DNA from: Verrucomicrobiia bacterium
Lineage (GTDB): Bacteria; Verrucomicrobiota; Verrucomicrobiia; Limisphaerales; UBA1319
DNA length: 64,000 bases
NCBI GenBank assembly: GCA_963664225.1
Contig: OY760937.1
Span: forward strand, 1,312,001-1,376,000
Direction: 5' to 3'
Part shown: positions 1 to 64,000 of the stretch, piece after piece
How positions within the stretch are numbered: the first letter of the stretch is position 1
How the letters are laid out: every line of letters starts with the position of its first letter
Translations under genes and position numbers: made by a program
Notes under the pieces: generated by a model
Seen by the model: only the letters and a program-made list of their open reading frames with translations
What the model was told of the DNA's origin: nothing
The model's database searches: none

Positions 1-157
1 CAAGGCTCATCCGCACCAGTGCGCTGCCCAGAAACCAAAGCGCCGGATGTTTGGAGGATACGCATTGCCGCACGGACCACCACAGTCCGCCGAAGAAAAT
101 CGCGCCGAGTGAAAGGCCCGCGACCAGAGCGGACGCCAAAATTAAAAACTCATTCAT
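1..157 (-). CDS. atpR: N-ATPase AtpR-type membrane subunit, 3'-truncated by window edge
   Basis: Hand translation from ATG at 157: MNEFLILASALVAGLSLGAIFFGGLWWSVRQCVSSKHPALWFLGSALVRMSL. FFGGLWW motif; start overlaps the 3' end of atpQ; N-ATPase gene order D-C-Q-R. Confidence 0.85.
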   Translation of the reverse strand, partial: MNEFLILASALVAGLSLGAIFFGGLWWSVRQCVSSKHPALWFLGSALVRMSL

Positions 158-474
158 GGTCATCCTCCTGTTCGTCCCGCATGGCTTTTTCTTCCTTGGC
201 CACCCAAAACCACGCATTCAAACAGCCGATCGCCAGCCCACCAACCAGCAAGGCCAGTGTCCAGGAACGGCCTCCCGGATGGTGTTTGTCCAACCAGATT
301 CCAAGCGCAGCACCTAGCAGCGTCGGAACGACCACCGACCATCCAATCAGCCCCATCATCCCCAAGCCGAACCAGACACCCTGCGTGGAGTTGCGCGCCT
401 TGAGCTTGCGCGTTGCCTTCGCACCGACCTGCTCAGCAAGAGTCGGCCTGCTTTTCGAGGATTGTTTTGGCTCG

Positions 475-482
<8 letters not shown>
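150..482 (-). CDS. atpQ: N-ATPase AtpQ (AtpZ/AtpI family) membrane protein
   Basis: 110 aa with GLGMMGLIGWSVVVPTLLGAALGIWLD...WTLALL motif; directly downstream of epsilon. Confidence 0.88.
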
Positions 483-2731
<2,249 letters not shown>

Positions 2732-2772
2732 TTAAAACATGTCCTTTCGACTGAATTAGGTTAGTTTCCGCG

Positions 2773-4062
2773 ATGAGTATGTGCATTCTTACAACCGGAG
2801 CTCCGAAGCGGATCGGCTTCATATCGACCCGCTTTCAAGGCACCGATGGTGTGACCCTGGAAGCCCGGAAATGGGCTCAGATCCTCAAGGGCATGGGGCA
2901 TTCCTGTTTCTGGATGGCCGGCCAGCTTGATGCACCCGCGGAAGTCAGCCAAACCGCGCCGCTGGCCTTCTTCAATCACCCGGAAGTCATGGATGTTCAA
3001 AACAAAATGTTTGGCGTTTCCTGCCGAACTCGGAGCGTTACCAACCAGATTCAGTCCATCAAGGAACATCTCAAGGATGAATTGTATTGTTTCATAGAAA
3101 AATTCCACCTCGAAGTGCTCATACCGGAGAACATTCTTGCCATCCCGATGCATGTGCCGCTGGGACTGGCGGTGACCGAGGTGATTGCTGAGACTACAAT
3201 TCCGGTCGTGGCACACCACCATGATTTCACTTGGGAACGTGAGCGCTTCACCCTCAATGCGGTCAATGATTACCTCCAGGCCGCCTTTCCTCCGCTGCTC
3301 TATGGGATGGAGCACGTCGTCATCAATTCAATGCAGCAAAAGGAACTCGCGCGCCGTCTGGGGATTCCCTCGCAAATCATTCCCAATGTCCTGGACTTCG
3401 AAACCCCACCGCCCGGCCTGGACAGTTATAACGCCGACCTGCGCCAGGAAATCGGCCTGAGCGAGGATGACCATTTCATACTGCAACCCACGCGAGTGGT
3501 CGCCCGCAAAGGCATCGAACACGCTATTGAACTGGTGCGCCGCCTGCGCGAACCCCGCGCAAAACTGGTCATTTCGCATCCGGCGGGCGATGAGGGCAAC
3601 GCTTACATGGCCATGCTTAAGGACCGCATTGCCGACGCGGGCATCGATGTGCGCTTCATCGCGGACCGCGTGGGTGAAGCGCGCGGTGTGAATGCGGAGG
3701 GTCGCAAGGTTTATACCCTGGCCGATGTGTATCCGCACGCCGATCTGGTGACTTATCCCAGTCACTACGAAGGCTTTGGCAATGCCTTTCTGGAGGCGGT
3801 GTATTTCGGCAAGCCGGTTGTGGTAAACACCTACGCCGTGTATGCCCGCGATATTGATCCGCTGGGATTCAAAACGATTGAAATGACCCAACTGGTCACC
3901 CGCGAGGTAGTGGAAGAAACCCGGGAAATCCTGCGTAACAAATCCATGCGAGATGAATGGGCCAGGACCAATTACGAATTGGGCCTGAAGTATTTCTCAT
4001 ATGCCGTGGCCCGCCGGAAACTGGCCGCACGGTTCGCCAATCTTTTCGGCGAGGGAGTTTGA
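2773..4062 (+). CDS. GT4 glycosyltransferase, mannosylglucosylglycerate synthase (MggS)-like
   Basis: DGVTLEARKW, VAHHHDFTWER, FPP, HVVINS, PNVLDF and YEGFGNAFLE; the motif pattern resembles Thermotogales MggS as I recall it. Confidence 0.8.
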   Translation: MSMCILTTGAPKRIGFISTRFQGTDGVTLEARKWAQILKGMGHSCFWMAGQLDAPAEVSQTAPLAFFNHPEVMDVQNKMFGVSCRTRSVTNQIQSIKEHLKDELYCFIEKFHLEVLIPENILAIPMHVPLGLAVTEVIAETTIPVVAHHHDFTWERERFTLNAVNDYLQAAFPPLLYGMEHVVINSMQQKELARRLGIPSQIIPNVLDFETPPPGLDSYNADLRQEIGLSEDDHFILQPTRVVARKGIEHAIELVRRLREPRAKLVISHPAGDEGNAYMAMLKDRIADAGIDVRFIADRVGEARGVNAEGRKVYTLADVYPHADLVTYPSHYEGFGNAFLEAVYFGKPVVVNTYAVYARDIDPLGFKTIEMTQLVTREVVEETREILRNKSMRDEWARTNYELGLKYFSYAVARRKLAARFANLFGEGV

Positions 4063-4072
4063 TTCGCAAACA

Positions 4073-5800
4073 TCAAACATCTTCTTGCAACTTCTGGGCC
4101 ATTTGAGTCTCAGCGCGCAGCAAGTCGTGTAAAGTCACCAACCCCACAGGCACACCTCCTTCCCGATCCAATATCACCACGAATTGTGTGGTGGATTCAA
4201 TCAACAGCGTCTGCAATTCACCGATCGTGAGGTTCCGCAAGCAGGTCGTGGCCGGTTCCAATTTGGGAGTGGGATGCCCGGCGACCACCGCCTCGGCTTC
4301 CTTGCGGGTCAGGATTCCCGCCAACCGGCCATCCTGCACAAAAGGGAATCGCTGATAGGGATGCTGGTTCAATTTCTCTTTTAATGCAGCCCGTCCCAAA
4401 TCTTCCACGGCTGCCACCTGGAAATTCGCGATGGCTGATACGGGCAACTGCTGCCAGCTTTGCAGGTCTCGAGGAGGACGCACATGCTCAATGCGGTGGC
4501 CATCCTGTTCAAGCAAGGCTTCATAAAAGTTATGTCGATTCATGCGTCTGCTGATCGCCTGACTGATCAACGCGCCAATCATGAGTGCCGGCACAAGCGC
4601 AAATTCGTGCGTCATCTCAAAGACAATAAGAATGCCTGTCACGGGTGCCCCGACAACAGCCCCCAGACACGCGCTCATTCCCACAACTGCCAGAGCAAGC
4701 GAATCCGCGTGCGAAACATGCCATTCCAAGCCCATGAGACCAGCCACCGCAACACCAGCCATACCGCCAAAAAACAGGGAGGGTGAGAAAATTCCACCAC
4801 ATCCCCCAAAGCCGTAACAGCTGAATGTCGCCACAAACTTTGTTGCCAATAATACCGCAGCCAACTGCCAGCCGATGTCGCCCGCCAGCGCGCTGGAGAG
4901 GTCGTCGTATCCAAGGCTGAACACACCCAAACGTCCCGTTTGACAAAATACCCCGACGCCCAGGACCCAAGTCACAAGGCCCCCGACAGCAGGGAGCATC
5001 CAGGCTGGCATTTGAGAGTTACGCTTCATTCGCAAGCGCAAGCCAAGTGCGGCACGTTGAAAATACACACCAATCACGCTGGCAATGGCCGCTACGACTG
5101 GCGTCAACAAATAGCCCATCCAGGTTGGTGTCTGCACACCGGAAAGAGTGAACGAGGGTTGCTTTCCAATAATGCCATGCACCACCAACGCGCCCAAAAC
5201 CGAAGCCAGCAGCACCGGCCCGAGATAACGACTATTTAAATCTCCGATGATTTCTTCGAGAACAAAGGTGGTGGCAGCCAGGGGCGTGTTGAAGGCCGCA
5301 GCGAGTCCGGCCGACGCCCCCACTGCCGCCGCAGAACGGCGGTTCTGTTTTGGCTCTCCAGCCAACCCTGCCAGATTGGAACTGATTGCACCAGCCAACT
5401 GCACGCTTGGGCCTTCCCGGCCAAGGCTTGATCCGCCTCCGATGCTGATAATACCAGCGATGAACTTTACCCAGGCCACGCGCCAGGGCACCATTCCAAA
5501 ATCCTTCCAAAAAGCCAACTTGAGCTGGGGAATGCCGCTACCGGATGCTTCGCGGCAGAAAGAGTTCAACAGCCATCCCACCACGAGCGACGACACAACC
5601 ACGATGCAGAAACTGCCAAGGATGAATGTCCACTTTGATCCGTGGGAAAACCTGAGCAATCCAATCCGGTAGAACCAATTCATGCCCAGTTGGAAAAGAA
5701 CGGTTACCACACCAGCAGAGAGGCCGTAAAGACAGGTCTGAACAACCGTCCGTGTTTGTTTGGGCAGCTTCTGAAATAACGAGGCCAGCAAAAATGTCAT
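4073..5800 (-). CDS. ClC family Cl-/H+ antiporter with C-terminal CBS pair
   Basis: GSGIP, GREGP (gating Glu), FVLEEI (proton Glu), GGIFSP, FEMT, CBS-like GILTR/GLVTLHDLL. Start could be 5842. Confidence 0.93.
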   Translation of the reverse strand: MTFLLASLFQKLPKQTRTVVQTCLYGLSAGVVTVLFQLGMNWFYRIGLLRFSHGSKWTFILGSFCIVVVSSLVVGWLLNSFCREASGSGIPQLKLAFWKDFGMVPWRVAWVKFIAGIISIGGGSSLGREGPSVQLAGAISSNLAGLAGEPKQNRRSAAAVGASAGLAAAFNTPLAATTFVLEEIIGDLNSRYLGPVLLASVLGALVVHGIIGKQPSFTLSGVQTPTWMGYLLTPVVAAIASVIGVYFQRAALGLRLRMKRNSQMPAWMLPAVGGLVTWVLGVGVFCQTGRLGVFSLGYDDLSSALAGDIGWQLAAVLLATKFVATFSCYGFGGCGGIFSPSLFFGGMAGVAVAGLMGLEWHVSHADSLALAVVGMSACLGAVVGAPVTGILIVFEMTHEFALVPALMIGALISQAISRRMNRHNFYEALLEQDGHRIEHVRPPRDLQSWQQLPVSAIANFQVAAVEDLGRAALKEKLNQHPYQRFPFVQDGRLAGILTRKEAEAVVAGHPTPKLEPATTCLRNLTIGELQTLLIESTTQFVVILDREGGVPVGLVTLHDLLRAETQMAQKLQEDV

Positions 5801-6018
5801 TGCGCTTACAGTTTCGATCCATTTCACCCTTGTTTTCAACAAGGAATATTCACGGGTGTAAGTCAGATTTCATCTGGAAGGTCTGATTTTCAAAGTTTTA
5901 AGAGGCGAATCTATAAGGAATTTATAAATTCGGATCATTTCGTGCCTGAGCAATGGGGTTTGGGACGTCTTGATTTCCGACAATCCTGATGGAGTGTAGG
6001 GGCGAGAATTCAACTGCA

Positions 6019-6660
6019 ATGGCACTGGAACAGTCTCAGAATCGATCGCAGATTGAGGGAGAAAACGCGCCTCCCGTCTCCAGCAGTGCGCCACGTCTCG
6101 ATCCCGAGCAATGGGTGGAAAACCATGGCGATATGCTGTTTGGGTATGCCATGGCCAGGGTCCGCGATCAAGGCATTGCGCAGGAGTTGGTTCAAGAGAC
6201 CTTTCTCTCCGCGCTCAAAGGGATGCAAAGCTTTGCTGGAAAATCTAGCGAACGGGCCTGGCTATTTGGGATTCTCCGCAACAAGTTGACCGACCATTAC
6301 CGGCTTCTGAGCCGTGAAATACCCATGTCGGACTTTGAGTCATCGAGTCCCGAGGAGGATGGATTCTTCCAACCCTGCGGAATGGGAAAGGACGGTTGGA
6401 TCCGCCGACACGCACCCAAGCGATGGGATTCGCCAGACGAAAGTCTGATGAACAAGGAATTTCAACTCGTTTTTCACAATTGCCTATCGCGCCTGCCGGA
6501 AAAGACGGCTCGGGTATTCATGCTGCAGGAGATCGATGGCGATTCCAGTGAAGAAACTTGTAAGGTTTTGAATCTCTCCGCGAACAACCTATGGGTCATG
6601 CTTCACCGTGCGCGGATGGCTCTACGGCGGTGCCTTGAAATTCACTGGTTCGGGAAATGA
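6019..6660 (+). CDS. ECF sigma-70 factor
   Basis: Region 2 AQELVQETFL/WLFGILRNK; region 4 LSRLPE..RVFML...LHRAR. Confidence 0.93.
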   Translation: MALEQSQNRSQIEGENAPPVSSSAPRLDPEQWVENHGDMLFGYAMARVRDQGIAQELVQETFLSALKGMQSFAGKSSERAWLFGILRNKLTDHYRLLSREIPMSDFESSSPEEDGFFQPCGMGKDGWIRRHAPKRWDSPDESLMNKEFQLVFHNCLSRLPEKTARVFMLQEIDGDSSEETCKVLNLSANNLWVMLHRARMALRRCLEIHWFGK

Positions 6661-6726
6661 AAACAAAATGAATGATATGACGCAACAGGCGGGGTCCTTG
6701 CGAAAATATAAAAAGGGCCAAAGGCC

Positions 6727-6999
6727 ATGCTAAACTGTCGTCAGGTCACACGTCTGGTTTCGCGGTCGATGGATGAGAAACTGCCCTGGCACCAACGCCT
6801 GGGAATGCAGTTGCACCTGTTGTATTGTGTCTGGTGCCGTCGCTATGCCGTCCAACTCCGGTTTTTGCGGGTCGCCACACGACGTTTGCTGAATGGATTG
6901 GATGATGCTCCGCCACAATCTCTTTCCCTTGAAGCAAAGGAACAAATCCAGGCCTGCCTGCGCCGGGCGATGAAACAATCGCCACCGGCAGGGGAGTGA
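6727..6999 (+). CDS. zf-HC2 anti-sigma factor (soluble)
   Basis: MLNC...HLLYCVWC (HxxxCxxC); follows the ECF sigma gene. Confidence 0.88.
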   Translation: MLNCRQVTRLVSRSMDEKLPWHQRLGMQLHLLYCVWCRRYAVQLRFLRVATRRLLNGLDDAPPQSLSLEAKEQIQACLRRAMKQSPPAGE

Positions 7000-7084
7000 T
7001 TCGGGCCCGTATTGGCGAAGTCTGCTGCTCTGGCTTCGGCTTTTAGAATGCTTTCCCGCGCTTCGAACATTTTTCCAGGTTCCG

Positions 7085-7111
7085 TGTAAGGATTTTCGGT
7101 TCTCCACGACT
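7085..7111 (+). promoter_or_regulatory. Putative ECF promoter TGTAAG-N16-CGACT
   Basis: Bipartite motif with 16-nt spacer between the anti-sigma gene and the beta-propeller gene. Confidence 0.55.
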
Positions 7112-7209
7112 TCCCTGTGTGCGACCGATTCGCCCATGGCGTTAGGAGTTTGGAAGACGACACATGGGACCGGTTGCGCATGAACATCATGAAGAAAGAT
7201 AACAAGAAA

Positions 7210-8328
7210 ATGAAAACGACAACATTCGCAATAAAAATGGCGGGTCTGGGATTAGGGCTGGCCCTATTGGCCAGCATCGCTAAAGCCGAGGATCAGGGAG
7301 CCCTTTTCACAATGAACAACGCAGCCACTGATAACCATGCATTGATATTTCATCGTGCGGCTAATGGGGCGATTGCCCCGGTTGGCAGTTATGCCACAGG
7401 AGGCGATGGCTCTGGAACTGGACTCCCAAGTCAGGGATCGGTTTTGCTTAGCCCCAACGGGCATTGGTTATTTGTTTGCAATGCCGGGAGTGATGAGATT
7501 TCGGTTTTCGCCGTCTCCCACCGTGGTTTGATACTCGCAGATAAAGTGAGTTCGGGAGGCCGCTTTCCTCTGAGCCTGGCGTTGGACCATAATCTTCTTT
7601 ATGTACTGAATGCAGGCGGGTTGACAGGCGGCAAAGATAATATTGTGGGCTTTGCATTTGCCGGTGGCTCACTCGAAGCACTTCCGAATTCATCTCGTGC
7701 CCTGAGCGGTGACAATACTGGCCCGGCCCAGATATCGTTCGCGCCAGATGGCAAAACTCTTGTGGTGACAGAGCGGATGTCCAATCTCATCAACACTTTC
7801 ACAGTGGGCGAGGATGGGTTGACGACGGAGCATAAAACCTTTCAATCAGTGGGAGCCACGCCGTTTGGTTTTGCTGTTGGCCGGGAAAACCTTATTTTTG
7901 TATCGGAGGCGGTGGGAGGCATGCCCAATGCGAGTTCCGCATCCTCTTACAGTGTTTCAGAGGAGGGCGAGCTCGCTGTGATTAGTGGCGCCGTGCCCAC
8001 AAAACAAACGGCTGCATGCTGGCTGACGGCCTCGCGGAATGGGCGATTTGTTTACACAGCCAATGCGGGTAGCGGCTCCATTTCAGGCTTCAGAGTGGCC
8101 CATAATGGTCACCTTCAACTCCTGGATACCGACGGTCAAACAGCCTTGACCGGGAACGGAAGCCATCCGACGGACATGGTCGAAAGCCGAGGTGGCCGAT
8201 TCTTTTACAGTCTGAACAATGGAAATGGAACAATCAGCGCGTTTTATTCGATTCCCAATGGAGCACTCCATCCCCTGATGGTGTTACCGGGGCTTCCCAC
8301 CAGTGCGTCAGGCCTGGCAGGTCAATAA
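7210..8328 (+). CDS. Secreted lactonase-family beta-propeller protein
   Basis: Signal peptide MKTTTFAIK...AKA; repeated blades (WLFVCNAGS, LLYVLNAG, FVYTANAGS); start uncertain. Confidence 0.85.
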   Translation: MKTTTFAIKMAGLGLGLALLASIAKAEDQGALFTMNNAATDNHALIFHRAANGAIAPVGSYATGGDGSGTGLPSQGSVLLSPNGHWLFVCNAGSDEISVFAVSHRGLILADKVSSGGRFPLSLALDHNLLYVLNAGGLTGGKDNIVGFAFAGGSLEALPNSSRALSGDNTGPAQISFAPDGKTLVVTERMSNLINTFTVGEDGLTTEHKTFQSVGATPFGFAVGRENLIFVSEAVGGMPNASSASSYSVSEEGELAVISGAVPTKQTAACWLTASRNGRFVYTANAGSGSISGFRVAHNGHLQLLDTDGQTALTGNGSHPTDMVESRGGRFFYSLNNGNGTISAFYSIPNGALHPLMVLPGLPTSASGLAGQ

Positions 8329-8352
8329 GGGCTTTCAAATGTGGTGGGCAGG

Positions 8353-8397
8353 CCCATCAGTGGAGCGCCAGAAGGCCAACCCGCTGATGGGTTTAAT
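8353..8397 (+). terminator. Putative stem-loop terminator
   Basis: CCCATCAGTGG/CCGCTGATGGG inverted repeat followed by TTTAAT. Confidence 0.45.
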
Positions 8398-8605
8398 AGT
8401 TTTATGACGCGGGCTATCACATGCGATCCATTTATCGGATCCAACCGCCAGTCAAAGCATTGCTCATGACGTTAAGTGGTCAAATAATCAGCAACTTACA
8501 ACCATTTTGTGGCGACGCTTGCCAAATTGCGCCACATCAATGCGCTGCTTCGCGCCCCAAATTATTCATCGCACGTTTATTTGTTACGTGGCAGAATCCG
8601 GGTCC

Positions 8606-9298
8606 ATGAAGAATGCTGATCGAGTCTCGACCTCCAGTGCTGACATATTGCGAGTCTTCCAATCCAAGAGCCAAACCAAGGCGTTTTACAATAAGATCTG
8701 TCGTTTCTATGATCTGCTTTCGGACCGTAGTGAAGCGCCGATGCGAAAGGCAGGACTTGCAATGTTGAAGGCGTCTTCCGGTGAGAAAGTCCTGGAAATC
8801 GGATTTGGCACCGGACACTGCCTTGCAGAGCTGGCCAAAGCCGTTGGCTCGACTGGCATTGTCTATGGCATCGATCTATCGAATGGAATGCTCAAGCTGG
8901 CCCAGCAGCAACTTAAGAAGGCAGGCCTCGCGCAGCGCGTGAAACTGCGCTGCGGAGACGCCAGCTCCTTGCCCTACCCGGACTCACGGCTTGATGCCAT
9001 TTTCATGAGCTTTACACTCGAATTGTTTGATACCCCGGAGATCCCACAGATTCTGGCTGAATGCTGTCGGACCCTCCGCCCCGGCGGTCGCCTCGTTGTG
9101 GCGGGAATGTCAAAAGAGGGACCGAAAGATCCCCTGGTTCATGTCTTTGAATGGACACATCGTCATTTCCCCAATTTTCTCGATTGCCGCCCCATTTATA
9201 TCCGTCAATCGATGGAAGCTGCAGGATTCACCATTCGCAAGTCGCTTGTTCGTCACATGTGGATTCCTGTTGAAATCGTTCTCGGCATAAAGTCCTGA
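8606..9298 (+). CDS. Class I SAM-dependent methyltransferase (UbiE-like)
   Basis: VLEIGFGTG, GIDLS, GDA..LPY, LRPGG. Confidence 0.9.
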   Translation: MKNADRVSTSSADILRVFQSKSQTKAFYNKICRFYDLLSDRSEAPMRKAGLAMLKASSGEKVLEIGFGTGHCLAELAKAVGSTGIVYGIDLSNGMLKLAQQQLKKAGLAQRVKLRCGDASSLPYPDSRLDAIFMSFTLELFDTPEIPQILAECCRTLRPGGRLVVAGMSKEGPKDPLVHVFEWTHRHFPNFLDCRPIYIRQSMEAAGFTIRKSLVRHMWIPVEIVLGIKS

Positions 9299-9360
9299 AT
9301 GATCCATTTGCAACTGGCAGGACTGCTTCTGCCCATTATGTTTTTCCGCCGCGTCGTCTG

Positions 9361-10668
9361 TTAACGGAAGAAGAGCAGAAACGCGACCAATCCGAGAATG
9401 GGTAATAAGATCGGCAGTGCGTAGCGCAATAAATATCCAAAGAAACCGGGCATTTTAACCTTGGCCCGCTCCGCTATGCTTTTAACCATGAAATTAGGAC
9501 CGTTCCCAATATAGGTCATTGCGCCAAAGAAAACTGCGCCTAATGAAATGGCCAGCAACTCACGGGGAAACCGCCCAGCCACTGTTGCCACATCGGCAGC
9601 ATTGCTCAGGCTAAGCCCGCGCGCTCCCATGTCCGCGGCCAGCAAGGTCAGGTAGGTCGGCGCATTGTCCAGCATGGCGGACAGAATCCCCGTAAGCCAA
9701 AAACACTTCATGGGCGAGTCCAATCCAAGACTTTGAGCGTGAATCTCCAGGTAATCCAAGGCCGGGACCATGGTTGCAAATATCCCCGCAAACAGCCATC
9801 CCACCTCACGGATCGGATGAAAAGTGAAGTCGTTGGATTCGTGTATGGACTTGGGCGTGAAATAGTAGGAAGCCACCGCTGCAGCCCCCATCAACGCCTC
9901 ACGCATCCCTGCCGGCTTCTCCAGGAACACCGCCACCAGAATCACGGCCAGTAGAGCCAAATTGCCTGCACCTTCGAATTTCCAGGTCTCGCTGGCTGTT
10001 TCTTTTTTGCGGACCAGAACCGGGGCTCGCAGAAAGTTTCGCCGATCGAGCACGTAGAAGATGGCCAGCAGCGCGCCGACCACCAGTGCCCAAGCGGGCC
10101 AGCAATGTTTCAACGTCCACCAGAACGGGACCCCTCTTAAGAAACCGAGAAACAGCGGCGGATCGCCAATAGGTGTGAGGCATCCGCCCGCATTACTTAC
10201 AATAAAGATGAAAAAGACGATGTGGAAGGCAGTGATCCGATATTTATTCATCCGCATCCAGGGGCGGATAAGCAGCATGGAGGCGCCGGTAGTACCCACC
10301 ACATTTGCAAGAACCGCTCCGATGAAGAGAAAGACGCAGTTGACACCCGGTGTGGATTCACCTTTGACCCGAATGTGAATACCCCCCGCCACAACAAACA
10401 GTGAGCCTATGAGTGCCATAAAACTCCCATACTCATAGATCACGTGAAACATACGGTCTCCCTGTTGCAATACCAACAGGTAATAGGCCGCAACAATCCC
10501 GCCCAACCCGATCGACACTTGATGATAATGCCGCTCCCACCAGTGATGATTAACGAAAGGCATGGCCGCGATGGACAGGAGAATCAGCCCAAAGGGTAGG
10601 ATCATCAACGGGTGCGGTTCTGCGGTATGGGTGGCCGCCAGCATTGGGATTAAAAGATTCGATATCAT
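9361..10668 (-). CDS. Sodium:proton antiporter (IT superfamily)
   Basis: Polytopic membrane protein with GTTGASMLLIRP, LTPIGDPPLFLG, LDNAPTY, TYIGNGPNFMV. Confidence 0.88.
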   Translation of the reverse strand: MISNLLIPMLAATHTAEPHPLMILPFGLILLSIAAMPFVNHHWWERHYHQVSIGLGGIVAAYYLLVLQQGDRMFHVIYEYGSFMALIGSLFVVAGGIHIRVKGESTPGVNCVFLFIGAVLANVVGTTGASMLLIRPWMRMNKYRITAFHIVFFIFIVSNAGGCLTPIGDPPLFLGFLRGVPFWWTLKHCWPAWALVVGALLAIFYVLDRRNFLRAPVLVRKKETASETWKFEGAGNLALLAVILVAVFLEKPAGMREALMGAAAVASYYFTPKSIHESNDFTFHPIREVGWLFAGIFATMVPALDYLEIHAQSLGLDSPMKCFWLTGILSAMLDNAPTYLTLLAADMGARGLSLSNAADVATVAGRFPRELLAISLGAVFFGAMTYIGNGPNFMVKSIAERAKVKMPGFFGYLLRYALPILLPILGLVAFLLFFR

Positions 10669-10822
10669 GGTTGCGAACACTCCCACAAGAGCAGTGCCAA
10701 CAGGATGGGCCGCCCTTGCTTAATACTGAAGCTTTCGGAAGCTTCCGAAAAGGGTTTCGAGTGAGAAATCAACGCTTCCTCCCCATCTGGAATTTGCAAA
10801 TTGGTGATCATCATAACAATGT

Positions 10823-12571
10823 TCATGGTGAATTCTCGTCACGCAGCCAAAGTGTTTGGAACCCATCCATCTCAAAGGATGTTATCCCGTTCCCACGCTG
10901 TGAATAGCGCCGACCGGTCAGTAAATCCATCCAGTCTTTTACATTATTCAATTCAGTCGGCAGTCCGGGAATGCATACCCTATCGTCCGAGATATTGTGA
11001 ATGCAGAGCAGCCTGTCGTTGTTTCCGTCCGATTTCCTGCCAACCACGAACAAACGGTGGTCGAGATCCAGAATCTCCTGCACGGCCTGGGGATGAAATG
11101 CCTTTTGCGCGCGGCGAATTCGCAGAAGCTTCTGCAATCCCAGCCAGACAAGGCTTCGCAGGGATTGGGTATCCGCGAGCTCGGATTCAAGTTGCTTGCG
11201 ATCGAGTTTCTCACGGTTGATGCGTCGGGGAATGCCACTGGCTATGGCTCCAGCGAGGTCTCCGCAGGAGCCAAACAGCGAATGGAAATAGATTCCAGGC
11301 ACGCCCTGTAAGCTCAATAGGATGGCATGTGCGGTAAGAAACTTGCGGGCCGCCCGCTCCACAGGCTCATTTTCCAACGGATTCGAAAGCGCGTCGAGAT
11401 AGTTGATGTTCATCTCGTAGGGTCGTTGCGAACCATCCGGCATGGCTTTGCTGGAAATGAAGCCCCCATGAGCTACAGCACACTTCACCAGCGCATCCAT
11501 CTCCACCTCGCTCAGGATGCCGCGCACCGGATTCAATCCGATGCCATCGTGCGATGCCAGGAAGTTAAAAAAGGTCACGCGATTAGATGGCAGCGCGAGC
11601 GCTTGTGCCCAACGCGTGAGTTTTTCCGCGTTGGCCGTCGCAAAGCTGTGCAGAAGCAGGGGTGACAAAGTGAAATTATAGACCAGTTGGGCCTCGTTCG
11701 CACCATCGCCGAGATAGGAAATATTGTCCGCGTGCGGCACGTTCGTTTCTGTGATGAGCAATACATGCGGGGCAACTTCGTCCAGCACCGCCCGCATGCA
11801 TTGAATGACGGTGTGTGTTTGAGGCAGATGCAAGCACGTCGTGCCGATTTCTTTCCAGAGAAAGGCAATGGCGTCCAACCGAATGAATCGCGCCCCTTTG
11901 CCCACATAGAACAGCAGCGCCTCAAGCACAGCCAGGAGCACGCGGGGATTCTTGAAGTTCAGGTCCACCTGGTCGGCGCTGAACGTGGTCCAGACCCGGC
12001 GCGGTCCGTTTGCGGTCGGGAACTCCGTAAGCAACGGCAGCGCGCGCGGACGGACCACCTGCGACAGGTCCGAATCCCCGTCCACAGTTACAAAGAAACC
12101 ACGGAAATCCAGTTCGTCGCGCTGAAAACGAGCAAACCAGTCCCCCTGCGCGGACAGGTGATTGAATACAGCGTCGAACATCAAATCAAAGGAAAGACCC
12201 AGTCGTTTTACGTCCGCCCACCGGCCCAGCGCAGGATCGATCTTGAAGTAATCCTTAACAGCAAACCCATCATCTGAAGACGATGGGTAGAATGGCAGGA
12301 TATGCACGCCACTGACAGCATCGCGTAAATGGGCATCACAAAATTCCGACAGCGTTTGCAAAGGAGTTCGGCCGGCTTCTCTGATCTGATCCGCATAGGT
12401 GATGAGCAGTGCGTCATTCTGAGTCAGATCCAAGTCTCGACGTTCCACAACCAGTTGCGATCCGAACTGCGCACGATGCCGATCCAGGAGCGCTTCGAAT
12501 TCCGGCAGAATCCCGTCCGCCACGGTCTGGCCATAGAGACTGCGCAAACACCCTCTGAGTATGCAGTTCAT
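10823..12571 (-). CDS. GH13_18 sugar phosphorylase, probably glucosylglycerate phosphorylase
   Basis: LITYAD, VHILPF, IRLDA nucleophile, ITETN acid/base followed by Asn, ASHDGIG, PYEMN (Glu where sucrose phosphorylases have Gln). Confidence 0.88.
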   Translation of the reverse strand: MNCILRGCLRSLYGQTVADGILPEFEALLDRHRAQFGSQLVVERRDLDLTQNDALLITYADQIREAGRTPLQTLSEFCDAHLRDAVSGVHILPFYPSSSDDGFAVKDYFKIDPALGRWADVKRLGLSFDLMFDAVFNHLSAQGDWFARFQRDELDFRGFFVTVDGDSDLSQVVRPRALPLLTEFPTANGPRRVWTTFSADQVDLNFKNPRVLLAVLEALLFYVGKGARFIRLDAIAFLWKEIGTTCLHLPQTHTVIQCMRAVLDEVAPHVLLITETNVPHADNISYLGDGANEAQLVYNFTLSPLLLHSFATANAEKLTRWAQALALPSNRVTFFNFLASHDGIGLNPVRGILSEVEMDALVKCAVAHGGFISSKAMPDGSQRPYEMNINYLDALSNPLENEPVERAARKFLTAHAILLSLQGVPGIYFHSLFGSCGDLAGAIASGIPRRINREKLDRKQLESELADTQSLRSLVWLGLQKLLRIRRAQKAFHPQAVQEILDLDHRLFVVGRKSDGNNDRLLCIHNISDDRVCIPGLPTELNNVKDWMDLLTGRRYSQRGNGITSFEMDGFQTLWLRDENSP

Positions 12572-13245
12572 TCCGGCAATCCGTTTTCTCGTTCAAAACG
12601 ATTGATGTTTTCCCTTCTGCCAACGACCATGCAGAGATCGCGCAAGGCCAGCTTGAGTCGCGGTTCGGCTTCCAAAGCCTGGATCGATCCATCGGGCAAC
12701 GCACGAGTCACAAGCACGACATTGACCCGGTAACGCTCTCGCAACGCAAGTTCTTGCAGGATTTTTCCATCCACCAACGGTCCGAGACGCACTGAGGCAA
12801 GCTGGTAATCTCCGCTCAATTGTTGCCGATCGCTGCCCGCCTGATCCCGAAGGCGTTCCGCAAGCCGGTAGGCCATGTCTCGGGTCGGCAGGACAACCAG
12901 ATCGGCCCCAACGCGCTCGAGAACAACGGCGTGCTTGGCATCCAGAGCCCGTGCAACGATCTTTCCAACGTGAAGTTGTTTTAACGTTAGAGTGGCCAAG
13001 ATGCTGCCCTGCATATTTTCACCGATCGAAACCACCACGGCATCAGCCTCAGCCACGCCGATTTCCTTCAGAGCATCCTCGTCCTCAACATCCATTTGAA
13101 CTGCATGGAAGCCATCCTCCGCCAGATCCTTCACCCTGTCTTCCTTCTGATCTGCAATGACAACTTCACAACCATATTCGGCAAGTCGCGAAGCGAGGTG
13201 GGTGCCAAACCGCCCTGCGCCAAGTATAATGATGCGTTGACTCAT
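12568..13245 (-). CDS. TrkA/KtrA potassium-uptake RCK subunit
   Basis: IILGAGRFG Rossmann motif plus RCK-C domain; adjacent to TrkH/KtrB. Confidence 0.92.
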   Translation of the reverse strand: MSQRIIILGAGRFGTHLASRLAEYGCEVVIADQKEDRVKDLAEDGFHAVQMDVEDEDALKEIGVAEADAVVVSIGENMQGSILATLTLKQLHVGKIVARALDAKHAVVLERVGADLVVLPTRDMAYRLAERLRDQAGSDRQQLSGDYQLASVRLGPLVDGKILQELALRERYRVNVVLVTRALPDGSIQALEAEPRLKLALRDLCMVVGRRENINRFERENGLPE

Positions 13246-13249
13246 AAAT

Positions 13250-14662
13250 TCATCCCAAACCCAAATCTTCCATTGGATATTGCACATGTCGCGGATAGCG
13301 AGGACGCGCAAGATAAAGGGTCATCACCAATGGGGCAATCCTGCCGGTGAACATAAGCACCATGATGACCAGCTTGCCCATGGGAGTTAAGAGCGGAGTG
13401 ACCCCGGTGCTTAATCCCACCGTGCCGAATGCCGAGACGGCTTCAAACAACAAACCCAGCCAATGCTGCGGGGTTGCGGAAGAAGGCTGACCCTGTTCTG
13501 TGATCATTAACAATCCCGCCCCCATCAACACCGTCATTCCTGCCAACAGCCCCAACAATAATGCAATATTGGTAAGATTGGGCGAAATGCGGCGTCCGAA
13601 TATCTGCACATTCTCTCTTCGTCTCAGCGCGCTCCATGCGGTTAACATCAATACTGCAAAGGTGGTGGTTTTGATGCCGCCAGCCATTGATCCTGGCGAG
13701 CCACCGATGAACATCAACAATATCGTCCATAAGAGCGTTGGCTGGTTCATCTCCCCCAAGTCCACGACATTAAAACCGGCCGTGCGCGACATGGTCGAGT
13801 GAAAAAAGGACCAGGACAGTTTGTTGGCTAGTGATGTGTGCTCAAGCGTATGGCCAAGCTCAAACATGAGGGTGGCCGCCATTCCGACGACGAGCAACAA
13901 CAGAGTGGTTGCCAGGACCAGTTTGGTTTGCAGGGCCAGCAATCCCCGCCGGCGCGGGTCGCGCCGCCAGAAATAATAATAGCGCAGATTGATCAATGTC
14001 ATCAATCCAATGCCCCCGGCGATCACCAGCCCGTTTATGACACCCAATACCCCCGGGTTTTCACGCCATCGCACCAACCCCTCAGGATACGTGGAGAAAC
14101 CCGCGTTGCAGAACGCGCTTACGGAATGAAAAGCCGCCTTCCACATGGTCCGTCCTGGTGAAAGGTCCGGCTGGCTCGAATCCATTAGAAAAAACAGGGC
14201 CAGAGTGCCCGCCAGTTCGAAAATCACGATGAAAACGCAACCATAAAGAAACACGTCCAGCGGACGGACTCTTTGAACCCGCCCCATGGTTGTCCGAATG
14301 ATTTGTTCGTCAGACAGAGACAGCTTCCGTCTGCTGAGGAGCACAAGGGAGATGCTCGCCGTGAAAATGCCCAACCCCCCAAGTTGGATCAGGCACAATA
14401 TCACCGCCTGCCCAAGGGTGTTGAAGGATTCAGCAATATTCACGGTGGTCAGCCCAGTAACGCACGTGGCTGATGTGGCTACAAAGGCAGCGTCGAGAAC
14501 ACCCACCGTTTGCCCGGGCCGGTGTGTCCACGGCAGCATCAGCAGGAAGGTGCCCAGCAGAATGAGAACAAGAAATCCTGACGGCACAAGCCGCAGGTCC
14601 ACTTCAGTTCGCCGTGGGAGCACCGAGGTCCATGGGGTTGATTGCGACTCAGTTTTGGGCAT
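13250..14662 (-). CDS. TrkH/KtrB potassium-uptake membrane subunit
   Basis: Four pore loops SATCVTG, SAFCNAG, SRTAG, SAFGTVG; GGIKTTT. Confidence 0.94.
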   Translation of the reverse strand: MPKTESQSTPWTSVLPRRTEVDLRLVPSGFLVLILLGTFLLMLPWTHRPGQTVGVLDAAFVATSATCVTGLTTVNIAESFNTLGQAVILCLIQLGGLGIFTASISLVLLSRRKLSLSDEQIIRTTMGRVQRVRPLDVFLYGCVFIVIFELAGTLALFFLMDSSQPDLSPGRTMWKAAFHSVSAFCNAGFSTYPEGLVRWRENPGVLGVINGLVIAGGIGLMTLINLRYYYFWRRDPRRRGLLALQTKLVLATTLLLLVVGMAATLMFELGHTLEHTSLANKLSWSFFHSTMSRTAGFNVVDLGEMNQPTLLWTILLMFIGGSPGSMAGGIKTTTFAVLMLTAWSALRRRENVQIFGRRISPNLTNIALLLGLLAGMTVLMGAGLLMITEQGQPSSATPQHWLGLLFEAVSAFGTVGLSTGVTPLLTPMGKLVIMVLMFTGRIAPLVMTLYLARPRYPRHVQYPMEDLGLG

Positions 14663-14865
14663 TTTTTTAAATCTTCCACGACCCTTTTAAAGGAGATTCG
14701 ACGTGGTGGATCGACCGACTTGCCACGAATTGCCGCGTTTTTGGCCATGACGAACTGCGACTTCGCAATGGGATCTCATGGACATGAACAACCAGTGTTA
14801 TTTTGAATTCGCAAATCAAGTTCATCAGGGTGGCCATTCTCAAACCAGGTTTCCGATAGCCATCG

Positions 14866-16077
14866 CTAATTCTCGTTGTCCAAACGTACCGACTCGCGCA
14901 TCTCGTCCAGGAAGGTTGGCAATGCCGATTCCACCCGGTTCCAATTGGAAATCAGCGGCGAATTGAGCGGGTCCTCCTGATAACCTTTCGTGGCGATTCG
15001 AATGCTGCGCACAAACGTTGCCACAGCGCTCTCCTCTTCATGGCGTGGATATTTCAACCCGTTCAACGCGGATTCCGCGCCGTAAAATCGGAGCGTATCC
15101 TCGGCCTGCCGCATGTAGGCGCTGAGCACTGTGTCGAAAAGGCCCGTATCGAGTTTGATTCCCTCGGCGGCCATGCGGCGAAAAAAGGATCGGGCAATGT
15201 CCACAGCCATTTTGTTCAGCCCCTTGTCCGGATCGCGGGCGGAGAGTTCCTGGTGCTTGTGGTCGTAATTTTCGCACAACTCGGATTGACAGATGGCGCG
15301 AGGCGAAGAATTGCGGAAGACCTCTGCCAGCATGCCCACCTCCAGCGCCCAGTCATACGGAATCCGCACGCGCCTCACCAGATCCATGTCCATTGAGAAC
15401 TCCCCGGCCAGCGGATACCGGAATGTGTCCATGTAAGTCAGGTAGGGGTGCTGGCCGAGAATGCTTTTGAGCGCTCGCAGCAACGGTGTGACCAGAAGCC
15501 GCATGACGCGGCCATTTAGCTTGTCCGTGACGCGGGCGTAATAGCCTTTGCAAAAGTCAAAACCGAGGCTTGGATGGGCCACCGGATAGCAAAGCCGTGC
15601 CAGTAATTCGCGGCTGTAGGTGAGTATATCACAGTCATGCACCGCCACCATGCGCGCCTGTTCGCTGGCCAGCACATAGCCCAGGCAGGTCCACACATTG
15701 CGCCCCTTGCCACGGGGACCGGCGCTCAGTTCAGCATCTTCCAACTTTGAGTATAGCTGTTGAATTCGAGGACCGTCGTTCCACAACAAAATCGGTTTTT
15801 GCGGCAATTGCGCAAAGAAGGTTCGCGCCTTCTTCCAGCTTCGCATATTGGCGCCATCAATCCCAACAACGATCTGTTTGATGTAGGAAACGTTCTTCAG
15901 CTCGCGTGCTATGAGCTTCAGGGCCCTGGTGCCAAGCTCGCGGATATGGCATGGCAGCACGAGTGCAATCGGCGTTTCCACAACGAACTCCTGCAGTTCT
16001 CGCTCAAGCCGGGGCATGCCTGGAGGTCCCAGTCGATGCAAGGTGGCGATGGCGCCAGTTTGAAAAAAATCAGACAT
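14866..16077 (-). CDS. gpgS: Glucosyl-3-phosphoglycerate synthase-like glycosyltransferase
   Basis: MSDFFQ.G.IATLH, GKGRNVW, HDCDI, KGYY, GRVMRL, YPLAGEF, YDHKHQ; clustered with the GG phosphorylase. Confidence 0.82.
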   Translation of the reverse strand: MSDFFQTGAIATLHRLGPPGMPRLERELQEFVVETPIALVLPCHIRELGTRALKLIARELKNVSYIKQIVVGIDGANMRSWKKARTFFAQLPQKPILLWNDGPRIQQLYSKLEDAELSAGPRGKGRNVWTCLGYVLASEQARMVAVHDCDILTYSRELLARLCYPVAHPSLGFDFCKGYYARVTDKLNGRVMRLLVTPLLRALKSILGQHPYLTYMDTFRYPLAGEFSMDMDLVRRVRIPYDWALEVGMLAEVFRNSSPRAICQSELCENYDHKHQELSARDPDKGLNKMAVDIARSFFRRMAAEGIKLDTGLFDTVLSAYMRQAEDTLRFYGAESALNGLKYPRHEEESAVATFVRSIRIATKGYQEDPLNSPLISNWNRVESALPTFLDEMRESVRLDNEN

Positions 16078-16335
16078 AATTATTTCCTTTCCATGGGGAG
16101 TATCCCGGCGGCGTTTTCATGACGCAGTCTCCCTCAAAACGCCTGCTGGATTGTCAGGACCCGCACCGCGCCCTATGCCAATACCCGCAGGGCGCTTCCC
16201 GATCATTGGGCAAAATATCACACCCCAAAACAATGTCGCGGCGAAAATTGAGCCAGGATGCCGCACGCACCACGAAAATCGCGCTCGGCAAAATCACTCG
16301 AAGTGCCAAAACCACCGAAACGACCAAACCGCACT

Positions 16336-16788
16336 TCATCCGCGCTTGTTCGCATTCCGTGGCTCGCTCTGTTTCCCCGTCGATTGCGTTCGGACGCCGT
16401 CGTCCGTTGTCAAGCCACCAGGCTGGCCGTCAAAAACCACTCCGGCATAGGCGGTCCGCATTAACATTCCGATGGAGATGACAAATAATAATGTAACCAC
16501 GACTGCCGCCAGCCGCTGTCCAGGCATTCCCTCAACTCTGCCCGACCAGCTCATGACGGTCTGAGACAAGAGAACGAAACTCACGGGAACCAGCGTCAGC
16601 ATGGGAAGCACCTTGCCACGACGCCCCAGCATCGCCCGCACGCCCCAGACCAGACACAAAGCACCACCAATCAGACCGGTGATGAAGGTCGGGCGGGTCA
16701 GCACTGGAGCCAAATGTTGAGTCAGATAGCTAAGGCCGACGAGAAGCAAACTGTAAATGACTAATTGTAAACCAAGTGTTTTGTTCAT
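16336..16788 (-). CDS. Hypothetical four-TM membrane protein
   Basis: Four hydrophobic segments starting at MNKTLGL; no family recognised. Confidence 0.65.
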   Translation of the reverse strand: MNKTLGLQLVIYSLLLVGLSYLTQHLAPVLTRPTFITGLIGGALCLVWGVRAMLGRRGKVLPMLTLVPVSFVLLSQTVMSWSGRVEGMPGQRLAAVVVTLLFVISIGMLMRTAYAGVVFDGQPGGLTTDDGVRTQSTGKQSEPRNANKRG

Positions 16789-17160
16789 TGCGCAAGCGAA
16801 TGATTTCGAATTGCTCCAGCCAGTAATGCACGAGTCGAACGGGATGTGGATCCTTGCGAATGTCAAAGTTGACGGGCAACCATATGCGCTCCGACACAGG
16901 CCACTGTATCCGAATCTTCATTACACTGAAACAATTCAGTTTGCTGAATGGCGGCCCGACCATCCTGGTTGTCCTCCGATGGCAAGCGCCATCGAACCCT
17001 TTTGGTTTGTTCAGCGAAGGCTTGCAGCGTTCGCGACATACGGTCACTCTCATTGAAAAGGGCTTACGTGTCAATGAATTGACATGGGACACGCGGTTAA
17101 AGCGGTTAAATTCAAAAATTATTCGCGTTTGAACTGACCGTATGCGAGTCTCACGAAAGC

Positions 17161-18726
17161 ATGGATTTGATCATTTTCCACCACCACTTCCGGCCCGGTG
17201 GCGTGCGGCGCGTGATAGAACTTGCCACACCGCATCTGGTCTCGAACTGGCCTGAGCGAATTAGCATGGTGGTGTTAGCCACTGGTGAAGCACCTGATCC
17301 CGCATGGTTGCGAGCCTTTCGCAAACGGCTTCACGGCCACCGGGTAAAGGTGCAGGTGGAATCTGCTTTTGGCTACGTCTCAGAGATGCCACAGAATGAC
17401 AAGACCATCGCTAATCGCGTAAAGGCTGGCATTACGCGAATGCTGCGCGATATCAATCGGGACAACTGCCTGATCTGGGCGCACAATCTCGGTCTGGGCC
17501 GCAATCTTTTCCTGGCGCGTGAACTCACATTCATGTGCCACCGTAGCGGCATACGCTTGATTTTACATCATCATGATTGGTGGTTCGAGAACCGCTGGAA
17601 TCACTTCACTATCATGCGTCAGACAGGTTTCCGGAAAACTTTGGCTGTGGCCAGAGCGGTTCTCGCAGCTTCCCCGTTTATTGCTCACGCGGCCATCAAC
17701 AACGCCGATGCCATAATTCTGGCAAAACATTTCCCAGGACTGGCAGGATGGTTGCCCAATCCCGTCGAAAATGAGGCGTTACCTTTAGCCGCCCGCGTCG
17801 AAGTCGCCCGAAAATGGTTGTGCACACAAATCGGAGAAGAGTCTCCCGTGTGGCTCCTGCCCAGCCGACTTTTACGTCGGAAAAACATCTGCGAGGCCCT
17901 ATTGCTCACTCGCTGGCTTCGACCCCAAGCATGGCTTGTGACTACCGGAGGCGCCAGTTCAGCAGAGGAACGCACTTATGCGGAAACCCTTGCAAAAGCC
18001 GCGAAAATCCAAGGGTGGCGGCTGCGCTTATCCATCCTGCAAACCAGCAAAAACGCGCAACCTACCATCGCGGAGTTGCTGGCCGCCAGCGAGGCGATCC
18101 TCTTCACTTCTCTGCAGGAAGGATTTGGGCTGCCGTACCTTGAAACGGCAGCGGCCCGCCGCCCCCTCGTCGCTCGGCAACTGCCCAACATTGCACCAGA
18201 CCTTGATCTGTTTGGATTCACATTTCCACAATCCTATTCCGAATTACGGGTGGACCCGGTCTTATTCGATTGGCGCGCCGAGCGCGGCCGCCAGGTTCGC
18301 TTGTTCGCAGAATGGAAAAGTTCAATGCCCCGGGCCGCGTCCCGCCTTGCAGGGAAACCCGCTGTGCTGGCAGCAGGCAAAGATCCCTGCCCCGTGCCAT
18401 TCAGCCGCCTCACCTTGACCGCACAACTGGAAGTTCTGGCCCAACCCGTGGAGTTTTCATGGGATCTGTGCGCCAATCTCAATCCCTTTCTAGAGACGTG
18501 GCGCAAACGAGCTGCACAGCGACGGTTGGAAATCACTCCCTGGCCACGCAAGGCGGAACGCCTGCTCGGCGGAATGGCTTATGCGCAGCGCTTCCTTGCA
18601 CTGCTGCCGACATCACTTTCTCAGGCGCCCCCTTCAACCGCGAGTGAAGCGGCGCAGGCAGAATTCATCCGGAATAAACTGAAGCCAGAAAATATCTACC
18701 CTCTCCTGTGGAACTCGCGCACATGA
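17161..18726 (+). CDS. GT4-like glycosyltransferase
   Basis: HHHFRPGGV, HNLGLG.N, HHHDWW, RLLRRKN, EGFGLPYLE. Confidence 0.85.
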   Translation: MDLIIFHHHFRPGGVRRVIELATPHLVSNWPERISMVVLATGEAPDPAWLRAFRKRLHGHRVKVQVESAFGYVSEMPQNDKTIANRVKAGITRMLRDINRDNCLIWAHNLGLGRNLFLARELTFMCHRSGIRLILHHHDWWFENRWNHFTIMRQTGFRKTLAVARAVLAASPFIAHAAINNADAIILAKHFPGLAGWLPNPVENEALPLAARVEVARKWLCTQIGEESPVWLLPSRLLRRKNICEALLLTRWLRPQAWLVTTGGASSAEERTYAETLAKAAKIQGWRLRLSILQTSKNAQPTIAELLAASEAILFTSLQEGFGLPYLETAAARRPLVARQLPNIAPDLDLFGFTFPQSYSELRVDPVLFDWRAERGRQVRLFAEWKSSMPRAASRLAGKPAVLAAGKDPCPVPFSRLTLTAQLEVLAQPVEFSWDLCANLNPFLETWRKRAAQRRLEITPWPRKAERLLGGMAYAQRFLALLPTSLSQAPPSTASEAAQAEFIRNKLKPENIYPLLWNSRT

Positions 18727-19442
18727 AAATCCGCGCCATCATCTTTGATATTTACGGAACGATTCTTGAAGTTGGCGCCCCTCCACCCGACGCCGACGCG
18801 CGTTGGCAATGCCTTTTTCGCGATCTGTTCCAAACAGATCCAGACATGAGCCGTCTCGATTTCACCGTTGCATCCAGAAATGTGATCCACCACCGGCATA
18901 AAGCCGCACGCGCGCTCGGTATTCCATGGCCAGAAGTTTGCTGGCCTTCGGTCGTGGCCGAAGTTCTGCCCGGATTGTCGCGGCTTTCCCGACAGGATCA
19001 GGAGGAATTTCTTTATCGTCAGATACAGACCGGCCACACCACGCACATTGCGCTTGATACAGCCGCCGCGTTGTGTCTGATGAGGGAGCGCCAATACCTT
19101 ATTGGCATTGCTTCCAATGCCCAGGCTTACACCCTGCGGGAACTCCATGAGAATCTGGCAGCACACGAACTAGATCTTAATTTGTTCGATCAAGACCTCT
19201 GCTTCTGGTCTTTTGAAAACGGCTTCAGCAAACCGGATCCACATGTCTTCCAGCTCCTCACCGCTCGTCTTGCCGCCCGGGGCGTTGGCCCCGGAGAAAC
19301 GCTGATGGTCGGCGACCGGCTCGATAACGACATTGCACCCGCCCGCGCCCATGGCTGGCAGACATGGCGGATAAGCTCCTCGCCAGCGCCTGATGCCACG
19401 GATGAAGGACATTGGAATCAATTGGTCGACCGTTTAACTTAA
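18723..19442 (+). CDS. HAD-superfamily hydrolase
   Basis: FDIYGT, IASN, SKPD, VGDRLDND; 4-nt overlap with the GT gene. Confidence 0.9.
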   Translation: MKIRAIIFDIYGTILEVGAPPPDADARWQCLFRDLFQTDPDMSRLDFTVASRNVIHHRHKAARALGIPWPEVCWPSVVAEVLPGLSRLSRQDQEEFLYRQIQTGHTTHIALDTAAALCLMRERQYLIGIASNAQAYTLRELHENLAAHELDLNLFDQDLCFWSFENGFSKPDPHVFQLLTARLAARGVGPGETLMVGDRLDNDIAPARAHGWQTWRISSSPAPDATDEGHWNQLVDRLT

Positions 19443-19448
19443 TCAGGC

Positions 19449-20231
19449 ATGCGCTCGAGTGATGAACAAAGCAATGTTGACCAGAATCAGGCAACATTCA
19501 CGCCTGCTAAGGGCGGGCAGCAGGAAAAATCGAAAACCTCCGCAACTGCTTCCCGGTATTTTGAGACATCCGGGCTGTTCCGATTTTCGATCACCCAGTT
19601 CCTTTTCGCGCTGATCCTTTTGTTGATCGTCACCCCGTTTCTTTCCGGTTTCCCTCACGGAGATGCCATCACCAGTGTGGTTATGACTCTGGTTCTGATC
19701 TCAGCAGTTCTCGCAATTGGCGGTGGCGGGCGTTTGTTGGCGCTGACTATCTTCCTTGTCCTGCCCGCACTGGCAGCGGCTTGGGTGGATTATTATCAGC
19801 CGGACCTTGTGCCGCGTTGGATCATTACTGGAGTGGGTCTGGTGTTCATCGGGTTCGTGATTGCTCAGTTGCTGCGGTTTATTCTGCGCGCTCCACAGGT
19901 CAATGCCGACGTGCTTTGCGCCGGTATTTCCACTTACCTTTTGCTCGGACTGCTATGGGCTGCGGCCTATTCACTTGTGACGCGGTTGGATCCTCACGCG
20001 TTTGCCCTGCTATATGGCGCGGCCGAAGCCGGACGCATGGGACGGTTTGACAACCTTTACTTCAGTTTTGTCTCCTTAACTTGCCTTGGCTGCAATGACA
20101 TTGTGCCCGTATCGCGGCCCGCAAGAATGTTGATGGTGGTGGAAGCAACTACTGGCGTGCTTTATCTGGCAGTCATGATCGCCCGCCTGGTGGCGCTTTA
20201 TTCGCGGCCACTGCAAAAGAAAGGTGAATAA
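19449..20231 (+). CDS. Potassium-channel-family (Ion_trans_2) protein with atypical filter
   Basis: Multiple TMs; YFSFVSLTCLGCNDIVP in the pore-loop position; ARLV C-terminal motif. Confidence 0.85.
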   Translation: MRSSDEQSNVDQNQATFTPAKGGQQEKSKTSATASRYFETSGLFRFSITQFLFALILLLIVTPFLSGFPHGDAITSVVMTLVLISAVLAIGGGGRLLALTIFLVLPALAAAWVDYYQPDLVPRWIITGVGLVFIGFVIAQLLRFILRAPQVNADVLCAGISTYLLLGLLWAAAYSLVTRLDPHAFALLYGAAEAGRMGRFDNLYFSFVSLTCLGCNDIVPVSRPARMLMVVEATTGVLYLAVMIARLVALYSRPLQKKGE

Positions 20232-20338
20232 AATCCAACGTCCTAAAATCCGAAATTCAGCCTTTCGATGAACTTTGCCGCAATCTGCGCCTTCCTGGCC
20301 CACCATCCAATGAGACGGAACAAAACACGCAACATGAA

Positions 20339-20839
20339 TTGATGAAAAGTTGTTGGCACGTCCCTGCCATAATGCGCATATTAGCCCATGGTGCATATCA
20401 TAAAACTGGTGCTGGCCATTGGGTATGGGCTGGCTATTCTTGTTTTGCTTTGAGCCGATTCGGATATTTCCGCGACGGTTTGTTTTTGGTGGCGTGCTCG
20501 CTCTACGCAATCAATCGGTGGGGCCTGAAACCGCGCATCCACAGTCCATTTCTGCACGATCACTTTAACGATCTGCTGTTGATTCCATGTGCTCTTCCAC
20601 CGTTTTTAATGCTGCTGCGCTGGTTAAATTTACGCACGCACGACAAGCCGCCAGAAACGCGAGAAATCCTTCTCTATCTCGGGGTCTGGTCCATCCTATT
20701 CGAGGTCGTTGGACCTCATATCATGCGCAATGTAACCGGCGATCCACTCGATGTAGTGGCTTACACCGCAGGCGGAATCCTGGCGGGCCTTTGGTGGCAC
20801 CGGTACCGACTCTCGAGTCGTTCAGTCAATGAGCTTTGA
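20339..20839 (+). CDS. Hypothetical membrane protein
   Basis: HFNDLL.IP and GDPLDVVAY..GG motifs; true start may be TTG at 20450. Confidence 0.7.
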   Translation: MMKSCWHVPAIMRILAHGAYHKTGAGHWVWAGYSCFALSRFGYFRDGLFLVACSLYAINRWGLKPRIHSPFLHDHFNDLLLIPCALPPFLMLLRWLNLRTHDKPPETREILLYLGVWSILFEVVGPHIMRNVTGDPLDVVAYTAGGILAGLWWHRYRLSSRSVNEL

Positions 20840-21467
20840 TACCCTGGCACCCCACTATCGCTGGTTGGAACTGCTGTGCGCGGGAAACCTGCTGCAAATT
20901 TGCCGAACGTCCTTTCTTACCCCAGTGCCGGAGGCATCGAACGTTCTCATCCTTGGCGAAGGCAACGGACGTTTTCTCACCGAATGCCGCAGGGCCCTGC
21001 CCGCTGCCAGTATAACCTGTGTCGATGCCAGCGCGCGCATGCTGGGCCTGGCCAAAGAGCACCTTCACAACTCAGGATTAAACCCTCAACCCATAACCTT
21101 TGTTCATGCCAGCATTCTCGAATGGACTCCGCCGTTGGAAACTTTCGACCTGATTGTCACACACTTCTTTCTCGATTGCTTCCGTCCTAACCAGCTTGAG
21201 TCGATTATAACCGCCCTCGCAAACGCAGCCCAATCTCAGGCCATGTGGCTTTTGGCGGATTTCCGGATTCCGGCCAGGGGACTTGCCCGACATCGCGCAC
21301 AGGTGATTCATGGTTTACTGTATGCATTCTTTCGCGCGTTCACCGGGATTTCAGCCTGCAGATTAACTTCTCCTGACGAATCCCTCAGATCCCATCGGTT
21401 TAAACTTATCAAAAGAAAAGAAATCGACTGGGGCCTGCTGCACACCGACAAATGGGTGCGAGAGTAA
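20829..21467 (+). CDS. Class I SAM-dependent methyltransferase
   Basis: LILGEGNGRF, VDAS, THFFLDCF. Confidence 0.88.
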   Translation: MSFDTLAPHYRWLELLCAGNLLQICRTSFLTPVPEASNVLILGEGNGRFLTECRRALPAASITCVDASARMLGLAKEHLHNSGLNPQPITFVHASILEWTPPLETFDLIVTHFFLDCFRPNQLESIITALANAAQSQAMWLLADFRIPARGLARHRAQVIHGLLYAFFRAFTGISACRLTSPDESLRSHRFKLIKRKEIDWGLLHTDKWVRE

Positions 21468-21517
21468 CTTGGGCTGCCAAAATCCTCTCCATTGAAACAG
21501 GCTTCGAACCGGGGCCA

Positions 21518-21545
21518 TCGAAGATTACAATTATGTAATCTTCGA
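21518..21545. promoter_or_regulatory. Perfect 12-4-12 palindrome upstream of degP
   Basis: TCGAAGATTACA-ATTA-TGTAATCTTCGA. Confidence 0.6.
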
Positions 21546-21593
21546 GAAAGGATCCCGCCATGGTCCAAAGCATCCAATATTGTGGAGATGATT

Positions 21594-23120
21594 ATGAAAA
21601 AGATATTAGAACAGTTAAGAAAACGGATGCCCGTTGTAGTTCTGACCAGTGCCATGGCGTTGGCGGGAACAGCATTGGGCTTTAGCATCAAGGCGGCTGA
21701 AGGAAACAGTTCCAAGTCAGCCCCTGTGAATGTACCGGTGGACCAGACACCTGTGCCGCGGGACACGCTGCCACGCGGTAGTTTTGCGCCCATCGTGAAA
21801 CAAGTTGCACCTGGGGTTGTAAAAATTACAACGACTTCTGCCAACAATAACTCCGCTTTTCAGCAAAGCCCGGGGCTCGAAGATCCCTTCCTATGGCGGT
21901 TTTTTGGGGATCATTTCGGCCAGATGGCTCCGCCGAACCAACCAGGTCCGCTGCGCGAACATGGTTTGGGATCTGGCGTCGTTGTTACCAAGGATGGTTA
22001 CATCCTCACCAATAACCATGTTGTGGATCATGCCACCGATGTTAAGGTCACTTTGCAGGATGGTCGGGAGTTCACCGCCAAAGTTATTGGCCGTGATTCA
22101 AAATCGGACATCGCAGTTGTAAAGATAGAAGCAAAGGATCTGCCTGTCGTGCCCATGGCCGATAGTGACAAGGTCCAAGTTGGCGATGTCGCTCTGGCCA
22201 TTGGCAATCCATTCGGGGTAGGCCAAACTGTCACCGAAGGCATCGTCAGCGCCATTGGCAGAGGAAATATGGGCATCGAAGACTACGAGGACTTTATCCA
22301 AACCGATGCGGCCATTAACCCCGGCAATTCAGGCGGCGCATTGGTGGATATAGACGGCCGCTTAATAGGTATTAACACTGCCATCATGAGCCGGTCCGGC
22401 GGCAGCCAGGGTGTCGGTTTCGCGATTCCCTCGGACCTCGCCCACAAGGTGATGGATAGTCTCATCCAGTACGGCCACGTCACGCGTGGTTATCTGGGTG
22501 TGATGATCCAGGATGTCACCCCCACGCTGGCCAGAGAGTTTAAATTAAAAAACACCACTGGCGCACTTGTCAGCGATGTCGTGCCAGATGGCCCCGCGTC
22601 GAAAGCCGGATTAAAGGATGGAGACGTGGTGCTGGAATTCAATGGCAAACTTGTAACTGACAGCCGACGCCTGAAACTCACGGTTGCAGAAACCAATCCC
22701 GGTTCAACCATACCGGTAAAAATCTGGCGGGACGGTTCAACTGAAACGCTCCAAGTCACCGTCAAACAGTTGCCAGGAACCGAGCAACTCGCTCAAAACA
22801 ACGTGGATAACAATAAGGATTCGGGCACCCTCAACGGCGTAGCCGTAAGCAACCTGGACCCGCAGACGCGCCAGCAATTCAATGTGCCTGTAAAGGTTAA
22901 TGGAGCGGTCATCACCGAAGTGGAGCCAAATTCCGCAGCCGCCGAAGCTGGTTTGAAACCCGGCGAAGTGATTGAGGAAATCAACCGACATACGGTGAAC
23001 AACGCCGAGGATGCGGTAAAGCTGACTGAAAACACCAAAGACAAGCACACCTTGGTGCGTGTTTGGGATAAAGGCGGAAGCCATTACGTCGTTGTAGATG
23101 AAAGCCGTCAAAACGGTTAG
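21594..23120 (+). CDS. degP: Do/DegP/HtrA serine endoprotease with two PDZ domains
   Basis: TNNHV, SDIAV, INPGNSGG; signal peptide; two PDZ domains. Confidence 0.95.
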   Translation: MKKILEQLRKRMPVVVLTSAMALAGTALGFSIKAAEGNSSKSAPVNVPVDQTPVPRDTLPRGSFAPIVKQVAPGVVKITTTSANNNSAFQQSPGLEDPFLWRFFGDHFGQMAPPNQPGPLREHGLGSGVVVTKDGYILTNNHVVDHATDVKVTLQDGREFTAKVIGRDSKSDIAVVKIEAKDLPVVPMADSDKVQVGDVALAIGNPFGVGQTVTEGIVSAIGRGNMGIEDYEDFIQTDAAINPGNSGGALVDIDGRLIGINTAIMSRSGGSQGVGFAIPSDLAHKVMDSLIQYGHVTRGYLGVMIQDVTPTLAREFKLKNTTGALVSDVVPDGPASKAGLKDGDVVLEFNGKLVTDSRRLKLTVAETNPGSTIPVKIWRDGSTETLQVTVKQLPGTEQLAQNNVDNNKDSGTLNGVAVSNLDPQTRQQFNVPVKVNGAVITEVEPNSAAAEAGLKPGEVIEEINRHTVNNAEDAVKLTENTKDKHTLVRVWDKGGSHYVVVDESRQNG

Positions 23121-23158
23121 TCCCAATACGACAAATTAAATCCGCCTACGCGAATCGC

Positions 23159-23192
23159 CGCAAAGGGGCAGAAATCATTCTGCCCCTTTGCG
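23159..23192. terminator. Strong hairpin between convergent transcription units
   Basis: CGCAAAGGGGCAGAA-ATCA-TTCTGCCCCTTTGCG, perfect 15-bp stem. Confidence 0.75.
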
Positions 23193-23575
23193 TCAAATGC
23201 GTTTCGATTTCGATCCGCTTGAAACGGCCCTTTCAACCCCCACTCCATTACACAGCATTCCTCCATAAAAGAGATACATTCTGGTTGTGTGACCGTTTTA
23301 AGCTTTTCGGTCGATGGGGATACCTACCCGCATTTTTCCGGCGTGATTGGGAATGGCGACGGAGAAAATGCTGCATCCTTGTTATCCACGTAGACGAAAT
23401 CGATTCCTTAATACGGAGGAAAGGCCGCAAGTTCCAGTCGCTTCCAATGAAATAAATTCTCCGAGATGGCCAGAAAAACCCGTGGGCCAATGGACGAGAG
23501 CACGTCGTAGGTCATTACATAACGTTGGAACGGCTCTGCGAACATGATGCGCGGTTCCTCACAGCCACCGCCGCG

Positions 23576-23839
23576 CTAAGGCACCCGCTCGTAATCCGTT
23601 TTTGGTTCAAGCGCAGTGCCGATTCGCTCAACTCTTAACGGATCGCCGGACTCATTGAATTTGATGCGGTCAATGCCAATGCGCGAAATATTGCTCTGCG
23701 CAACAAGCCAGGGAAACAGGTAACGCTGTCGGTCATGGCCAAGAGCGGCTGTCCGATTCAGGACACCCTCGATTTTCATCGGATTGCCCGGTTCCGCCTC
23801 CGTGATTTGTTTGAGGTGCTTCAATTGAAAGCCGCTCAT
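23576..23839 (-). CDS. Hypothetical protein or gene remnant
   Basis: ATGA overlap with the upstream HAD stop codon; no recognisable family. Confidence 0.35.
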   Translation of the reverse strand: MSGFQLKHLKQITEAEPGNPMKIEGVLNRTAALGHDRQRYLFPWLVAQSNISRIGIDRIKFNESGDPLRVERIGTALEPKTDYERVP

Positions 23840-24618
23840 CGTTTCGACTCCTTGGAAGATTTTGTGGGTGGAACGCGGTCCAAACAAGCGACAATGGCTT
23901 CAATCACCCGTTTCGACTCGTTCGGGTCGCGGACCCGGATTGAAAGAACACCTGCTTCTTTCGCCGGATAGTCGTTGCCACCAGGAAACAAGGCATCGCC
24001 GATAAAAATCATCTCCTCGATTGCTATACCCAAAATGTTCCGGAGCTTTCGAATCCCGTAGGCTTTATCAATGCCCGGTTTAGTAACGTCAACGGATGTC
24101 GTCCCTCCCAGCCGCACGGAAAACTCGGGGATCAGTTTATCAAGGAGTTCCTTGAGCTTTTTCCGCTTTGCGAAGTCAGGGTCCCATTTTTTCTTTTCCT
24201 CGATGGGTGCCTGCTGTCCTAACGCCGAGAACGTAATCTGACTTCCCCGGTCTTCAATGGTTTCTCCCCAGACCTTTTCAGCTTTGAAACCCGCTGCTTC
24301 AAGCGCCTCTTTTAACGAACCGATGATTTTCGTTTTTTCGACCGCTGTGAAATCTTCCGAGTAGATCTTTTTCCAATCCCCTGCGTATTGGTAGAACTTT
24401 GTTCCACAGGTGGGAAGGAGAGACAGATTCTTCAGCCGTTCGTCGTGGGGAAGATTGGAGAGTACTTGCTTTTCAAACTGAGGCCAATCGCCACCGGAAA
24501 TCACGGCAACTTTCACAATTCCCAGCAGAGCGGTGAGCAGCTTGGTCATCTCGGCGTCAAGGGATGCTTTGCTTTCGGCGAGCGTGCCATCCAGATCGAA
24601 GACAATGAGCCTTTTCAT
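23836..24618 (-). CDS. HAD-IIB hydrolase, phosphomannomutase-like
   Basis: FDLDGTL, EDRGSQITFS, GGTTSVD, IDKAYG, GDALFPGGND. Confidence 0.9.
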   Translation of the reverse strand: MKRLIVFDLDGTLAESKASLDAEMTKLLTALLGIVKVAVISGGDWPQFEKQVLSNLPHDERLKNLSLLPTCGTKFYQYAGDWKKIYSEDFTAVEKTKIIGSLKEALEAAGFKAEKVWGETIEDRGSQITFSALGQQAPIEEKKKWDPDFAKRKKLKELLDKLIPEFSVRLGGTTSVDVTKPGIDKAYGIRKLRNILGIAIEEMIFIGDALFPGGNDYPAKEAGVLSIRVRDPNESKRVIEAIVACLDRVPPTKSSKESKR

Positions 24619-24621
24619 GGG

Positions 24622-25320
24622 CTAGGGTCCTTCCGGAAACGCAATCTCCCGCAAGCTAACAGAACCATATGGTCGGCACAAATATGCTCCGACATCGACC
24701 AGTAAAAGCATCACGTTGTTGTTTTCCTGCACTTCAAAAAGCGCAACATCGCCCAGCGAGTGAACCGTTCCATCTGTTATGCAATTTCCGCCACCAGGCT
24801 TTGGCACTAAGAATGCGAGATGGTCCGTCACATTCCCACTTAAGATCGCCTGCCATAGAGTATCGGTCGCGGTGGCCGGCTTGAGACCCGCGTAGATACA
24901 GCTTTTGAATCCCGCCTCCAGCACAACCCAGGCTTCGGTTTTGCTGGTCTCGCGCACAGGGAGATGGTTCTTTTGTTGATCCGGTGGATGCACTTGCAAT
25001 GAGAACGTTTCGCACGCATCAAGGAATTTCAGCGGCAGCGGGAATTGGCGGAAGCGCCTGGCCAGTTTTCCCAACAACTGCTCTGGCCACTGCGTCAGCA
25101 ATTGCCCGAGGGTCCGACCTTTGAGCGATCCATCATCAACGTGACTCGGATGGTCAGCGCGGTCGCTTAAAAGCCCTTCGCCGATGAGGCCATCGCTGGG
25201 CAATGGGATAGGGAGCAGATTGCCAACACGTCGCCCTCCCAAGAGCCGGTATTGGCAGGTCGGGTCAAATCGAAGCGGATAAATAGGTGGTTGATCCATG
25301 GCATGTCCCCTAGTTGTCAT
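24622..25320 (-). pseudogene. Degenerate, truncated type I mannose-6-phosphate isomerase
   Basis: SLQVHP and KTEAW retained; WGG changed to LGG, GEAW to GEGL, EVQQNSD to EVQENNN; C-terminal part missing. Confidence 0.7.
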
Positions 25321-25322
25321 GC

Positions 25323-26420
25323 CTATGTTCTTTCCATCGCGGCAGTGTATTCACCACGGCGCGCAGCGCGGTTGCATTTGGCTCGATGAAGCAGGGCCTG
25401 CTGTGCCGCCATCACATTGGCCTCTTTGCTTCGCCAAATCTCCAAAGCCGGTTGCTGGATGGCGCGGGCAAATGAAAACGCCAACGCCCACGGCAGTTGC
25501 GACTTGAATCGTAGATTCATGGCATTTAAACGAGCTGAGGCGAGTTCAGCGGATTGGCCGCCGGATAAAAAAGCAATCCCAGGAACCGCTGCGGGGACCG
25601 TTCGCCACAGACTTTTCACCGTGATGTTGGCCACCTCGTCAATATCTTGTTCCTCGTCCGGCTGCCGGTCGGTCAATCGCACCTGATACTGCTGTTCACC
25701 AACGCCGACTTCTTTGACTTCTCGGTGGGGGGGACAGGTCAATCCCGGCAATACCATGTTGGGCTTTAGAATTATTCCTTCCAGCAGCACGCGCTGGCAA
25801 TTCAACTGGATGAAAACATTTCGCAGGACTTCTTCAGTCACTTTGCGGCACCGTTCCAATGATTGATCGCCCTCCATGAGCACCTCCGGTTCGACAATCG
25901 GAACCATGCCAGCCTCCTGGCACAAAGCAGCGTAGCGTGCCAGCGCGTGCGCGTTGGCCTCTATGCAACTCCGGCTCGGAAGGCCATCGCCAATGGCAAG
26001 AACCGCACGCCACTTGGCGAACCGAGCGCCCATCTGAAAATACTCTTTGAGGCGGTCGCGTAATCCGTCCAGACCTTCGGTGATTTTCTCTCCGAGGTGA
26101 CCGGCCATTTCCTTCGCGCCCGTGTCCACTTTGATGCCAGGAATAATTCCCGCATCAGTGAGAATATTTATGAATGGAGTGCCATCCTTCTTCTGCTGGC
26201 GGATCGTCTCATCGAAGAGGATTGCGCCACTAATGAACTCGCCGAGACCGGGCGTGGTCACAATCAACTCCCGATAGTCGCGCCGGGCCTCGACGGTCTG
26301 CGGGATTCCCAGTTTCGCGAAGCGTTTGTTGCAGGTCGGATTACTTTCATCCATCGCCAGCAGGCCCTTGTCGACCGCGACCATTGCCCTCGCGGTGTTG
26401 GCAAGCTGTTGAGCATTCAT
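25323..26420 (-). CDS. Class I fructose-bisphosphate aldolase
   Basis: GLLAMDES, GIKVD, FAKWR, VPIVEPEV, LKPNMV Schiff-base Lys, FLSGGQS. Confidence 0.95.
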   Translation of the reverse strand: MNAQQLANTARAMVAVDKGLLAMDESNPTCNKRFAKLGIPQTVEARRDYRELIVTTPGLGEFISGAILFDETIRQQKKDGTPFINILTDAGIIPGIKVDTGAKEMAGHLGEKITEGLDGLRDRLKEYFQMGARFAKWRAVLAIGDGLPSRSCIEANAHALARYAALCQEAGMVPIVEPEVLMEGDQSLERCRKVTEEVLRNVFIQLNCQRVLLEGIILKPNMVLPGLTCPPHREVKEVGVGEQQYQVRLTDRQPDEEQDIDEVANITVKSLWRTVPAAVPGIAFLSGGQSAELASARLNAMNLRFKSQLPWALAFSFARAIQQPALEIWRSKEANVMAAQQALLHRAKCNRAARRGEYTAAMERT

Positions 26421-26444
26421 TTGTGTCGTTCGCGTCCGAAGCCG

Positions 26445-26807
26445 CTACACTTCACCCAACCACTTCCTCGCCTCAGCGGCGTCGGCGTGATCGAAGTAAC
26501 GAATCGTCGCTTTCGTGAACGGCTTGCAAAATGTCGCCATCCCTTCCTGCCATTTCTTCTCACCGACCACCGCCAGACAATCAATGTCGCTGAAATGATG
26601 CATCGCAAACTTCGTGTCCTCCCACAACGCGCCGGCTGTCCAGCCATGAAAGCCGGTCATATCGAACAGCACGCGCAGTTTTCCATGCAGCCCGACGAGC
26701 CGCTCGAACTCAGGCACGAAGTGCTCGTAATCTGCTTTCACCAACTTTCCGCTGACGTGGACGGCGAGCATCTTCCCGCCGTTTTCTTCGCTGAGGTTAA
26801 TGGGCAT
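26445..26807 (-). CDS. STAS/SEC14 (SpoIIAA-like) domain protein
   Basis: SGKL..ADY, FHGW...ALWED, AVVG, A..WL. Confidence 0.88.
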
Positions 26808-29292
26808 GCTGGACTCCTTTGGTTTGTTTCACGTTATTATGTTTTCCATGTTTGCTCGCGCTGATCCGCCGTAACTTTAGTTCCGGCGCACACACCTTCT
26901 CCGCTGGCAATTTCCTTTTTTTCGTTTCACCCCGGCCCCACTTCCAATTCCGAATCTCCGGCAAATCCTGGCCGTGTTGATCAATATAATGCTTGTGCTC
27001 AATGAGCTTGTCCTGCATTTGTTGTTTCAAATAAGCGCCCTTGGAACCCAAATTAGGCAGGCGATCCACCACGTCTTGAACCAGATGAAAGCGGTCCAGC
27101 TTGTTCTGCACCCGCATGTCAAAGGCCGTTGTGATGGTGCCCTCTTCCACGTAGCCACGGACGTGAAGGTTGCGATTGGTCCGGCGGTAGGTCAGCCGGT
27201 GAACCAACCAGGGATATCCATGGAAGCCAAAAATGATGTGCTTATCCCTGGTGAAAAGTGAATCGTAATCCGTTTCGTTCAGTCCGTGTGGGTGTTCGCT
27301 CGCAGACTGGAGCTTCATCAGATCGACGACATTGATCACGCGAATTTTCAGATCGGGCAGATGCTCGCGAAGGATGGAAACAGCGGCCAGAATCTCCAGC
27401 GTGGGCGTGTCGCCGCAGCAGGCCATCACCACATCCGGCTCGGAGCCTTGGTCGTTGCTGGCCCATTGCCAGATTCCAATGCCTTCGGTGCAATGCACCA
27501 CGGCGGCATCCATCGTCAGCCATTGTGGCAGAGCGTGCTTTCCCGCAACCACCACGTTGACGTAATGCCGGCTCCGCAGGCAATGATCGAAGACTGACAA
27601 CAGGCAGTTCGCATCGGGCGGTAAATAAACGCGCACGATGTCAGCCTTCTTGTTGATGACGTGGTCAAGGAACCCGGGGTCCTGATGGGTGAACCCGTTG
27701 TGATCCTGCTGCCAGACGTGGGAGGCGAGAAGATAGTTCAGCGATGCAATTTTCCGCCTCCACGGGAGTTCCAAAGTCACCTTCAACCACTTGGCGTGCT
27801 GGCTGAACATCGAATCCACGATGCGGATGAAAGCCTCGTAGCTATTGAACAGCCCGTGCCGCCCGGTCAGCAAATAACCTTCCAACCAGCCTTCGCATTG
27901 GTGTTCGCTTAACATCGAATCCAGCACACGGCCCGCGGGCGCGAGAAATTCATCATTCTTCACTTCGCGCGCGTCCCATTGACGGTTGGTGACTTCAAAG
28001 ATCGCGCCCAGGAGATTCGAGAGCGTCTCATCGGGACCGAAGACGCGGAAATTATTTTGATTCAACTTTGCCACGTCGCGCAGAAAAGTTCCAAGCACCA
28101 TTGTATCTTGGCAGTCCACTGCCCCGGGCGATGGCACAGTCACAGCATGATCGTGGAAGTCTGGCATCCGCAAGTCGCGCAGCAATATTCCGCCATTGGC
28201 GTGGGGATTAGCGCCCATCCGCCGGTTGCCTTTTGGCGCAAGTTCTGCCAAGTCCGAATTGAGCCGACCATTTTTATCGAACAATTCTTCGGCCTTGTAA
28301 CTTTTCATCCAGCGTTCGAGTTGTTTGACGTGCTGGGGATGTTTGGCATCCACCAGCAGGGGCACTTGGTGCGCGCGGAATGTGCCTTCGACTTTCAGGC
28401 CATCCACTTCTTTTGGCCCCGTCCAGCCTTTCGGCGACTTGAGGACGATCATGGGCCAGCGCGGACGCGTGGTATCCTTCTTTTCCCGAGCAGCTTTTTG
28501 GATCTGTCGGATATCCTCGATGCACTTTTCCAAGACTGCAGCCATGAGTTTGTGCATTTTTTCCGGCTCGTCACCTTCCACGACGTAAGGCGTCCAGCCG
28601 CAACCGCGAAAATATTGTTCCAATTCGTCTGGCTCGATGCGGGCCAGAAGGGTCGGGTTGGAAATCTTGTAACCGTTGAGATGCAAAATCGGCAACACGG
28701 CACCGTCAGTGATTGGGTCGAGAAGCTTATTGGACTGCCAGGCTGTCGCCAGCGGTCCTGTTTCCGCTTCACCATCGCCAACAACACAGGCGACGATCAG
28801 GCCGGGATTGTCGAACGCCGCACCGAAAGCGTGCGACAATGAATACCCCAGTTCGCCGCCTTCGTGAATGGATCCCGGCGTCGTCGGTGCCACATGGCTG
28901 GAAATTCCACCGGGAAACGAGAATTGGGTAAATAATTTTTTCAGCCCGGCTTCGTCTTGCGTGATGTTCGGATAAACCTCACTCCAAGTGCCTTCGAGAT
29001 AGACATTGCCCACAATCGCCGGACCACCATGACCGGGACCAGCGACGTAGAACATATCCAAGTCATACTTTTTGATGACACGGTTCAAATGCACGTATAT
29101 GAAATTCTGTCCCGGCGTCGTGCCCCAGTGTCCGACCACAAGTGGCTTCACGTCCGAAAGTTTCAGCGGACGCTTCAGCAGCGGATTGTCGTAGAGGTAA
29201 ATCTGGCCGACCGACAGATAATTGGCCGCGCGCCAATAGGCGTCCATTTTGCGGAGCAATTCCGGCGTAAGAGCATTTGAATTTGCTTTCAT
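26797..29292 (-). CDS. xfp: Xylulose-5-P/fructose-6-P phosphoketolase
   Basis: [42 protein letters not shown]. Confidence 0.97.
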
Positions 29293-29350
29293 GTTTCGCA
29301 ATCAAGTTACAGCCGCATCCTCCGCAGCCACAGAGGTTGCTGAACTGTTT

Positions 29351-29421
29351 CTTCGCTGTCGGCGTCCTGGCTGATGCGGGTTTGAGAAAGCGGGCCCGCC
29401 GCGATCTGCGCGCATGCCAAC
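29351..29421 (-). ncRNA. Candidate conserved structured 5' leader, copy A (xfp)
   Basis: GTTGGC...CGCG-CAGAT-CGCG, GCG-GGCC-CGC, TTTCTCAAA...GCCGAC-AGCGAAG; aligns with copies at 33175-33243 and 34258-34329. Confidence 0.5.
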
Positions 29422-29452
29422 TCTCATTTTACGCCGACGGGGCTGATTCGCT

Positions 29453-29470
29453 ATGGGGTGTTACCCCCAT
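29453..29470. promoter_or_regulatory. Palindromic box ATGGGGTGTTACCCCCAT upstream of xfp
   Basis: ATGGGG-N6-CCCCAT; minus-strand TAAAAT (29431-29426) lies 21 bp away. Confidence 0.72.
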
Positions 29471-29553
29471 GACTGTTCAACGCAGAGAAGAGTGATTTGT
29501 TTCCTGACGACCGTTACCCGGACTCTCGTTGAGTGACCGCTTTCACCACACAA

Positions 29554-31842
29554 TCACAGTTTCATTTTTCGCAGCCGCAAGGCGTTGCTGATCACGGAGA
29601 CGGAACTCAGGCTCATCGCAGCGCCGGCGATGATCGGGCTGAGCAGCCAACCGAAGATCGGGTAAAGCGCGCCCGCCGCCACCGGAATCCCCAGCGCATT
29701 GTAGAGAAAGGCGAAGACGAGATTCTGCCGGATGTTGCTCATCGTGGCGCGACTGAGGCGAATGGCCTGGGCAATGCCACGGAGGTCACCTTTCACGAGG
29801 GTGATGCCAGCACTTTGCATCGCCACGTCGGTGCCGGTGCCCATCGCGATGCCGACTTCTGCTTCGCTTAGCGCGGGCGCGTCGTTGATGCCGTCGCCGG
29901 CCATTGCAACGTGTTTGCCTTCCTCGCGCAACTTCTTGATGTGGTCGACTTTCCCGGCGGGTTCGACCTCCGCTTCCACCGCATCCAGGCCGAGTTGCTT
30001 CGCCACTGCGTCAGCCGTACGAAGGTTGTCGCCGGTGAGCATGACGAGTTTCAAACCGAGCTTGTGAAGTTCTTTGATGGCTTCCGCAGTGGTGGACTTA
30101 ATTGGGTCAGCCACAGCGAGAATGCCAGCAGGCTTTCCATCCACGGCGACGAACATCGCGGTATTGCCTTCTTCCTGGAGTTTTACCGCCGAAGCTGCGA
30201 GTGGCTCCAAACCAATAATCTTTTCGTTTCGCAGGAAGTCGGTTTTTCCAACCATCACTTGCCGACCATCGACATTTCCCACGACACCGCCCGCTGTCAC
30301 AGAACGAAAGTCTTTCACGTCAGCGAGCAGGAGGCTCTGCTCTTTCGCAGCCTGCACAATCGCAGCGGCGAGTGGGTGTTCGCTGTTCTGCTCCAATGAG
30401 GCGGCGAGACGCAGAAATTCCTTCGCGTCGAAACCGTCGGCGGGCAGCACATCCACGAGCTTGGGTTTACCCTCGGTGAGCGTGCCCGTCTTGTCCACGA
30501 CGAGCGTGGTGACTTTTTCCAACCGTTCGAGCGCCTCGGCGTTCTTCACGAGCACGCCTGCCTGTGCGCCGCGTCCGACGCCGACCATGATGGACATGGG
30601 CGTAGCCAGACCGAGGGCGCACGGGCATGCAATGATGAGCACCGCGACGGCGTTGACGATGGCGTGCGCGAGTTTTGGCTCCGGACCCAGCGACATCCAG
30701 ACAACGAAGGTAACCACCGAAACCGCCAGCACCACCGGGACGAAAATGGCCGCGACCTTGTCGGCGAGACCCTGAATGGGCGCGCGGCTGCGCTGGGCTT
30801 CGGCCACCATCTTCACGATCTGCCCGAGCAATGTGTCGTTGCCGACCCGTTCGGCCCGCATGACGAAACTGCCCGTGCCGTTGACGGTGCCGGCCGTGAC
30901 TTTATCGCCGACAGTTTTTTCCACCGGGAGCGGTTCGCCGGTGATCATGGATTCTTCCACGCTGGAGTGACCTTCAACCAGTGCGCCATCCACGGGTACC
31001 TTGTCACCGGGCACCACGCGTAACCAATCACCGACTTTCACCTGGTCGAGCGGGACTTCATGATCGCCACCGTCGGCGACTTGTCGCGCGGTGGGTGGAG
31101 CGAGGTTGATCAGCGCTTTGATGGCGCTGCCCGTGCGGCTGCGAGCGCGGAGTTCGAGCACTTGGCCAAGAAGGACCAGAACCGTGACCATCGCGGCGGC
31201 CTCAAAATAAATGCCGACCTTACCCTCATGCTGCATCGTGGTTGGGAACAGGCCGGGCGCCAGTATCGCTACCGCACTGAAGACGAATGCCGCACCCACG
31301 CCGATAGCAATCAGCGTGAACATGTTCAGGTGTACCGTCATGATGGAGCGCCAGCCGCGCTGGAAAAACGGCCAGCCCGCCCAGCAAACTACGGGCGTGG
31401 TCAGCGCAAATTGCAGCCAGCGTGAAGAATCGCTCATCACCCAGCCATCGCGACCAATCGCGGGGATCAGGTGTGCCATCGCGAGGACGAATACTGGCAA
31501 CGTCAGTGCGGCACCGATCCAGAAGCGCCGCGTCATGTCGCGCAGTTCGGTGTTCTCACCTTCTTCTGGGCTCGCAGTCCCCGTCTTTGGTTCGAGGGCC
31601 ATGCCGCACTTGGGGCAATCGCCGGGATGATCCTGCTCGATCTCCGGGTGCATCGGACAGGTGTAAATGGTTTTACCCTGCAGCTTCTCCTCCTTCTTCT
31701 CTTCGTATTTTGTGGTAGCGGGCGTTGACAGAAACGTTTTATGGCAGTGCTCGTTGCAAAAGTAAAACGTCTGTCCGTCGCGTTCAGCGTGGAGCGGCGT
31801 CGTTTCATCCACCGTCATTCCGCAAATGGGATCAATGGCCAT
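29554..31842 (-). CDS. copA: Cu(I)-translocating P1B-type ATPase with YHS and CPMHP metal-binding domains
   Basis: DPICGM, YTCPMHP, TGE, CPCALG, DKTGT, GDGIND, YN, MSLSS. Confidence 0.95.
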
Positions 31843-31904
31843 ATCCGTTAAGATTCAGTCAAAGTCCAACAATTCTTTTACTGTGAATCATTCTGAGCAG
31901 CCAA

Positions 31905-32291
31905 TCAGCCTGCAGCCGCTTCCGTCATGATTTTAACAATGGTGTTTTCCACTTCCTGCGCCACGTTTTTCAATTGCGGCGTGTGGAACAGCGTCAGCAG
32001 AGTGGTTGGTTTCAAGGTCGCCAGAGTGGTTTTACCATCCTCCTCATAAATGGAAATCCGGCAGGGCAACGCGGTGGAGACGCTCATGTTTTGCTCGAGC
32101 ACCTTCTTGGCCTGTTGCGGCTGGCAAACCTCGAAGATCAGACATTCGCGGGCGAACTCCACGCCCTTCTTATTCATGGTTTCTTTGAGGTTGTGAATTT
32201 GCATGACGCCAAAGTGATTGGCCTCAACGGCGGCCTGCAACGCAGCCGCAGTCTCGCTTACAGTTTTGTCCGTGGATAATCTGATCAACAT
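31905..32291 (-). CDS. DUF302 domain protein
   Basis: IFEVCQP..A, ALPCRISIYE. Confidence 0.88.
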   Translation of the reverse strand: MLIRLSTDKTVSETAAALQAAVEANHFGVMQIHNLKETMNKKGVEFARECLIFEVCQPQQAKKVLEQNMSVSTALPCRISIYEEDGKTTLATLKPTTLLTLFHTPQLKNVAQEVENTIVKIMTEAAAG

Positions 32292-32310
32292 AATATTTTT
32301 GGTTAAGAGT

Positions 32311-32877
32311 TCAATTTACGGGCGGGGAATTGGTTTCCGCAGTATGATGATGCGCTTCTTCACCAGTCGCAGTTCGCAGAGAATCCCGTTCCTGCGCGGT
32401 CAGCTCAGGCAGATGATGAATGAAGGCGACGATTTTCCAGATGTTTTCGTCGGTGTGCGTGGGACCGAAGGCAGGCATGGCAGTCATCCGGATGCCATGT
32501 TTGACGACCCAAAAGAGTTCTCCGTCCGGCGTGTCGTCCCCTCCCTTGCCCAGCGATGGCGCGGGCGGATTGATCCCCTTGGATAACTCGGCCCCGGCCA
32601 CGTCAGGAGCCCCATGGCAGATGACGCAATTCTCGCGATAATGGTCAAGTCCCGTGGCGATGGCTGCAGGATCGCCGGCAAAGGGATTTTTTTCCTTCGG
32701 AGCACGTTTTTCCACCGACCGATCAACCGCCCATGGCGCCAGCGTCCTTTCGATGAGTCCCGGCTTTACGTCCGCTCCCATGTTGATCGCCCCCATGGCC
32801 AGAACGAGGATCGGCACGAGGAGGGTGAGCAGAATGCCAACCACAAAACTCAACGGTATCAACCATTTGTTTTTCAT
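32311..32877 (-). CDS. Membrane-anchored c-type cytochrome
   Basis: CVICH, HGIRMTAMPAF, N-terminal TM, HHH near the C-terminus. Confidence 0.9.
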   Translation of the reverse strand: MKNKWLIPLSFVVGILLTLLVPILVLAMGAINMGADVKPGLIERTLAPWAVDRSVEKRAPKEKNPFAGDPAAIATGLDHYRENCVICHGAPDVAGAELSKGINPPAPSLGKGGDDTPDGELFWVVKHGIRMTAMPAFGPTHTDENIWKIVAFIHHLPELTAQERDSLRTATGEEAHHHTAETNSPPVN

Positions 32878-32900
32878 TTCGCTCCTTCCCCATTAGCGTT

Positions 32901-32972
32901 TCATTGAACGGCAACCTTGCAGGTAGTAGCCGTTTCGCTCACAGTTTTGTCCGTGTATAATTTGACCAGAAT
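32901..32972 (-). pseudogene. Remnant duplicate of the DUF302 gene 5' end
   Basis: ILVKLYTDKTVSETATT vs MLIRLSTDKTVSETAAA; shares ACAGTTTTGTCCGTG with the intact gene near 32260; start codon reads ATT; early stop. Confidence 0.7.
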
Positions 32973-33026
32973 ATATTTCCCTTCATGTTAAAATACTCGC
33001 TTCACGGGCGCATCGCGAACGAAAGA

Positions 33027-33152
33027 TTACTTCTTGGCCATCTTGCCAATCACGACGATCAGCAAGACCACCACCGCGATGCCAATCACCGCCATAATCC
33101 ATATTCCTCCGCCCCCCCATCCACCCATCCATCCGTCTGTATTGTTCATCAT
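33027..33152 (-). CDS. 41-aa single-TM microprotein with Met/Gly/Trp-rich N-terminus
   Basis: Hand translation MMNNTDGWMGGWGGGGIWIMAVIGIAVVVLLIVVIGKMAKK; absent from the ORF track; first gene after the conserved promoter-leader. Confidence 0.75.
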   Translation of the reverse strand: MMNNTDGWMGGWGGGGIWIMAVIGIAVVVLLIVVIGKMAKK

Positions 33153-33174
33153 ATTCTGTTACTTTCGGTTTGTA

Positions 33175-33243
33175 CTTCGCCGTTGACACCCGGCTGATAG
33201 GGCATTTGAGAAACCCGATGCACATCGGTTTTCACTGGTGCTC
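33175..33243 (-). ncRNA. Candidate conserved structured 5' leader, copy B (copper module)
   Basis: Hairpin AACCGATG-TG-CATCGGGTT, then TTTCTCAAATGCC, ATCAGCC, GTCAAC-GGCGAAG. Confidence 0.45.
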
Positions 33244-33277
33244 ACATTCACATTGCTTCAGCGTGTGCGGCTTCGCT

Positions 33278-33295
33278 ATGGGGTATAATCCCACC
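33278..33295. promoter_or_regulatory. Box ATGGGGTATAATCCCACC upstream of the copper module
   Basis: Matches the recurring motif; minus-strand CAATGT lies 22 bp away. Confidence 0.62.
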
Positions 33296-33446
33296 CAGAC
33301 AATTAGCGGCATTGGGGGTCGAAAACGAATTCGTCGAGAGATGAGTTCTAACACGCGACGGTTTTCCACCGCCGCAAATGCATTGGGCAGGACGCCACGG
33401 CGCAATTACCGCCGTGCAAACCCCGAGCATTTTCCAATAGCAGGAG

Positions 33447-34226
33447 TTACTTGTGTGAATGTGCCAGTGCTCCGCGTTGATCGCTCTCGTTCCAATAACC
33501 TTCAAGTTTGTAGTGCCCATACAACCCGGATTCATAGTCCCGGTTAATCAGGGACTCCGCAGTGTATTCCGGAGAATCCTTGATGGCCTCTCGGGAAAGA
33601 TTGACGAAGACTTTCGATTCACTCCAACTCACGCGATCGATCCATTGCGGGGAAACCAGGACCTTTTTTCCCGGCCACCAGTTCCGCGTGGCCACCACAA
33701 GGTAACGGATCGCCCACGTCTGGTCATCAATGATGAAATCCTCGACGTGACCAATTTCGCCGTCCGAGGCCTGGATTTCATAGCCACGCACATCGTTGGT
33801 GCTGCGCAGATGAGGGTCCCAGGCCTTCTCACCTTGAGTGGGGGCCTTCCAGTTCTCCCGGTCCCGCGCGATGTAGGGGTAATTCCCCCACATGTAGGGG
33901 CCGCTCCAATACATCGGCCAGCCATAATACCCGTAATAGGACTCCTCGAATTGGCGGGAGACGGGCTTGTCACTATTCAACGACGGACTCCCTTCAATCT
34001 GCTTTTTGGTCAAATCCACGGCGATGTGCTGCTCGGCCTTGATTGCCGCGACCAGCGCATATGGGGAAATCAATACCTGTCGGCCTGTAAGCCAACTTCC
34101 GGTGTTGGCGACCAGATAGCGAATGGTCCAATGCCTGTCATCGAAGTAGAATTCTTTCACCTCCCCAAATTCTCCGTCGAGACTGTCCAATTTATAACCT
34201 TCCAGTGTCTTGGCTTTGCTTAGCAT
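33447..34226 (-). CDS. Tandem PRC-barrel domain protein
   Basis: Two repeats of DGE.G.V.(E/D)F..DD..W.IRYLV..T..W..G..VL.SP. Confidence 0.92.
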   Translation of the reverse strand: MLSKAKTLEGYKLDSLDGEFGEVKEFYFDDRHWTIRYLVANTGSWLTGRQVLISPYALVAAIKAEQHIAVDLTKKQIEGSPSLNSDKPVSRQFEESYYGYYGWPMYWSGPYMWGNYPYIARDRENWKAPTQGEKAWDPHLRSTNDVRGYEIQASDGEIGHVEDFIIDDQTWAIRYLVVATRNWWPGKKVLVSPQWIDRVSWSESKVFVNLSREAIKDSPEYTAESLINRDYESGLYGHYKLEGYWNESDQRGALAHSHK

Positions 34227-34257
34227 AATAATATTTTCCTAATATAGTGTTCGGTTG

Positions 34258-34329
34258 TTTCGCTACTGGCCGTCCATCTGGACAAGGCATTTGAGAAAGC
34301 GATTGCGCCGCGACTTGCGCGGGGCCAAC
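34258..34329 (-). ncRNA. Candidate conserved structured 5' leader, copy C (PRC-barrel gene)
   Basis: GTTGGCC...CCGCG-CAAGT-CGCGG, GCG-CAAT-CGC, TTTCTCAAATGCC...GGCCAGT-AGCGAAA. Confidence 0.5.
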
Positions 34330-34362
34330 ACTTAAACATGATTTGACGCGCACTTCTTTGCT

Positions 34363-34380
34363 ATGGGGTAAAACCCCACC
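34363..34380. promoter_or_regulatory. Box ATGGGGTAAAACCCCACC upstream of the PRC-barrel gene
   Basis: Matches the recurring motif; minus-strand CATGTT lies 22 bp away. Confidence 0.65.
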
Positions 34381-34422
34381 GTGTAACAGAGGAGAACGAC
34401 GGCCTCCTTGAGTGGATTCAAT

Positions 34423-35661
34423 TCAGAGAATTATCTCTTCACGGGTTGGGATTTCCCTATTGCAACTGGCAACGCCGAGGCCGACGATGCGGCACACCGT
34501 GCGCGCAATCATCAGTTCTTCGTCTGTGCGGACGACGCGCACCGTGGCCCGGCCGACGTCGGTGGAAATCACCGCTGCAGACTCCGCATTGCGCGACTCA
34601 TTCAGTTCAATGCCAAGGTATCCCAATCCTTTACAGATGCGCGCGCGGATGATCGGTGCGTTTTCCCCTATGCCACCGGCGAAGACGAGCGTATCCAATC
34701 CTCCAAGCGCGGCGGCGAACGCGCCGATCCACTTCTTCGCCTGATAACAAAAGAGCGCCACGGCTTCCGCCGCCCGAACGTCGTGCGTTTCGCGGTCAAG
34801 CAGGTCACGCATGTCGGAACTGGTCTCCGAAATGCCAAGCAATCCAGACTCGTGGTTAACCATTTTGTAAAACTGGCTGGTGGTGATCTGCTCGGTTCGC
34901 GCCAGATACGGCGCGAGGCCGGGGTCTAAATCGCCTGTGCGGGTGCTCATCACCAACCCCGCAGTCGGCGTGAAGCCCATGCTCGTGTCTATGCTTTTGC
35001 CATCGCGCACGGCGGCCAGGCTCGCACCGTTGCCGAGATGAGCGAGGATCACGCGTCCTTTCAAGGCTGCCGGATCGCCGAGGCGCGTGAGTTCTTCCAT
35101 CAGGTAAGCATACGACAAGCCGTGGAAACCGTATCGTTGAATTCCCTTGGCGTCGAAGCGTCGCGGAATCGGCAGTAGTTTGGCCACCCGCGGCATATCG
35201 CGGTGAAAAGCCGTGTCGAAACAGCCCAATTGAGGTAGTTTCGAATGACGCTGGCGGAAGGTCTCAATCAGTTCGATTTCGCGGGGCAGATGATCCGGGT
35301 CATAAGGACAAATGCGATGCAGTTCATCCAATAATTCCTGAGTGACCAATTCTGGCGCGGTGTGGTTCATGCCGTGGACCACGCGGTGGCCCACCGCTCG
35401 GACCGATTCAAGACCTATCTGCTTTTCGAGCCAGTCAATCAAGGAATTCGCCGCTGATTTATGATCGGAAGCGGTGATGCTCAGACTGGGTTGAGGCTTT
35501 CCCTCGGGATCTGTGAACGTCAGATTCGTCCCACTCAAACCGATGCGGTCGATCTTACCATGAAGCCCTCGCTTCAGCGGTTCGCCCACCATGTAAAGCG
35601 CGAACTTGATGCTCGACGAGCCGCCGTTGATCGTCAGGATGCTTTGGTTTGCTGGTTTCAT
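34423..35661 (-). CDS. ackA: Acetate/propionate kinase
   Basis: INGGSSSIK, GHRVVHG, FDTAFH, YGFHGLS, HLGNGAS, GGIGEN, TDEE. Confidence 0.96.
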   Translation of the reverse strand: MKPANQSILTINGGSSSIKFALYMVGEPLKRGLHGKIDRIGLSGTNLTFTDPEGKPQPSLSITASDHKSAANSLIDWLEKQIGLESVRAVGHRVVHGMNHTAPELVTQELLDELHRICPYDPDHLPREIELIETFRQRHSKLPQLGCFDTAFHRDMPRVAKLLPIPRRFDAKGIQRYGFHGLSYAYLMEELTRLGDPAALKGRVILAHLGNGASLAAVRDGKSIDTSMGFTPTAGLVMSTRTGDLDPGLAPYLARTEQITTSQFYKMVNHESGLLGISETSSDMRDLLDRETHDVRAAEAVALFCYQAKKWIGAFAAALGGLDTLVFAGGIGENAPIIRARICKGLGYLGIELNESRNAESAAVISTDVGRATVRVVRTDEELMIARTVCRIVGLGVASCNREIPTREEIIL

Positions 35662-36308
35662 GGTTGATTCCTTCGGAGCTGGCTCGGTTCTGGGTTAGAA
35701 TGGCTTATCGCGTCCACTTTTGCGCCGCGCCCAACTGAGCCGGAAACCGGTCCAGCGAAGAGTTCATTGTGCGTGATCAGAGAAAAAAGCAGCCAGAGGA
35801 TGTAGGTAATGAAGAGAACGGCGGCGATGGCCAGGGAAAAACTCTGTTCGGCTCGCGGCGACCAACCGCCCTGCAGTCGATCGGGTGCTAGATGAAAAAT
35901 CGTTGGAAAGATCAGTCCGATAGCCGCCAGGCCAAGCGAAGTAGCGGCCATGCGCGCGGTGGTCTGGTTGAATGTCTGCCGGGGGAATCGCATGACCCCG
36001 ACCAACATGGATGTGCCGACCACTAGGAGGATGTTGCCGATGATCAATTCGGCGGCATTGCCAAAGCTCGCGTTGAGCAATCCGCCGATGCCAGGACAGC
36101 CATATGCGCTCAGATGCCCGGTCGCTTGCCCCATCCAACCGGCCAGCGGGATGATCGCCAGACCCGTAACGATGAAAAACCGGCTTTCGTTCATCCACGC
36201 CGGAACATAACGAATGGCGAAAGCCGCCGACACCGCCAGCATTAACCAATCAAGCGGCTGAAACATGCCAGGATTTAGCCGCTCGTGCTTTTTTATATTG
36301 GCGGACAT
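35658..36308 (-). pseudogene. Truncated Ca2+/H+ antiporter (ChaA/CAX family) with internal deletion
   Basis: GGLLNASFGNAAELII joined directly to GNILLV, so the usual intervening ~20 aa are missing; second repeat absent. Confidence 0.72.
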
Positions 36309-36349
36309 ATTTAAAACTACGCCAACTGCAGGTTGCCGTCCTCCAGCAC

Positions 36350-36386
36350 TCCGCGAGCCGCCGACATCAACGACGAGAATTATCAA
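36350..36386 (-). pseudogene. Possible N-terminal remnant of a ROK/polyphosphate glucokinase gene
   Basis: IILVVDVGGS resembles the phosphate-1 motif of sugar kinases; very short. Confidence 0.35.
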
Positions 36387-36416
36387 GGGATTGTTTTTAC
36401 TTTGGTTGTCGGCAGG

Positions 36417-36599
36417 TCAGTTTGACGGGAGCGGCTTCGTCATGGCCTGATACATCATTTCCGAGCTGACAAACGGCGGACCGTAGAGTTCGTAGCCGCC
36501 GCTGAGTTTTTCGTTCACTTGCTGGGCCAGCCTTTCATGGGTTGCGGCATCGGCGTGAAAAGGCACCGCGACGATTATGTATTCGATTAAGGTTTTCAT
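36417..36599 (-). CDS. Small DUF1737-like protein
   Basis: L..QVNE.L..GYELYG.P...YQAM pattern. Confidence 0.7.
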   Translation of the reverse strand: MKTLIEYIIVAVPFHADAATHERLAQQVNEKLSGGYELYGPPFVSSEMMYQAMTKPLPSN

Positions 36600-36609
36600 A
36601 GGGTTCGCA

Positions 36610-38145
36610 TTACGAGTTCTTTCTCTTCTTCTTGCCATGTCCGACCAGCTCGGTTGGTAGCGGCCAACGATGTCCGGGAGCCAGCAGCGCTTGAGTATTC
36701 TCCGGTCCCCAGGTGCCTGCAGCGTAATTGGGAAAATCACTCGGAGCCGTCTCCTGCCACACTTCAAGCACCGGCATCAGCAGTCCCCATGCAGCCTCCA
36801 CCTGATCGGCGCGCATAAAGAGCGTCGCGTCGCTTTTCATCACATCCCACAAAAGCGTTTCATACGCATCGGGTGAAGGTGCGTCGAAGCTTTCCCGATA
36901 ATAGAACCGCATGTCCTCGGGTCGCAGCTGCATTTTCGGTCCCGGATACTTGGCCTGAAAGCCGAGCACAATGCCTTCTTCGGGTTGAATCGAAAGGATC
37001 AGCCGGGAGGCTTGCCATCCGAGGGAGGCTTCGGGCGGGAAGGATTGATGCGGCACCGCGCGAAATTGAATGGAAATTTCCGAGGCCTGTTGCGGCAGAC
37101 GTTTGCCGGTACGCAGGTAGAACGGCACATCCTGCCAGCGCCAGTTGTCAACAAACAGTTTCAACGCCGCGAACGTTTCCGTTTGGGAATCGTGCGCTAC
37201 GCCATTTTCCTCGCGATAGCCGGGCCTTTTTTGGCGATTGAGGTTGCCGGGACCATATTGTCCGCGCACGGCGCTTTGCGGGACGGCGTCGCGGTGAATC
37301 GGACGGGCCGCGTGGAGCACGTCCACCTTCTTATTGCGAATTTCGTCGGCGTCAAAGGAGACCATCGGCTCCATCGCCACGAGACACAGCAGTTGCATCA
37401 AATGATTCTGCACCATGTCACGCAGTGCGCCGGCGTGATCGTAATAACCGCCGCGATGCTCGACCCCCACCGTTTCGGCAACGGTGATGGTCACATAATC
37501 AATGTAACGACGATTCCAGAGCGGCTCGAATAGCGGGTTGGCAAAGCGGAACGCCAGAATGTTCTGCACCGTTTCTTTGCCGAGATAATGATCAATACGG
37601 TAAACCTGGGACTCGTCAAAACTGGTGGCGAGAATGGCATTCAAGGCGCGGGCGGATTCCAAATCGTAACCGATCGGTTTTTCGATCACGATTCGCGCCC
37701 ATTCCCGGTCGCGCGCCAGTCCAGCCTTGCCGAGATACTTTGGAATTTCGCCGAACATGCTCGGCGGCGTGGCCATGTAAAAGATACGATGGGCTTTGGT
37801 GCCCCATTTCTTTTCCAGCATCGCGCATTGTGCGCCCAGAGCTTTGTAAGTTTGCAACTTCTTGAAATCCCCCGGTTGGTAATGGATGTGTCGAGCAAAC
37901 TGATTCCAGGCGAGAGTCTTGGCTTTCCCGAAACGGGAGAATTGATTGACGCCGTCGTGTAACCGGCGGCGAAGCGCAGCATCGCCGAGCTTGATACGGT
38001 CCACCGCGAGAATCGCAAATTGTGCGGGCAGGCTGCGATCCTGCGAGAGGTCGAACAAGGCCGGGACAAGTTTGCGCCAGGTCAAGTCGCCGCCACCGCC
38101 GAAAATGACAAATACCGTTGGTTCAAGTTTATCATTTGTTCTCAT
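36610..38145 (-). CDS. zwf: Glucose-6-phosphate dehydrogenase
   Basis: GGGDL, IEKP, RIDHYLGKE, DMVQNH, YLRTGK. Confidence 0.97.
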   Translation of the reverse strand: MRTNDKLEPTVFVIFGGGGDLTWRKLVPALFDLSQDRSLPAQFAILAVDRIKLGDAALRRRLHDGVNQFSRFGKAKTLAWNQFARHIHYQPGDFKKLQTYKALGAQCAMLEKKWGTKAHRIFYMATPPSMFGEIPKYLGKAGLARDREWARIVIEKPIGYDLESARALNAILATSFDESQVYRIDHYLGKETVQNILAFRFANPLFEPLWNRRYIDYVTITVAETVGVEHRGGYYDHAGALRDMVQNHLMQLLCLVAMEPMVSFDADEIRNKKVDVLHAARPIHRDAVPQSAVRGQYGPGNLNRQKRPGYREENGVAHDSQTETFAALKLFVDNWRWQDVPFYLRTGKRLPQQASEISIQFRAVPHQSFPPEASLGWQASRLILSIQPEEGIVLGFQAKYPGPKMQLRPEDMRFYYRESFDAPSPDAYETLLWDVMKSDATLFMRADQVEAAWGLLMPVLEVWQETAPSDFPNYAAGTWGPENTQALLAPGHRWPLPTELVGHGKKKRKNS

Positions 38146-39578
38146 GACTCACGCTCGCTCTCCCATTCCGTGTGAAACGTGCCCTTGGCATCGTTGCGCT
38201 CATAAGTGTGCGCGCCGAAATAATCACGCTGGGCCTGAATGAGATTGGCCGGCAGCCAGGCGCTGCGATAGGCATCGAGATAACCCAGCGAAACCATCAA
38301 CGCCGGAGCAGCGACGCGTGACTCAACCGCCTGACCCACGATGTAACGCAAATCTTCCTCATGCTCCATGAGCTTGCGCGACAAATTGGGATCGAGCAGC
38401 AAATTTGGCAGATCACGCCGCTTGCGAAACGCCGCGCAGATTTCTTCGAGCAACACGGCGCGGACGATACAGCCGCCCCGCCAGATCCTCGCCACGGCTT
38501 CAAGATCGAGGTGATACCTGTATTTTTCCGAAGCCGCCGCCAAAAGCGCCATCCCTTGCGCATAGGTGATAATCATCGAGGCAAAAAACGCACTTCCCAA
38601 TCGCGTGAGAAACGCGTTACGATCGCCGACGAAACGCCAAATGGGTCGCTGATAAACAATGCTGGCCTGCTCCCGTTCCTTCTCAAACTTGGACAAATCT
38701 CGCATCGCGACCGCCATGTCAATCGTTGGAACCGGCACTTGCAGTTCCATCGCGCTTTGTGAGGTCCACATGCCGGTGCCTTTCTGTTTGGCCACGTCGA
38801 GAATTACATCAATCAGCCGCTTGCCGGTCTTCTCGTCCTGTTTGGAGAATATATGGCTGGTGATTTCAACAAGATAACCATTGGTTTCTCCGTTGTTCCA
38901 TAAAGAATAGACCCCATGCAATTCGTCGTCGTTCAAGCCGAGGCCACTTTTCATCAGATCGTAGGTCTCGGCGAGAAGCTGCATGACACCGTATTCGATG
39001 CCGTTGTGGACCATCTTCACGAAGTGCCCGGCTGATCCCGGACCCAGCCAAGTCACGCACGGATCACCGTTGACCTGCGCAGCCGCTGCTTCAAAAACAA
39101 GCCGGACGCGCTCGTAGGCCTCTTTCGTCCCGCCGGGCATGATGCTCGGTCCGTGACGCGCACCTTCTTCGCCACCCGACACGCCCACGCCGAGAAACTG
39201 GATGCCCTTCGCCGCCAAACTGCGGGCGCGTAAATCCGTGTCTTTGAAGTAGGAGTTGCCAGCATCAATGATGAGATCGCCCTTCTCCAAATGCGGTAGC
39301 AAATCCTTGATGACCGAATCCACCGGAGCGCCGGCGGGCACCAACATCATAATCGCGCGCGGGCCGTGAAGCATTGCGATAAAATCGGGGACACTCCCCG
39401 CGCAATAGATAGTACGTTCGGCTGATTCCTTCCGCAGCGCCTCAACCTTGGCCATGTCCTTGTCGTAACCTGCCACGGAGAAGCCATGGTCGGCTATGTT
39501 CAACACAAGATTGCGCCCCATTACTCCCAAACCCACCATGCCGATTTCAAACTTTTGCTGTGCTTGTTTATTGATCAT
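38142..39578 (-). CDS. gnd: 6-phosphogluconate dehydrogenase, decarboxylating
   Basis: GLGVMG, VSGGEEGA, KMVHNGIEY, QKGTG, QRDYFGAH. Confidence 0.97.
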   Translation of the reverse strand: MINKQAQQKFEIGMVGLGVMGRNLVLNIADHGFSVAGYDKDMAKVEALRKESAERTIYCAGSVPDFIAMLHGPRAIMMLVPAGAPVDSVIKDLLPHLEKGDLIIDAGNSYFKDTDLRARSLAAKGIQFLGVGVSGGEEGARHGPSIMPGGTKEAYERVRLVFEAAAAQVNGDPCVTWLGPGSAGHFVKMVHNGIEYGVMQLLAETYDLMKSGLGLNDDELHGVYSLWNNGETNGYLVEITSHIFSKQDEKTGKRLIDVILDVAKQKGTGMWTSQSAMELQVPVPTIDMAVAMRDLSKFEKEREQASIVYQRPIWRFVGDRNAFLTRLGSAFFASMIITYAQGMALLAAASEKYRYHLDLEAVARIWRGGCIVRAVLLEEICAAFRKRRDLPNLLLDPNLSRKLMEHEEDLRYIVGQAVESRVAAPALMVSLGYLDAYRSAWLPANLIQAQRDYFGAHTYERNDAKGTFHTEWESERES

Positions 39579-39588
39579 CGTTTTTCCT

Positions 39589-40452
39589 TCAGAGCAGTTT
39601 GCGGATGGATTCCAACTCACGCCGACGCTTTGCGGTGGTCTTGGGATATGCCATTTCAAGTTCTTTGAACGCATCAAGGATGATTTGTGAAATAATCAAC
39701 CGGGCATTCTTCTTGTCATCGGCGGGGACGACATACCAGGGAGCGGTTACGGTGCTCGTGGCACTCAGGCACGCTTCATAGGCCTGCATATAGAGAGGCC
39801 AGAATTTCCGCTCATGAACATCCGCGAGACTGAATTTCCAATTCTTGTCCGGCTCATCAATGCGATCGAGGAAGCGCTCTCGTTGTTCATCCTTCGACAG
39901 ATGAAGGAAGAATTTGATGACCCGTGTCCCGTTGCGGTGGAGATGGTCCTCCAGGTCCACGATGGAACGATACCGGTCCTTCCAGATTGTCTTCGCGTCC
40001 GGCAACTCATCGGGGAGCCTCTGGCTGATGAGAATCTCGGGATGCACCCGAACGATGAGCACTTCCTCGTAGTAGGAACGATTGAATATGCCGATGCGCC
40101 CGCGTTCCGGCAGACGGCGCGTGGTGCGCCAAAGAAAATCGTGCTCCAATTCCTCGGGGGTTGGCTGTTTGAAACTGAACACTTCGCAGCCCTGAGGATT
40201 GACTCCGGACATCACATGCCGGATGGCGCCGTCCTTTCCGGCGGCGTCCATTGCTTGAAAGATAAGCAGCAATGCATGGCGGTTGGATGCGTAGTGAAGC
40301 CGTTGCAACGAACTCAACTCCTCAACCTGTGCTTGCAGGAGTTTGTGATATTTCTTTTTCGACTTGTAAAAAGGTTCCACCATCGTCGGCCACCTTTTGA
40401 GATTCACTTTTTCCCCGGCTGGCACCCGGAAGTCATTGGAATTGATTGTCAT
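39589..40452 (-). CDS. ppk2: Polyphosphate kinase 2 family protein
   Basis: [30 protein letters not shown]. Confidence 0.94.
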
Positions 40453-40453
40453 C

Positions 40454-41167
40454 TTAATTTCTCCTTGTTAGCAGTCGTCTTGGTGTGGGAGTCTCCTGAA
40501 TGACTCCCTCGTCATCCGAAAATCCGAACGAGGCCAATTTCGCACTCGTGAACTTGTAATCCTTGTGCAGAATGCCTCGCATCCCCAAACCTTCCGCGAC
40601 CCGGACGAACAGCGGAGTATTTTCGATATAAACTATCTGCCGAGCTGGCGTCTGCGCGATATCCAGTGCCAGTCGAAAGATGTCGGCGTCGGGCTTGCGG
40701 AGGTGAACGAAGCAGGAGGAAACAAAAAAATCCACAAACTCATCCAGATTGAACTTGCGAATCCGATACGCATTCAGTTCGCGCGCTTCGTTGCTGACCA
40801 CTGCAATCTTCAGTCCATACTTCGACTTGAGCTTGCGGACCAAATTGATCATCTGCGGATACGGCTTCGACTGCGCAAACATGAAGCGCCGAAATTCAGA
40901 ATGGTTGAACGGTCGTTTTTGGAAGAAAACCACCCGATTCAAATATTCTTCCAGAGTGAGCTTTCCCTCCTCGTAAGTGGCGAAGTTCAACTGATGCCGA
41001 TCTTCCATCTCCGCCCACACCAGCTTGAAGCGTTTCGCGGCCCGTCTGCGGGCATGATGATCCCATCCGTTGGTGAGCAGCACGCCTCCAATATCCACAA
41101 ACACACAGGTGATTGCAGTCGTTCCCTTCGCCGTATTTTCTTTTAAAGATCGGATCATCGCTTCCAA
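40454..41167 (-). CDS. HAD-IA family phosphatase
   Basis: [16 protein letters not shown]; start may be 41158. Confidence 0.88.
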
Positions 41168-43701
41168 TGGATTCGTGCGTCCTCCAGTGGGATCGCAACG
41201 CCATCGCAGTGCGGTATCACTCGCGCCGTATAGTCCGCTGACGGGCGGGTCGCAGATACGGTTGCACTATAGACGTAGCCGCCAGATTCGTTGGACAACG
41301 GGTAAAGACAGGTCATTTCCTGCCGCACCGTGGGACTGCCCTGTATTCCGTCGGCATAAAGCTCCACCCGCACCGCCTTGGGGTCAAGGCCATGCAGACC
41401 GACTTGAACTTCAATGATGTGTTTCCCGTCGCGTGTCTCCACCTTCACTGCGCCGAGGTGCAGCGTGGCCCATTTCTGATCCAGACTGTGCCGCCAATCC
41501 ACCATTTGCTTGCCGATCGCGCATTTGTTGGCGATTCGCGAATGGTAGGCGGCAGCCGCCGGGAGATAGTGTTGCTCGGTGTATTCGCACACGGCGCGGT
41601 TGGCGGAGAAACGCGGGGTCAACTGCGCCATGCTTTCTCGCATCCGCACGATCCACGCCGCTGGAATTCCTTTCTCGTTACGCGTATAAAATTCAGGAAT
41701 AACCTCACGTTCAAGCCTCTCGTAGAGCGCCTCGGATTCCGTCGCGTCCCAAGATGGATCACTGCCGTGTTCCTGACCGTCGCCCAGCGCCCAGCCCAAA
41801 TCCGGGACATACGCTTCGGCCCACCAGCCATCCAATTCAGAAAGATTGATGCCGCCGTTGACGAGCACTTTCATGCCGCTCGTGCCGCACGCCTCCCATG
41901 GCCGCCGTGGCGTGTTGAGCCAGACATCCACACCTTGCACCAAACGCTCGGTCAAGTGCATGTCGTAGTCACTTAGAAAAATCGCGTGAGGACGAGCCGC
42001 GGGCTGGCGAATGAATTGAATCCATTTCTGAATCAGGGCTTGTCCCTCCAAGTCCGCCGGATGAGCTTTGCCCGCGATGATCAGTTGCACTGGGCGCTGC
42101 GGATCGGACAACAGGCGAAGCAGTCGCTCCGGGTCGTGCAGTAATAGATTTGGTCGCTTGTAGGTCGCGAAGCGCCGCGCAAAACCAAGAGTCAATATGT
42201 TCGGATCAAATAAATGTTTTGCCTCTTCAACCGTCTCTGGTGATGCACCGGCGGCGGCATAGTGCCGGGCCAGGCGTTCACGGGCGTATTCCACCAGTGA
42301 CTTGCTGGTGGCGAGGCGAAATCTCCAAAGGGTGGCATCGGTGACGCGGCGAATGTCCTGCTCCAGAGTTTCCGATTTTCCCAGCCAGCGGTCTTTGCCA
42401 CAGGCCTCAGTCCAAAGTTCGTCGGCTGCCGCTGAATCCCAAGTCGGCATGTGAACTCCGTTCGTCACATGTCCGACAGGCACTTCGTCCGCTGGCCAGC
42501 TGGGGAAAAGTGGCTCAAAGAGATGACGGCTGACTTTCCCGTGCAAGCGGCTTACGCCATTCACTGACCCACTGCCTCGGATGGCCAGATAGGCCATGTT
42601 GAAACTCTCCGACGCGTCATTCGGATTCTGGCGGCCCAAAGCCAGCAATTCGTGAAGCGAAATTCCCAGTTTCTTTTCCGCATAACCGCCAAGGTATTGC
42701 TCGACGAGCGCCGGAGGAAAACGATCAAACCCCGCATCTACCGCTGTGTGGGTCGTGAAAAGATTTCCCGCGCGCGTAGTAGCTAATGCCACTTCAAAAG
42801 GTTGCGCATTTTCTTCCATGAAACTGCGGGCACGCTCCAATACTTCAAAGGCGGCATGACCTTCATTCAAATGACACACATCCGGCTGGACGCCGAGAGC
42901 CGCGAGCAGTCGCCAGCCGCCAATCCCAAGCAGCATTTCTTGCTTGAGACGCAATTCCGGTCCGCCACCATACAACTCGCTCGTGATTCCACGATGAGCC
43001 GGAAAGTTCGCCGCATCATTGCTGTCCAGCAGATAAAGCTTCACACGACCAACTTGCACCTCCCATGCGCGTAGCCAGACGGAGTAACCGGGCAAGGCAA
43101 TTTCCAAACGCAACCATTCGCCGTTTGGTTGGCGCAAAGGTGTAATCGGCAATTGTCCGGGATCATTATACGGGTAAAGAGCCTGTTGCGCTCCGTCCTT
43201 GTCAATCACCTGACGAAAATAACCTTGTTGGTAGAGCAGCCCCACGCCGACCACCGGCACGCCCAGATCGCTGGCGGCTTTGAGCTGATCGCCAGCCACG
43301 TTACCAAGACCCCCGGAATAAATGGGCAGCGCTTCGCTCAACATATATTCCATGCTGAAATACGCGACGCACTTTAACGGCGACTGCGGATGGGTGTTCT
43401 GAAACCACACCGGCTTCACCGCCGCCTCGCGCTTGGCTCGGACCATGTCATCAATGTTCTTGCGAAAGGCAGGATCGGATAATACCTGCTGTAGTTTGTC
43501 CCTTGAGACGGTCTGTAAAACCACCCAGGGATTTTGCGTTTGTTCCCACAGCGCCGCATCAAGCTGCCGCCACACATCATCGGTGGCATGATTCCACGAC
43601 CAGCGCATATCAAAGGCCAGTTCCGCGAGTGAATCGAATCCCTCAACCTCCGTGGGCGGAAGGCTGTAGATTGGCTGACTTACGCTCATTTGTTTCTTCA
43701 T
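41155..43701 (-). CDS. glgP: Alpha-glucan (glycogen) phosphorylase
   Basis: YSGGLG, HLNEGH, RRFATYKR, GKAHP, EACGTSGMK (PLP Lys). Confidence 0.97.
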   Translation of the reverse strand: MKKQMSVSQPIYSLPPTEVEGFDSLAELAFDMRWSWNHATDDVWRQLDAALWEQTQNPWVVLQTVSRDKLQQVLSDPAFRKNIDDMVRAKREAAVKPVWFQNTHPQSPLKCVAYFSMEYMLSEALPIYSGGLGNVAGDQLKAASDLGVPVVGVGLLYQQGYFRQVIDKDGAQQALYPYNDPGQLPITPLRQPNGEWLRLEIALPGYSVWLRAWEVQVGRVKLYLLDSNDAANFPAHRGITSELYGGGPELRLKQEMLLGIGGWRLLAALGVQPDVCHLNEGHAAFEVLERARSFMEENAQPFEVALATTRAGNLFTTHTAVDAGFDRFPPALVEQYLGGYAEKKLGISLHELLALGRQNPNDASESFNMAYLAIRGSGSVNGVSRLHGKVSRHLFEPLFPSWPADEVPVGHVTNGVHMPTWDSAAADELWTEACGKDRWLGKSETLEQDIRRVTDATLWRFRLATSKSLVEYARERLARHYAAAGASPETVEEAKHLFDPNILTLGFARRFATYKRPNLLLHDPERLLRLLSDPQRPVQLIIAGKAHPADLEGQALIQKWIQFIRQPAARPHAIFLSDYDMHLTERLVQGVDVWLNTPRRPWEACGTSGMKVLVNGGINLSELDGWWAEAYVPDLGWALGDGQEHGSDPSWDATESEALYERLEREVIPEFYTRNEKGIPAAWIVRMRESMAQLTPRFSANRAVCEYTEQHYLPAAAAYHSRIANKCAIGKQMVDWRHSLDQKWATLHLGAVKVETRDGKHIIEVQVGLHGLDPKAVRVELYADGIQGSPTVRQEMTCLYPLSNESGGYVYSATVSATRPSADYTARVIPHCDGVAIPLEDARIHWKR

Positions 43702-43744
43702 GATGTTTCCTTCTAAATTGTTCTGGTTCGTATGTTCGAGCGCA

Positions 43745-43939
43745 TCAATTGGGGTTCCCTTCGTTACGCCATATTTCCTTGGCTTCGCTTACGGTCTGCT
43801 GGTGAATCACCAACGACGCTCGGAGCACTGGGTGGATCTGCGGAAAGCGTTGCGCGAATCTCACATCGAAGGCGCTGCTCCAGGTGGAGCCAATCTCGCA
43901 TCTATTCGGTGGTCGTCGTTCGTTGTTTGGTTCATCCAT
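43745..43939 (-). CDS. Small hypothetical protein
   Basis: Strong SD (GGAGGAG) just upstream of ATG; same orientation as the operon. Confidence 0.5.
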   Translation of the reverse strand: MDEPNNERRPPNRCEIGSTWSSAFDVRFAQRFPQIHPVLRASLVIHQQTVSEAKEIWRNEGNPN

Positions 43940-43994
43940 ATTTCTCCTCCATCATAGACTCTCACGCTCATCTTTCAAATGCGTGACCTCCATC

Positions 43995-44638
43995 TCAACC
44001 TTTGACACCCAGAATCATTTCCACCGGAACACACATGTGCTTCTTCAACGCCTTGCTGGATTTGAACCCCGCCTTCGCCAGTGCTTCACGCGCGTAAATG
44101 GTCTGGCAATCGAGAAAATCCGGGATGTGCTTGTGACTCCACTCGAAAACGCCAATGAGCGGGTCGTGCCCTCCCTCCTTCGACATGCCGACCATGAGAA
44201 CGCGCCCACCTGGCCGGAGCGCGCGTTTACATTCGCAAGACAATTTGATATTTCTGGCGTATCGAACAGCGCCAACATCATACTCATAAACACACCGTCC
44301 AAACTCTCATTTGGGTAAGCGAGATGGGCCGCGACCCCACACCGAAGACGGCTGCATTTAAGCAGCTTCGCTTTGGCCAGATTTAGCATCTGGTCCGACA
44401 AATCCAGGCCACACACGCGACCGTTCGTCCCGACGGCTTTGGCCAGCGCCATCAGGCAGTGTCCCGTGCCGAAACCGATTTCCAAAACACTCTCGCCGAC
44501 GTGAGCTTTCAACAATACCAACCCCGCCTTCCACATCAGGGCTTCACTGCGCTCGGACAGCACGTCATAGACTTGGCTGATTTTATTGTAGAATGCCTTA
44601 GTCTGGTCTTTCGACTGGAAGACGCGAAGGATTGCCGG
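43995..44638 (-). pseudogene. Frameshifted paralog of the 8606-9298 methyltransferase
   Basis: ILRVFQSKDQTKAFYNKI..YD.LS.RSEA, LEIGFGTGHCL, FDTPEI, then a frame change near 44240 to LRPGGR..GMSKEG..DP; in-frame TAA upstream. Confidence 0.88.
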
Positions 44639-44760
44639 TTAAGTGCCATTGTTAAAAGCGGATTTCTTGGCGCTTTGCTTTCCAAATCAGCCTCGCACCA
44701 CTTTTCTTACGCGTCCAGCGGGGTTTAGAGGAAGCTTGTTCCCCTGTTGAAACTTTGAAC

Positions 44761-44991
44761 TCAAGCGAGTTTTCGTTCCTCGAGCAATTGCCTCTCGGCA
44801 GCCAGCCAGCACTCCACATCATGCCCGGGCTGTGAACCCTGGCTCACATAACGGGAATAGGCCCTTCTGGCAACTTCGTTTGCAGACGGAACGAAATCAA
44901 TTCCGCCTTGGCTTGGGCTCGTGGCCGAGGCTGGCAGTGATTCGCTGGCCGATTTTGGGTTTTTATCCTGAGAGAATTTATTTCGCTTCAT
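44761..44991 (-). CDS. DUF2934 domain protein
   Basis: EVARRAY...G..PG.D...WL.AE..L. Confidence 0.85.
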   Translation of the reverse strand: MKRNKFSQDKNPKSASESLPASATSPSQGGIDFVPSANEVARRAYSRYVSQGSQPGHDVECWLAAERQLLEERKLA

Positions 44992-45028
44992 CCAGGGAAA
45001 GTATAGACTCTGTAACCGCTCTTCCAAT

Positions 45029-45046
45029 ATGGGGTCTTCTCCCTAC
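45029..45046. promoter_or_regulatory. Box ATGGGGTCTTCTCCCTAC heading the DUF2934-glgP-zwf-ackA run
   Basis: Matches the recurring motif; minus-strand TATACT (45005-45000) lies 23 bp away. Confidence 0.62.
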
Positions 45047-45370
45047 CCAGACTTCATGGCTTCAGTCATCCGCCAAGCCAGAAAAATAGATAACAGGTTG
45101 ATTACGAGTCCGAAAAACGCGCCGTGACCAACGCTTGGTTTGCTTCGTTGCACGGACTGGCAGTCGTCTCAAACTGCTCTATTACGGAGTCATGGTTGTG
45201 GATTTCGAGCTGCAAAGCCTCAATGAGGACCGCGACTACCAATACACCTTCGGAGGCCACCTCATTCTCAGATAATTCCACGACGTGGTCCACATTGGGA
45301 CGGCGTGGCCATTCACTGTTTCCAAACCGGACGCTGCACTGTTCAGGAATTCTATACGGCAACGCATATA

Positions 45371-46333
45371 TAGCGCTGCGATACGGCAATTTAAAAAACG
45401 GAGTGAGCAGACCGCGGATCTTCTCAGGATGCTTTCGGACATCGTCAAAAGTTTCAAATGGGCTCTCGCAAAGATCGGCGGGCTTCTCAAAGAATCGGTT
45501 GTGGGTGGCTTCCCGCCGGGTATAGTGCCAGATTCTCTCCTGCGCGTTGAGTTCGGGAGAGTATTTGGGCACCGGAAAGACTTCCAGACGATGGCGCTGC
45601 TATTTGAACCAGGACCAAACTTCGGGATGAGTATGATACGATGCTTTGTCTTGGATAAGGTAAACGCGGTGGCCGCGCCGGTAATAGGTCGGCAGGACGA
45701 CCTCTTGGACAAAGGCCAGATAGGTGACGTTTTTGAAATACTCGGTTTGGTGCCGGTAGGCGAACTCAGCGCCCTGCAGACTGACAGCGCCGAGGATCTT
45801 CTGTGCGTGGCGTTCTCCACGTGTGGGTATTTCAGGCCTACAGTTCAAGGGTGCCCACGTCTGATGCAAGGTGGGGCATTGGCGAAAGGAGGCCTCGTCC
45901 ACATAAACAATTATGGCGCCTTCGTAACGGGCGTTTTATTAAATTGGGATAAGTGTAACGAATCCACTTATTCTGCGCTTTGGGATCGGCTTGTACCGGA
46001 CGGGTGGTCGGCCGTTGCACGGAGCACCCCAGGCGATGAAGGAGTTTTCGCACGTGGCCTGGATGGTAGTCGACAGCGAACTCGGCATGTATAACGCCGG
46101 CCAGGACCGGCGAGTTCCAGACTCTGGAGTTAAATCCGTAACCCACAGGACCCCTTTCAACAATGTCATGGAAGTGCACAAGCTGACTCTGGGTCAGTTC
46201 GCAAAGACGCCCGCTGCGACGACCATCCAGCGCCCCTCAGACCAAGCATATGCCCCACCTTAAAAAAGGTGGAGGTCTTTTGCACCAGTTCCGGACTCCA
46301 TCATGCACTGCGCATTATTGAATCAAGCGGCTA
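45371..46333 (-). mobile_element. Degenerate IS630-family element
   Basis: Fragments in three frames: HTH (YHPGHVRKLLHRLG.S.QRP), DEASF and LIQDKASYH, PKYSPELN..ERIW. Imperfect ends TAGCGCTGCGAT/TAGCCGCTTGAT, each flanked by TA. Confidence 0.85.
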
Positions 46334-47117
46334 TACGCTCGGCACATTTTTGCAGGTATGTAATGCGATACGGCACCGTCTCTTCCTGCATCACCAGCGG
46401 TCCGGCGGCCGACTCACGGCTGTCTGCATCAATCATTCCTCCGACTTCGCGGCTAATGAACGGTCCCATTTGAGGCCAGGTGATCCGGTGCATCCCCACG
46501 GCGTTGATGCCTTCGGGAATCGCAACCGGATGCGAGTGGGCGACGAACTCACCGCCATCAATCACGTCCGTGACTTTGTGGATGGTCAAGACCAGGTGCT
46601 TTCGCCCATCCCGCACCATTGCAGCGATGGGGTCGGGGCCGGGATACGATGGCCAGATGTCGCCGCTATGGTGGAAGTTGAAGAAACCAAGTTCCGGGTA
46701 ACCAATGACTGCGGTCGGAATCTTTTGGCCGAAGGTCGCCATCAGGCAAAGCTCCGGCCGCCATTTTTTGAAGAACATCTCCTGGAACTCCGGCGCTTTC
46801 ACGAGACCTGTGAATACCGGCAGGCCATGCTCTTGCGCTAATCGCGGCACCAACAGTTCATCGTTGCGCGTGTGCGGATATTTCCACAACCGCACATCGG
46901 CGTGGGTGAACGGCTGCGTTGGGTCGTCGGTGGCAACCCCCACCACGACCACTCGGCTTGCCATAGGGCCAAAGAGCAGTTCTCGAAGAACATGGTAGCC
47001 GCCCATGAAGCTGCCGAAAACCGCGATGCGTGTCTTCGGTTCGAGAGCCGAGGATAGATTGCGGGGGAAGCGGAGTGGGGTGGCTCCGCTCAGGGCGGAA
47101 TATGGCAAGGCATACAT
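46323..47117 (-). CDS. Stand-alone formyltransferase-family protein (N-terminal domain only)
   Basis: ATFGQKIP, FFNFHHS (NxH), PSYPGPDP, TIHKVTDVIDGG (catalytic Asp); lacks the Fmt C-terminal domain. Confidence 0.85.
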   Translation of the reverse strand: MYALPYSALSGATPLRFPRNLSSALEPKTRIAVFGSFMGGYHVLRELLFGPMASRVVVVGVATDDPTQPFTHADVRLWKYPHTRNDELLVPRLAQEHGLPVFTGLVKAPEFQEMFFKKWRPELCLMATFGQKIPTAVIGYPELGFFNFHHSGDIWPSYPGPDPIAAMVRDGRKHLVLTIHKVTDVIDGGEFVAHSHPVAIPEGINAVGMHRITWPQMGPFISREVGGMIDADSRESAAGPLVMQEETVPYRITYLQKCAERIAA

Positions 47118-47323
47118 GGCACGCGAGCGTTGCTGCGGGCAACCCACTGCGGAAACTCAAAGGATGTGACCCGATCACACCTCCATTCGAGGCACGGTTG
47201 ATCATTTGCCGTTTTCGAAGGAGACCCGCAGCCGAAGCCGCGCAATTGCAATGAACACATTACATATCGATCTAATACGCAATATATGCAAATAGATAGT
47301 GGAATATTAATCTATGTTAGATA

Positions 47324-48319
47324 TCACACCGCAAAACGGGCCTTGTCGAGGGCCTTGAGCGTGCCAGTTTCCTGGAGCAACCGTTCAACGACGGCCACGA
47401 TGGCTTCGCCGCTGCCATCACCCCTGACCTGACAGAAATCATGCCAGTTCTGGTCGGCACTTCGCTTGAGCCGTTCCTGTTCCGCTTTGATGTCGCCCAT
47501 GGCTCCGCCTTCATACAATGGCGCTTCCGAGAGCAACCACCGAAATGTATTTTCAAGGAATCGAGTGTTCCGGGCATGGTGCAGCAGGCCAAAGGCCCCG
47601 GCTTCAAAAGCGTGCGGACCGCCAAAGAGAACATATCGGCCCCGGCCATGTCGTCCGGCGACTGCAATAGGCAACGAATACAACGAAATTTCCCGAAGAG
47701 TGCGGTTATAACTCACACAATTTCCCCCGGGCGAATAGACCAGCGCCTGCGCGTCAGCGCCGGGAATCACGGTGAAGGTCGCCATGTGGCGCCAGGTAAC
47801 GCTGTCAATCCCACTGGCGGCCCAGGACAGAGGAATCAGCTCGTGCTCGGTTGTAAAGAGGGATTGCAGCGGATGAGTCGTGCGCACCCGCTTTAGATCG
47901 ATAATCGCGTCATCGTTGAGCAGGCAGCCCAGGGGCGCGAACAATTGGCCCAGGTTGGTCTGTGTGAATGAATCCCCGAAACGGTATGCGAAAGCCAGCA
48001 GACGTCCACCCTGGCGAAGATACTCCAGAATTCGGCAAATTTCATCGGGAGTGAGCAATGACGCGGGGTCCTGTCGCCAGCATTCGCCGTCCGGGTCGTA
48101 TTTGCCGGTCGGCGGCGGGATGACCAGCAGGCGGGCGCGGGAGAGGTCCATCGGTTTGTGATTCTGGCTGGTGCAAATCCCGCCCAGGCGCTCGAACAGT
48201 GCGGTCATGCCAGCGAAGTTGGTGTGCCGTTGGCGCGAGGTGAAGCCCGTCTGGTCCCAATGCGCTTGACCATGGGTTTCATCAAACAGGATTGGGATCA
48301 GCGAAGCGTCGGCTGGCAT
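47324..48319 (-). CDS. Hypothetical protein, class I glutamine-amidotransferase-like (DUF4350/GldG-type) fold
   Basis: ILFDETHG, LLVIPPP, TPDEI..I..Y...GG.LL, G.GR.V..G, N.RF..N...WL. Confidence 0.65.
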   Translation of the reverse strand: MPADASLIPILFDETHGQAHWDQTGFTSRQRHTNFAGMTALFERLGGICTSQNHKPMDLSRARLLVIPPPTGKYDPDGECWRQDPASLLTPDEICRILEYLRQGGRLLAFAYRFGDSFTQTNLGQLFAPLGCLLNDDAIIDLKRVRTTHPLQSLFTTEHELIPLSWAASGIDSVTWRHMATFTVIPGADAQALVYSPGGNCVSYNRTLREISLYSLPIAVAGRHGRGRYVLFGGPHAFEAGAFGLLHHARNTRFLENTFRWLLSEAPLYEGGAMGDIKAEQERLKRSADQNWHDFCQVRGDGSGEAIVAVVERLLQETGTLKALDKARFAV

Positions 48320-48430
48320 GATCAGTCTCGCGCGAATGGAAACGGTAAAAATGGTGGAGAATTGTTTATAGGCACAATTCTCAAAAGCCTCGAACCTTAC
48401 AGGAAGAACCTCTTACCGAATCAGTCGCGG

Positions 48431-48724
48431 TTACACAGCGGGGGCCGGGGCAGGCTGGGTCTCACTCTCCTGGGTCTGGTTAAAGATCCAGGAATGGGCT
48501 TGATCCGCTACCTTGGCCACCTGCAACAGGTCATCGCGACCGAAGCTGTCGGTGGATTGCCACTGATCACCGTCCTTATAGAGGCGGCAAAAGGTGACGT
48601 TGAAACGAACTCCGTTTTCGGTTTCGTTTCTCCATACTGCCGCCTTGATAGCGCCCAAGCGCACTTCGTGGACGGGTTTTGTCTTGGTTTTCATGGCTGA
48701 TACGTTTGTTAACATGGATTCCAT
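48431..48724 (-). CDS. Small conserved protein, putative PC4/Whirly-like ssDNA-binding protein
   Basis: KPVHEVRLGAIKAAVW.N...FNVTF.RLYKDGDQW..TDSFGRDDL; SD AAGGA before ATG 48724; the fold is an inference. Confidence 0.7.
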   Translation of the reverse strand: MESMLTNVSAMKTKTKPVHEVRLGAIKAAVWRNETENGVRFNVTFCRLYKDGDQWQSTDSFGRDDLLQVAKVADQAHSWIFNQTQESETQPAPAPAV

Positions 48725-49208
48725 GTGTTTGTCCTTGCATAATGTGATGCCCGGCCATGGGCATCGGGATGCATTTCGATCCATACCACGTTTGAAAACC
48801 CAAAGCAACGGTACCAGCCGCATTCGGCATCGCCGATGGCTGGCCGTGTGGAGAGGCCTGAATTCATTGACTTTATTCCATGCGAATTTCCGATTCCGGT
48901 TGAAAAGAGTTGCCCTGCAGTATCCTCGTCGGCCTGTTGACTAGCCACAGCGAATTGGGAGATTCTTGAGGGACCAGGATGGTTTTCTTCAGAAAGGGTT
49001 GAACAGGTTCACGCGCTCAACGATCAGGTCTCTGCCGCCACATGGTCTTCGATTTCCTCTGGGCGTTTGGTCATTTGCTGGCCAACACATCGCAGAGGTT
49101 ATTTCCACCCGGATCCAAACTCGTGCCGCACGGCGCCCGGTTGGAAAGTGGATCCAAAATGCCTGACCGGAACTGATCCGGCCGGCGGCACGGCCGAAAG
49201 AACAGCGT

Positions 49209-50051
49209 ATGAACCATAACACAACCAACTTCAAGGCACTGGCCTTGACGGAAGACATGCTCCGCGTTCAGGCCCCAAGCATCTTTGCTTCCGGCCCGAT
49301 GCTGGGCGTAAGTCCGCGCTACACGTTCGTGCCCACGGCACGAATCATCACCGGACTGAAGGATCTCAATTGGGTCCCGGTTCAGGTGGAAGAGCAGCGC
49401 ATTCGCACCGAAGCCCGGCGCGGTTTCCAGAAGCATCAGCTTCGGTTCCGCCGCGCCGAGCAGATGGAAACGCTGGATGAGTGGAACGTGGAACTCGTCC
49501 TGCTCAACTCGCACGATGCGGGTTGCGCCTACCAGTTGCATGCCGGGATTTATCGCCGGGTGTGCAGCAATGGGCTTGTCCTGTCGGAGGGGAGCTTCGA
49601 AGCCATCCGATTCCGTCATGCGGGATTGGAACCCGATGAAGTGATCGGGGCGAGTCTGCGGGTGCTCGACTACATGCCAAAGGTTGGCGAACTGGTCGGG
49701 CAATTGCACGCGCGGACACTGGAAACGAGGGAATCGCTCCTCTTTGCGCGGTCGGCGTTGGCACTCCGGTATCCACAGTTGCAGGAAGCGCCGGTGGATG
49801 CGGAAACGCTCCTGAAGGCGCACCGCCCGGAGGACGAAGGGACCGACTTGTGGCGGACCCTCAATCGTGTGCAGGAGAACCTGATCCTGGGAAACGTATC
49901 CGATTGGCACAAGGACCGGCGCGGGAAGCTCCGCTCGATGCGCAGGCTCAGTGGCATTGACTCAAAGGTCAGTGTCAACAAGGGCCTCTGGAGTCTGGCT
50001 GAGCGCGTGGTCAAAGGGGAACCGTTGGAAGTTGAAACGGTCACAACCTAA
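49209..50051 (+). CDS. DUF932/DUF945 family plasmid/ICE protein
   Basis: APSIFA, S.RY.FVPT, FQKH..RFR, LLNSHD, R.VCSNGL, DLW...NRVQENL. Confidence 0.92.
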   Translation: MNHNTTNFKALALTEDMLRVQAPSIFASGPMLGVSPRYTFVPTARIITGLKDLNWVPVQVEEQRIRTEARRGFQKHQLRFRRAEQMETLDEWNVELVLLNSHDAGCAYQLHAGIYRRVCSNGLVLSEGSFEAIRFRHAGLEPDEVIGASLRVLDYMPKVGELVGQLHARTLETRESLLFARSALALRYPQLQEAPVDAETLLKAHRPEDEGTDLWRTLNRVQENLILGNVSDWHKDRRGKLRSMRRLSGIDSKVSVNKGLWSLAERVVKGEPLEVETVTT

Positions 50052-50365
50052 CCGCGAGGTTATTCTGAAGGTTACACGGCTTTTGAGGATTGTGCCTAAA
50101 AAACAACCCTCACCCTTTATTCTCAGATCGGCTCTGTCCTCTGGTTAAACGTAAATGCCGACACGCTGCGGCTACTCATCCAGAACCCCGCACATAACGG
50201 CCGCCATCCGCCCACTGCTCGCTAACCGCTGCGCGGCGCCTAGGGTATTCTCAGCAACATGCAAAGGCGCATGGAGTCGAGTCACGACAGGTCTGCTGGA
50301 ACGCTCCTGATGAGCTGCTGCCGGGCCATTTGCATAGCGCATTCAATCCATGAGATAAATGAATT

Positions 50366-51100
50366 ATGGACCCTGTAATCACCCAGAAATCTCTCGCGAC
50401 CGAAAAGTGGTTTGTCGAATTGCTGGCCGGCAAGGGATTCGCCAAGTCCTCGGAAAATACATTCACAAACGGAAAGGCTTCAATCCGGCTTGATGGGGCT
50501 CATTTCTTTGCCGATGCGGGTGTGGAGAATACCACCTATAAAGCGAATTTCCGCAACGCCAATCGGCAAACCGTTACTTTCATGGTGGACCAAATCTTGA
50601 AAATGCATGCGTTTCTCACCGACGAGGAATTGGCGCAGGAACGAGCCGAAAAACAAAGCGTGGATCGAGCTCTGGCCGGTATTGCCATTACCATCAAGGA
50701 TGGACCGGACACCGGCGTCGGGATGCAACTCCGGCAATTCCTCTGGTCCCTTTACAACATGCACCATGTGGTCAACCTCTGGCGATTGACGGCTGATCTC
50801 GATAGCCAGCGTTCCGCCTGGGTCGCGGAAATCTTCGCCGGTGCGCTTGGCGGATTGGTAAAGGACACGGATCTGAAACGCACTTTGCAGGCCGCCGGAG
50901 AAATGGAGCGCTGGGAAAGGGGACATTCCGGTGAAAAGGTCGCGGTCGCGCTTCAGGAAGCAGAGAATATCGTCGCCGCGTTGACACGGAAGGTTCCTCC
51001 CAGCCAGACACATACGGTGCTGGTCTCCCTGTTGGAACGTATGGCCGAGGTTCAACGGGAACTCCGCGAGGAGGATTCCCAGGTGCCAAAATCTTCATAA
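50366..51100 (+). CDS. Hypothetical mobile-element protein
   Basis: 244-aa ORF co-oriented with DUF932; LRQFLWSLYN...V.L..L...LD segment. Confidence 0.7.
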   Translation: MDPVITQKSLATEKWFVELLAGKGFAKSSENTFTNGKASIRLDGAHFFADAGVENTTYKANFRNANRQTVTFMVDQILKMHAFLTDEELAQERAEKQSVDRALAGIAITIKDGPDTGVGMQLRQFLWSLYNMHHVVNLWRLTADLDSQRSAWVAEIFAGALGGLVKDTDLKRTLQAAGEMERWERGHSGEKVAVALQEAENIVAALTRKVPPSQTHTVLVSLLERMAEVQRELREEDSQVPKSS

Positions 51101-51303
51101 GTCGTCACTCACTCCAGCAACATGCCTTTCTCCCACCAATCCGATGCGATGGTATTCACGCACTTCGCAGCCGCTCCAACGGCGATCAGGGCGAGGCGGA
51201 AATTCCTCAGGCCAACGCTCTATTGTTGGAGGATTGTAGAGCCTGCTGTCCATGATGTGGATGCCATCCCAACGCGGTCCCACGCTAACGCTTCAATTCG
51301 ACA

Positions 51304-51837
51304 ATGATCACCGGCCCTCCAGAGTGTCGCGGCACGAGTCCCCGCAGGGGTGCGGGTAGCGAGCCTGATGCGCCGCGCTTAGGAGTTCATTTTTCCTCAC
51401 AAACTCCAGAGTGGCCAACCCCGCAGTGGCTATTCGATGCCCTCGACAAAGAGTTTGGTTTCACGCTCGATCCCTGTTCGACGCATACCAATGCAAAGTG
51501 CGCGAAACACTATACGCGAGAAGACAATGGCCTGCTCAAGTCCTGGAGCGATGAGGTCGTTTTTATGAATCCGCCGTATGGCGACGCAATCTCAAGCTGG
51601 ATGGCCAAGGCCCATGGCGCGGCAATGCATGAAGGAGCAACGGTAGTTTGCCTCGTCCCGTCGCGCACGGACACGGCCTGGTGGCACCGATTCTCCATGA
51701 AGCACGAAATCCGGTTCCTACGCGGTCGGCTCAAATTCGGCGACGGGAAAAACTCTGCGCCATTTCCATCCGCCATTATCGTAATGCGCCCTGCAACGTT
51801 TGCTATCCGGGCGTATCCATCCGAACCAGGCGCGTGA
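51304..51837 (+). CDS. Phage-type DNA N6-adenine methyltransferase (Dam family)
   Basis: FSS...W.TP..LF..L..EF.F.LD.C, NPPY, LVPSRTDT.W, GRLKF, APFPS. Confidence 0.92.
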   Translation: MITGPPECRGTSPRRGAGSEPDAPRLGVHFSSQTPEWPTPQWLFDALDKEFGFTLDPCSTHTNAKCAKHYTREDNGLLKSWSDEVVFMNPPYGDAISSWMAKAHGAAMHEGATVVCLVPSRTDTAWWHRFSMKHEIRFLRGRLKFGDGKNSAPFPSAIIVMRPATFAIRAYPSEPGA

Positions 51838-52371
51838 GCGCCTCCCGCATGAATGACTTTGGATGCGCAAAACATTATGGCGACCGATACTGTAGCCTAA
51901 ACAAATGATTCGCGAAGGTCGTGTTGAGTCGGAAGTATGAATTTCTTCCTGCGGTTAATGCGAATGGTCGGGCCGGGCATGGAACAATTGATGATATAGT
52001 CCGAGGCTGCCACTTCGGGTGCCATTAATAGTTACTTACCCCGCAGTCAGGAAAAATTCCCATGCAATATCCAAATTCTTGTTTTAACGGATTATTGACG
52101 TTCAGCCCGCTTTGCCCGCCAATCTATCGAACACATAAAAATATTTATTATCAGGATTCGCGCCACAAAGGCTCCTGATTGTGTGTGGCAGTAGGAAGCG
52201 CCCAAGAAAAAGTGACGCATTTTGAATGTGACAAGACACATGTGTTGTGTATGTCATAAATCCGCATTGAATGGTTTAAAATTTCAAGCAATTAGCTTTG
52301 CAGTGAGGTCGCTTGCATGCCATGGTGCGGCATGGAGATCACCGGGATCATACGATGTCTGAAGCTGCATC

Positions 52372-53142
52372 ATGAACGAATCAAACCATAATCAGAATGC
52401 CCGTGAAGCGGATTCTGCTCAGGGGCGACACCAGTTGTTGATGATCGATGATGATCGGAAATTGTGTCGTCTGATCAAGGATTACCTTGAGCCGCTGGGT
52501 TACGATGTGCATGCGGCATATACGGGCCCGGAAGGTTTGAGGCAGGCGATTGGCGAATCCTGGCATGCCGTGATTTTGGATGTCATGTTACCGGGGCTGG
52601 ATGGTTGGGAGGTGCTCAAGCAGATTCGTGCGAAATCTAATGTTCCCGTGCTGATGCTGACCGCGAGAGGAGAATCGCCCGACCGGATCGTGGGTTTAGA
52701 GTTGGGCGCCGACGACTACCTGCCAAAGACTTTCACCACCCGCGAATTGCTTGCCCGGTTGAGGGCCGTCATTCGGCGAAGCACGATTCAGAAGCCGGTT
52801 TCTGTGGTGCAGGGGGACGAAGAGTTGGTTGTGGGTGGCTTGAGAATTATGACGGGGTCGCATGTGGCATCGCTGAAAGATCAACCGCTTCCGCTGACCC
52901 CGGTGGAATACGATCTGTTGCTGGCATTGGCGCGCGCCAAAGGACGGGTCAAAACGAGGGAAATGCTGTTGGAGGATATCCGGGATCGCCAATATGAGGC
53001 ATTTGATCGCTCCATCGATGTTCATATTTCCTCATTGCGCAAGAAGATGGGCGATGATCCCAAGACACCCCGTTATATTCGCACGGTCCGCGCGGCTGGT
53101 TACATGCTGGTCAATCCTGGTGAACCTGACTTTGAGCCATGA
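52372..53142 (+). CDS. OmpR-family response regulator (CpxR-like)
   Basis: IDDD, LDVMLP, GADDYLPK, winged-helix DRSIDVHIS.LR, IRTVR..GY. Confidence 0.95.
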   Translation: MNESNHNQNAREADSAQGRHQLLMIDDDRKLCRLIKDYLEPLGYDVHAAYTGPEGLRQAIGESWHAVILDVMLPGLDGWEVLKQIRAKSNVPVLMLTARGESPDRIVGLELGADDYLPKTFTTRELLARLRAVIRRSTIQKPVSVVQGDEELVVGGLRIMTGSHVASLKDQPLPLTPVEYDLLLALARAKGRVKTREMLLEDIRDRQYEAFDRSIDVHISSLRKKMGDDPKTPRYIRTVRAAGYMLVNPGEPDFEP

Positions 53143-54641
53143 AAACAGGGCTGCCACTCTATGCAAAGATCCTGATCTGGTTTTTTCTGAACCTGCTTCT
53201 GCTGGTTCTGGCCTTTTGGATTGGCATACGCGCGCAGTTTTACTCAGGACTGGACACGCTGCTGTCCGCGCGGGCGGGTGAGCGAATGCAGGTGGTGGGA
53301 GATCTGGCGGGGAGTGAGTTGCGCGACGCTCCTGTATCCGAATGGGATCGCGTTCTGGCCCGGATCAGCGCGGCTTATAAGGTGCAACTGTTTCTTTTGG
53401 ATGGGGCCGGGAAGGTGTTGGCGGGCGGATCTGTTTCCCTGCCAGCGGCGGTATTGAAGAGGATGGGCGCGGTGGCACCAGCGGTTGCGACCCGGCCGCG
53501 CGGCAGAGGTGGGCCACCTTGGGCGACGGCCGGCACCACCGCGACCGAAGGGGTGGGAATGGGGATGGGGATGGGGATGGGGATGGGGGGCGGCGCGGGG
53601 CTGGGGAGAGAATTCAAGTTTTTCATTCGCACGGACAGCCCAACCCGCTACTGGGCGGGGGTGAGATTGCCAGCCGTGGCGGCGGGCCATCCTGAGTGGC
53701 GTCCCATTACACTTGTGGCCGTATCGGACTCGATGAGCGGTGGTGGGCTATTTTTCGATGTTGGATCTTGGCTGGCCGTGGCCGGTGCGGTGGTCGTTCT
53801 CTCATCACTTTTCTGGCTGCCGCTGGTGCGAGGCATTACGCGTGCCACAAGCCTCATGACGAATGCCACCGGGCAGATGGCCGAGGGACATTTGGAAACC
53901 CGGGTAGAACTGCGCCGGAACGATGAATTGGGGCGGCTTGCGCAATCGATCAACCGAATGGCAGGTCGTCTTGAGACTTACGTTTCCGGTCAGCGCCAGT
54001 TTCTGGGGGCCACGGCACATGAATTATGCTCGCCGCTGGCACGCATGCAGGTCGCGCTGGGGATTCTCGAACAGCGCGCCGCTCCTGAGGATCGGGAACG
54101 CTTGATGGATTTGCGTGAGGACGTCGATTCCATGTCGCGAATGGTTCATGAATTACTCTCGTTTTCCAAAGCGTCCTTTGGCACCGCCGCAGTTCAACTT
54201 CAGTCGATTCCGCTGTTATCCGCTGTTGAACGCACCGTTCAGAGGGAGGTGCCACCGGTAACGCCCGTCCAGATTCGCATCCCCGAAAATCTTGCGGTAA
54301 TGGCCGAACCGGACCTGCTGCAACGCGCATTGGGTAACATTCTGCGCAATGCAGTCCGTTACGCTGGTAGCGCAGGACCTGTCATCATCACGGCGGAGAA
54401 GAGCGCAGGCGGTGTGTCTTTGTGCATTGCGGACTGCGGGCCGGGTGTGCCTGAGGAGGCGCTGCCCTTGTTGTTCGATCCATTTTACCGTGTGGAAAGC
54501 TCGCGTTCGAGAGATACGGGCGGGGCGGGGCTTGGCCTGACGATCGTGAAAACTTGTGTCGAAGCCTGTGGAGGTTCCGTGAGTTGCCGTAACCGGAAAC
54601 CGACTGGTTTTGAAGTTCTGGTCAGGTTAGCCGTTATTTGA
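53139..54641 (+). CDS. HAMP-containing sensor histidine kinase
   Basis: Two TMs, HAMP (DELG.LA...N.M), HELCSPL, NA.RY, D.GPG, GAGLGL. Confidence 0.95.
   Translation: MKTGLPLYAKILIWFFLNLLLLVLAFWIGIRAQFYSGLDTLLSARAGERMQVVGDLAGSELRDAPVSEWDRVLARISAAYKVQLFLLDGAGKVLAGGSVSLPAAVLKRMGAVAPAVATRPRGRGGPPWATAGTTATEGVGMGMGMGMGMGGGAGLGREFKFFIRTDSPTRYWAGVRLPAVAAGHPEWRPITLVAVSDSMSGGGLFFDVGSWLAVAGAVVVLSSLFWLPLVRGITRATSLMTNATGQMAEGHLETRVELRRNDELGRLAQSINRMAGRLETYVSGQRQFLGATAHELCSPLARMQVALGILEQRAAPEDRERLMDLREDVDSMSRMVHELLSFSKASFGTAAVQLQSIPLLSAVERTVQREVPPVTPVQIRIPENLAVMAEPDLLQRALGNILRNAVRYAGSAGPVIITAEKSAGGVSLCIADCGPGVPEEALPLLFDPFYRVESSRSRDTGGAGLGLTIVKTCVEACGGSVSCRNRKPTGFEVLVRLAVI
53559..53588 (+). repeat. (ATGGGG)5 coding microsatellite encoding (Met-Gly)5
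   Basis: Five exact hexamer copies in the inter-TM sensor loop. Confidence 0.9.
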
Positions 54642-54728
54642 GGACCGAAAACTGGGTGCACCAGTTACCAAAATCTCGATCAATTCCGTGAGCAGGAATT
54701 AACCTCCAAAATCTGCCGAGGAGGAACT

Positions 54729-54748
54729 TTTACAATTCCTTTACAATT
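54729..54748 (+). promoter_or_regulatory. OmpR-type direct repeat TTTACAATT x2 (11-bp period)
   Basis: TTTACAATTCC-TTTACAATT between the HK gene and the downstream secreted-protein gene. Confidence 0.6.
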
Positions 54749-54874
54749 TTCCCAGGTTTTCCACACACAAGCTTTACGTGGAGGGAGTCTGTTTATGTTG
54801 AAGCCAGCAACCGGGCGCTGATTAGGCGAACAGCGGCGGACTGGTAAAAAGAAATAACGAACAACATTACTATC

Positions 54875-55408
54875 ATGAAAACAAAGATTTCATTCATCCT
54901 GAGTCTGGCATTTGCTGCGGGCGTGCTCGCGGTTCAGGCCCAAAACACTCCAGCCCAGTCCCCAAGTCCCACAATTACACGGGGCCCGGTCTGGCGTCTG
55001 ACCCCCGAACAACGGGCTGAACGTCAGCAATTCATCCAGGCAACCGTTTTGGACCTGCAGGCCAGGCGGGACAACGGAACCATCAATGCCAATGAAAAAG
55101 CATGGTTGGACCGCATGGAACAAGCCGGAGGCCTTTGTGCTAACGGTGTTCCGCGGGGTGGTGGCCGGGGCGCCGGGCTTGGCCCTCGAAACGGCACCGG
55201 CCCTGGGGCTCAACTCGGAATATGTCCACTGGTTAACGGTTCGCCAGCAGTATCGACTCGTGCGACAGGTTTCCGTGGCCGCGGTTGTGGCATGGGATGG
55301 CGGGGAGGTTGTGGACGTGGCCAGGGTGGAGGTTTTGGGATGCGGAATGGCACAGGGCCGCGTGCCCAGGACGGAACCTGTCCGTTATTGGCACCGGTGA
55401 CGAAATAA
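54875..55408 (+). CDS. Secreted protein with LTxxQ motif and Gly/Cys-rich repeats
   Basis: Signal peptide ending AVQA; LTPEQR; two RNGTGP..Q.G.CPL repeats. Confidence 0.8.
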   Translation: MKTKISFILSLAFAAGVLAVQAQNTPAQSPSPTITRGPVWRLTPEQRAERQQFIQATVLDLQARRDNGTINANEKAWLDRMEQAGGLCANGVPRGGGRGAGLGPRNGTGPGAQLGICPLVNGSPAVSTRATGFRGRGCGMGWRGGCGRGQGGGFGMRNGTGPRAQDGTCPLLAPVTK

Positions 55409-55515
55409 CTGGCCCACGAAACCTTCGATAACGGGTGGCATCATTCAAAGCCATCCGTTTTACGTTTTGTTGAGGAATGTTCTGTGGCAAGTCCCGCCTG
55501 AATCTCCATTAGGAC

Positions 55516-55902
55516 TTAACGCGTCTTACCGGTGGTGATTGGCGCGTTCAGGATTTTAGCGGCGCGTCCATAGGAACCCAGGTTCAAAACATTGCCATAT
55601 CCCATTCGTTTGAGCATGCCTTTGGCAATGGCGCTACGCCCGCCGCTAAGACAGTGCAGGAGTAAGCCTTGGTCCTTGTTCGGGGCGTATTGACCAATCT
55701 CATCTCTCAAATGATCGAGAGGAATGTTAATTGTGCCAGGAAGATGGCGATCCTGATATTCATCGACACCACGCACATCGATGACCTTTGCGCCTTTTTC
55801 AAGCCAATCCTTTGTTGTCTTGGGGCTGGCCAGACTCATTCTTTTCAATAGGAGAAAAATGACCACGGCAGCACCGATCAAAATCCAATAATTAGAATTC
55901 AT
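55516..55902 (-). CDS. Membrane-anchored rhodanese-domain protein
   Basis: IDVR...EY...H.PG..NIP, CLSGGRS active-site loop. Confidence 0.9.
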   Translation of the reverse strand: MNSNYWILIGAAVVIFLLLKRMSLASPKTTKDWLEKGAKVIDVRGVDEYQDRHLPGTINIPLDHLRDEIGQYAPNKDQGLLLHCLSGGRSAIAKGMLKRMGYGNVLNLGSYGRAAKILNAPITTGKTR

Positions 55903-55986
55903 TAGCATCAAAGGACGAGTCTTGGAATCTTAAGTTAAATTTACGCAGTCGGTCCTGCATTGGTTTCCGTTTGAACCGGTATCGAG

Positions 55987-56202
55987 TTATCCGATGCTGC
56001 TGCCAATCATGGTACCCATCAGCATGCCGTAAATCGTGCTGGACCAGGGATTGCTTGTAATGGGGCAAGTGCCTGTCGCACAACCGATGAATTTGTAATA
56101 GGCAAAGCCGGCAATGCCACCGATCAGTGCTCCAATGACGTATCGCATAAGTTTTTTTCTCGGTTTGGGCTGAAATGCCATGAAATCGGCATCCTTGTTC
56201 AT
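55987..56202 (-). CDS. Small membrane protein, DUF6132-like
   Basis: YYKFIGCATGTCPITSNP; start uncertain (56148-56217). Confidence 0.8.
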   Translation of the reverse strand: MNKDADFMAFQPKPRKKLMRYVIGALIGGIAGFAYYKFIGCATGTCPITSNPWSSTIYGMLMGTMIGSSIG

Positions 56203-56237
56203 TTGTTTTGGTTCCATATAAAAGAGGGGAGCCAACG

Positions 56238-56567
56238 TTACACGGCAACGACTGTGCCAGTGCTGTTCAAAAGAGCCGCCAATTGTTTTTGAGACTGGAA
56301 TCCCATCGCCTTTTGCACGACCTTGCCACCACTAAACACCAGGAGTGTTGGCACTGCGGTAATCCCATATTGCCCGGCTAGTTCGGGCGATTCGTCGATG
56401 TCCACCTTGACGACCTTGGCCTTGCCTTGAAATTCCTGTGCCACAGACTCAAGCACTGGCCCAAGCATTTTGCAGGGGCCGCACCAGGTCGCAAAGAAAT
56501 CCACCAATACGGGCATTTCGGATTTGAGGACTTCCTGGTCGAAATCGTTTTTATTTATCGCATTCAT
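56238..56567 (-). CDS. trxA: Thioredoxin
   Basis: VDFFATWCGPCK, VPT. Confidence 0.96.
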   Translation of the reverse strand: MNAINKNDFDQEVLKSEMPVLVDFFATWCGPCKMLGPVLESVAQEFQGKAKVVKVDIDESPELAGQYGITAVPTLLVFSGGKVVQKAMGFQSQKQLAALLNSTGTVVAV

Positions 56568-56600
56568 AGTTTGATTTGAATTCACCGTTACGCAATGAAT

Positions 56601-56627
56601 GGAGCCGGGAAGTGCCAAAAGGTTACA
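56601..56627 (-). promoter_or_regulatory. Putative ECF promoter TGTAAC-N16-GCTCC for trxA-DUF6132-rhodanese
   Basis: Same motif and spacing as 57339-57365. Confidence 0.65.
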
Positions 56628-56628
56628 A

Positions 56629-57261
56629 ATGATCGAATCCGATAACGATGCGGTTCTGGTGAGTCGCGCCAAAGAGGGCGATCTCGCCGCCTTCGAAGCG
56701 CTCGCCACCCGATACGAGCGGCGCGTGTATTCGCTGGCACTGCGCATACTCCGGCATGAGCAGGATGCCGAGGATGTGACGCAGCAGACCTTTCTTAATG
56801 TCCTGGAACACCTTTCCGGTTTTCGCGCGGAGTCGAGTTTTGCCACATGGTTGATGCGGATTGCGACGCATGCGGCGTTGAAGATCATCCGCAAACGCCG
56901 CGGCCTGGAAACCGTGTCTCTGGAGGAAACCACGGAGCCTCAGGACGGCTCCGACAATATTCCCCATCCTGAATACATTGCCGACTGGCGTGAATCCCCC
57001 GAGCGGCTCGTTCATCGCAATGAAACAATGCAGCTCATCGACGACGCCCTTTCTCAGTTGGATGAAAAACATCGGTTGGTGTTTCTTTTGCGCGACGTTG
57101 AGGGGCTTTCGATCCAGGAAACGGCTGAGACGCTGGACCTGAGTGAAGCCAATGTCAAAGTGCGGTTGCTGCGGGCACGGTTGCAGTTGCGCGAGATGTT
57201 GACCAAGGCTTTCGGCGATCCCAGCCGAAAGATGGTGCGCGAACATCACCATCACCAGTAA
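56629..57261 (+). CDS. ECF sigma-70 factor with His-rich C-terminus
   Basis: DAEDVTQQTF, F.TWL.RIA, L..K.R.VF.LRD.EGLS, VKVRL.RAR; ends HHHHQ. Confidence 0.94.
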   Translation: MIESDNDAVLVSRAKEGDLAAFEALATRYERRVYSLALRILRHEQDAEDVTQQTFLNVLEHLSGFRAESSFATWLMRIATHAALKIIRKRRGLETVSLEETTEPQDGSDNIPHPEYIADWRESPERLVHRNETMQLIDDALSQLDEKHRLVFLLRDVEGLSIQETAETLDLSEANVKVRLLRARLQLREMLTKAFGDPSRKMVREHHHHQ

Positions 57262-57338
57262 CAATGGCGGGCGCACCAATCGATGAAAAACCGCTATAAT
57301 CCCAAAACCTTGTTGTGTGAAAAAAGTCAGGTTTACGT

Positions 57339-57365
57339 TGTAACTATTTTGGGTCTCCGGGCTCT
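57339..57365 (+). promoter_or_regulatory. Putative ECF promoter TGTAAC-N16-GCTCT for the anti-sigma and CoA-binding genes
   Basis: Same motif and spacing as 56627-56601. Confidence 0.65.
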
Positions 57366-57388
57366 GATCCAAAAGTAAGCATGTAATT

Positions 57389-57646
57389 ATGAAATGCGAA
57401 GAACTGCTGGCGATGCTCAATGAATACGTGGACGGTTCGGTGGATCCGGCCATCTGCGACGCATTTGAGGAGCACCTGGCGGGATGCAATCCATGCCAGG
57501 TCGTCGTCGATAACATTCGGCAAACCATCACCCTTTATAAGGAAGGAAAACCCTATGAACTGCCCGTTGTCTTTCGGGAGCGCTTGCACGAGGTGCTGCG
57601 ACAGCAGTGGAAGGAAAAATACACGACACATGGAGACAAACCATGA
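57389..57646 (+). CDS. zf-HC2 anti-sigma factor (soluble)
   Basis: MKC...HLAGCNPC. Confidence 0.9.
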   Translation: MKCEELLAMLNEYVDGSVDPAICDAFEEHLAGCNPCQVVVDNIRQTITLYKEGKPYELPVVFRERLHEVLRQQWKEKYTTHGDKP

Positions 57647-58095
57647 GTGATGACTGTGAGCTGCCGATTCAAAACGCATCAGACGATGAGATTCGGCATA
57701 TTCTTGCCACAGCCAGGACCATTGCCATCGTTGGTTTGTCGCCCAATCCCGACCGTGATAGCTACCGTGTTGCGGCTTATCTTCAACAACACGGTTACAC
57801 GATTATTCCGGTTAATCCCAGTGCAACCGAAATTCTAGGCGGAAAGTCCTATCCAAGTTTGCGCGAAGTCCCGAGGCCAGTGGACATCGTGGATATTTTT
57901 AGAAAACCGGAAGCGGTGCCGGAGATTGTGGACGAAGCCATTGCCATCGGCGCCCGGGTCATATGGATGCAGTTGGGCATCGCACATTATTTAGCGGCCG
58001 ACAAGGCAAGGGCTGCCGGTCTGCAGGTGGTCATGAGCCGGTGCATCATGATTGAGCATCGAAACTTGGGGATGATTGACCGTGCGGGCGGGTAA
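57643..58095 (+). CDS. CoA-binding protein (YccU-like)
   Basis: IAIVGLS..P.R.S, PVNP, VDIVDIFR, WMQLG. Confidence 0.92.
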   Translation: MSDDCELPIQNASDDEIRHILATARTIAIVGLSPNPDRDSYRVAAYLQQHGYTIIPVNPSATEILGGKSYPSLREVPRPVDIVDIFRKPEAVPEIVDEAIAIGARVIWMQLGIAHYLAADKARAAGLQVVMSRCIMIEHRNLGMIDRAGG

Positions 58096-58238
58096 CGTCT
58101 AATTCAACCGGGACGCCGCAAAGATTAAGAAATCCCATACGAGCGAGAATTGTCCTAAATGTCCTTGGTGGCAGGGTGGCCGCGGGATGCCTATATCTTT
58201 GTTAATCGCTCTTCAGCTTGGGAACAGGCTGCAAACCA

Positions 58239-58460
58239 TCACTGGGATTTGCCATCAGCCTTTTCGGAAAACGGCTCATGGGCTTTACGGCCGTACACCC
58301 GTTCATACGCGCGGCAGAAAGGGCAAAGATGGCGTTCCACCCGGCTGGTCAGTTGGAAGGCCAGGCCCTTTTGATTCTTGCGAGCGTGCCGACATACAGG
58401 ACAGCTCAGGCACACGTTCGCCAAAGCGCAGTCGAGGTTGCTTGGAGTGTTTTGATTCAT
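58239..58460 (-). CDS. Small Cys-rich protein
   Basis: CLSCPVC and CPFC motifs, AYERVYGRKAHE; start abuts the MBL stop codon. Confidence 0.75.
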   Translation of the reverse strand: MNQNTPSNLDCALANVCLSCPVCRHARKNQKGLAFQLTSRVERHLCPFCRAYERVYGRKAHEPFSEKADGKSQ

Positions 58461-58461
58461 T

Positions 58462-59319
58462 CTAACATTTCGTCTCGTCGATTTCTAATGTGATCCGGCT
58501 TCCAGTGGAACAAGAAAAGCATTTTCCGGGGAAGGCATTCCAAAGGGCGGCGGTGGCAGCGCATCCGGTGCAATGCGCAGGACCGATGCGCTGCACTCCC
58601 ATCTGGCGCAGTGCGGCAATGGTCTGAGCGATGCGGTCAGGGGATGCTGCAAGAAGGTGCATACCGCCCATGACCGTATGGATGGGTTTTCCTTTGGTGA
58701 CCTGCTGAATGTATTGCAGCGTGTTCACCACTCCCGCATGAGCGCAGCCGAGGATTACGTTGATCCCTTGCTGGCTTTCAATAAACAGGGCTTGATCGTC
58801 AGCCAACGGATCTGGCTGGGTGCAGGCGTCATTCAGGAAGAAACGACCGCCCACGTCCTCGTAAGGGGTCGTGCGTGGAATCTGACCGGTCATGAAAACA
58901 CCTTCGTAAATTTCAGTCACACCCGTGGTCCACGTTACCAAGGATGAGCGATTTCGAATCGCGCTGGCAATTTCGACAGGCATGCCGATAGCCCGCGACG
59001 TGCCATCCTTGTCGCGAGTGTATTTGGGCTTCAAAGCGTCCGGGTGAACAAAGACGCGCGAGTTCGATGCCTGCGGCAGGAGTTCTTTCAAGCCACCATT
59101 GTGATCATAATGCCCGTGACTCAACACGATGGTGTCCAGCGTCTCCAGGGAAATACCCAGCTTTTGGGCATTGTGAAAGAGGACTTGCGTTTGGCCGACA
59201 TCCATCAGAATTCTTTGTGGGCCAGCCTCGATATAAAACGCCAATCCATGTTCAGCCAGCAGTCCGCGAGTATTGACGGTGTTTTCAATGAGTGTGGTTA
59301 CGTGGATTGGATTATTCAC
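58462..59319 (-). CDS. MBL-fold metallo-hydrolase (dihydropterin-synthase-like subgroup)
   Basis: AEHGL, SHGHYDH, GCAHAG, GGMHL, HCTG; GTG start overlaps the upstream stop codon. Confidence 0.9.
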   Translation of the reverse strand: MNNPIHVTTLIENTVNTRGLLAEHGLAFYIEAGPQRILMDVGQTQVLFHNAQKLGISLETLDTIVLSHGHYDHNGGLKELLPQASNSRVFVHPDALKPKYTRDKDGTSRAIGMPVEIASAIRNRSSLVTWTTGVTEIYEGVFMTGQIPRTTPYEDVGGRFFLNDACTQPDPLADDQALFIESQQGINVILGCAHAGVVNTLQYIQQVTKGKPIHTVMGGMHLLAASPDRIAQTIAALRQMGVQRIGPAHCTGCAATAALWNAFPGKCFSCSTGSRITLEIDETKC

Positions 59320-59762
59320 ATTGGTTTTTCCATGAATTTTGCGGTTGCGGCGGCCATCACTGAATTGGTTTGCATCAGTTCGGCACGAAGCTGATGAAGA
59401 CGGGCATTGGATTGCGCAACCCAGGCGCGAATTGTTACCTTTTCTCCTGCAGCAACGGCTTTGCGATAGCGCACTTTCAATTCTGCAGTCACCGCCACGC
59501 ATCCATAAGCGAATATGCAATTCGTCATCGCTCCATCGAGCAATGCTGCGATGACGCCCCCATGCAGCATGCCATCATATCCTTGAAACACGGAGCCACC
59601 TGTGAAAGAGCCTTCAACGCTTCCGTCCGGATTCAGCGTGTATTCAACTTTTAATCCCAGCGGATTGGCGGGACTGCATACCACGCACAAGGAATGCGTT
59701 TGCTGACGGAGTCTCTCAAGCGTATCGGCGCTGAATGGGTTTTGATTTTGCACCTGGCACAT
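59316..59762 (-). CDS. PaaI-family thioesterase with N-terminal CxxC
   Basis: CVVC..NP.GL, GY.G.LHGG..A.LD, T..L.VRY. Confidence 0.88.
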   Translation of the reverse strand: MCQVQNQNPFSADTLERLRQQTHSLCVVCSPANPLGLKVEYTLNPDGSVEGSFTGGSVFQGYDGMLHGGVIAALLDGAMTNCIFAYGCVAVTAELKVRYRKAVAAGEKVTIRAWVAQSNARLHQLRAELMQTNSVMAAATAKFMEKPM

Positions 59763-59777
59763 TTGCTGTAAACCAGT

Positions 59778-59794
59778 AGCACTGATAATGCCAC
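59778..59794 (-). promoter_or_regulatory. Sigma-54 -24/-12 promoter
   Basis: TGGCATTATCAGTGCT; GG at 59792 and GC at 59780, 12 bp apart. Confidence 0.7.
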
Positions 59795-59882
59795 ATAAAA
59801 AGCGGGAAATGATCGTGCTGCATCTTGCTGCGCATAAGATTGTTACACCTGCGTCGTTTTTAGAATACACAATGCGAAAACA

Positions 59883-59927
59883 TTGCGTATTGCCATGATT
59901 GGGCACGCCGACTCTTGCAAAATGCAA
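59883..59927. promoter_or_regulatory. Tandem putative bEBP enhancer sites
   Basis: TTGCGTATTGCCA and TTGCAAAATGCAA, 32 bp apart, ~90 bp from the sigma-54 promoter. Confidence 0.65.
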
Positions 59928-59953
59928 TGGTCGTCTTACCATGTCGCCTGAAC

Positions 59954-61288
59954 ATGCAGAACGAGTTGTTTGATTATATTCCCGACGGGGTTTTCACGGT
60001 GGACGGTAATTGGTGCATCAGCCTCTTTAATCGAGCGGCGGAGCAAATTACGGGGATTCAACGCTCCGAAGCCATTGGACGCCGTTGCTGCGATGTGTTC
60101 CGGGCCAGCATCTGTGAAAGCGCCTGCGCTCTCAAACAGACGCTTTCCACCGGTCGTCCGGTGGTGAACAAAGTCGTCTATGTGGTGGATGCCAAGGGCC
60201 AGCGCATTCCCATCAGCATCTCCACTGCCGTCCTCAAGGACGCAAATGGCAAGGTGCTCGGTGGCATTGAATGTTTCCGGGATCTGCGCGTCGTGGAGGA
60301 GCTCCATCGTCAGGCCCAGGAGCAAAACCGGTTTGCGGATATTATTGGTCGCAGCCCGGCGATGCGTCGCATTTTTGAGATCCTTCCCGAAATCTCCGAA
60401 AGCGATAGTACGGTGCTCATCGAAGGGGCCAGCGGCACGGGCAAGGAGCTGTTTGCGCGCGCGATTCACAATCTGTCCAGGCGCCGGGCGAAAAAGCTGA
60501 TTGCGATCAATTGTGGTGCCTTGCCTGATACGCTGCTGGAATCGGAGCTATTTGGATACAAAGCCGGAGCTTTCACCGATGCCCGTCGGGACAAGCCCGG
60601 TCGCTTTGCTTTGGCGGAGGGTGGCACCATCTTTCTGGATGAAATTGGCGATATTTCTCCCGCCATGCAAACGCGCCTGTTGCGGGTTCTTCAGGAGCGT
60701 GTTTACGAACCGCTTGGTTCTGTGGATTCGGTCAAGGCCAATGTCCGCGTGATCACCGCCACCAACAAATCCCTGAGCCAATTGGTGAGGGAAGGCAAGT
60801 TTCGCGAGGATCTCTACTACCGGGTCCATGTCATTCGGATCGAGTTACCCAGCATTCGCGACCGTCGGGAGGATATTCCTCTGCTCATCGAGCATTTTGT
60901 CGAGCAATTTAACCGGCGTCAGGGGAAGGATGTGGGCGGAGTGTCCGATGAAGTGCTCGCGCGACTGATGGAATACGATTTTCCGGGCAATGTGCGCGAA
61001 CTGGAAAACATCATCGAGCATGCGTTTGTATTATGCCGGGGCGGTCTGATTAAAATGCCGCACCTTCCACCTCATTTGCGCCCGGCTTCAACAGCGGATG
61101 GTTTGGAGAAAGTCGAGGGCATGACGCTGCAAGCCGCCGAGGAAATGATGGTTCTCAATGCCTTGCGGCGGAACCAGGGAAACAAAACCCGGGCGGCCAA
61201 AGAGCTGGGAATCGATGCCAGCACCTTGTTTCGGAAAATCAAAGCGTTCAAACTGGATTTGCCGGTAAAGACTGACCGCGATCAGTAA
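59954..61288 (+). CDS. Sigma-54-dependent activator (PAS-AAA+-HTH), OrpR-like
   Basis: PAS domain with C-X8-C-X3-C (CCDVFRASICESAC), GASGTGKE, GAFTDA, FLDEIG, PGNVREL, Fis-type HTH. Confidence 0.93.
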   Translation: MQNELFDYIPDGVFTVDGNWCISLFNRAAEQITGIQRSEAIGRRCCDVFRASICESACALKQTLSTGRPVVNKVVYVVDAKGQRIPISISTAVLKDANGKVLGGIECFRDLRVVEELHRQAQEQNRFADIIGRSPAMRRIFEILPEISESDSTVLIEGASGTGKELFARAIHNLSRRRAKKLIAINCGALPDTLLESELFGYKAGAFTDARRDKPGRFALAEGGTIFLDEIGDISPAMQTRLLRVLQERVYEPLGSVDSVKANVRVITATNKSLSQLVREGKFREDLYYRVHVIRIELPSIRDRREDIPLLIEHFVEQFNRRQGKDVGGVSDEVLARLMEYDFPGNVRELENIIEHAFVLCRGGLIKMPHLPPHLRPASTADGLEKVEGMTLQAAEEMMVLNALRRNQGNKTRAAKELGIDASTLFRKIKAFKLDLPVKTDRDQ

Positions 61289-61410
61289 ACCTGGTGCGAC
61301 CCATTTTACTCCGCTAACCCTCTTACAACATTTGGGATTGTCAGCAGATGGTGATGATCACTCTTTTCAAGATCTTAGACTCATTCGCACATTTCTTCGA
61401 CTATAGACTA

Positions 61411-61456
61411 TTGCATATTGCCATGATGCCATTATTCATACATGTGCAATATGCCA
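61411..61456. promoter_or_regulatory. Tandem putative bEBP enhancer sites
   Basis: TTGCATATTGCCA and GTGCAATATGCCA, 33 bp apart, 90 bp from the sigma-54 promoter. Confidence 0.65.
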
Positions 61457-61543
61457 CGGTTGTTCATGATTCAACCCGATCTTAATGTTCCCACTCTGTT
61501 GGATATTAGAATGTTGCAGAAGCACTCAATCCTAATCCCTCAT

Positions 61544-61560
61544 TTGGCATGCTTCCCGCT
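61544..61560 (+). promoter_or_regulatory. Sigma-54 -24/-12 promoter
   Basis: TTGGCATGCTTCCCGCT; GG at 61546 and GC at 61558. Confidence 0.68.
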
Positions 61561-61572
61561 TAACAGCCTGGC

Positions 61573-61995
61573 GTGACGGTTGCCATGCCAATTTGGGAAG
61601 GTCGGATTTCGCCAGTTCTGGATGTGGCGGGCCGATTCCTGATGATTCAAATTGAGAACGGTCGTGAAAAGAGCCGCCGGGAAATATTGGTGGCTGAGAC
61701 GAATCCCACGCTATTGGTCAAAGGCATCAAGGAAATGGGCGTTGGAATTTTGTTGTGCGGCGCCTTATCCGAGCCGGTTGCCTTTTTGTTGGCAAAAAAT
61801 GGCATTCGCGTCTGGCCGCATCTATGCGGGGAAGCCGAAGCCGTGCTCTACGCCTTTCTGGCGGATAAGCTGGGGCAGGCGGAATTTCGCATGCCTGGGT
61901 GCTGTCTGGGGCATTGTTTCTGCCGCCGCAACCGTTATCACCGTCGAAGCAATTTGCGGCTCAATAATCACATGGAATCGGTAGAAAAATTATGA
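61573..61995 (+). CDS. NifB/NifX (Di-Nase) family protein
   Basis: VAMP.W.GRISPV.D.A, LLCGA.S, MPGC followed by a Cys/Arg-rich tail. Confidence 0.85.
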   Translation: MTVAMPIWEGRISPVLDVAGRFLMIQIENGREKSRREILVAETNPTLLVKGIKEMGVGILLCGALSEPVAFLLAKNGIRVWPHLCGEAEAVLYAFLADKLGQAEFRMPGCCLGHCFCRRNRYHRRSNLRLNNHMESVEKL

Positions 61996-62123
61996 AGGTT
62001 GATGTTACTGCTCAAGGGCTTGATGCCGAATCGTTGGTGGATCCTCGTTTTGGAGGCGAGCCCCATTTCTGCGTGGCTGAGGTCGAACTCAGGGATTCTC
62101 CGGCCGTCCTGGCCATTCAATAA
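61992..62123 (+). pseudogene. Truncated NifB/NifX (orange-protein-like) gene
   Basis: MKVDVTAQGLDAESLVDPRFG..HF; stop after 43 aa; ATGA-coupled to the upstream gene. Confidence 0.7.
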
Positions 62124-62152
62124 GGATCGGTCGTCGTATCTCAAAACATTCT

Positions 62153-63790
62153 ATGAATGAAACTCGTCAGTTGCCCGCCAACTTTGGCCCACTCAAAGGT
62201 GCCAATGGCAATGCCCGCATCACCGGGCCTTGCGGTGACACCATGGAATTCTGGCTCCGGATTGTAAATGACCAGGTTCTCCGAGCCCGCTTTACCACCG
62301 ATGGATGTGGAGCTGCGATCGCAAGCGGAACCATGGCCTCCAGCATGGCCGAAGGAAACTACCTGGCTTTCGTCGAAAAGATCACATCGAATCAAGTGCT
62401 CGATGCTTTGGGCGGTCTGCCGCCAGATCATCAGCATTGCCCGGTGCTGGCTGTGAATACGTTGAAGGCGGCCCTTGCCGATTACCAGACACATCGAAAT
62501 CCCGAGGGCCAGGCAAATATGGAACACGCCTGCCAATCACAAGCCAAAACAGTCAATCCGAAGGGAGTTCCGAGCCGAGTCGAAGTGGGTCACGGCCCCA
62601 CTCCAGACGAAGACGAAGCGCTTCGCCGGCGGTTGGGGCGCATTGCCTTTAAGATTCTCGTTCTTTCGGGCAAAGGTGGCGTGGGTAAAAGCACGGTCGC
62701 AGTCAACCTGGCCGTCGCGTTGGCCGCGGCCGGGAAGCGGGTCGGTTTGATCGATGTGGATGTTCATGGCCCGAGCATTCCCAAGTTGATTGGTCTGGAA
62801 GAAAGCTCCATGGAATTCGACGGTGAGTCGCTTTTGCCTGTCATTGGACCCTCTGGGCTTAAGGTGGCCTCGTTGGGTTTCCTTTTAAAGACCACGCGGG
62901 ATGCGGTTGTTTGGCGCGGTCCCATGAAATATAAAGCCATTCGTGAACTGCTCGGCGGTGTGGTTTGGGGGGATCTGGATGTTTTGGTGGTGGATTGTCC
63001 ACCGGGTACGGGTGACGAACCACTCTCCGTCGCTCAATCGGTTGGGCATTCAGCCGCCGCCATCGTGGTCACCACTCCGCAACAAGTGGCGATTGCCGAT
63101 GTGCGTCGGTCCATTACCTTTTGCGAACAGGTGGGTCTGCCTGTGTTGGGAATCGTCGAAAACATGAGTGGTTATGTGTGTCCCAAGTGTGAAGAGTCAA
63201 CCGCACTTTTCAAAACCGGTGGCGGCCAGCAGTTGGCTGGCGAAATGAAGGTTCCGTTCCTGGGGGGTATTCCCATCGATCCTCAAATTGTCGATTCGGG
63301 CGACTGCGGCACGCCGTTCGTGGAGCGTTATGCCCAAAGCCCGTCCGCTTGCGCCTTCGCTGAAATTTTAAAATCCATACTAAATCAATTAAACTGTATG
63401 AATAAAACTGAAACTCAAAAATCAAATCACAATCTTAAAATCGCCATTCCTTTGGCCGGGGGCCGTCTCGCCGACCATTTCGGTCACTGTGAACAATTCG
63501 CCATTATCGAGATTAACCCGAATGATAAAAACATTCTGAACACCGCCCTAGTGACGCCCCCGGCGCACGAGCCTGGATTGTTGCCACGATGGCTCCAGCA
63601 AGAGGGCGTGCAGGTCATCATCACCGGGGGTATGGGAGAACGAGCGATAAAACTGTTCTCTGAAAATGGCATCAAAGTAAAAAGTGGCGTCTCGGGTAAA
63701 ACCGCCGAGGAATTGGTGAGGATATTTCTGCAGGGCGGGCTGATCTCAGGACCGAGCGCTTGCGGTCATCACGAGCACGGATGCCATTGA
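62153..63790 (+). CDS. IscU/NifU_N-Mrp/NBP35-NifX triple-fusion Fe-S carrier
   Basis: GPCGD, DGC, HC (IscU-like); SGKGGVGKST, WRGP, DCPPGTGD, ENMS..CPKC (Mrp); IAIP..HFGH..HEPG..GGMG (NifX). Confidence 0.92.
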   Translation: MNETRQLPANFGPLKGANGNARITGPCGDTMEFWLRIVNDQVLRARFTTDGCGAAIASGTMASSMAEGNYLAFVEKITSNQVLDALGGLPPDHQHCPVLAVNTLKAALADYQTHRNPEGQANMEHACQSQAKTVNPKGVPSRVEVGHGPTPDEDEALRRRLGRIAFKILVLSGKGGVGKSTVAVNLAVALAAAGKRVGLIDVDVHGPSIPKLIGLEESSMEFDGESLLPVIGPSGLKVASLGFLLKTTRDAVVWRGPMKYKAIRELLGGVVWGDLDVLVVDCPPGTGDEPLSVAQSVGHSAAAIVVTTPQQVAIADVRRSITFCEQVGLPVLGIVENMSGYVCPKCEESTALFKTGGGQQLAGEMKVPFLGGIPIDPQIVDSGDCGTPFVERYAQSPSACAFAEILKSILNQLNCMNKTETQKSNHNLKIAIPLAGGRLADHFGHCEQFAIIEINPNDKNILNTALVTPPAHEPGLLPRWLQQEGVQVIITGGMGERAIKLFSENGIKVKSGVSGKTAEELVRIFLQGGLISGPSACGHHEHGCH

Positions 63791-64000
63791 ATTTCATGAG
63801 CCTTGGAATAAAGCCGGAGAAATTCAGGTTCAAAAGCATTGGTTAAAATGCCGGCACGAAAGACAACAGGGAAGGGGACTAAAGCCTCATCTGCCTGATC
63901 TGGACTCCAAGCTTCTGAATGCATACGCTCCAGGCCCACCTGAGAACATCAGGTCGCTTTCACTTACAGGTCATGCCAATCTTATTTTGTAACTTTTTTA

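Follow-up and report, generated by a model that had tools for sequence, protein, structure and literature searches.

A palindromic promoter box and an attached conserved leader upstream of stress- and dormancy-type genes in Verrucomicrobiota

The DosR/DevR dormancy promoters of Mycobacterium carry a G/C-tract palindrome that overlaps the -35 region and stands before many dormancy-type genes, including those for a P-type ATPase, a nitroreductase, a ribosome hibernation factor and carbon-reserve metabolism. The promoters described here resemble them both in this architecture and in gene content. The general stress regulons of EcfG in Alphaproteobacteria and SigB in Firmicutes share with ours CsbD, BON/OsmY-like, PRC-barrel, Dps and small membrane proteins, whereas their promoters consist of two short sigma-specific elements without a palindrome, in place of the upstream dyad and ordinary-looking TAnnnT -10 found here. 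A literature search, at the level of search results, returned no description of Verrucomicrobiota promoters or stress regulation, nor of this cassette. In the window, that is, the whole stretch of 64,000 nucleotides of a Verrucomicrobiia genome that was analysed, three cassettes (A, B and C) lie on the minus strand. The preliminary description had presented them as a recurrent promoter followed by a structured leader RNA, and their positions, motifs, spacings and small stems were borne out (Table 1). Judged from sequence, the cassette appears to be two modules joined, a promoter box and a leader.

Table 1. Features of the cassettes and adjoining genes (positions in the window unless preceded by a contig label)
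Feature	Position	Strand	Remark
Cassette A (promoter box + leader)	29352..29470	-	upstream of xfp; R1 match E 4e-25
Box A	29447..29469	-	palindrome GGGGT-AAC-ACCCC (29455-29467), then ATAGCGAA; read from sequence
-10-like TAAAAT, A	29426-29431	-	
Hairpin P2, A	29399..29413	-	GCGCG-CAGAT-CGCGG, 4 bp
TTTCTCAAA block, A	29381..29389	-	
GCGAA, A	29352-29356	-	
xfp (phosphoketolase)	26797..29292	-	behind cassette A; ATG 29290-29292; Pfam XFP_N, XFP, XFP_C
Cassette B	33176..33295	-	upstream of small membrane ORF/cytochrome c/DUF302/P-type ATPase module; R1 match E 9.6e-26
Box B	33272..33294	-	imperfect palindrome GGGAT-TAT-ACCCC (33280-33292), then ATAGCGAA
-10-like CAATGT, B	33250-33255	-	
Copy-B-specific hairpin	33215..33228	-	CCGAT-GTGC-ATCGG; same palindrome appears on + strand scan
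TTTCTCAAA block, B	33205..33213	-	
GCGAA, B	33176-33180	-	
Small membrane ORF, 41 aa (MMNNTDGWMGG...)	33027..33152	-	first gene past cassette B; read from sequence
Cytochrome c	32311-32877	-	Pfam; within 29554..32877 module
DUF302	31905-32291	-	Pfam
P-type ATPase with YHS and HMBD domains	29554-31842	-	Pfam
Cassette C	34259..34380	-	upstream of PRC-barrel gene; R1 match E 1.1e-23
Box C	34357..34379	-	perfect palindrome GGGGT-TTT-ACCCC (34365-34377), then ATAGCAAA
-10-like CATGTT, C	34335-34340	-	
Hairpin P2, C	34308..34322	-	CCGCG-CAAGT-CGCGG, 5 bp
TTTCTCAAA block, C	34290..34298	-	
GCGAA, C	34259-34263	-	
PRC-barrel protein, 259 aa	33447..34226	-	behind cassette C; Pfam PRC
Extra cassette copies outside the window	C1:2854026-2854141; C1:1386997-1387109		covariance-model search
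nhaA-I	16946-16999		Rfam 15

The box has the consensus palindrome T[AG]GGGT-N3-ACCCCA, then TAGCGAAG in the place where a -35 element would sit, then a TAnnnT-like -10 about 13 nt further on; the ATGGGG box first pointed out is present, and proves to be the right-hand portion of a palindrome of 13-15 bp (GGGGT-N3-ACCCC). Among promoter hexamers of the sigma-70 type only the TAnnnT-like -10 is conserved, and a scan for the consensus arrangement (TTGACA-like -35, 16-18 nt before a TATAAT-like -10) found no minus-strand site at the cassettes. Two other candidates failed on visual inspection: a sigma-54 promoter in GTTGGCAC, where GC is absent at the right spacing, and a heat-shock-sigma -10 in CCCCATAG, where the spacing to the upstream element is 12 nt in copy C and 16 nt in copy A. 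The palindrome centre lies 30 nt from the -10-like hexamer; if this hexamer is the -10, the centre would fall at about -43 from the predicted start site, a placement that would suit an alternative sigma factor or an activator in contact with RNA polymerase; in class II-type, activator-dependent promoters the dyad is centred about 41-44 nt ahead of the start.

The box TRGGGTNNNACCCCAT is present in 60 of 401 sampled genomes of Verrucomicrobiota, reversed-pattern controls being nearly empty, and at 11 sites in the genome of the window. Genes behind the boxes encode PRC-barrel, CsbD-like, BON, VIT1-like, Dps, SOD, CheB, phosphoketolase (xfp) and PPK2 proteins and P-type ATPases, and these genes appear to form a stress/dormancy regulon of Verrucomicrobiota with the box as its common signal. 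As leads to its regulator, we note a GerE-type regulator (C1:2265530-2266207) and HisKA_3 kinases near boxes. The leader accompanies only some of these promoters: among 80 exact-box loci the match runs through model position 112 at least in 17 and to position 104 in one more, while in the remaining 61 it covers the box and -10 region only. Box-only promoters have a conserved CGTAnnnT at the same distance, then an A-rich short leader, with the start codon only ~45-60 nt past the -10, which supports the original view of a promoter plus leader; in the full-length copies examined, the same-strand ORF starts ~110-290 nt past the box.

The count of three copies holds for the window, and a covariance-model search brings the genome to five. 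An exact-motif regular expression over the 5.78-Mb genome returned the window copies only, CCCCATAGC and TTTCTCAAA occurring 50-70 nt apart exactly three times, and the covariance model was needed for the other two. Exact CCCCATAGC occurs three times in the window (29450-58, 33275-83, 34360-68); with one mismatch it shows no enrichment there (11 found, 12.3 expected). TTTCTCAAA also occurs three times, as against 0.87 +/- 0.88 in shuffles, of which 4 in 100 reached three. Counted on the sequence, 36 nt separate the -10-like hexamer from TTTCTCAAA in A, B and C, a constancy already reported. GCGAA starts 33, 33 and 35 nt from the first T of TTTCTCAAA; measured from the last base this is 24-26 nt, in near agreement with the 25-27 nt given before. 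AGCGAA at the -35 position recurs 95, 96 and 98 nt apart in the three copies.

The leader, a label that rests on the predicted -10, is ~90 nt long. Its homologues, which the preliminary description had proposed to look for, amount to 96 distinct copies, all from metagenomes or from genomes of the same order. Of 151 genomes in the order, 28 from many different families match the sequence-only model R1 (E <= 0.01), and five further genomes searched whole added two copies. A leader-only model found no leader in 150 genomes of other orders; it gave there only short partial matches (E from 1e-5 to 1e-3), which lay in GC-rich stretches with the box absent nearby. A gapped pattern matched 5 of 41 relatives; besides the copies of the window's own genome, only that of one genome (G021) was homologous by inspection. 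Conservation of the leader falls into four sequence blocks, CCGYG / GATCGCGG (a 5-bp hairpin), GATTTCTCAAAC, CGGAC-GCC and AGCGAA. Pairwise identity is 0.8-0.9 in these blocks and 0.3-0.5 in adjoining columns of the same alignment, the conservation of the box and TTTCTCAAA being inflated by the choice of metagenome copies by exact motifs.

As the earlier description had supposed, the leader belongs to no known family. Rfam 15 cmscan of the whole window at the gathering threshold reported nhaA-I only, and positions 29000-34700 at E <= 10 gave a single chance miRNA match (E 8.9). No reading frame for a leader peptide or upstream ORF is conserved across copies: the interval between TTTCTCAAA and the GTG of GTGTTGGC is 33 or 34 nt depending on the copy, a TAG stands in frame in copy C, and in copy B an ATG is followed at once by TGA. 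A coding leader is ruled out because of such one-base length differences and in-frame stops, and stops and 1-nt indels likewise exclude an N-terminal coding extension of the PRC gene. The cassette does not behave as a mobile repeat (MITE/REP-like), which would have terminal inverted repeats and insert regardless of genes: the full-length copies examined are followed by a same-strand ORF. A genome search with 12-mers (<=1 mismatch) for a trans small RNA able to pair with the TTTCTCAAA region gave dozens of scattered matches, none outstanding. Behind the leader, PRC-barrel genes are commonest (~50 of 87), the rest including xfp, a CheB-like gene, a gene for a Met-rich secreted protein and a small membrane ORF of the type seen past cassette B; these genes are mutually unrelated, which we count in favour of the leader as a module of its own. 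An 80-aa frame overlapping the small membrane ORF has no Pfam match.

The reading that we tentatively favour is that the leader would be a largely unstructured cis-acting 5'-UTR platform, providing a second layer of control for part of the regulon. Hints of action at the RNA level come from the hairpin P2, the bias of its variation, the exclusion of coding and the tolerance of 2-4-nt insertions between the -10 and the leader (L010, L217, L235 and the L222 group). P2, which copy B does without, is 91-93% paired family-wide as a 5-bp helix. Its variation is mostly G.U-compatible on the transcribed (minus) strand (40 G.U versus 6 A.C cells). Cells changed on both sides number 3, versus 0.5-1.4 in shuffles, a value reached in 4 of 500 shuffles of alignment A7, 20 of 500 of A6 and 76 of 500 of A10; this covariation is marginal, as relatedness among the sequences can by itself produce such values where no structure exists.

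Alternatively, the blocks could be DNA operators at which a second transcription factor binds downstream of the start, where it would co-activate, or repress by looping or as a roadblock; AGCGAA, occurring twice, would then give one protein two sites. The conservation of primary sequence rather than pairing, the fixed distance from -10 to TTTCTCAAA in the window copies, the AGCGAA repeat and the many regulators in window and genome would all agree with this. However, ~90 conserved bp are long for a single operator, the 2-4-nt insertions break helical phase, and a duplex DNA site has no need of the strand asymmetry of P2. Beyond the short AGCGAA, no operator-typical dyad or direct-repeat architecture was seen, and we consider such operators unlikely.

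A leader without function seems to us no more probable. It would be a 5' UTR duplicated with its promoter in a conserved cluster and kept similar by gene conversion, the copies being ~1-5 kb apart, and by shallow divergence. The old duplicated promoter module that had been offered as an alternative from the start is partly right in that copies of one genome can share idiosyncrasies, as do the two of G102, with an unusual left arm and spacer common to both. The window copies all belong to one syntenic cluster and fall within 5 kb, and the same arrangement exists in G102 (C71: 2815-2927, 7809-7927), G150 (C192: 426-540, 5749-5862) and G083 (C104). The fourth copy of the window's genome is a near-identical duplicate of B, whole module included. 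Moreover, leader identity is about that of third codon positions, which for adjacent PRC genes is 0.73 over 18 codons only; the sample is thus shallow, and part of the leader conservation may be shared descent. Nevertheless, the alternation of conserved blocks with variable columns points to purifying selection and not to uniform drift. Copies A, B and C are 63% alike, yet TTTCTCAAA is exact and in register in all of them. A-like, B-like and C-like types are seen again in another family (G150), and the regulon includes other promoters that lack the leader.

The structured leader of the preliminary description was not supported, the covariation being marginal only. The 5'/3' closing helix (P1) is 82% paired on alignment A10, with 21 both-side-changed cells versus 13.6 +/- 3.1 in shuffles (7 of 500 reaching this value); one clade changes TTGGC:GCCAA to TCAGC:GCTGA on both sides and another to CTGGC:GCCAG. 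On the non-redundant alignment A7, however, P1 shows no excess (10 versus 9.5; 242 of 500), and several copies carry uncompensated breaks (TCGGC, CCGGC or TTAGC opposite GCCAA). In two clades, perfect hairpins of 10-12 bp arise between the middle and 3' segments (-18.7 to -20.4 kcal/mol), but this helix (P3) has no excess on any alignment (230 of 500), and its A.C cells exceed G.U cells (80 versus 44). Such changes amount to one or two clade events, and the signature of a single clade accounts for the top pairs (columns 88/150/159) by APC-corrected mutual information. With 52 non-redundant leaders as input, RNAalifold yields 4 pairs at -2.58 kcal/mol with a covariation term of ~0, and averaged pair probabilities are <= 0.29. 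MFE z-scores average -0.92 over 20 leaders, those of A, B and C being +1.56, +0.51 and -1.05. A conserved fold is thus poorly supported; the leader appears to be kept as sequence blocks and is not yet a credible structured RNA.

It would be a distinctly bolder and still less probable proposal that the leader founds a new class of cis-regulatory RNA, in which the 3' segment alternates its pairing between the 5' end and the middle and, via a bound protein or metabolite, gates translation or decay of core dormancy genes, atop an undescribed phylum-wide Verrucomicrobial dormancy regulon with a new palindromic box and a NarL-type regulator. Least probable of all is a structured ligand- or protein-sensing, riboswitch-like RNA, possibly two-state with 3' GCCAACAGCG pairing with 5' GTGTTGGC or middle CGCTGTCAGC: besides the weaknesses of its helices, a sequestered start region is absent, and none of the three leaders has an intrinsic terminator (GC hairpin + U tract) on the minus strand.

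Under the platform model, module 1 would be a non-canonical promoter with a dimer-type palindrome, and module 2, transcribed if the predicted -10 is correct, would act in cis as RNA. The mostly single-stranded leader may bind a putative partner (a protein, a small RNA or an RNase) and so tune how stable the transcripts are, or how well they are translated, in one part of the regulon, namely the PRC-barrel gene, the metal-ATPase module and xfp. Soils, peat and water harbour abundant Verrucomicrobiota, and the box offers a sequence handle for listing their stress/dormancy regulon phylum-wide, including the glycogen-to-acetate phosphoketolase route, polyphosphate kinase, Dps/SOD and ion pumps. 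The leader may mark the subset under an extra layer of control. We know of no post-transcriptional control in Verrucomicrobiota, and the model, if true, would provide an entry to it.

Among known systems, Rfam cis-regulatory leaders such as the nhaA-I of this same window resemble the leader in size and in position between promoter and start codon, whereas riboswitches have helices with covariation, which is at most marginal here, and no Rfam 15 model fits. The likeness to DosR/DevR extends to HisKA_3 kinases and a GerE-type regulator in box-rich islands, a matter of co-location only; the published Dev box has a 20-bp consensus and binds a NarL-family regulator. The half-site sequence and spacer differ, the palindrome here being 13-15 bp with a 3-nt spacer and in another phylum, and the Dev-box promoters are not known to be followed by any comparable conserved leader. 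The ops/JUMPstart leaders read by RfaH-like factors differ in their ops-like block, which is absent here, and our targets are short operons or single genes; both, however, would present a conserved, early-transcribed element of primary sequence, placed before selected operons, that needs no conserved RNA fold.

The cassette that recurs in the window, a box followed by a leader of about 90 nt, is real and, on the scale of the order Limisphaerales, ancient, and it is undescribed: as the preliminary description had supposed, it matches no known family, since an Rfam search returned no match for the cassettes, and a literature search, judged from titles, yielded nothing relevant to them. The three copies, upstream of xfp (A), a metal/P-type ATPase module (B) and a PRC-barrel gene (C), are present as first reported, all on the minus strand. 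They align at 63% identity, with ACCCCATAGC, TTTCTCAAA and GCGAA as invariant runs, and the spacing is indeed fixed, 36 bases separating the -10-like hexamer from TTTCTCAAA in each. In the window, exact copies of CCCCATAGC and of TTTCTCAAA are confined to these cassettes, three apiece (for TTTCTCAAA, 0.87 sites are expected from shuffling and 4 of 100 shuffles reach a count of 3), and the two motifs lie 50-70 nt apart in only three instances across the 5.78-Mb genome.

A cassette copy upstream of a PRC-barrel homologue in a genome from another family of the order (G021) allowed us to build a sequence-only covariance model, R1. At E <= 0.01, R1 matches 28 of the 151 genomes of the order, in many families. 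Scanning metagenomes for loci that combine the box with TTTCTCAAA turned up 83, and 96 distinct leaders remained after pooling and de-duplication, so homologues do exist elsewhere. A leader-only model (R2) found no convincing match in 150 genomes of other orders; the leader is an order-level feature. The source genome holds five R1 matches, as against the three copies originally noticed (see table). A PRC-barrel gene lies downstream of about 50 of the 87 distinct full-length cassettes in the first pool, the remainder preceding the small membrane ORF of the metal module, a Met-rich secreted protein, xfp or a CheB-like gene. At the G021 locus (contig C294), the PRC-barrel gene and its cassette are flanked by two sequences whose translations resemble, respectively, the tail of PPK2 and a ribosome-hibernation factor.

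Of the two modules, the promoter is the firmer discovery and the one with the wider reach. The 'ATGGGG box' is present upstream of each gene, although it does not stand alone and belongs to a palindrome (GGGGT-AAC-ACCCC in A, GGGAT-TAT-ACCCC in B, GGGGT-TTT-ACCCC in C); a promoter scan found no sigma-70-type -35 at the cassettes. The left arm takes the form TAGGGT or TGGGGT, the right arm is constant (ACCCCA), and one ACCCTA right arm has no compensating left-arm change, so the palindrome is a DNA site and not an RNA hairpin. Many R1 matches cover only the first ~50 model positions, that is, the box and -10. An exact-box scan with one genome per species gave at least 123 loci, the large majority of which, among the matches listed, carry Verrucomicrobiota or Limisphaerales titles. 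Among the 80 fetched, 17 extend through the leader to model position 112 or further and one more to position 104, while 61 match in the box region alone. Box-only promoters conserve CGTAnnnT at the same distance, followed by a short A-rich leader, and their start codons lie ~45-60 nt past the -10, so that transcription is predicted to start directly after that hexamer.

Four blocks of the leader, CCGYG...GATCGCGG, GATTTCTCAAAC, CGGAC-GCC and AGCGAA, are conserved by weighted entropies and pairwise identities. Because they contrast with intervening columns at 0.3-0.5 identity, they argue for purifying selection, a comparison to be read with the neighbouring PRC genes, whose third codon positions are 0.73 identical (only 18 codons compared), and with the choice of metagenome copies by exact motifs. 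Plain concerted evolution of the leader copies is a live rival here. Stops in frame and length differences of 1 nt between copies exclude a coding leader.

Three helices were tested on three leader alignments, none of them structure-fitted: P1 (5' TGTTGGC with 3' GCCAACA), P2 (CCGYG/CGCGG, loop CNRAU) and P3 (CGCTGTCAGC with GCCAACAGCG).

Helix tests: cells changed on both sides, observed against 500 shuffles (values like 5/500 occur in 5-25% of unconstrained alignments; A7 is non-redundant)
Helix	Alignment	Paired	Observed	Shuffled	Shuffles reaching observed
P1	A6	75%	18	11.1	7/500
P1	A7	76.5%	10	9.5	242/500
P1	A10	82%	21	13.6	7/500
P2	A6	93.0%	3	0.9	20/500
P2	A7	91.1%	3	0.5	4/500
P2	A10	92.5%	3	1.4	76/500
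P3	A6 + A10	72-74%	no excess

Covariation is marginal: P2 has three both-side changes on each alignment, P1 loses its excess on A7 and P3 has none. RNAalifold kept 4 pairs across 52 non-redundant leaders (-2.58 kcal/mol), averaged pair probabilities reached no more than 0.29 and MFE z-scores averaged -0.92. Variation in P2 is mostly G.U-compatible on the leader strand (40 G.U vs 6 A.C cells); in P3, A.C cells outnumber G.U cells. P1 has changed on both sides at two adjacent pairs in one clade and at one pair in another, and two clades have turned the middle and 3' segments into perfect 10-12-bp hairpins. These changes are suggestive; the highest mutual-information pairs are clade signatures, so they amount to one or two events. 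The best reading of the leader is that of a 5'-UTR platform, conserved and largely open apart from a single small hairpin (P2); this platform would act at the RNA level. Both a DNA operator and a genuine switch RNA are live rivals to this platform.

Between 44 and 23 kb of the window, every gene lies on the minus strand. Cassette C is preceded, in order, by genes for glycogen phosphorylase, HAD, PPK2, 6-phosphogluconate and glucose-6-phosphate dehydrogenases, Na_Ca_ex (a weak match) and acetate kinase, and followed by the PRC-barrel gene. After cassette B come a 41-aa membrane ORF, cytochrome c, DUF302 and a P-type ATPase with YHS and HMBD domains; after cassette A, phosphoketolase, a SpoIIAA-like protein, class I aldolase, a PMI-like protein and HAD. 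The cluster looks like a reserve-carbon-to-acetate route amid stress genes. The order PRC/metal module/xfp is found again in three relatives (G102, G150, G083). A terminator scan found none on the minus strand within the three window leaders.

Features in the window and on contig C1 of the source genome (G000)
Feature	Coordinates	Strand	Observation
Same-strand cluster	window 23836-43701	-	single and long; carbon/polyphosphate genes with all three cassettes
xfp-specific hairpin	window 29319-29336	-	downstream of cassette A; CCUCUG...CGGAGG; CUCCGC...GCGGAG in metagenome copies with A-type leaders (L185 type), both arms changed, pairing retained (by eye only)
Copy-B hairpin	window 33215-33228	+ (reading)	TTTT follows; scores terminator-like; no evident plus-strand gene upstream
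nhaA-I riboswitch match	window 16946-16999	-	47.5 bits vs gathering score 37
ORF downstream of nhaA-I match	window 16336-16866		no Pfam match; TrkA/TrkH, CLC channel and sugar-handling genes close by
Possible mobile-element remnant	window 49209-51837	+	DUF932 and phage-type Dam methyltransferase amid ORFs without Pfam match
Fourth cassette	C1:2854026-2854141		near-duplicate of B, in second metal-module copy
Paralogous metal module (L055)	C1:2852700-2854700		near-identical cassette B and two additional boxes, one preceding a Gly-rich small membrane ORF
Fifth cassette	C1:1386997-1387109		divergent; upstream of LemA, M48/TerB protease, P-type ATPase operon
Second box-rich island	C1:2263000-2302500		outside the window; at least 5 good boxes; 2907-aa protein; two HisKA_3 kinases
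GerE-type regulator	C1:2265530-2266207		within second box-rich island

Across the phylum, TRGGGTNNNACCCCAT was found in 60 of 401 sampled genomes, the reversed control being almost empty. Some genomes of other classes carry 10-30 box sites each, frequently in clusters such as 9 within 50 kb (G174) or 9 within 33 kb (G552), with xfp, transaldolase, PPK2, BON, Dps, SOD, P-type ATPase and sensor kinase genes behind or beside them. On islands of these two genomes (L289-L293; G174:C7, G552:C8), the box precedes xfp without the leader, and a GH1 and MGDG-synthase-like pair and an ice-binding-like protein are also present. The source genome has 11 sites, and among the genes close to its boxes are those for Dps, SOD, CheB, nitroreductase and numerous small proteins, secreted or membrane-bound. 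In G552, a box stands immediately upstream of two HisKA_3 kinase genes. Together with the GerE-type regulator and kinases of the second island, whose box-rich part spans 2.263-2.294 Mb, these genes offer a lead, no more, towards a candidate NarL-type control of the box regulon.
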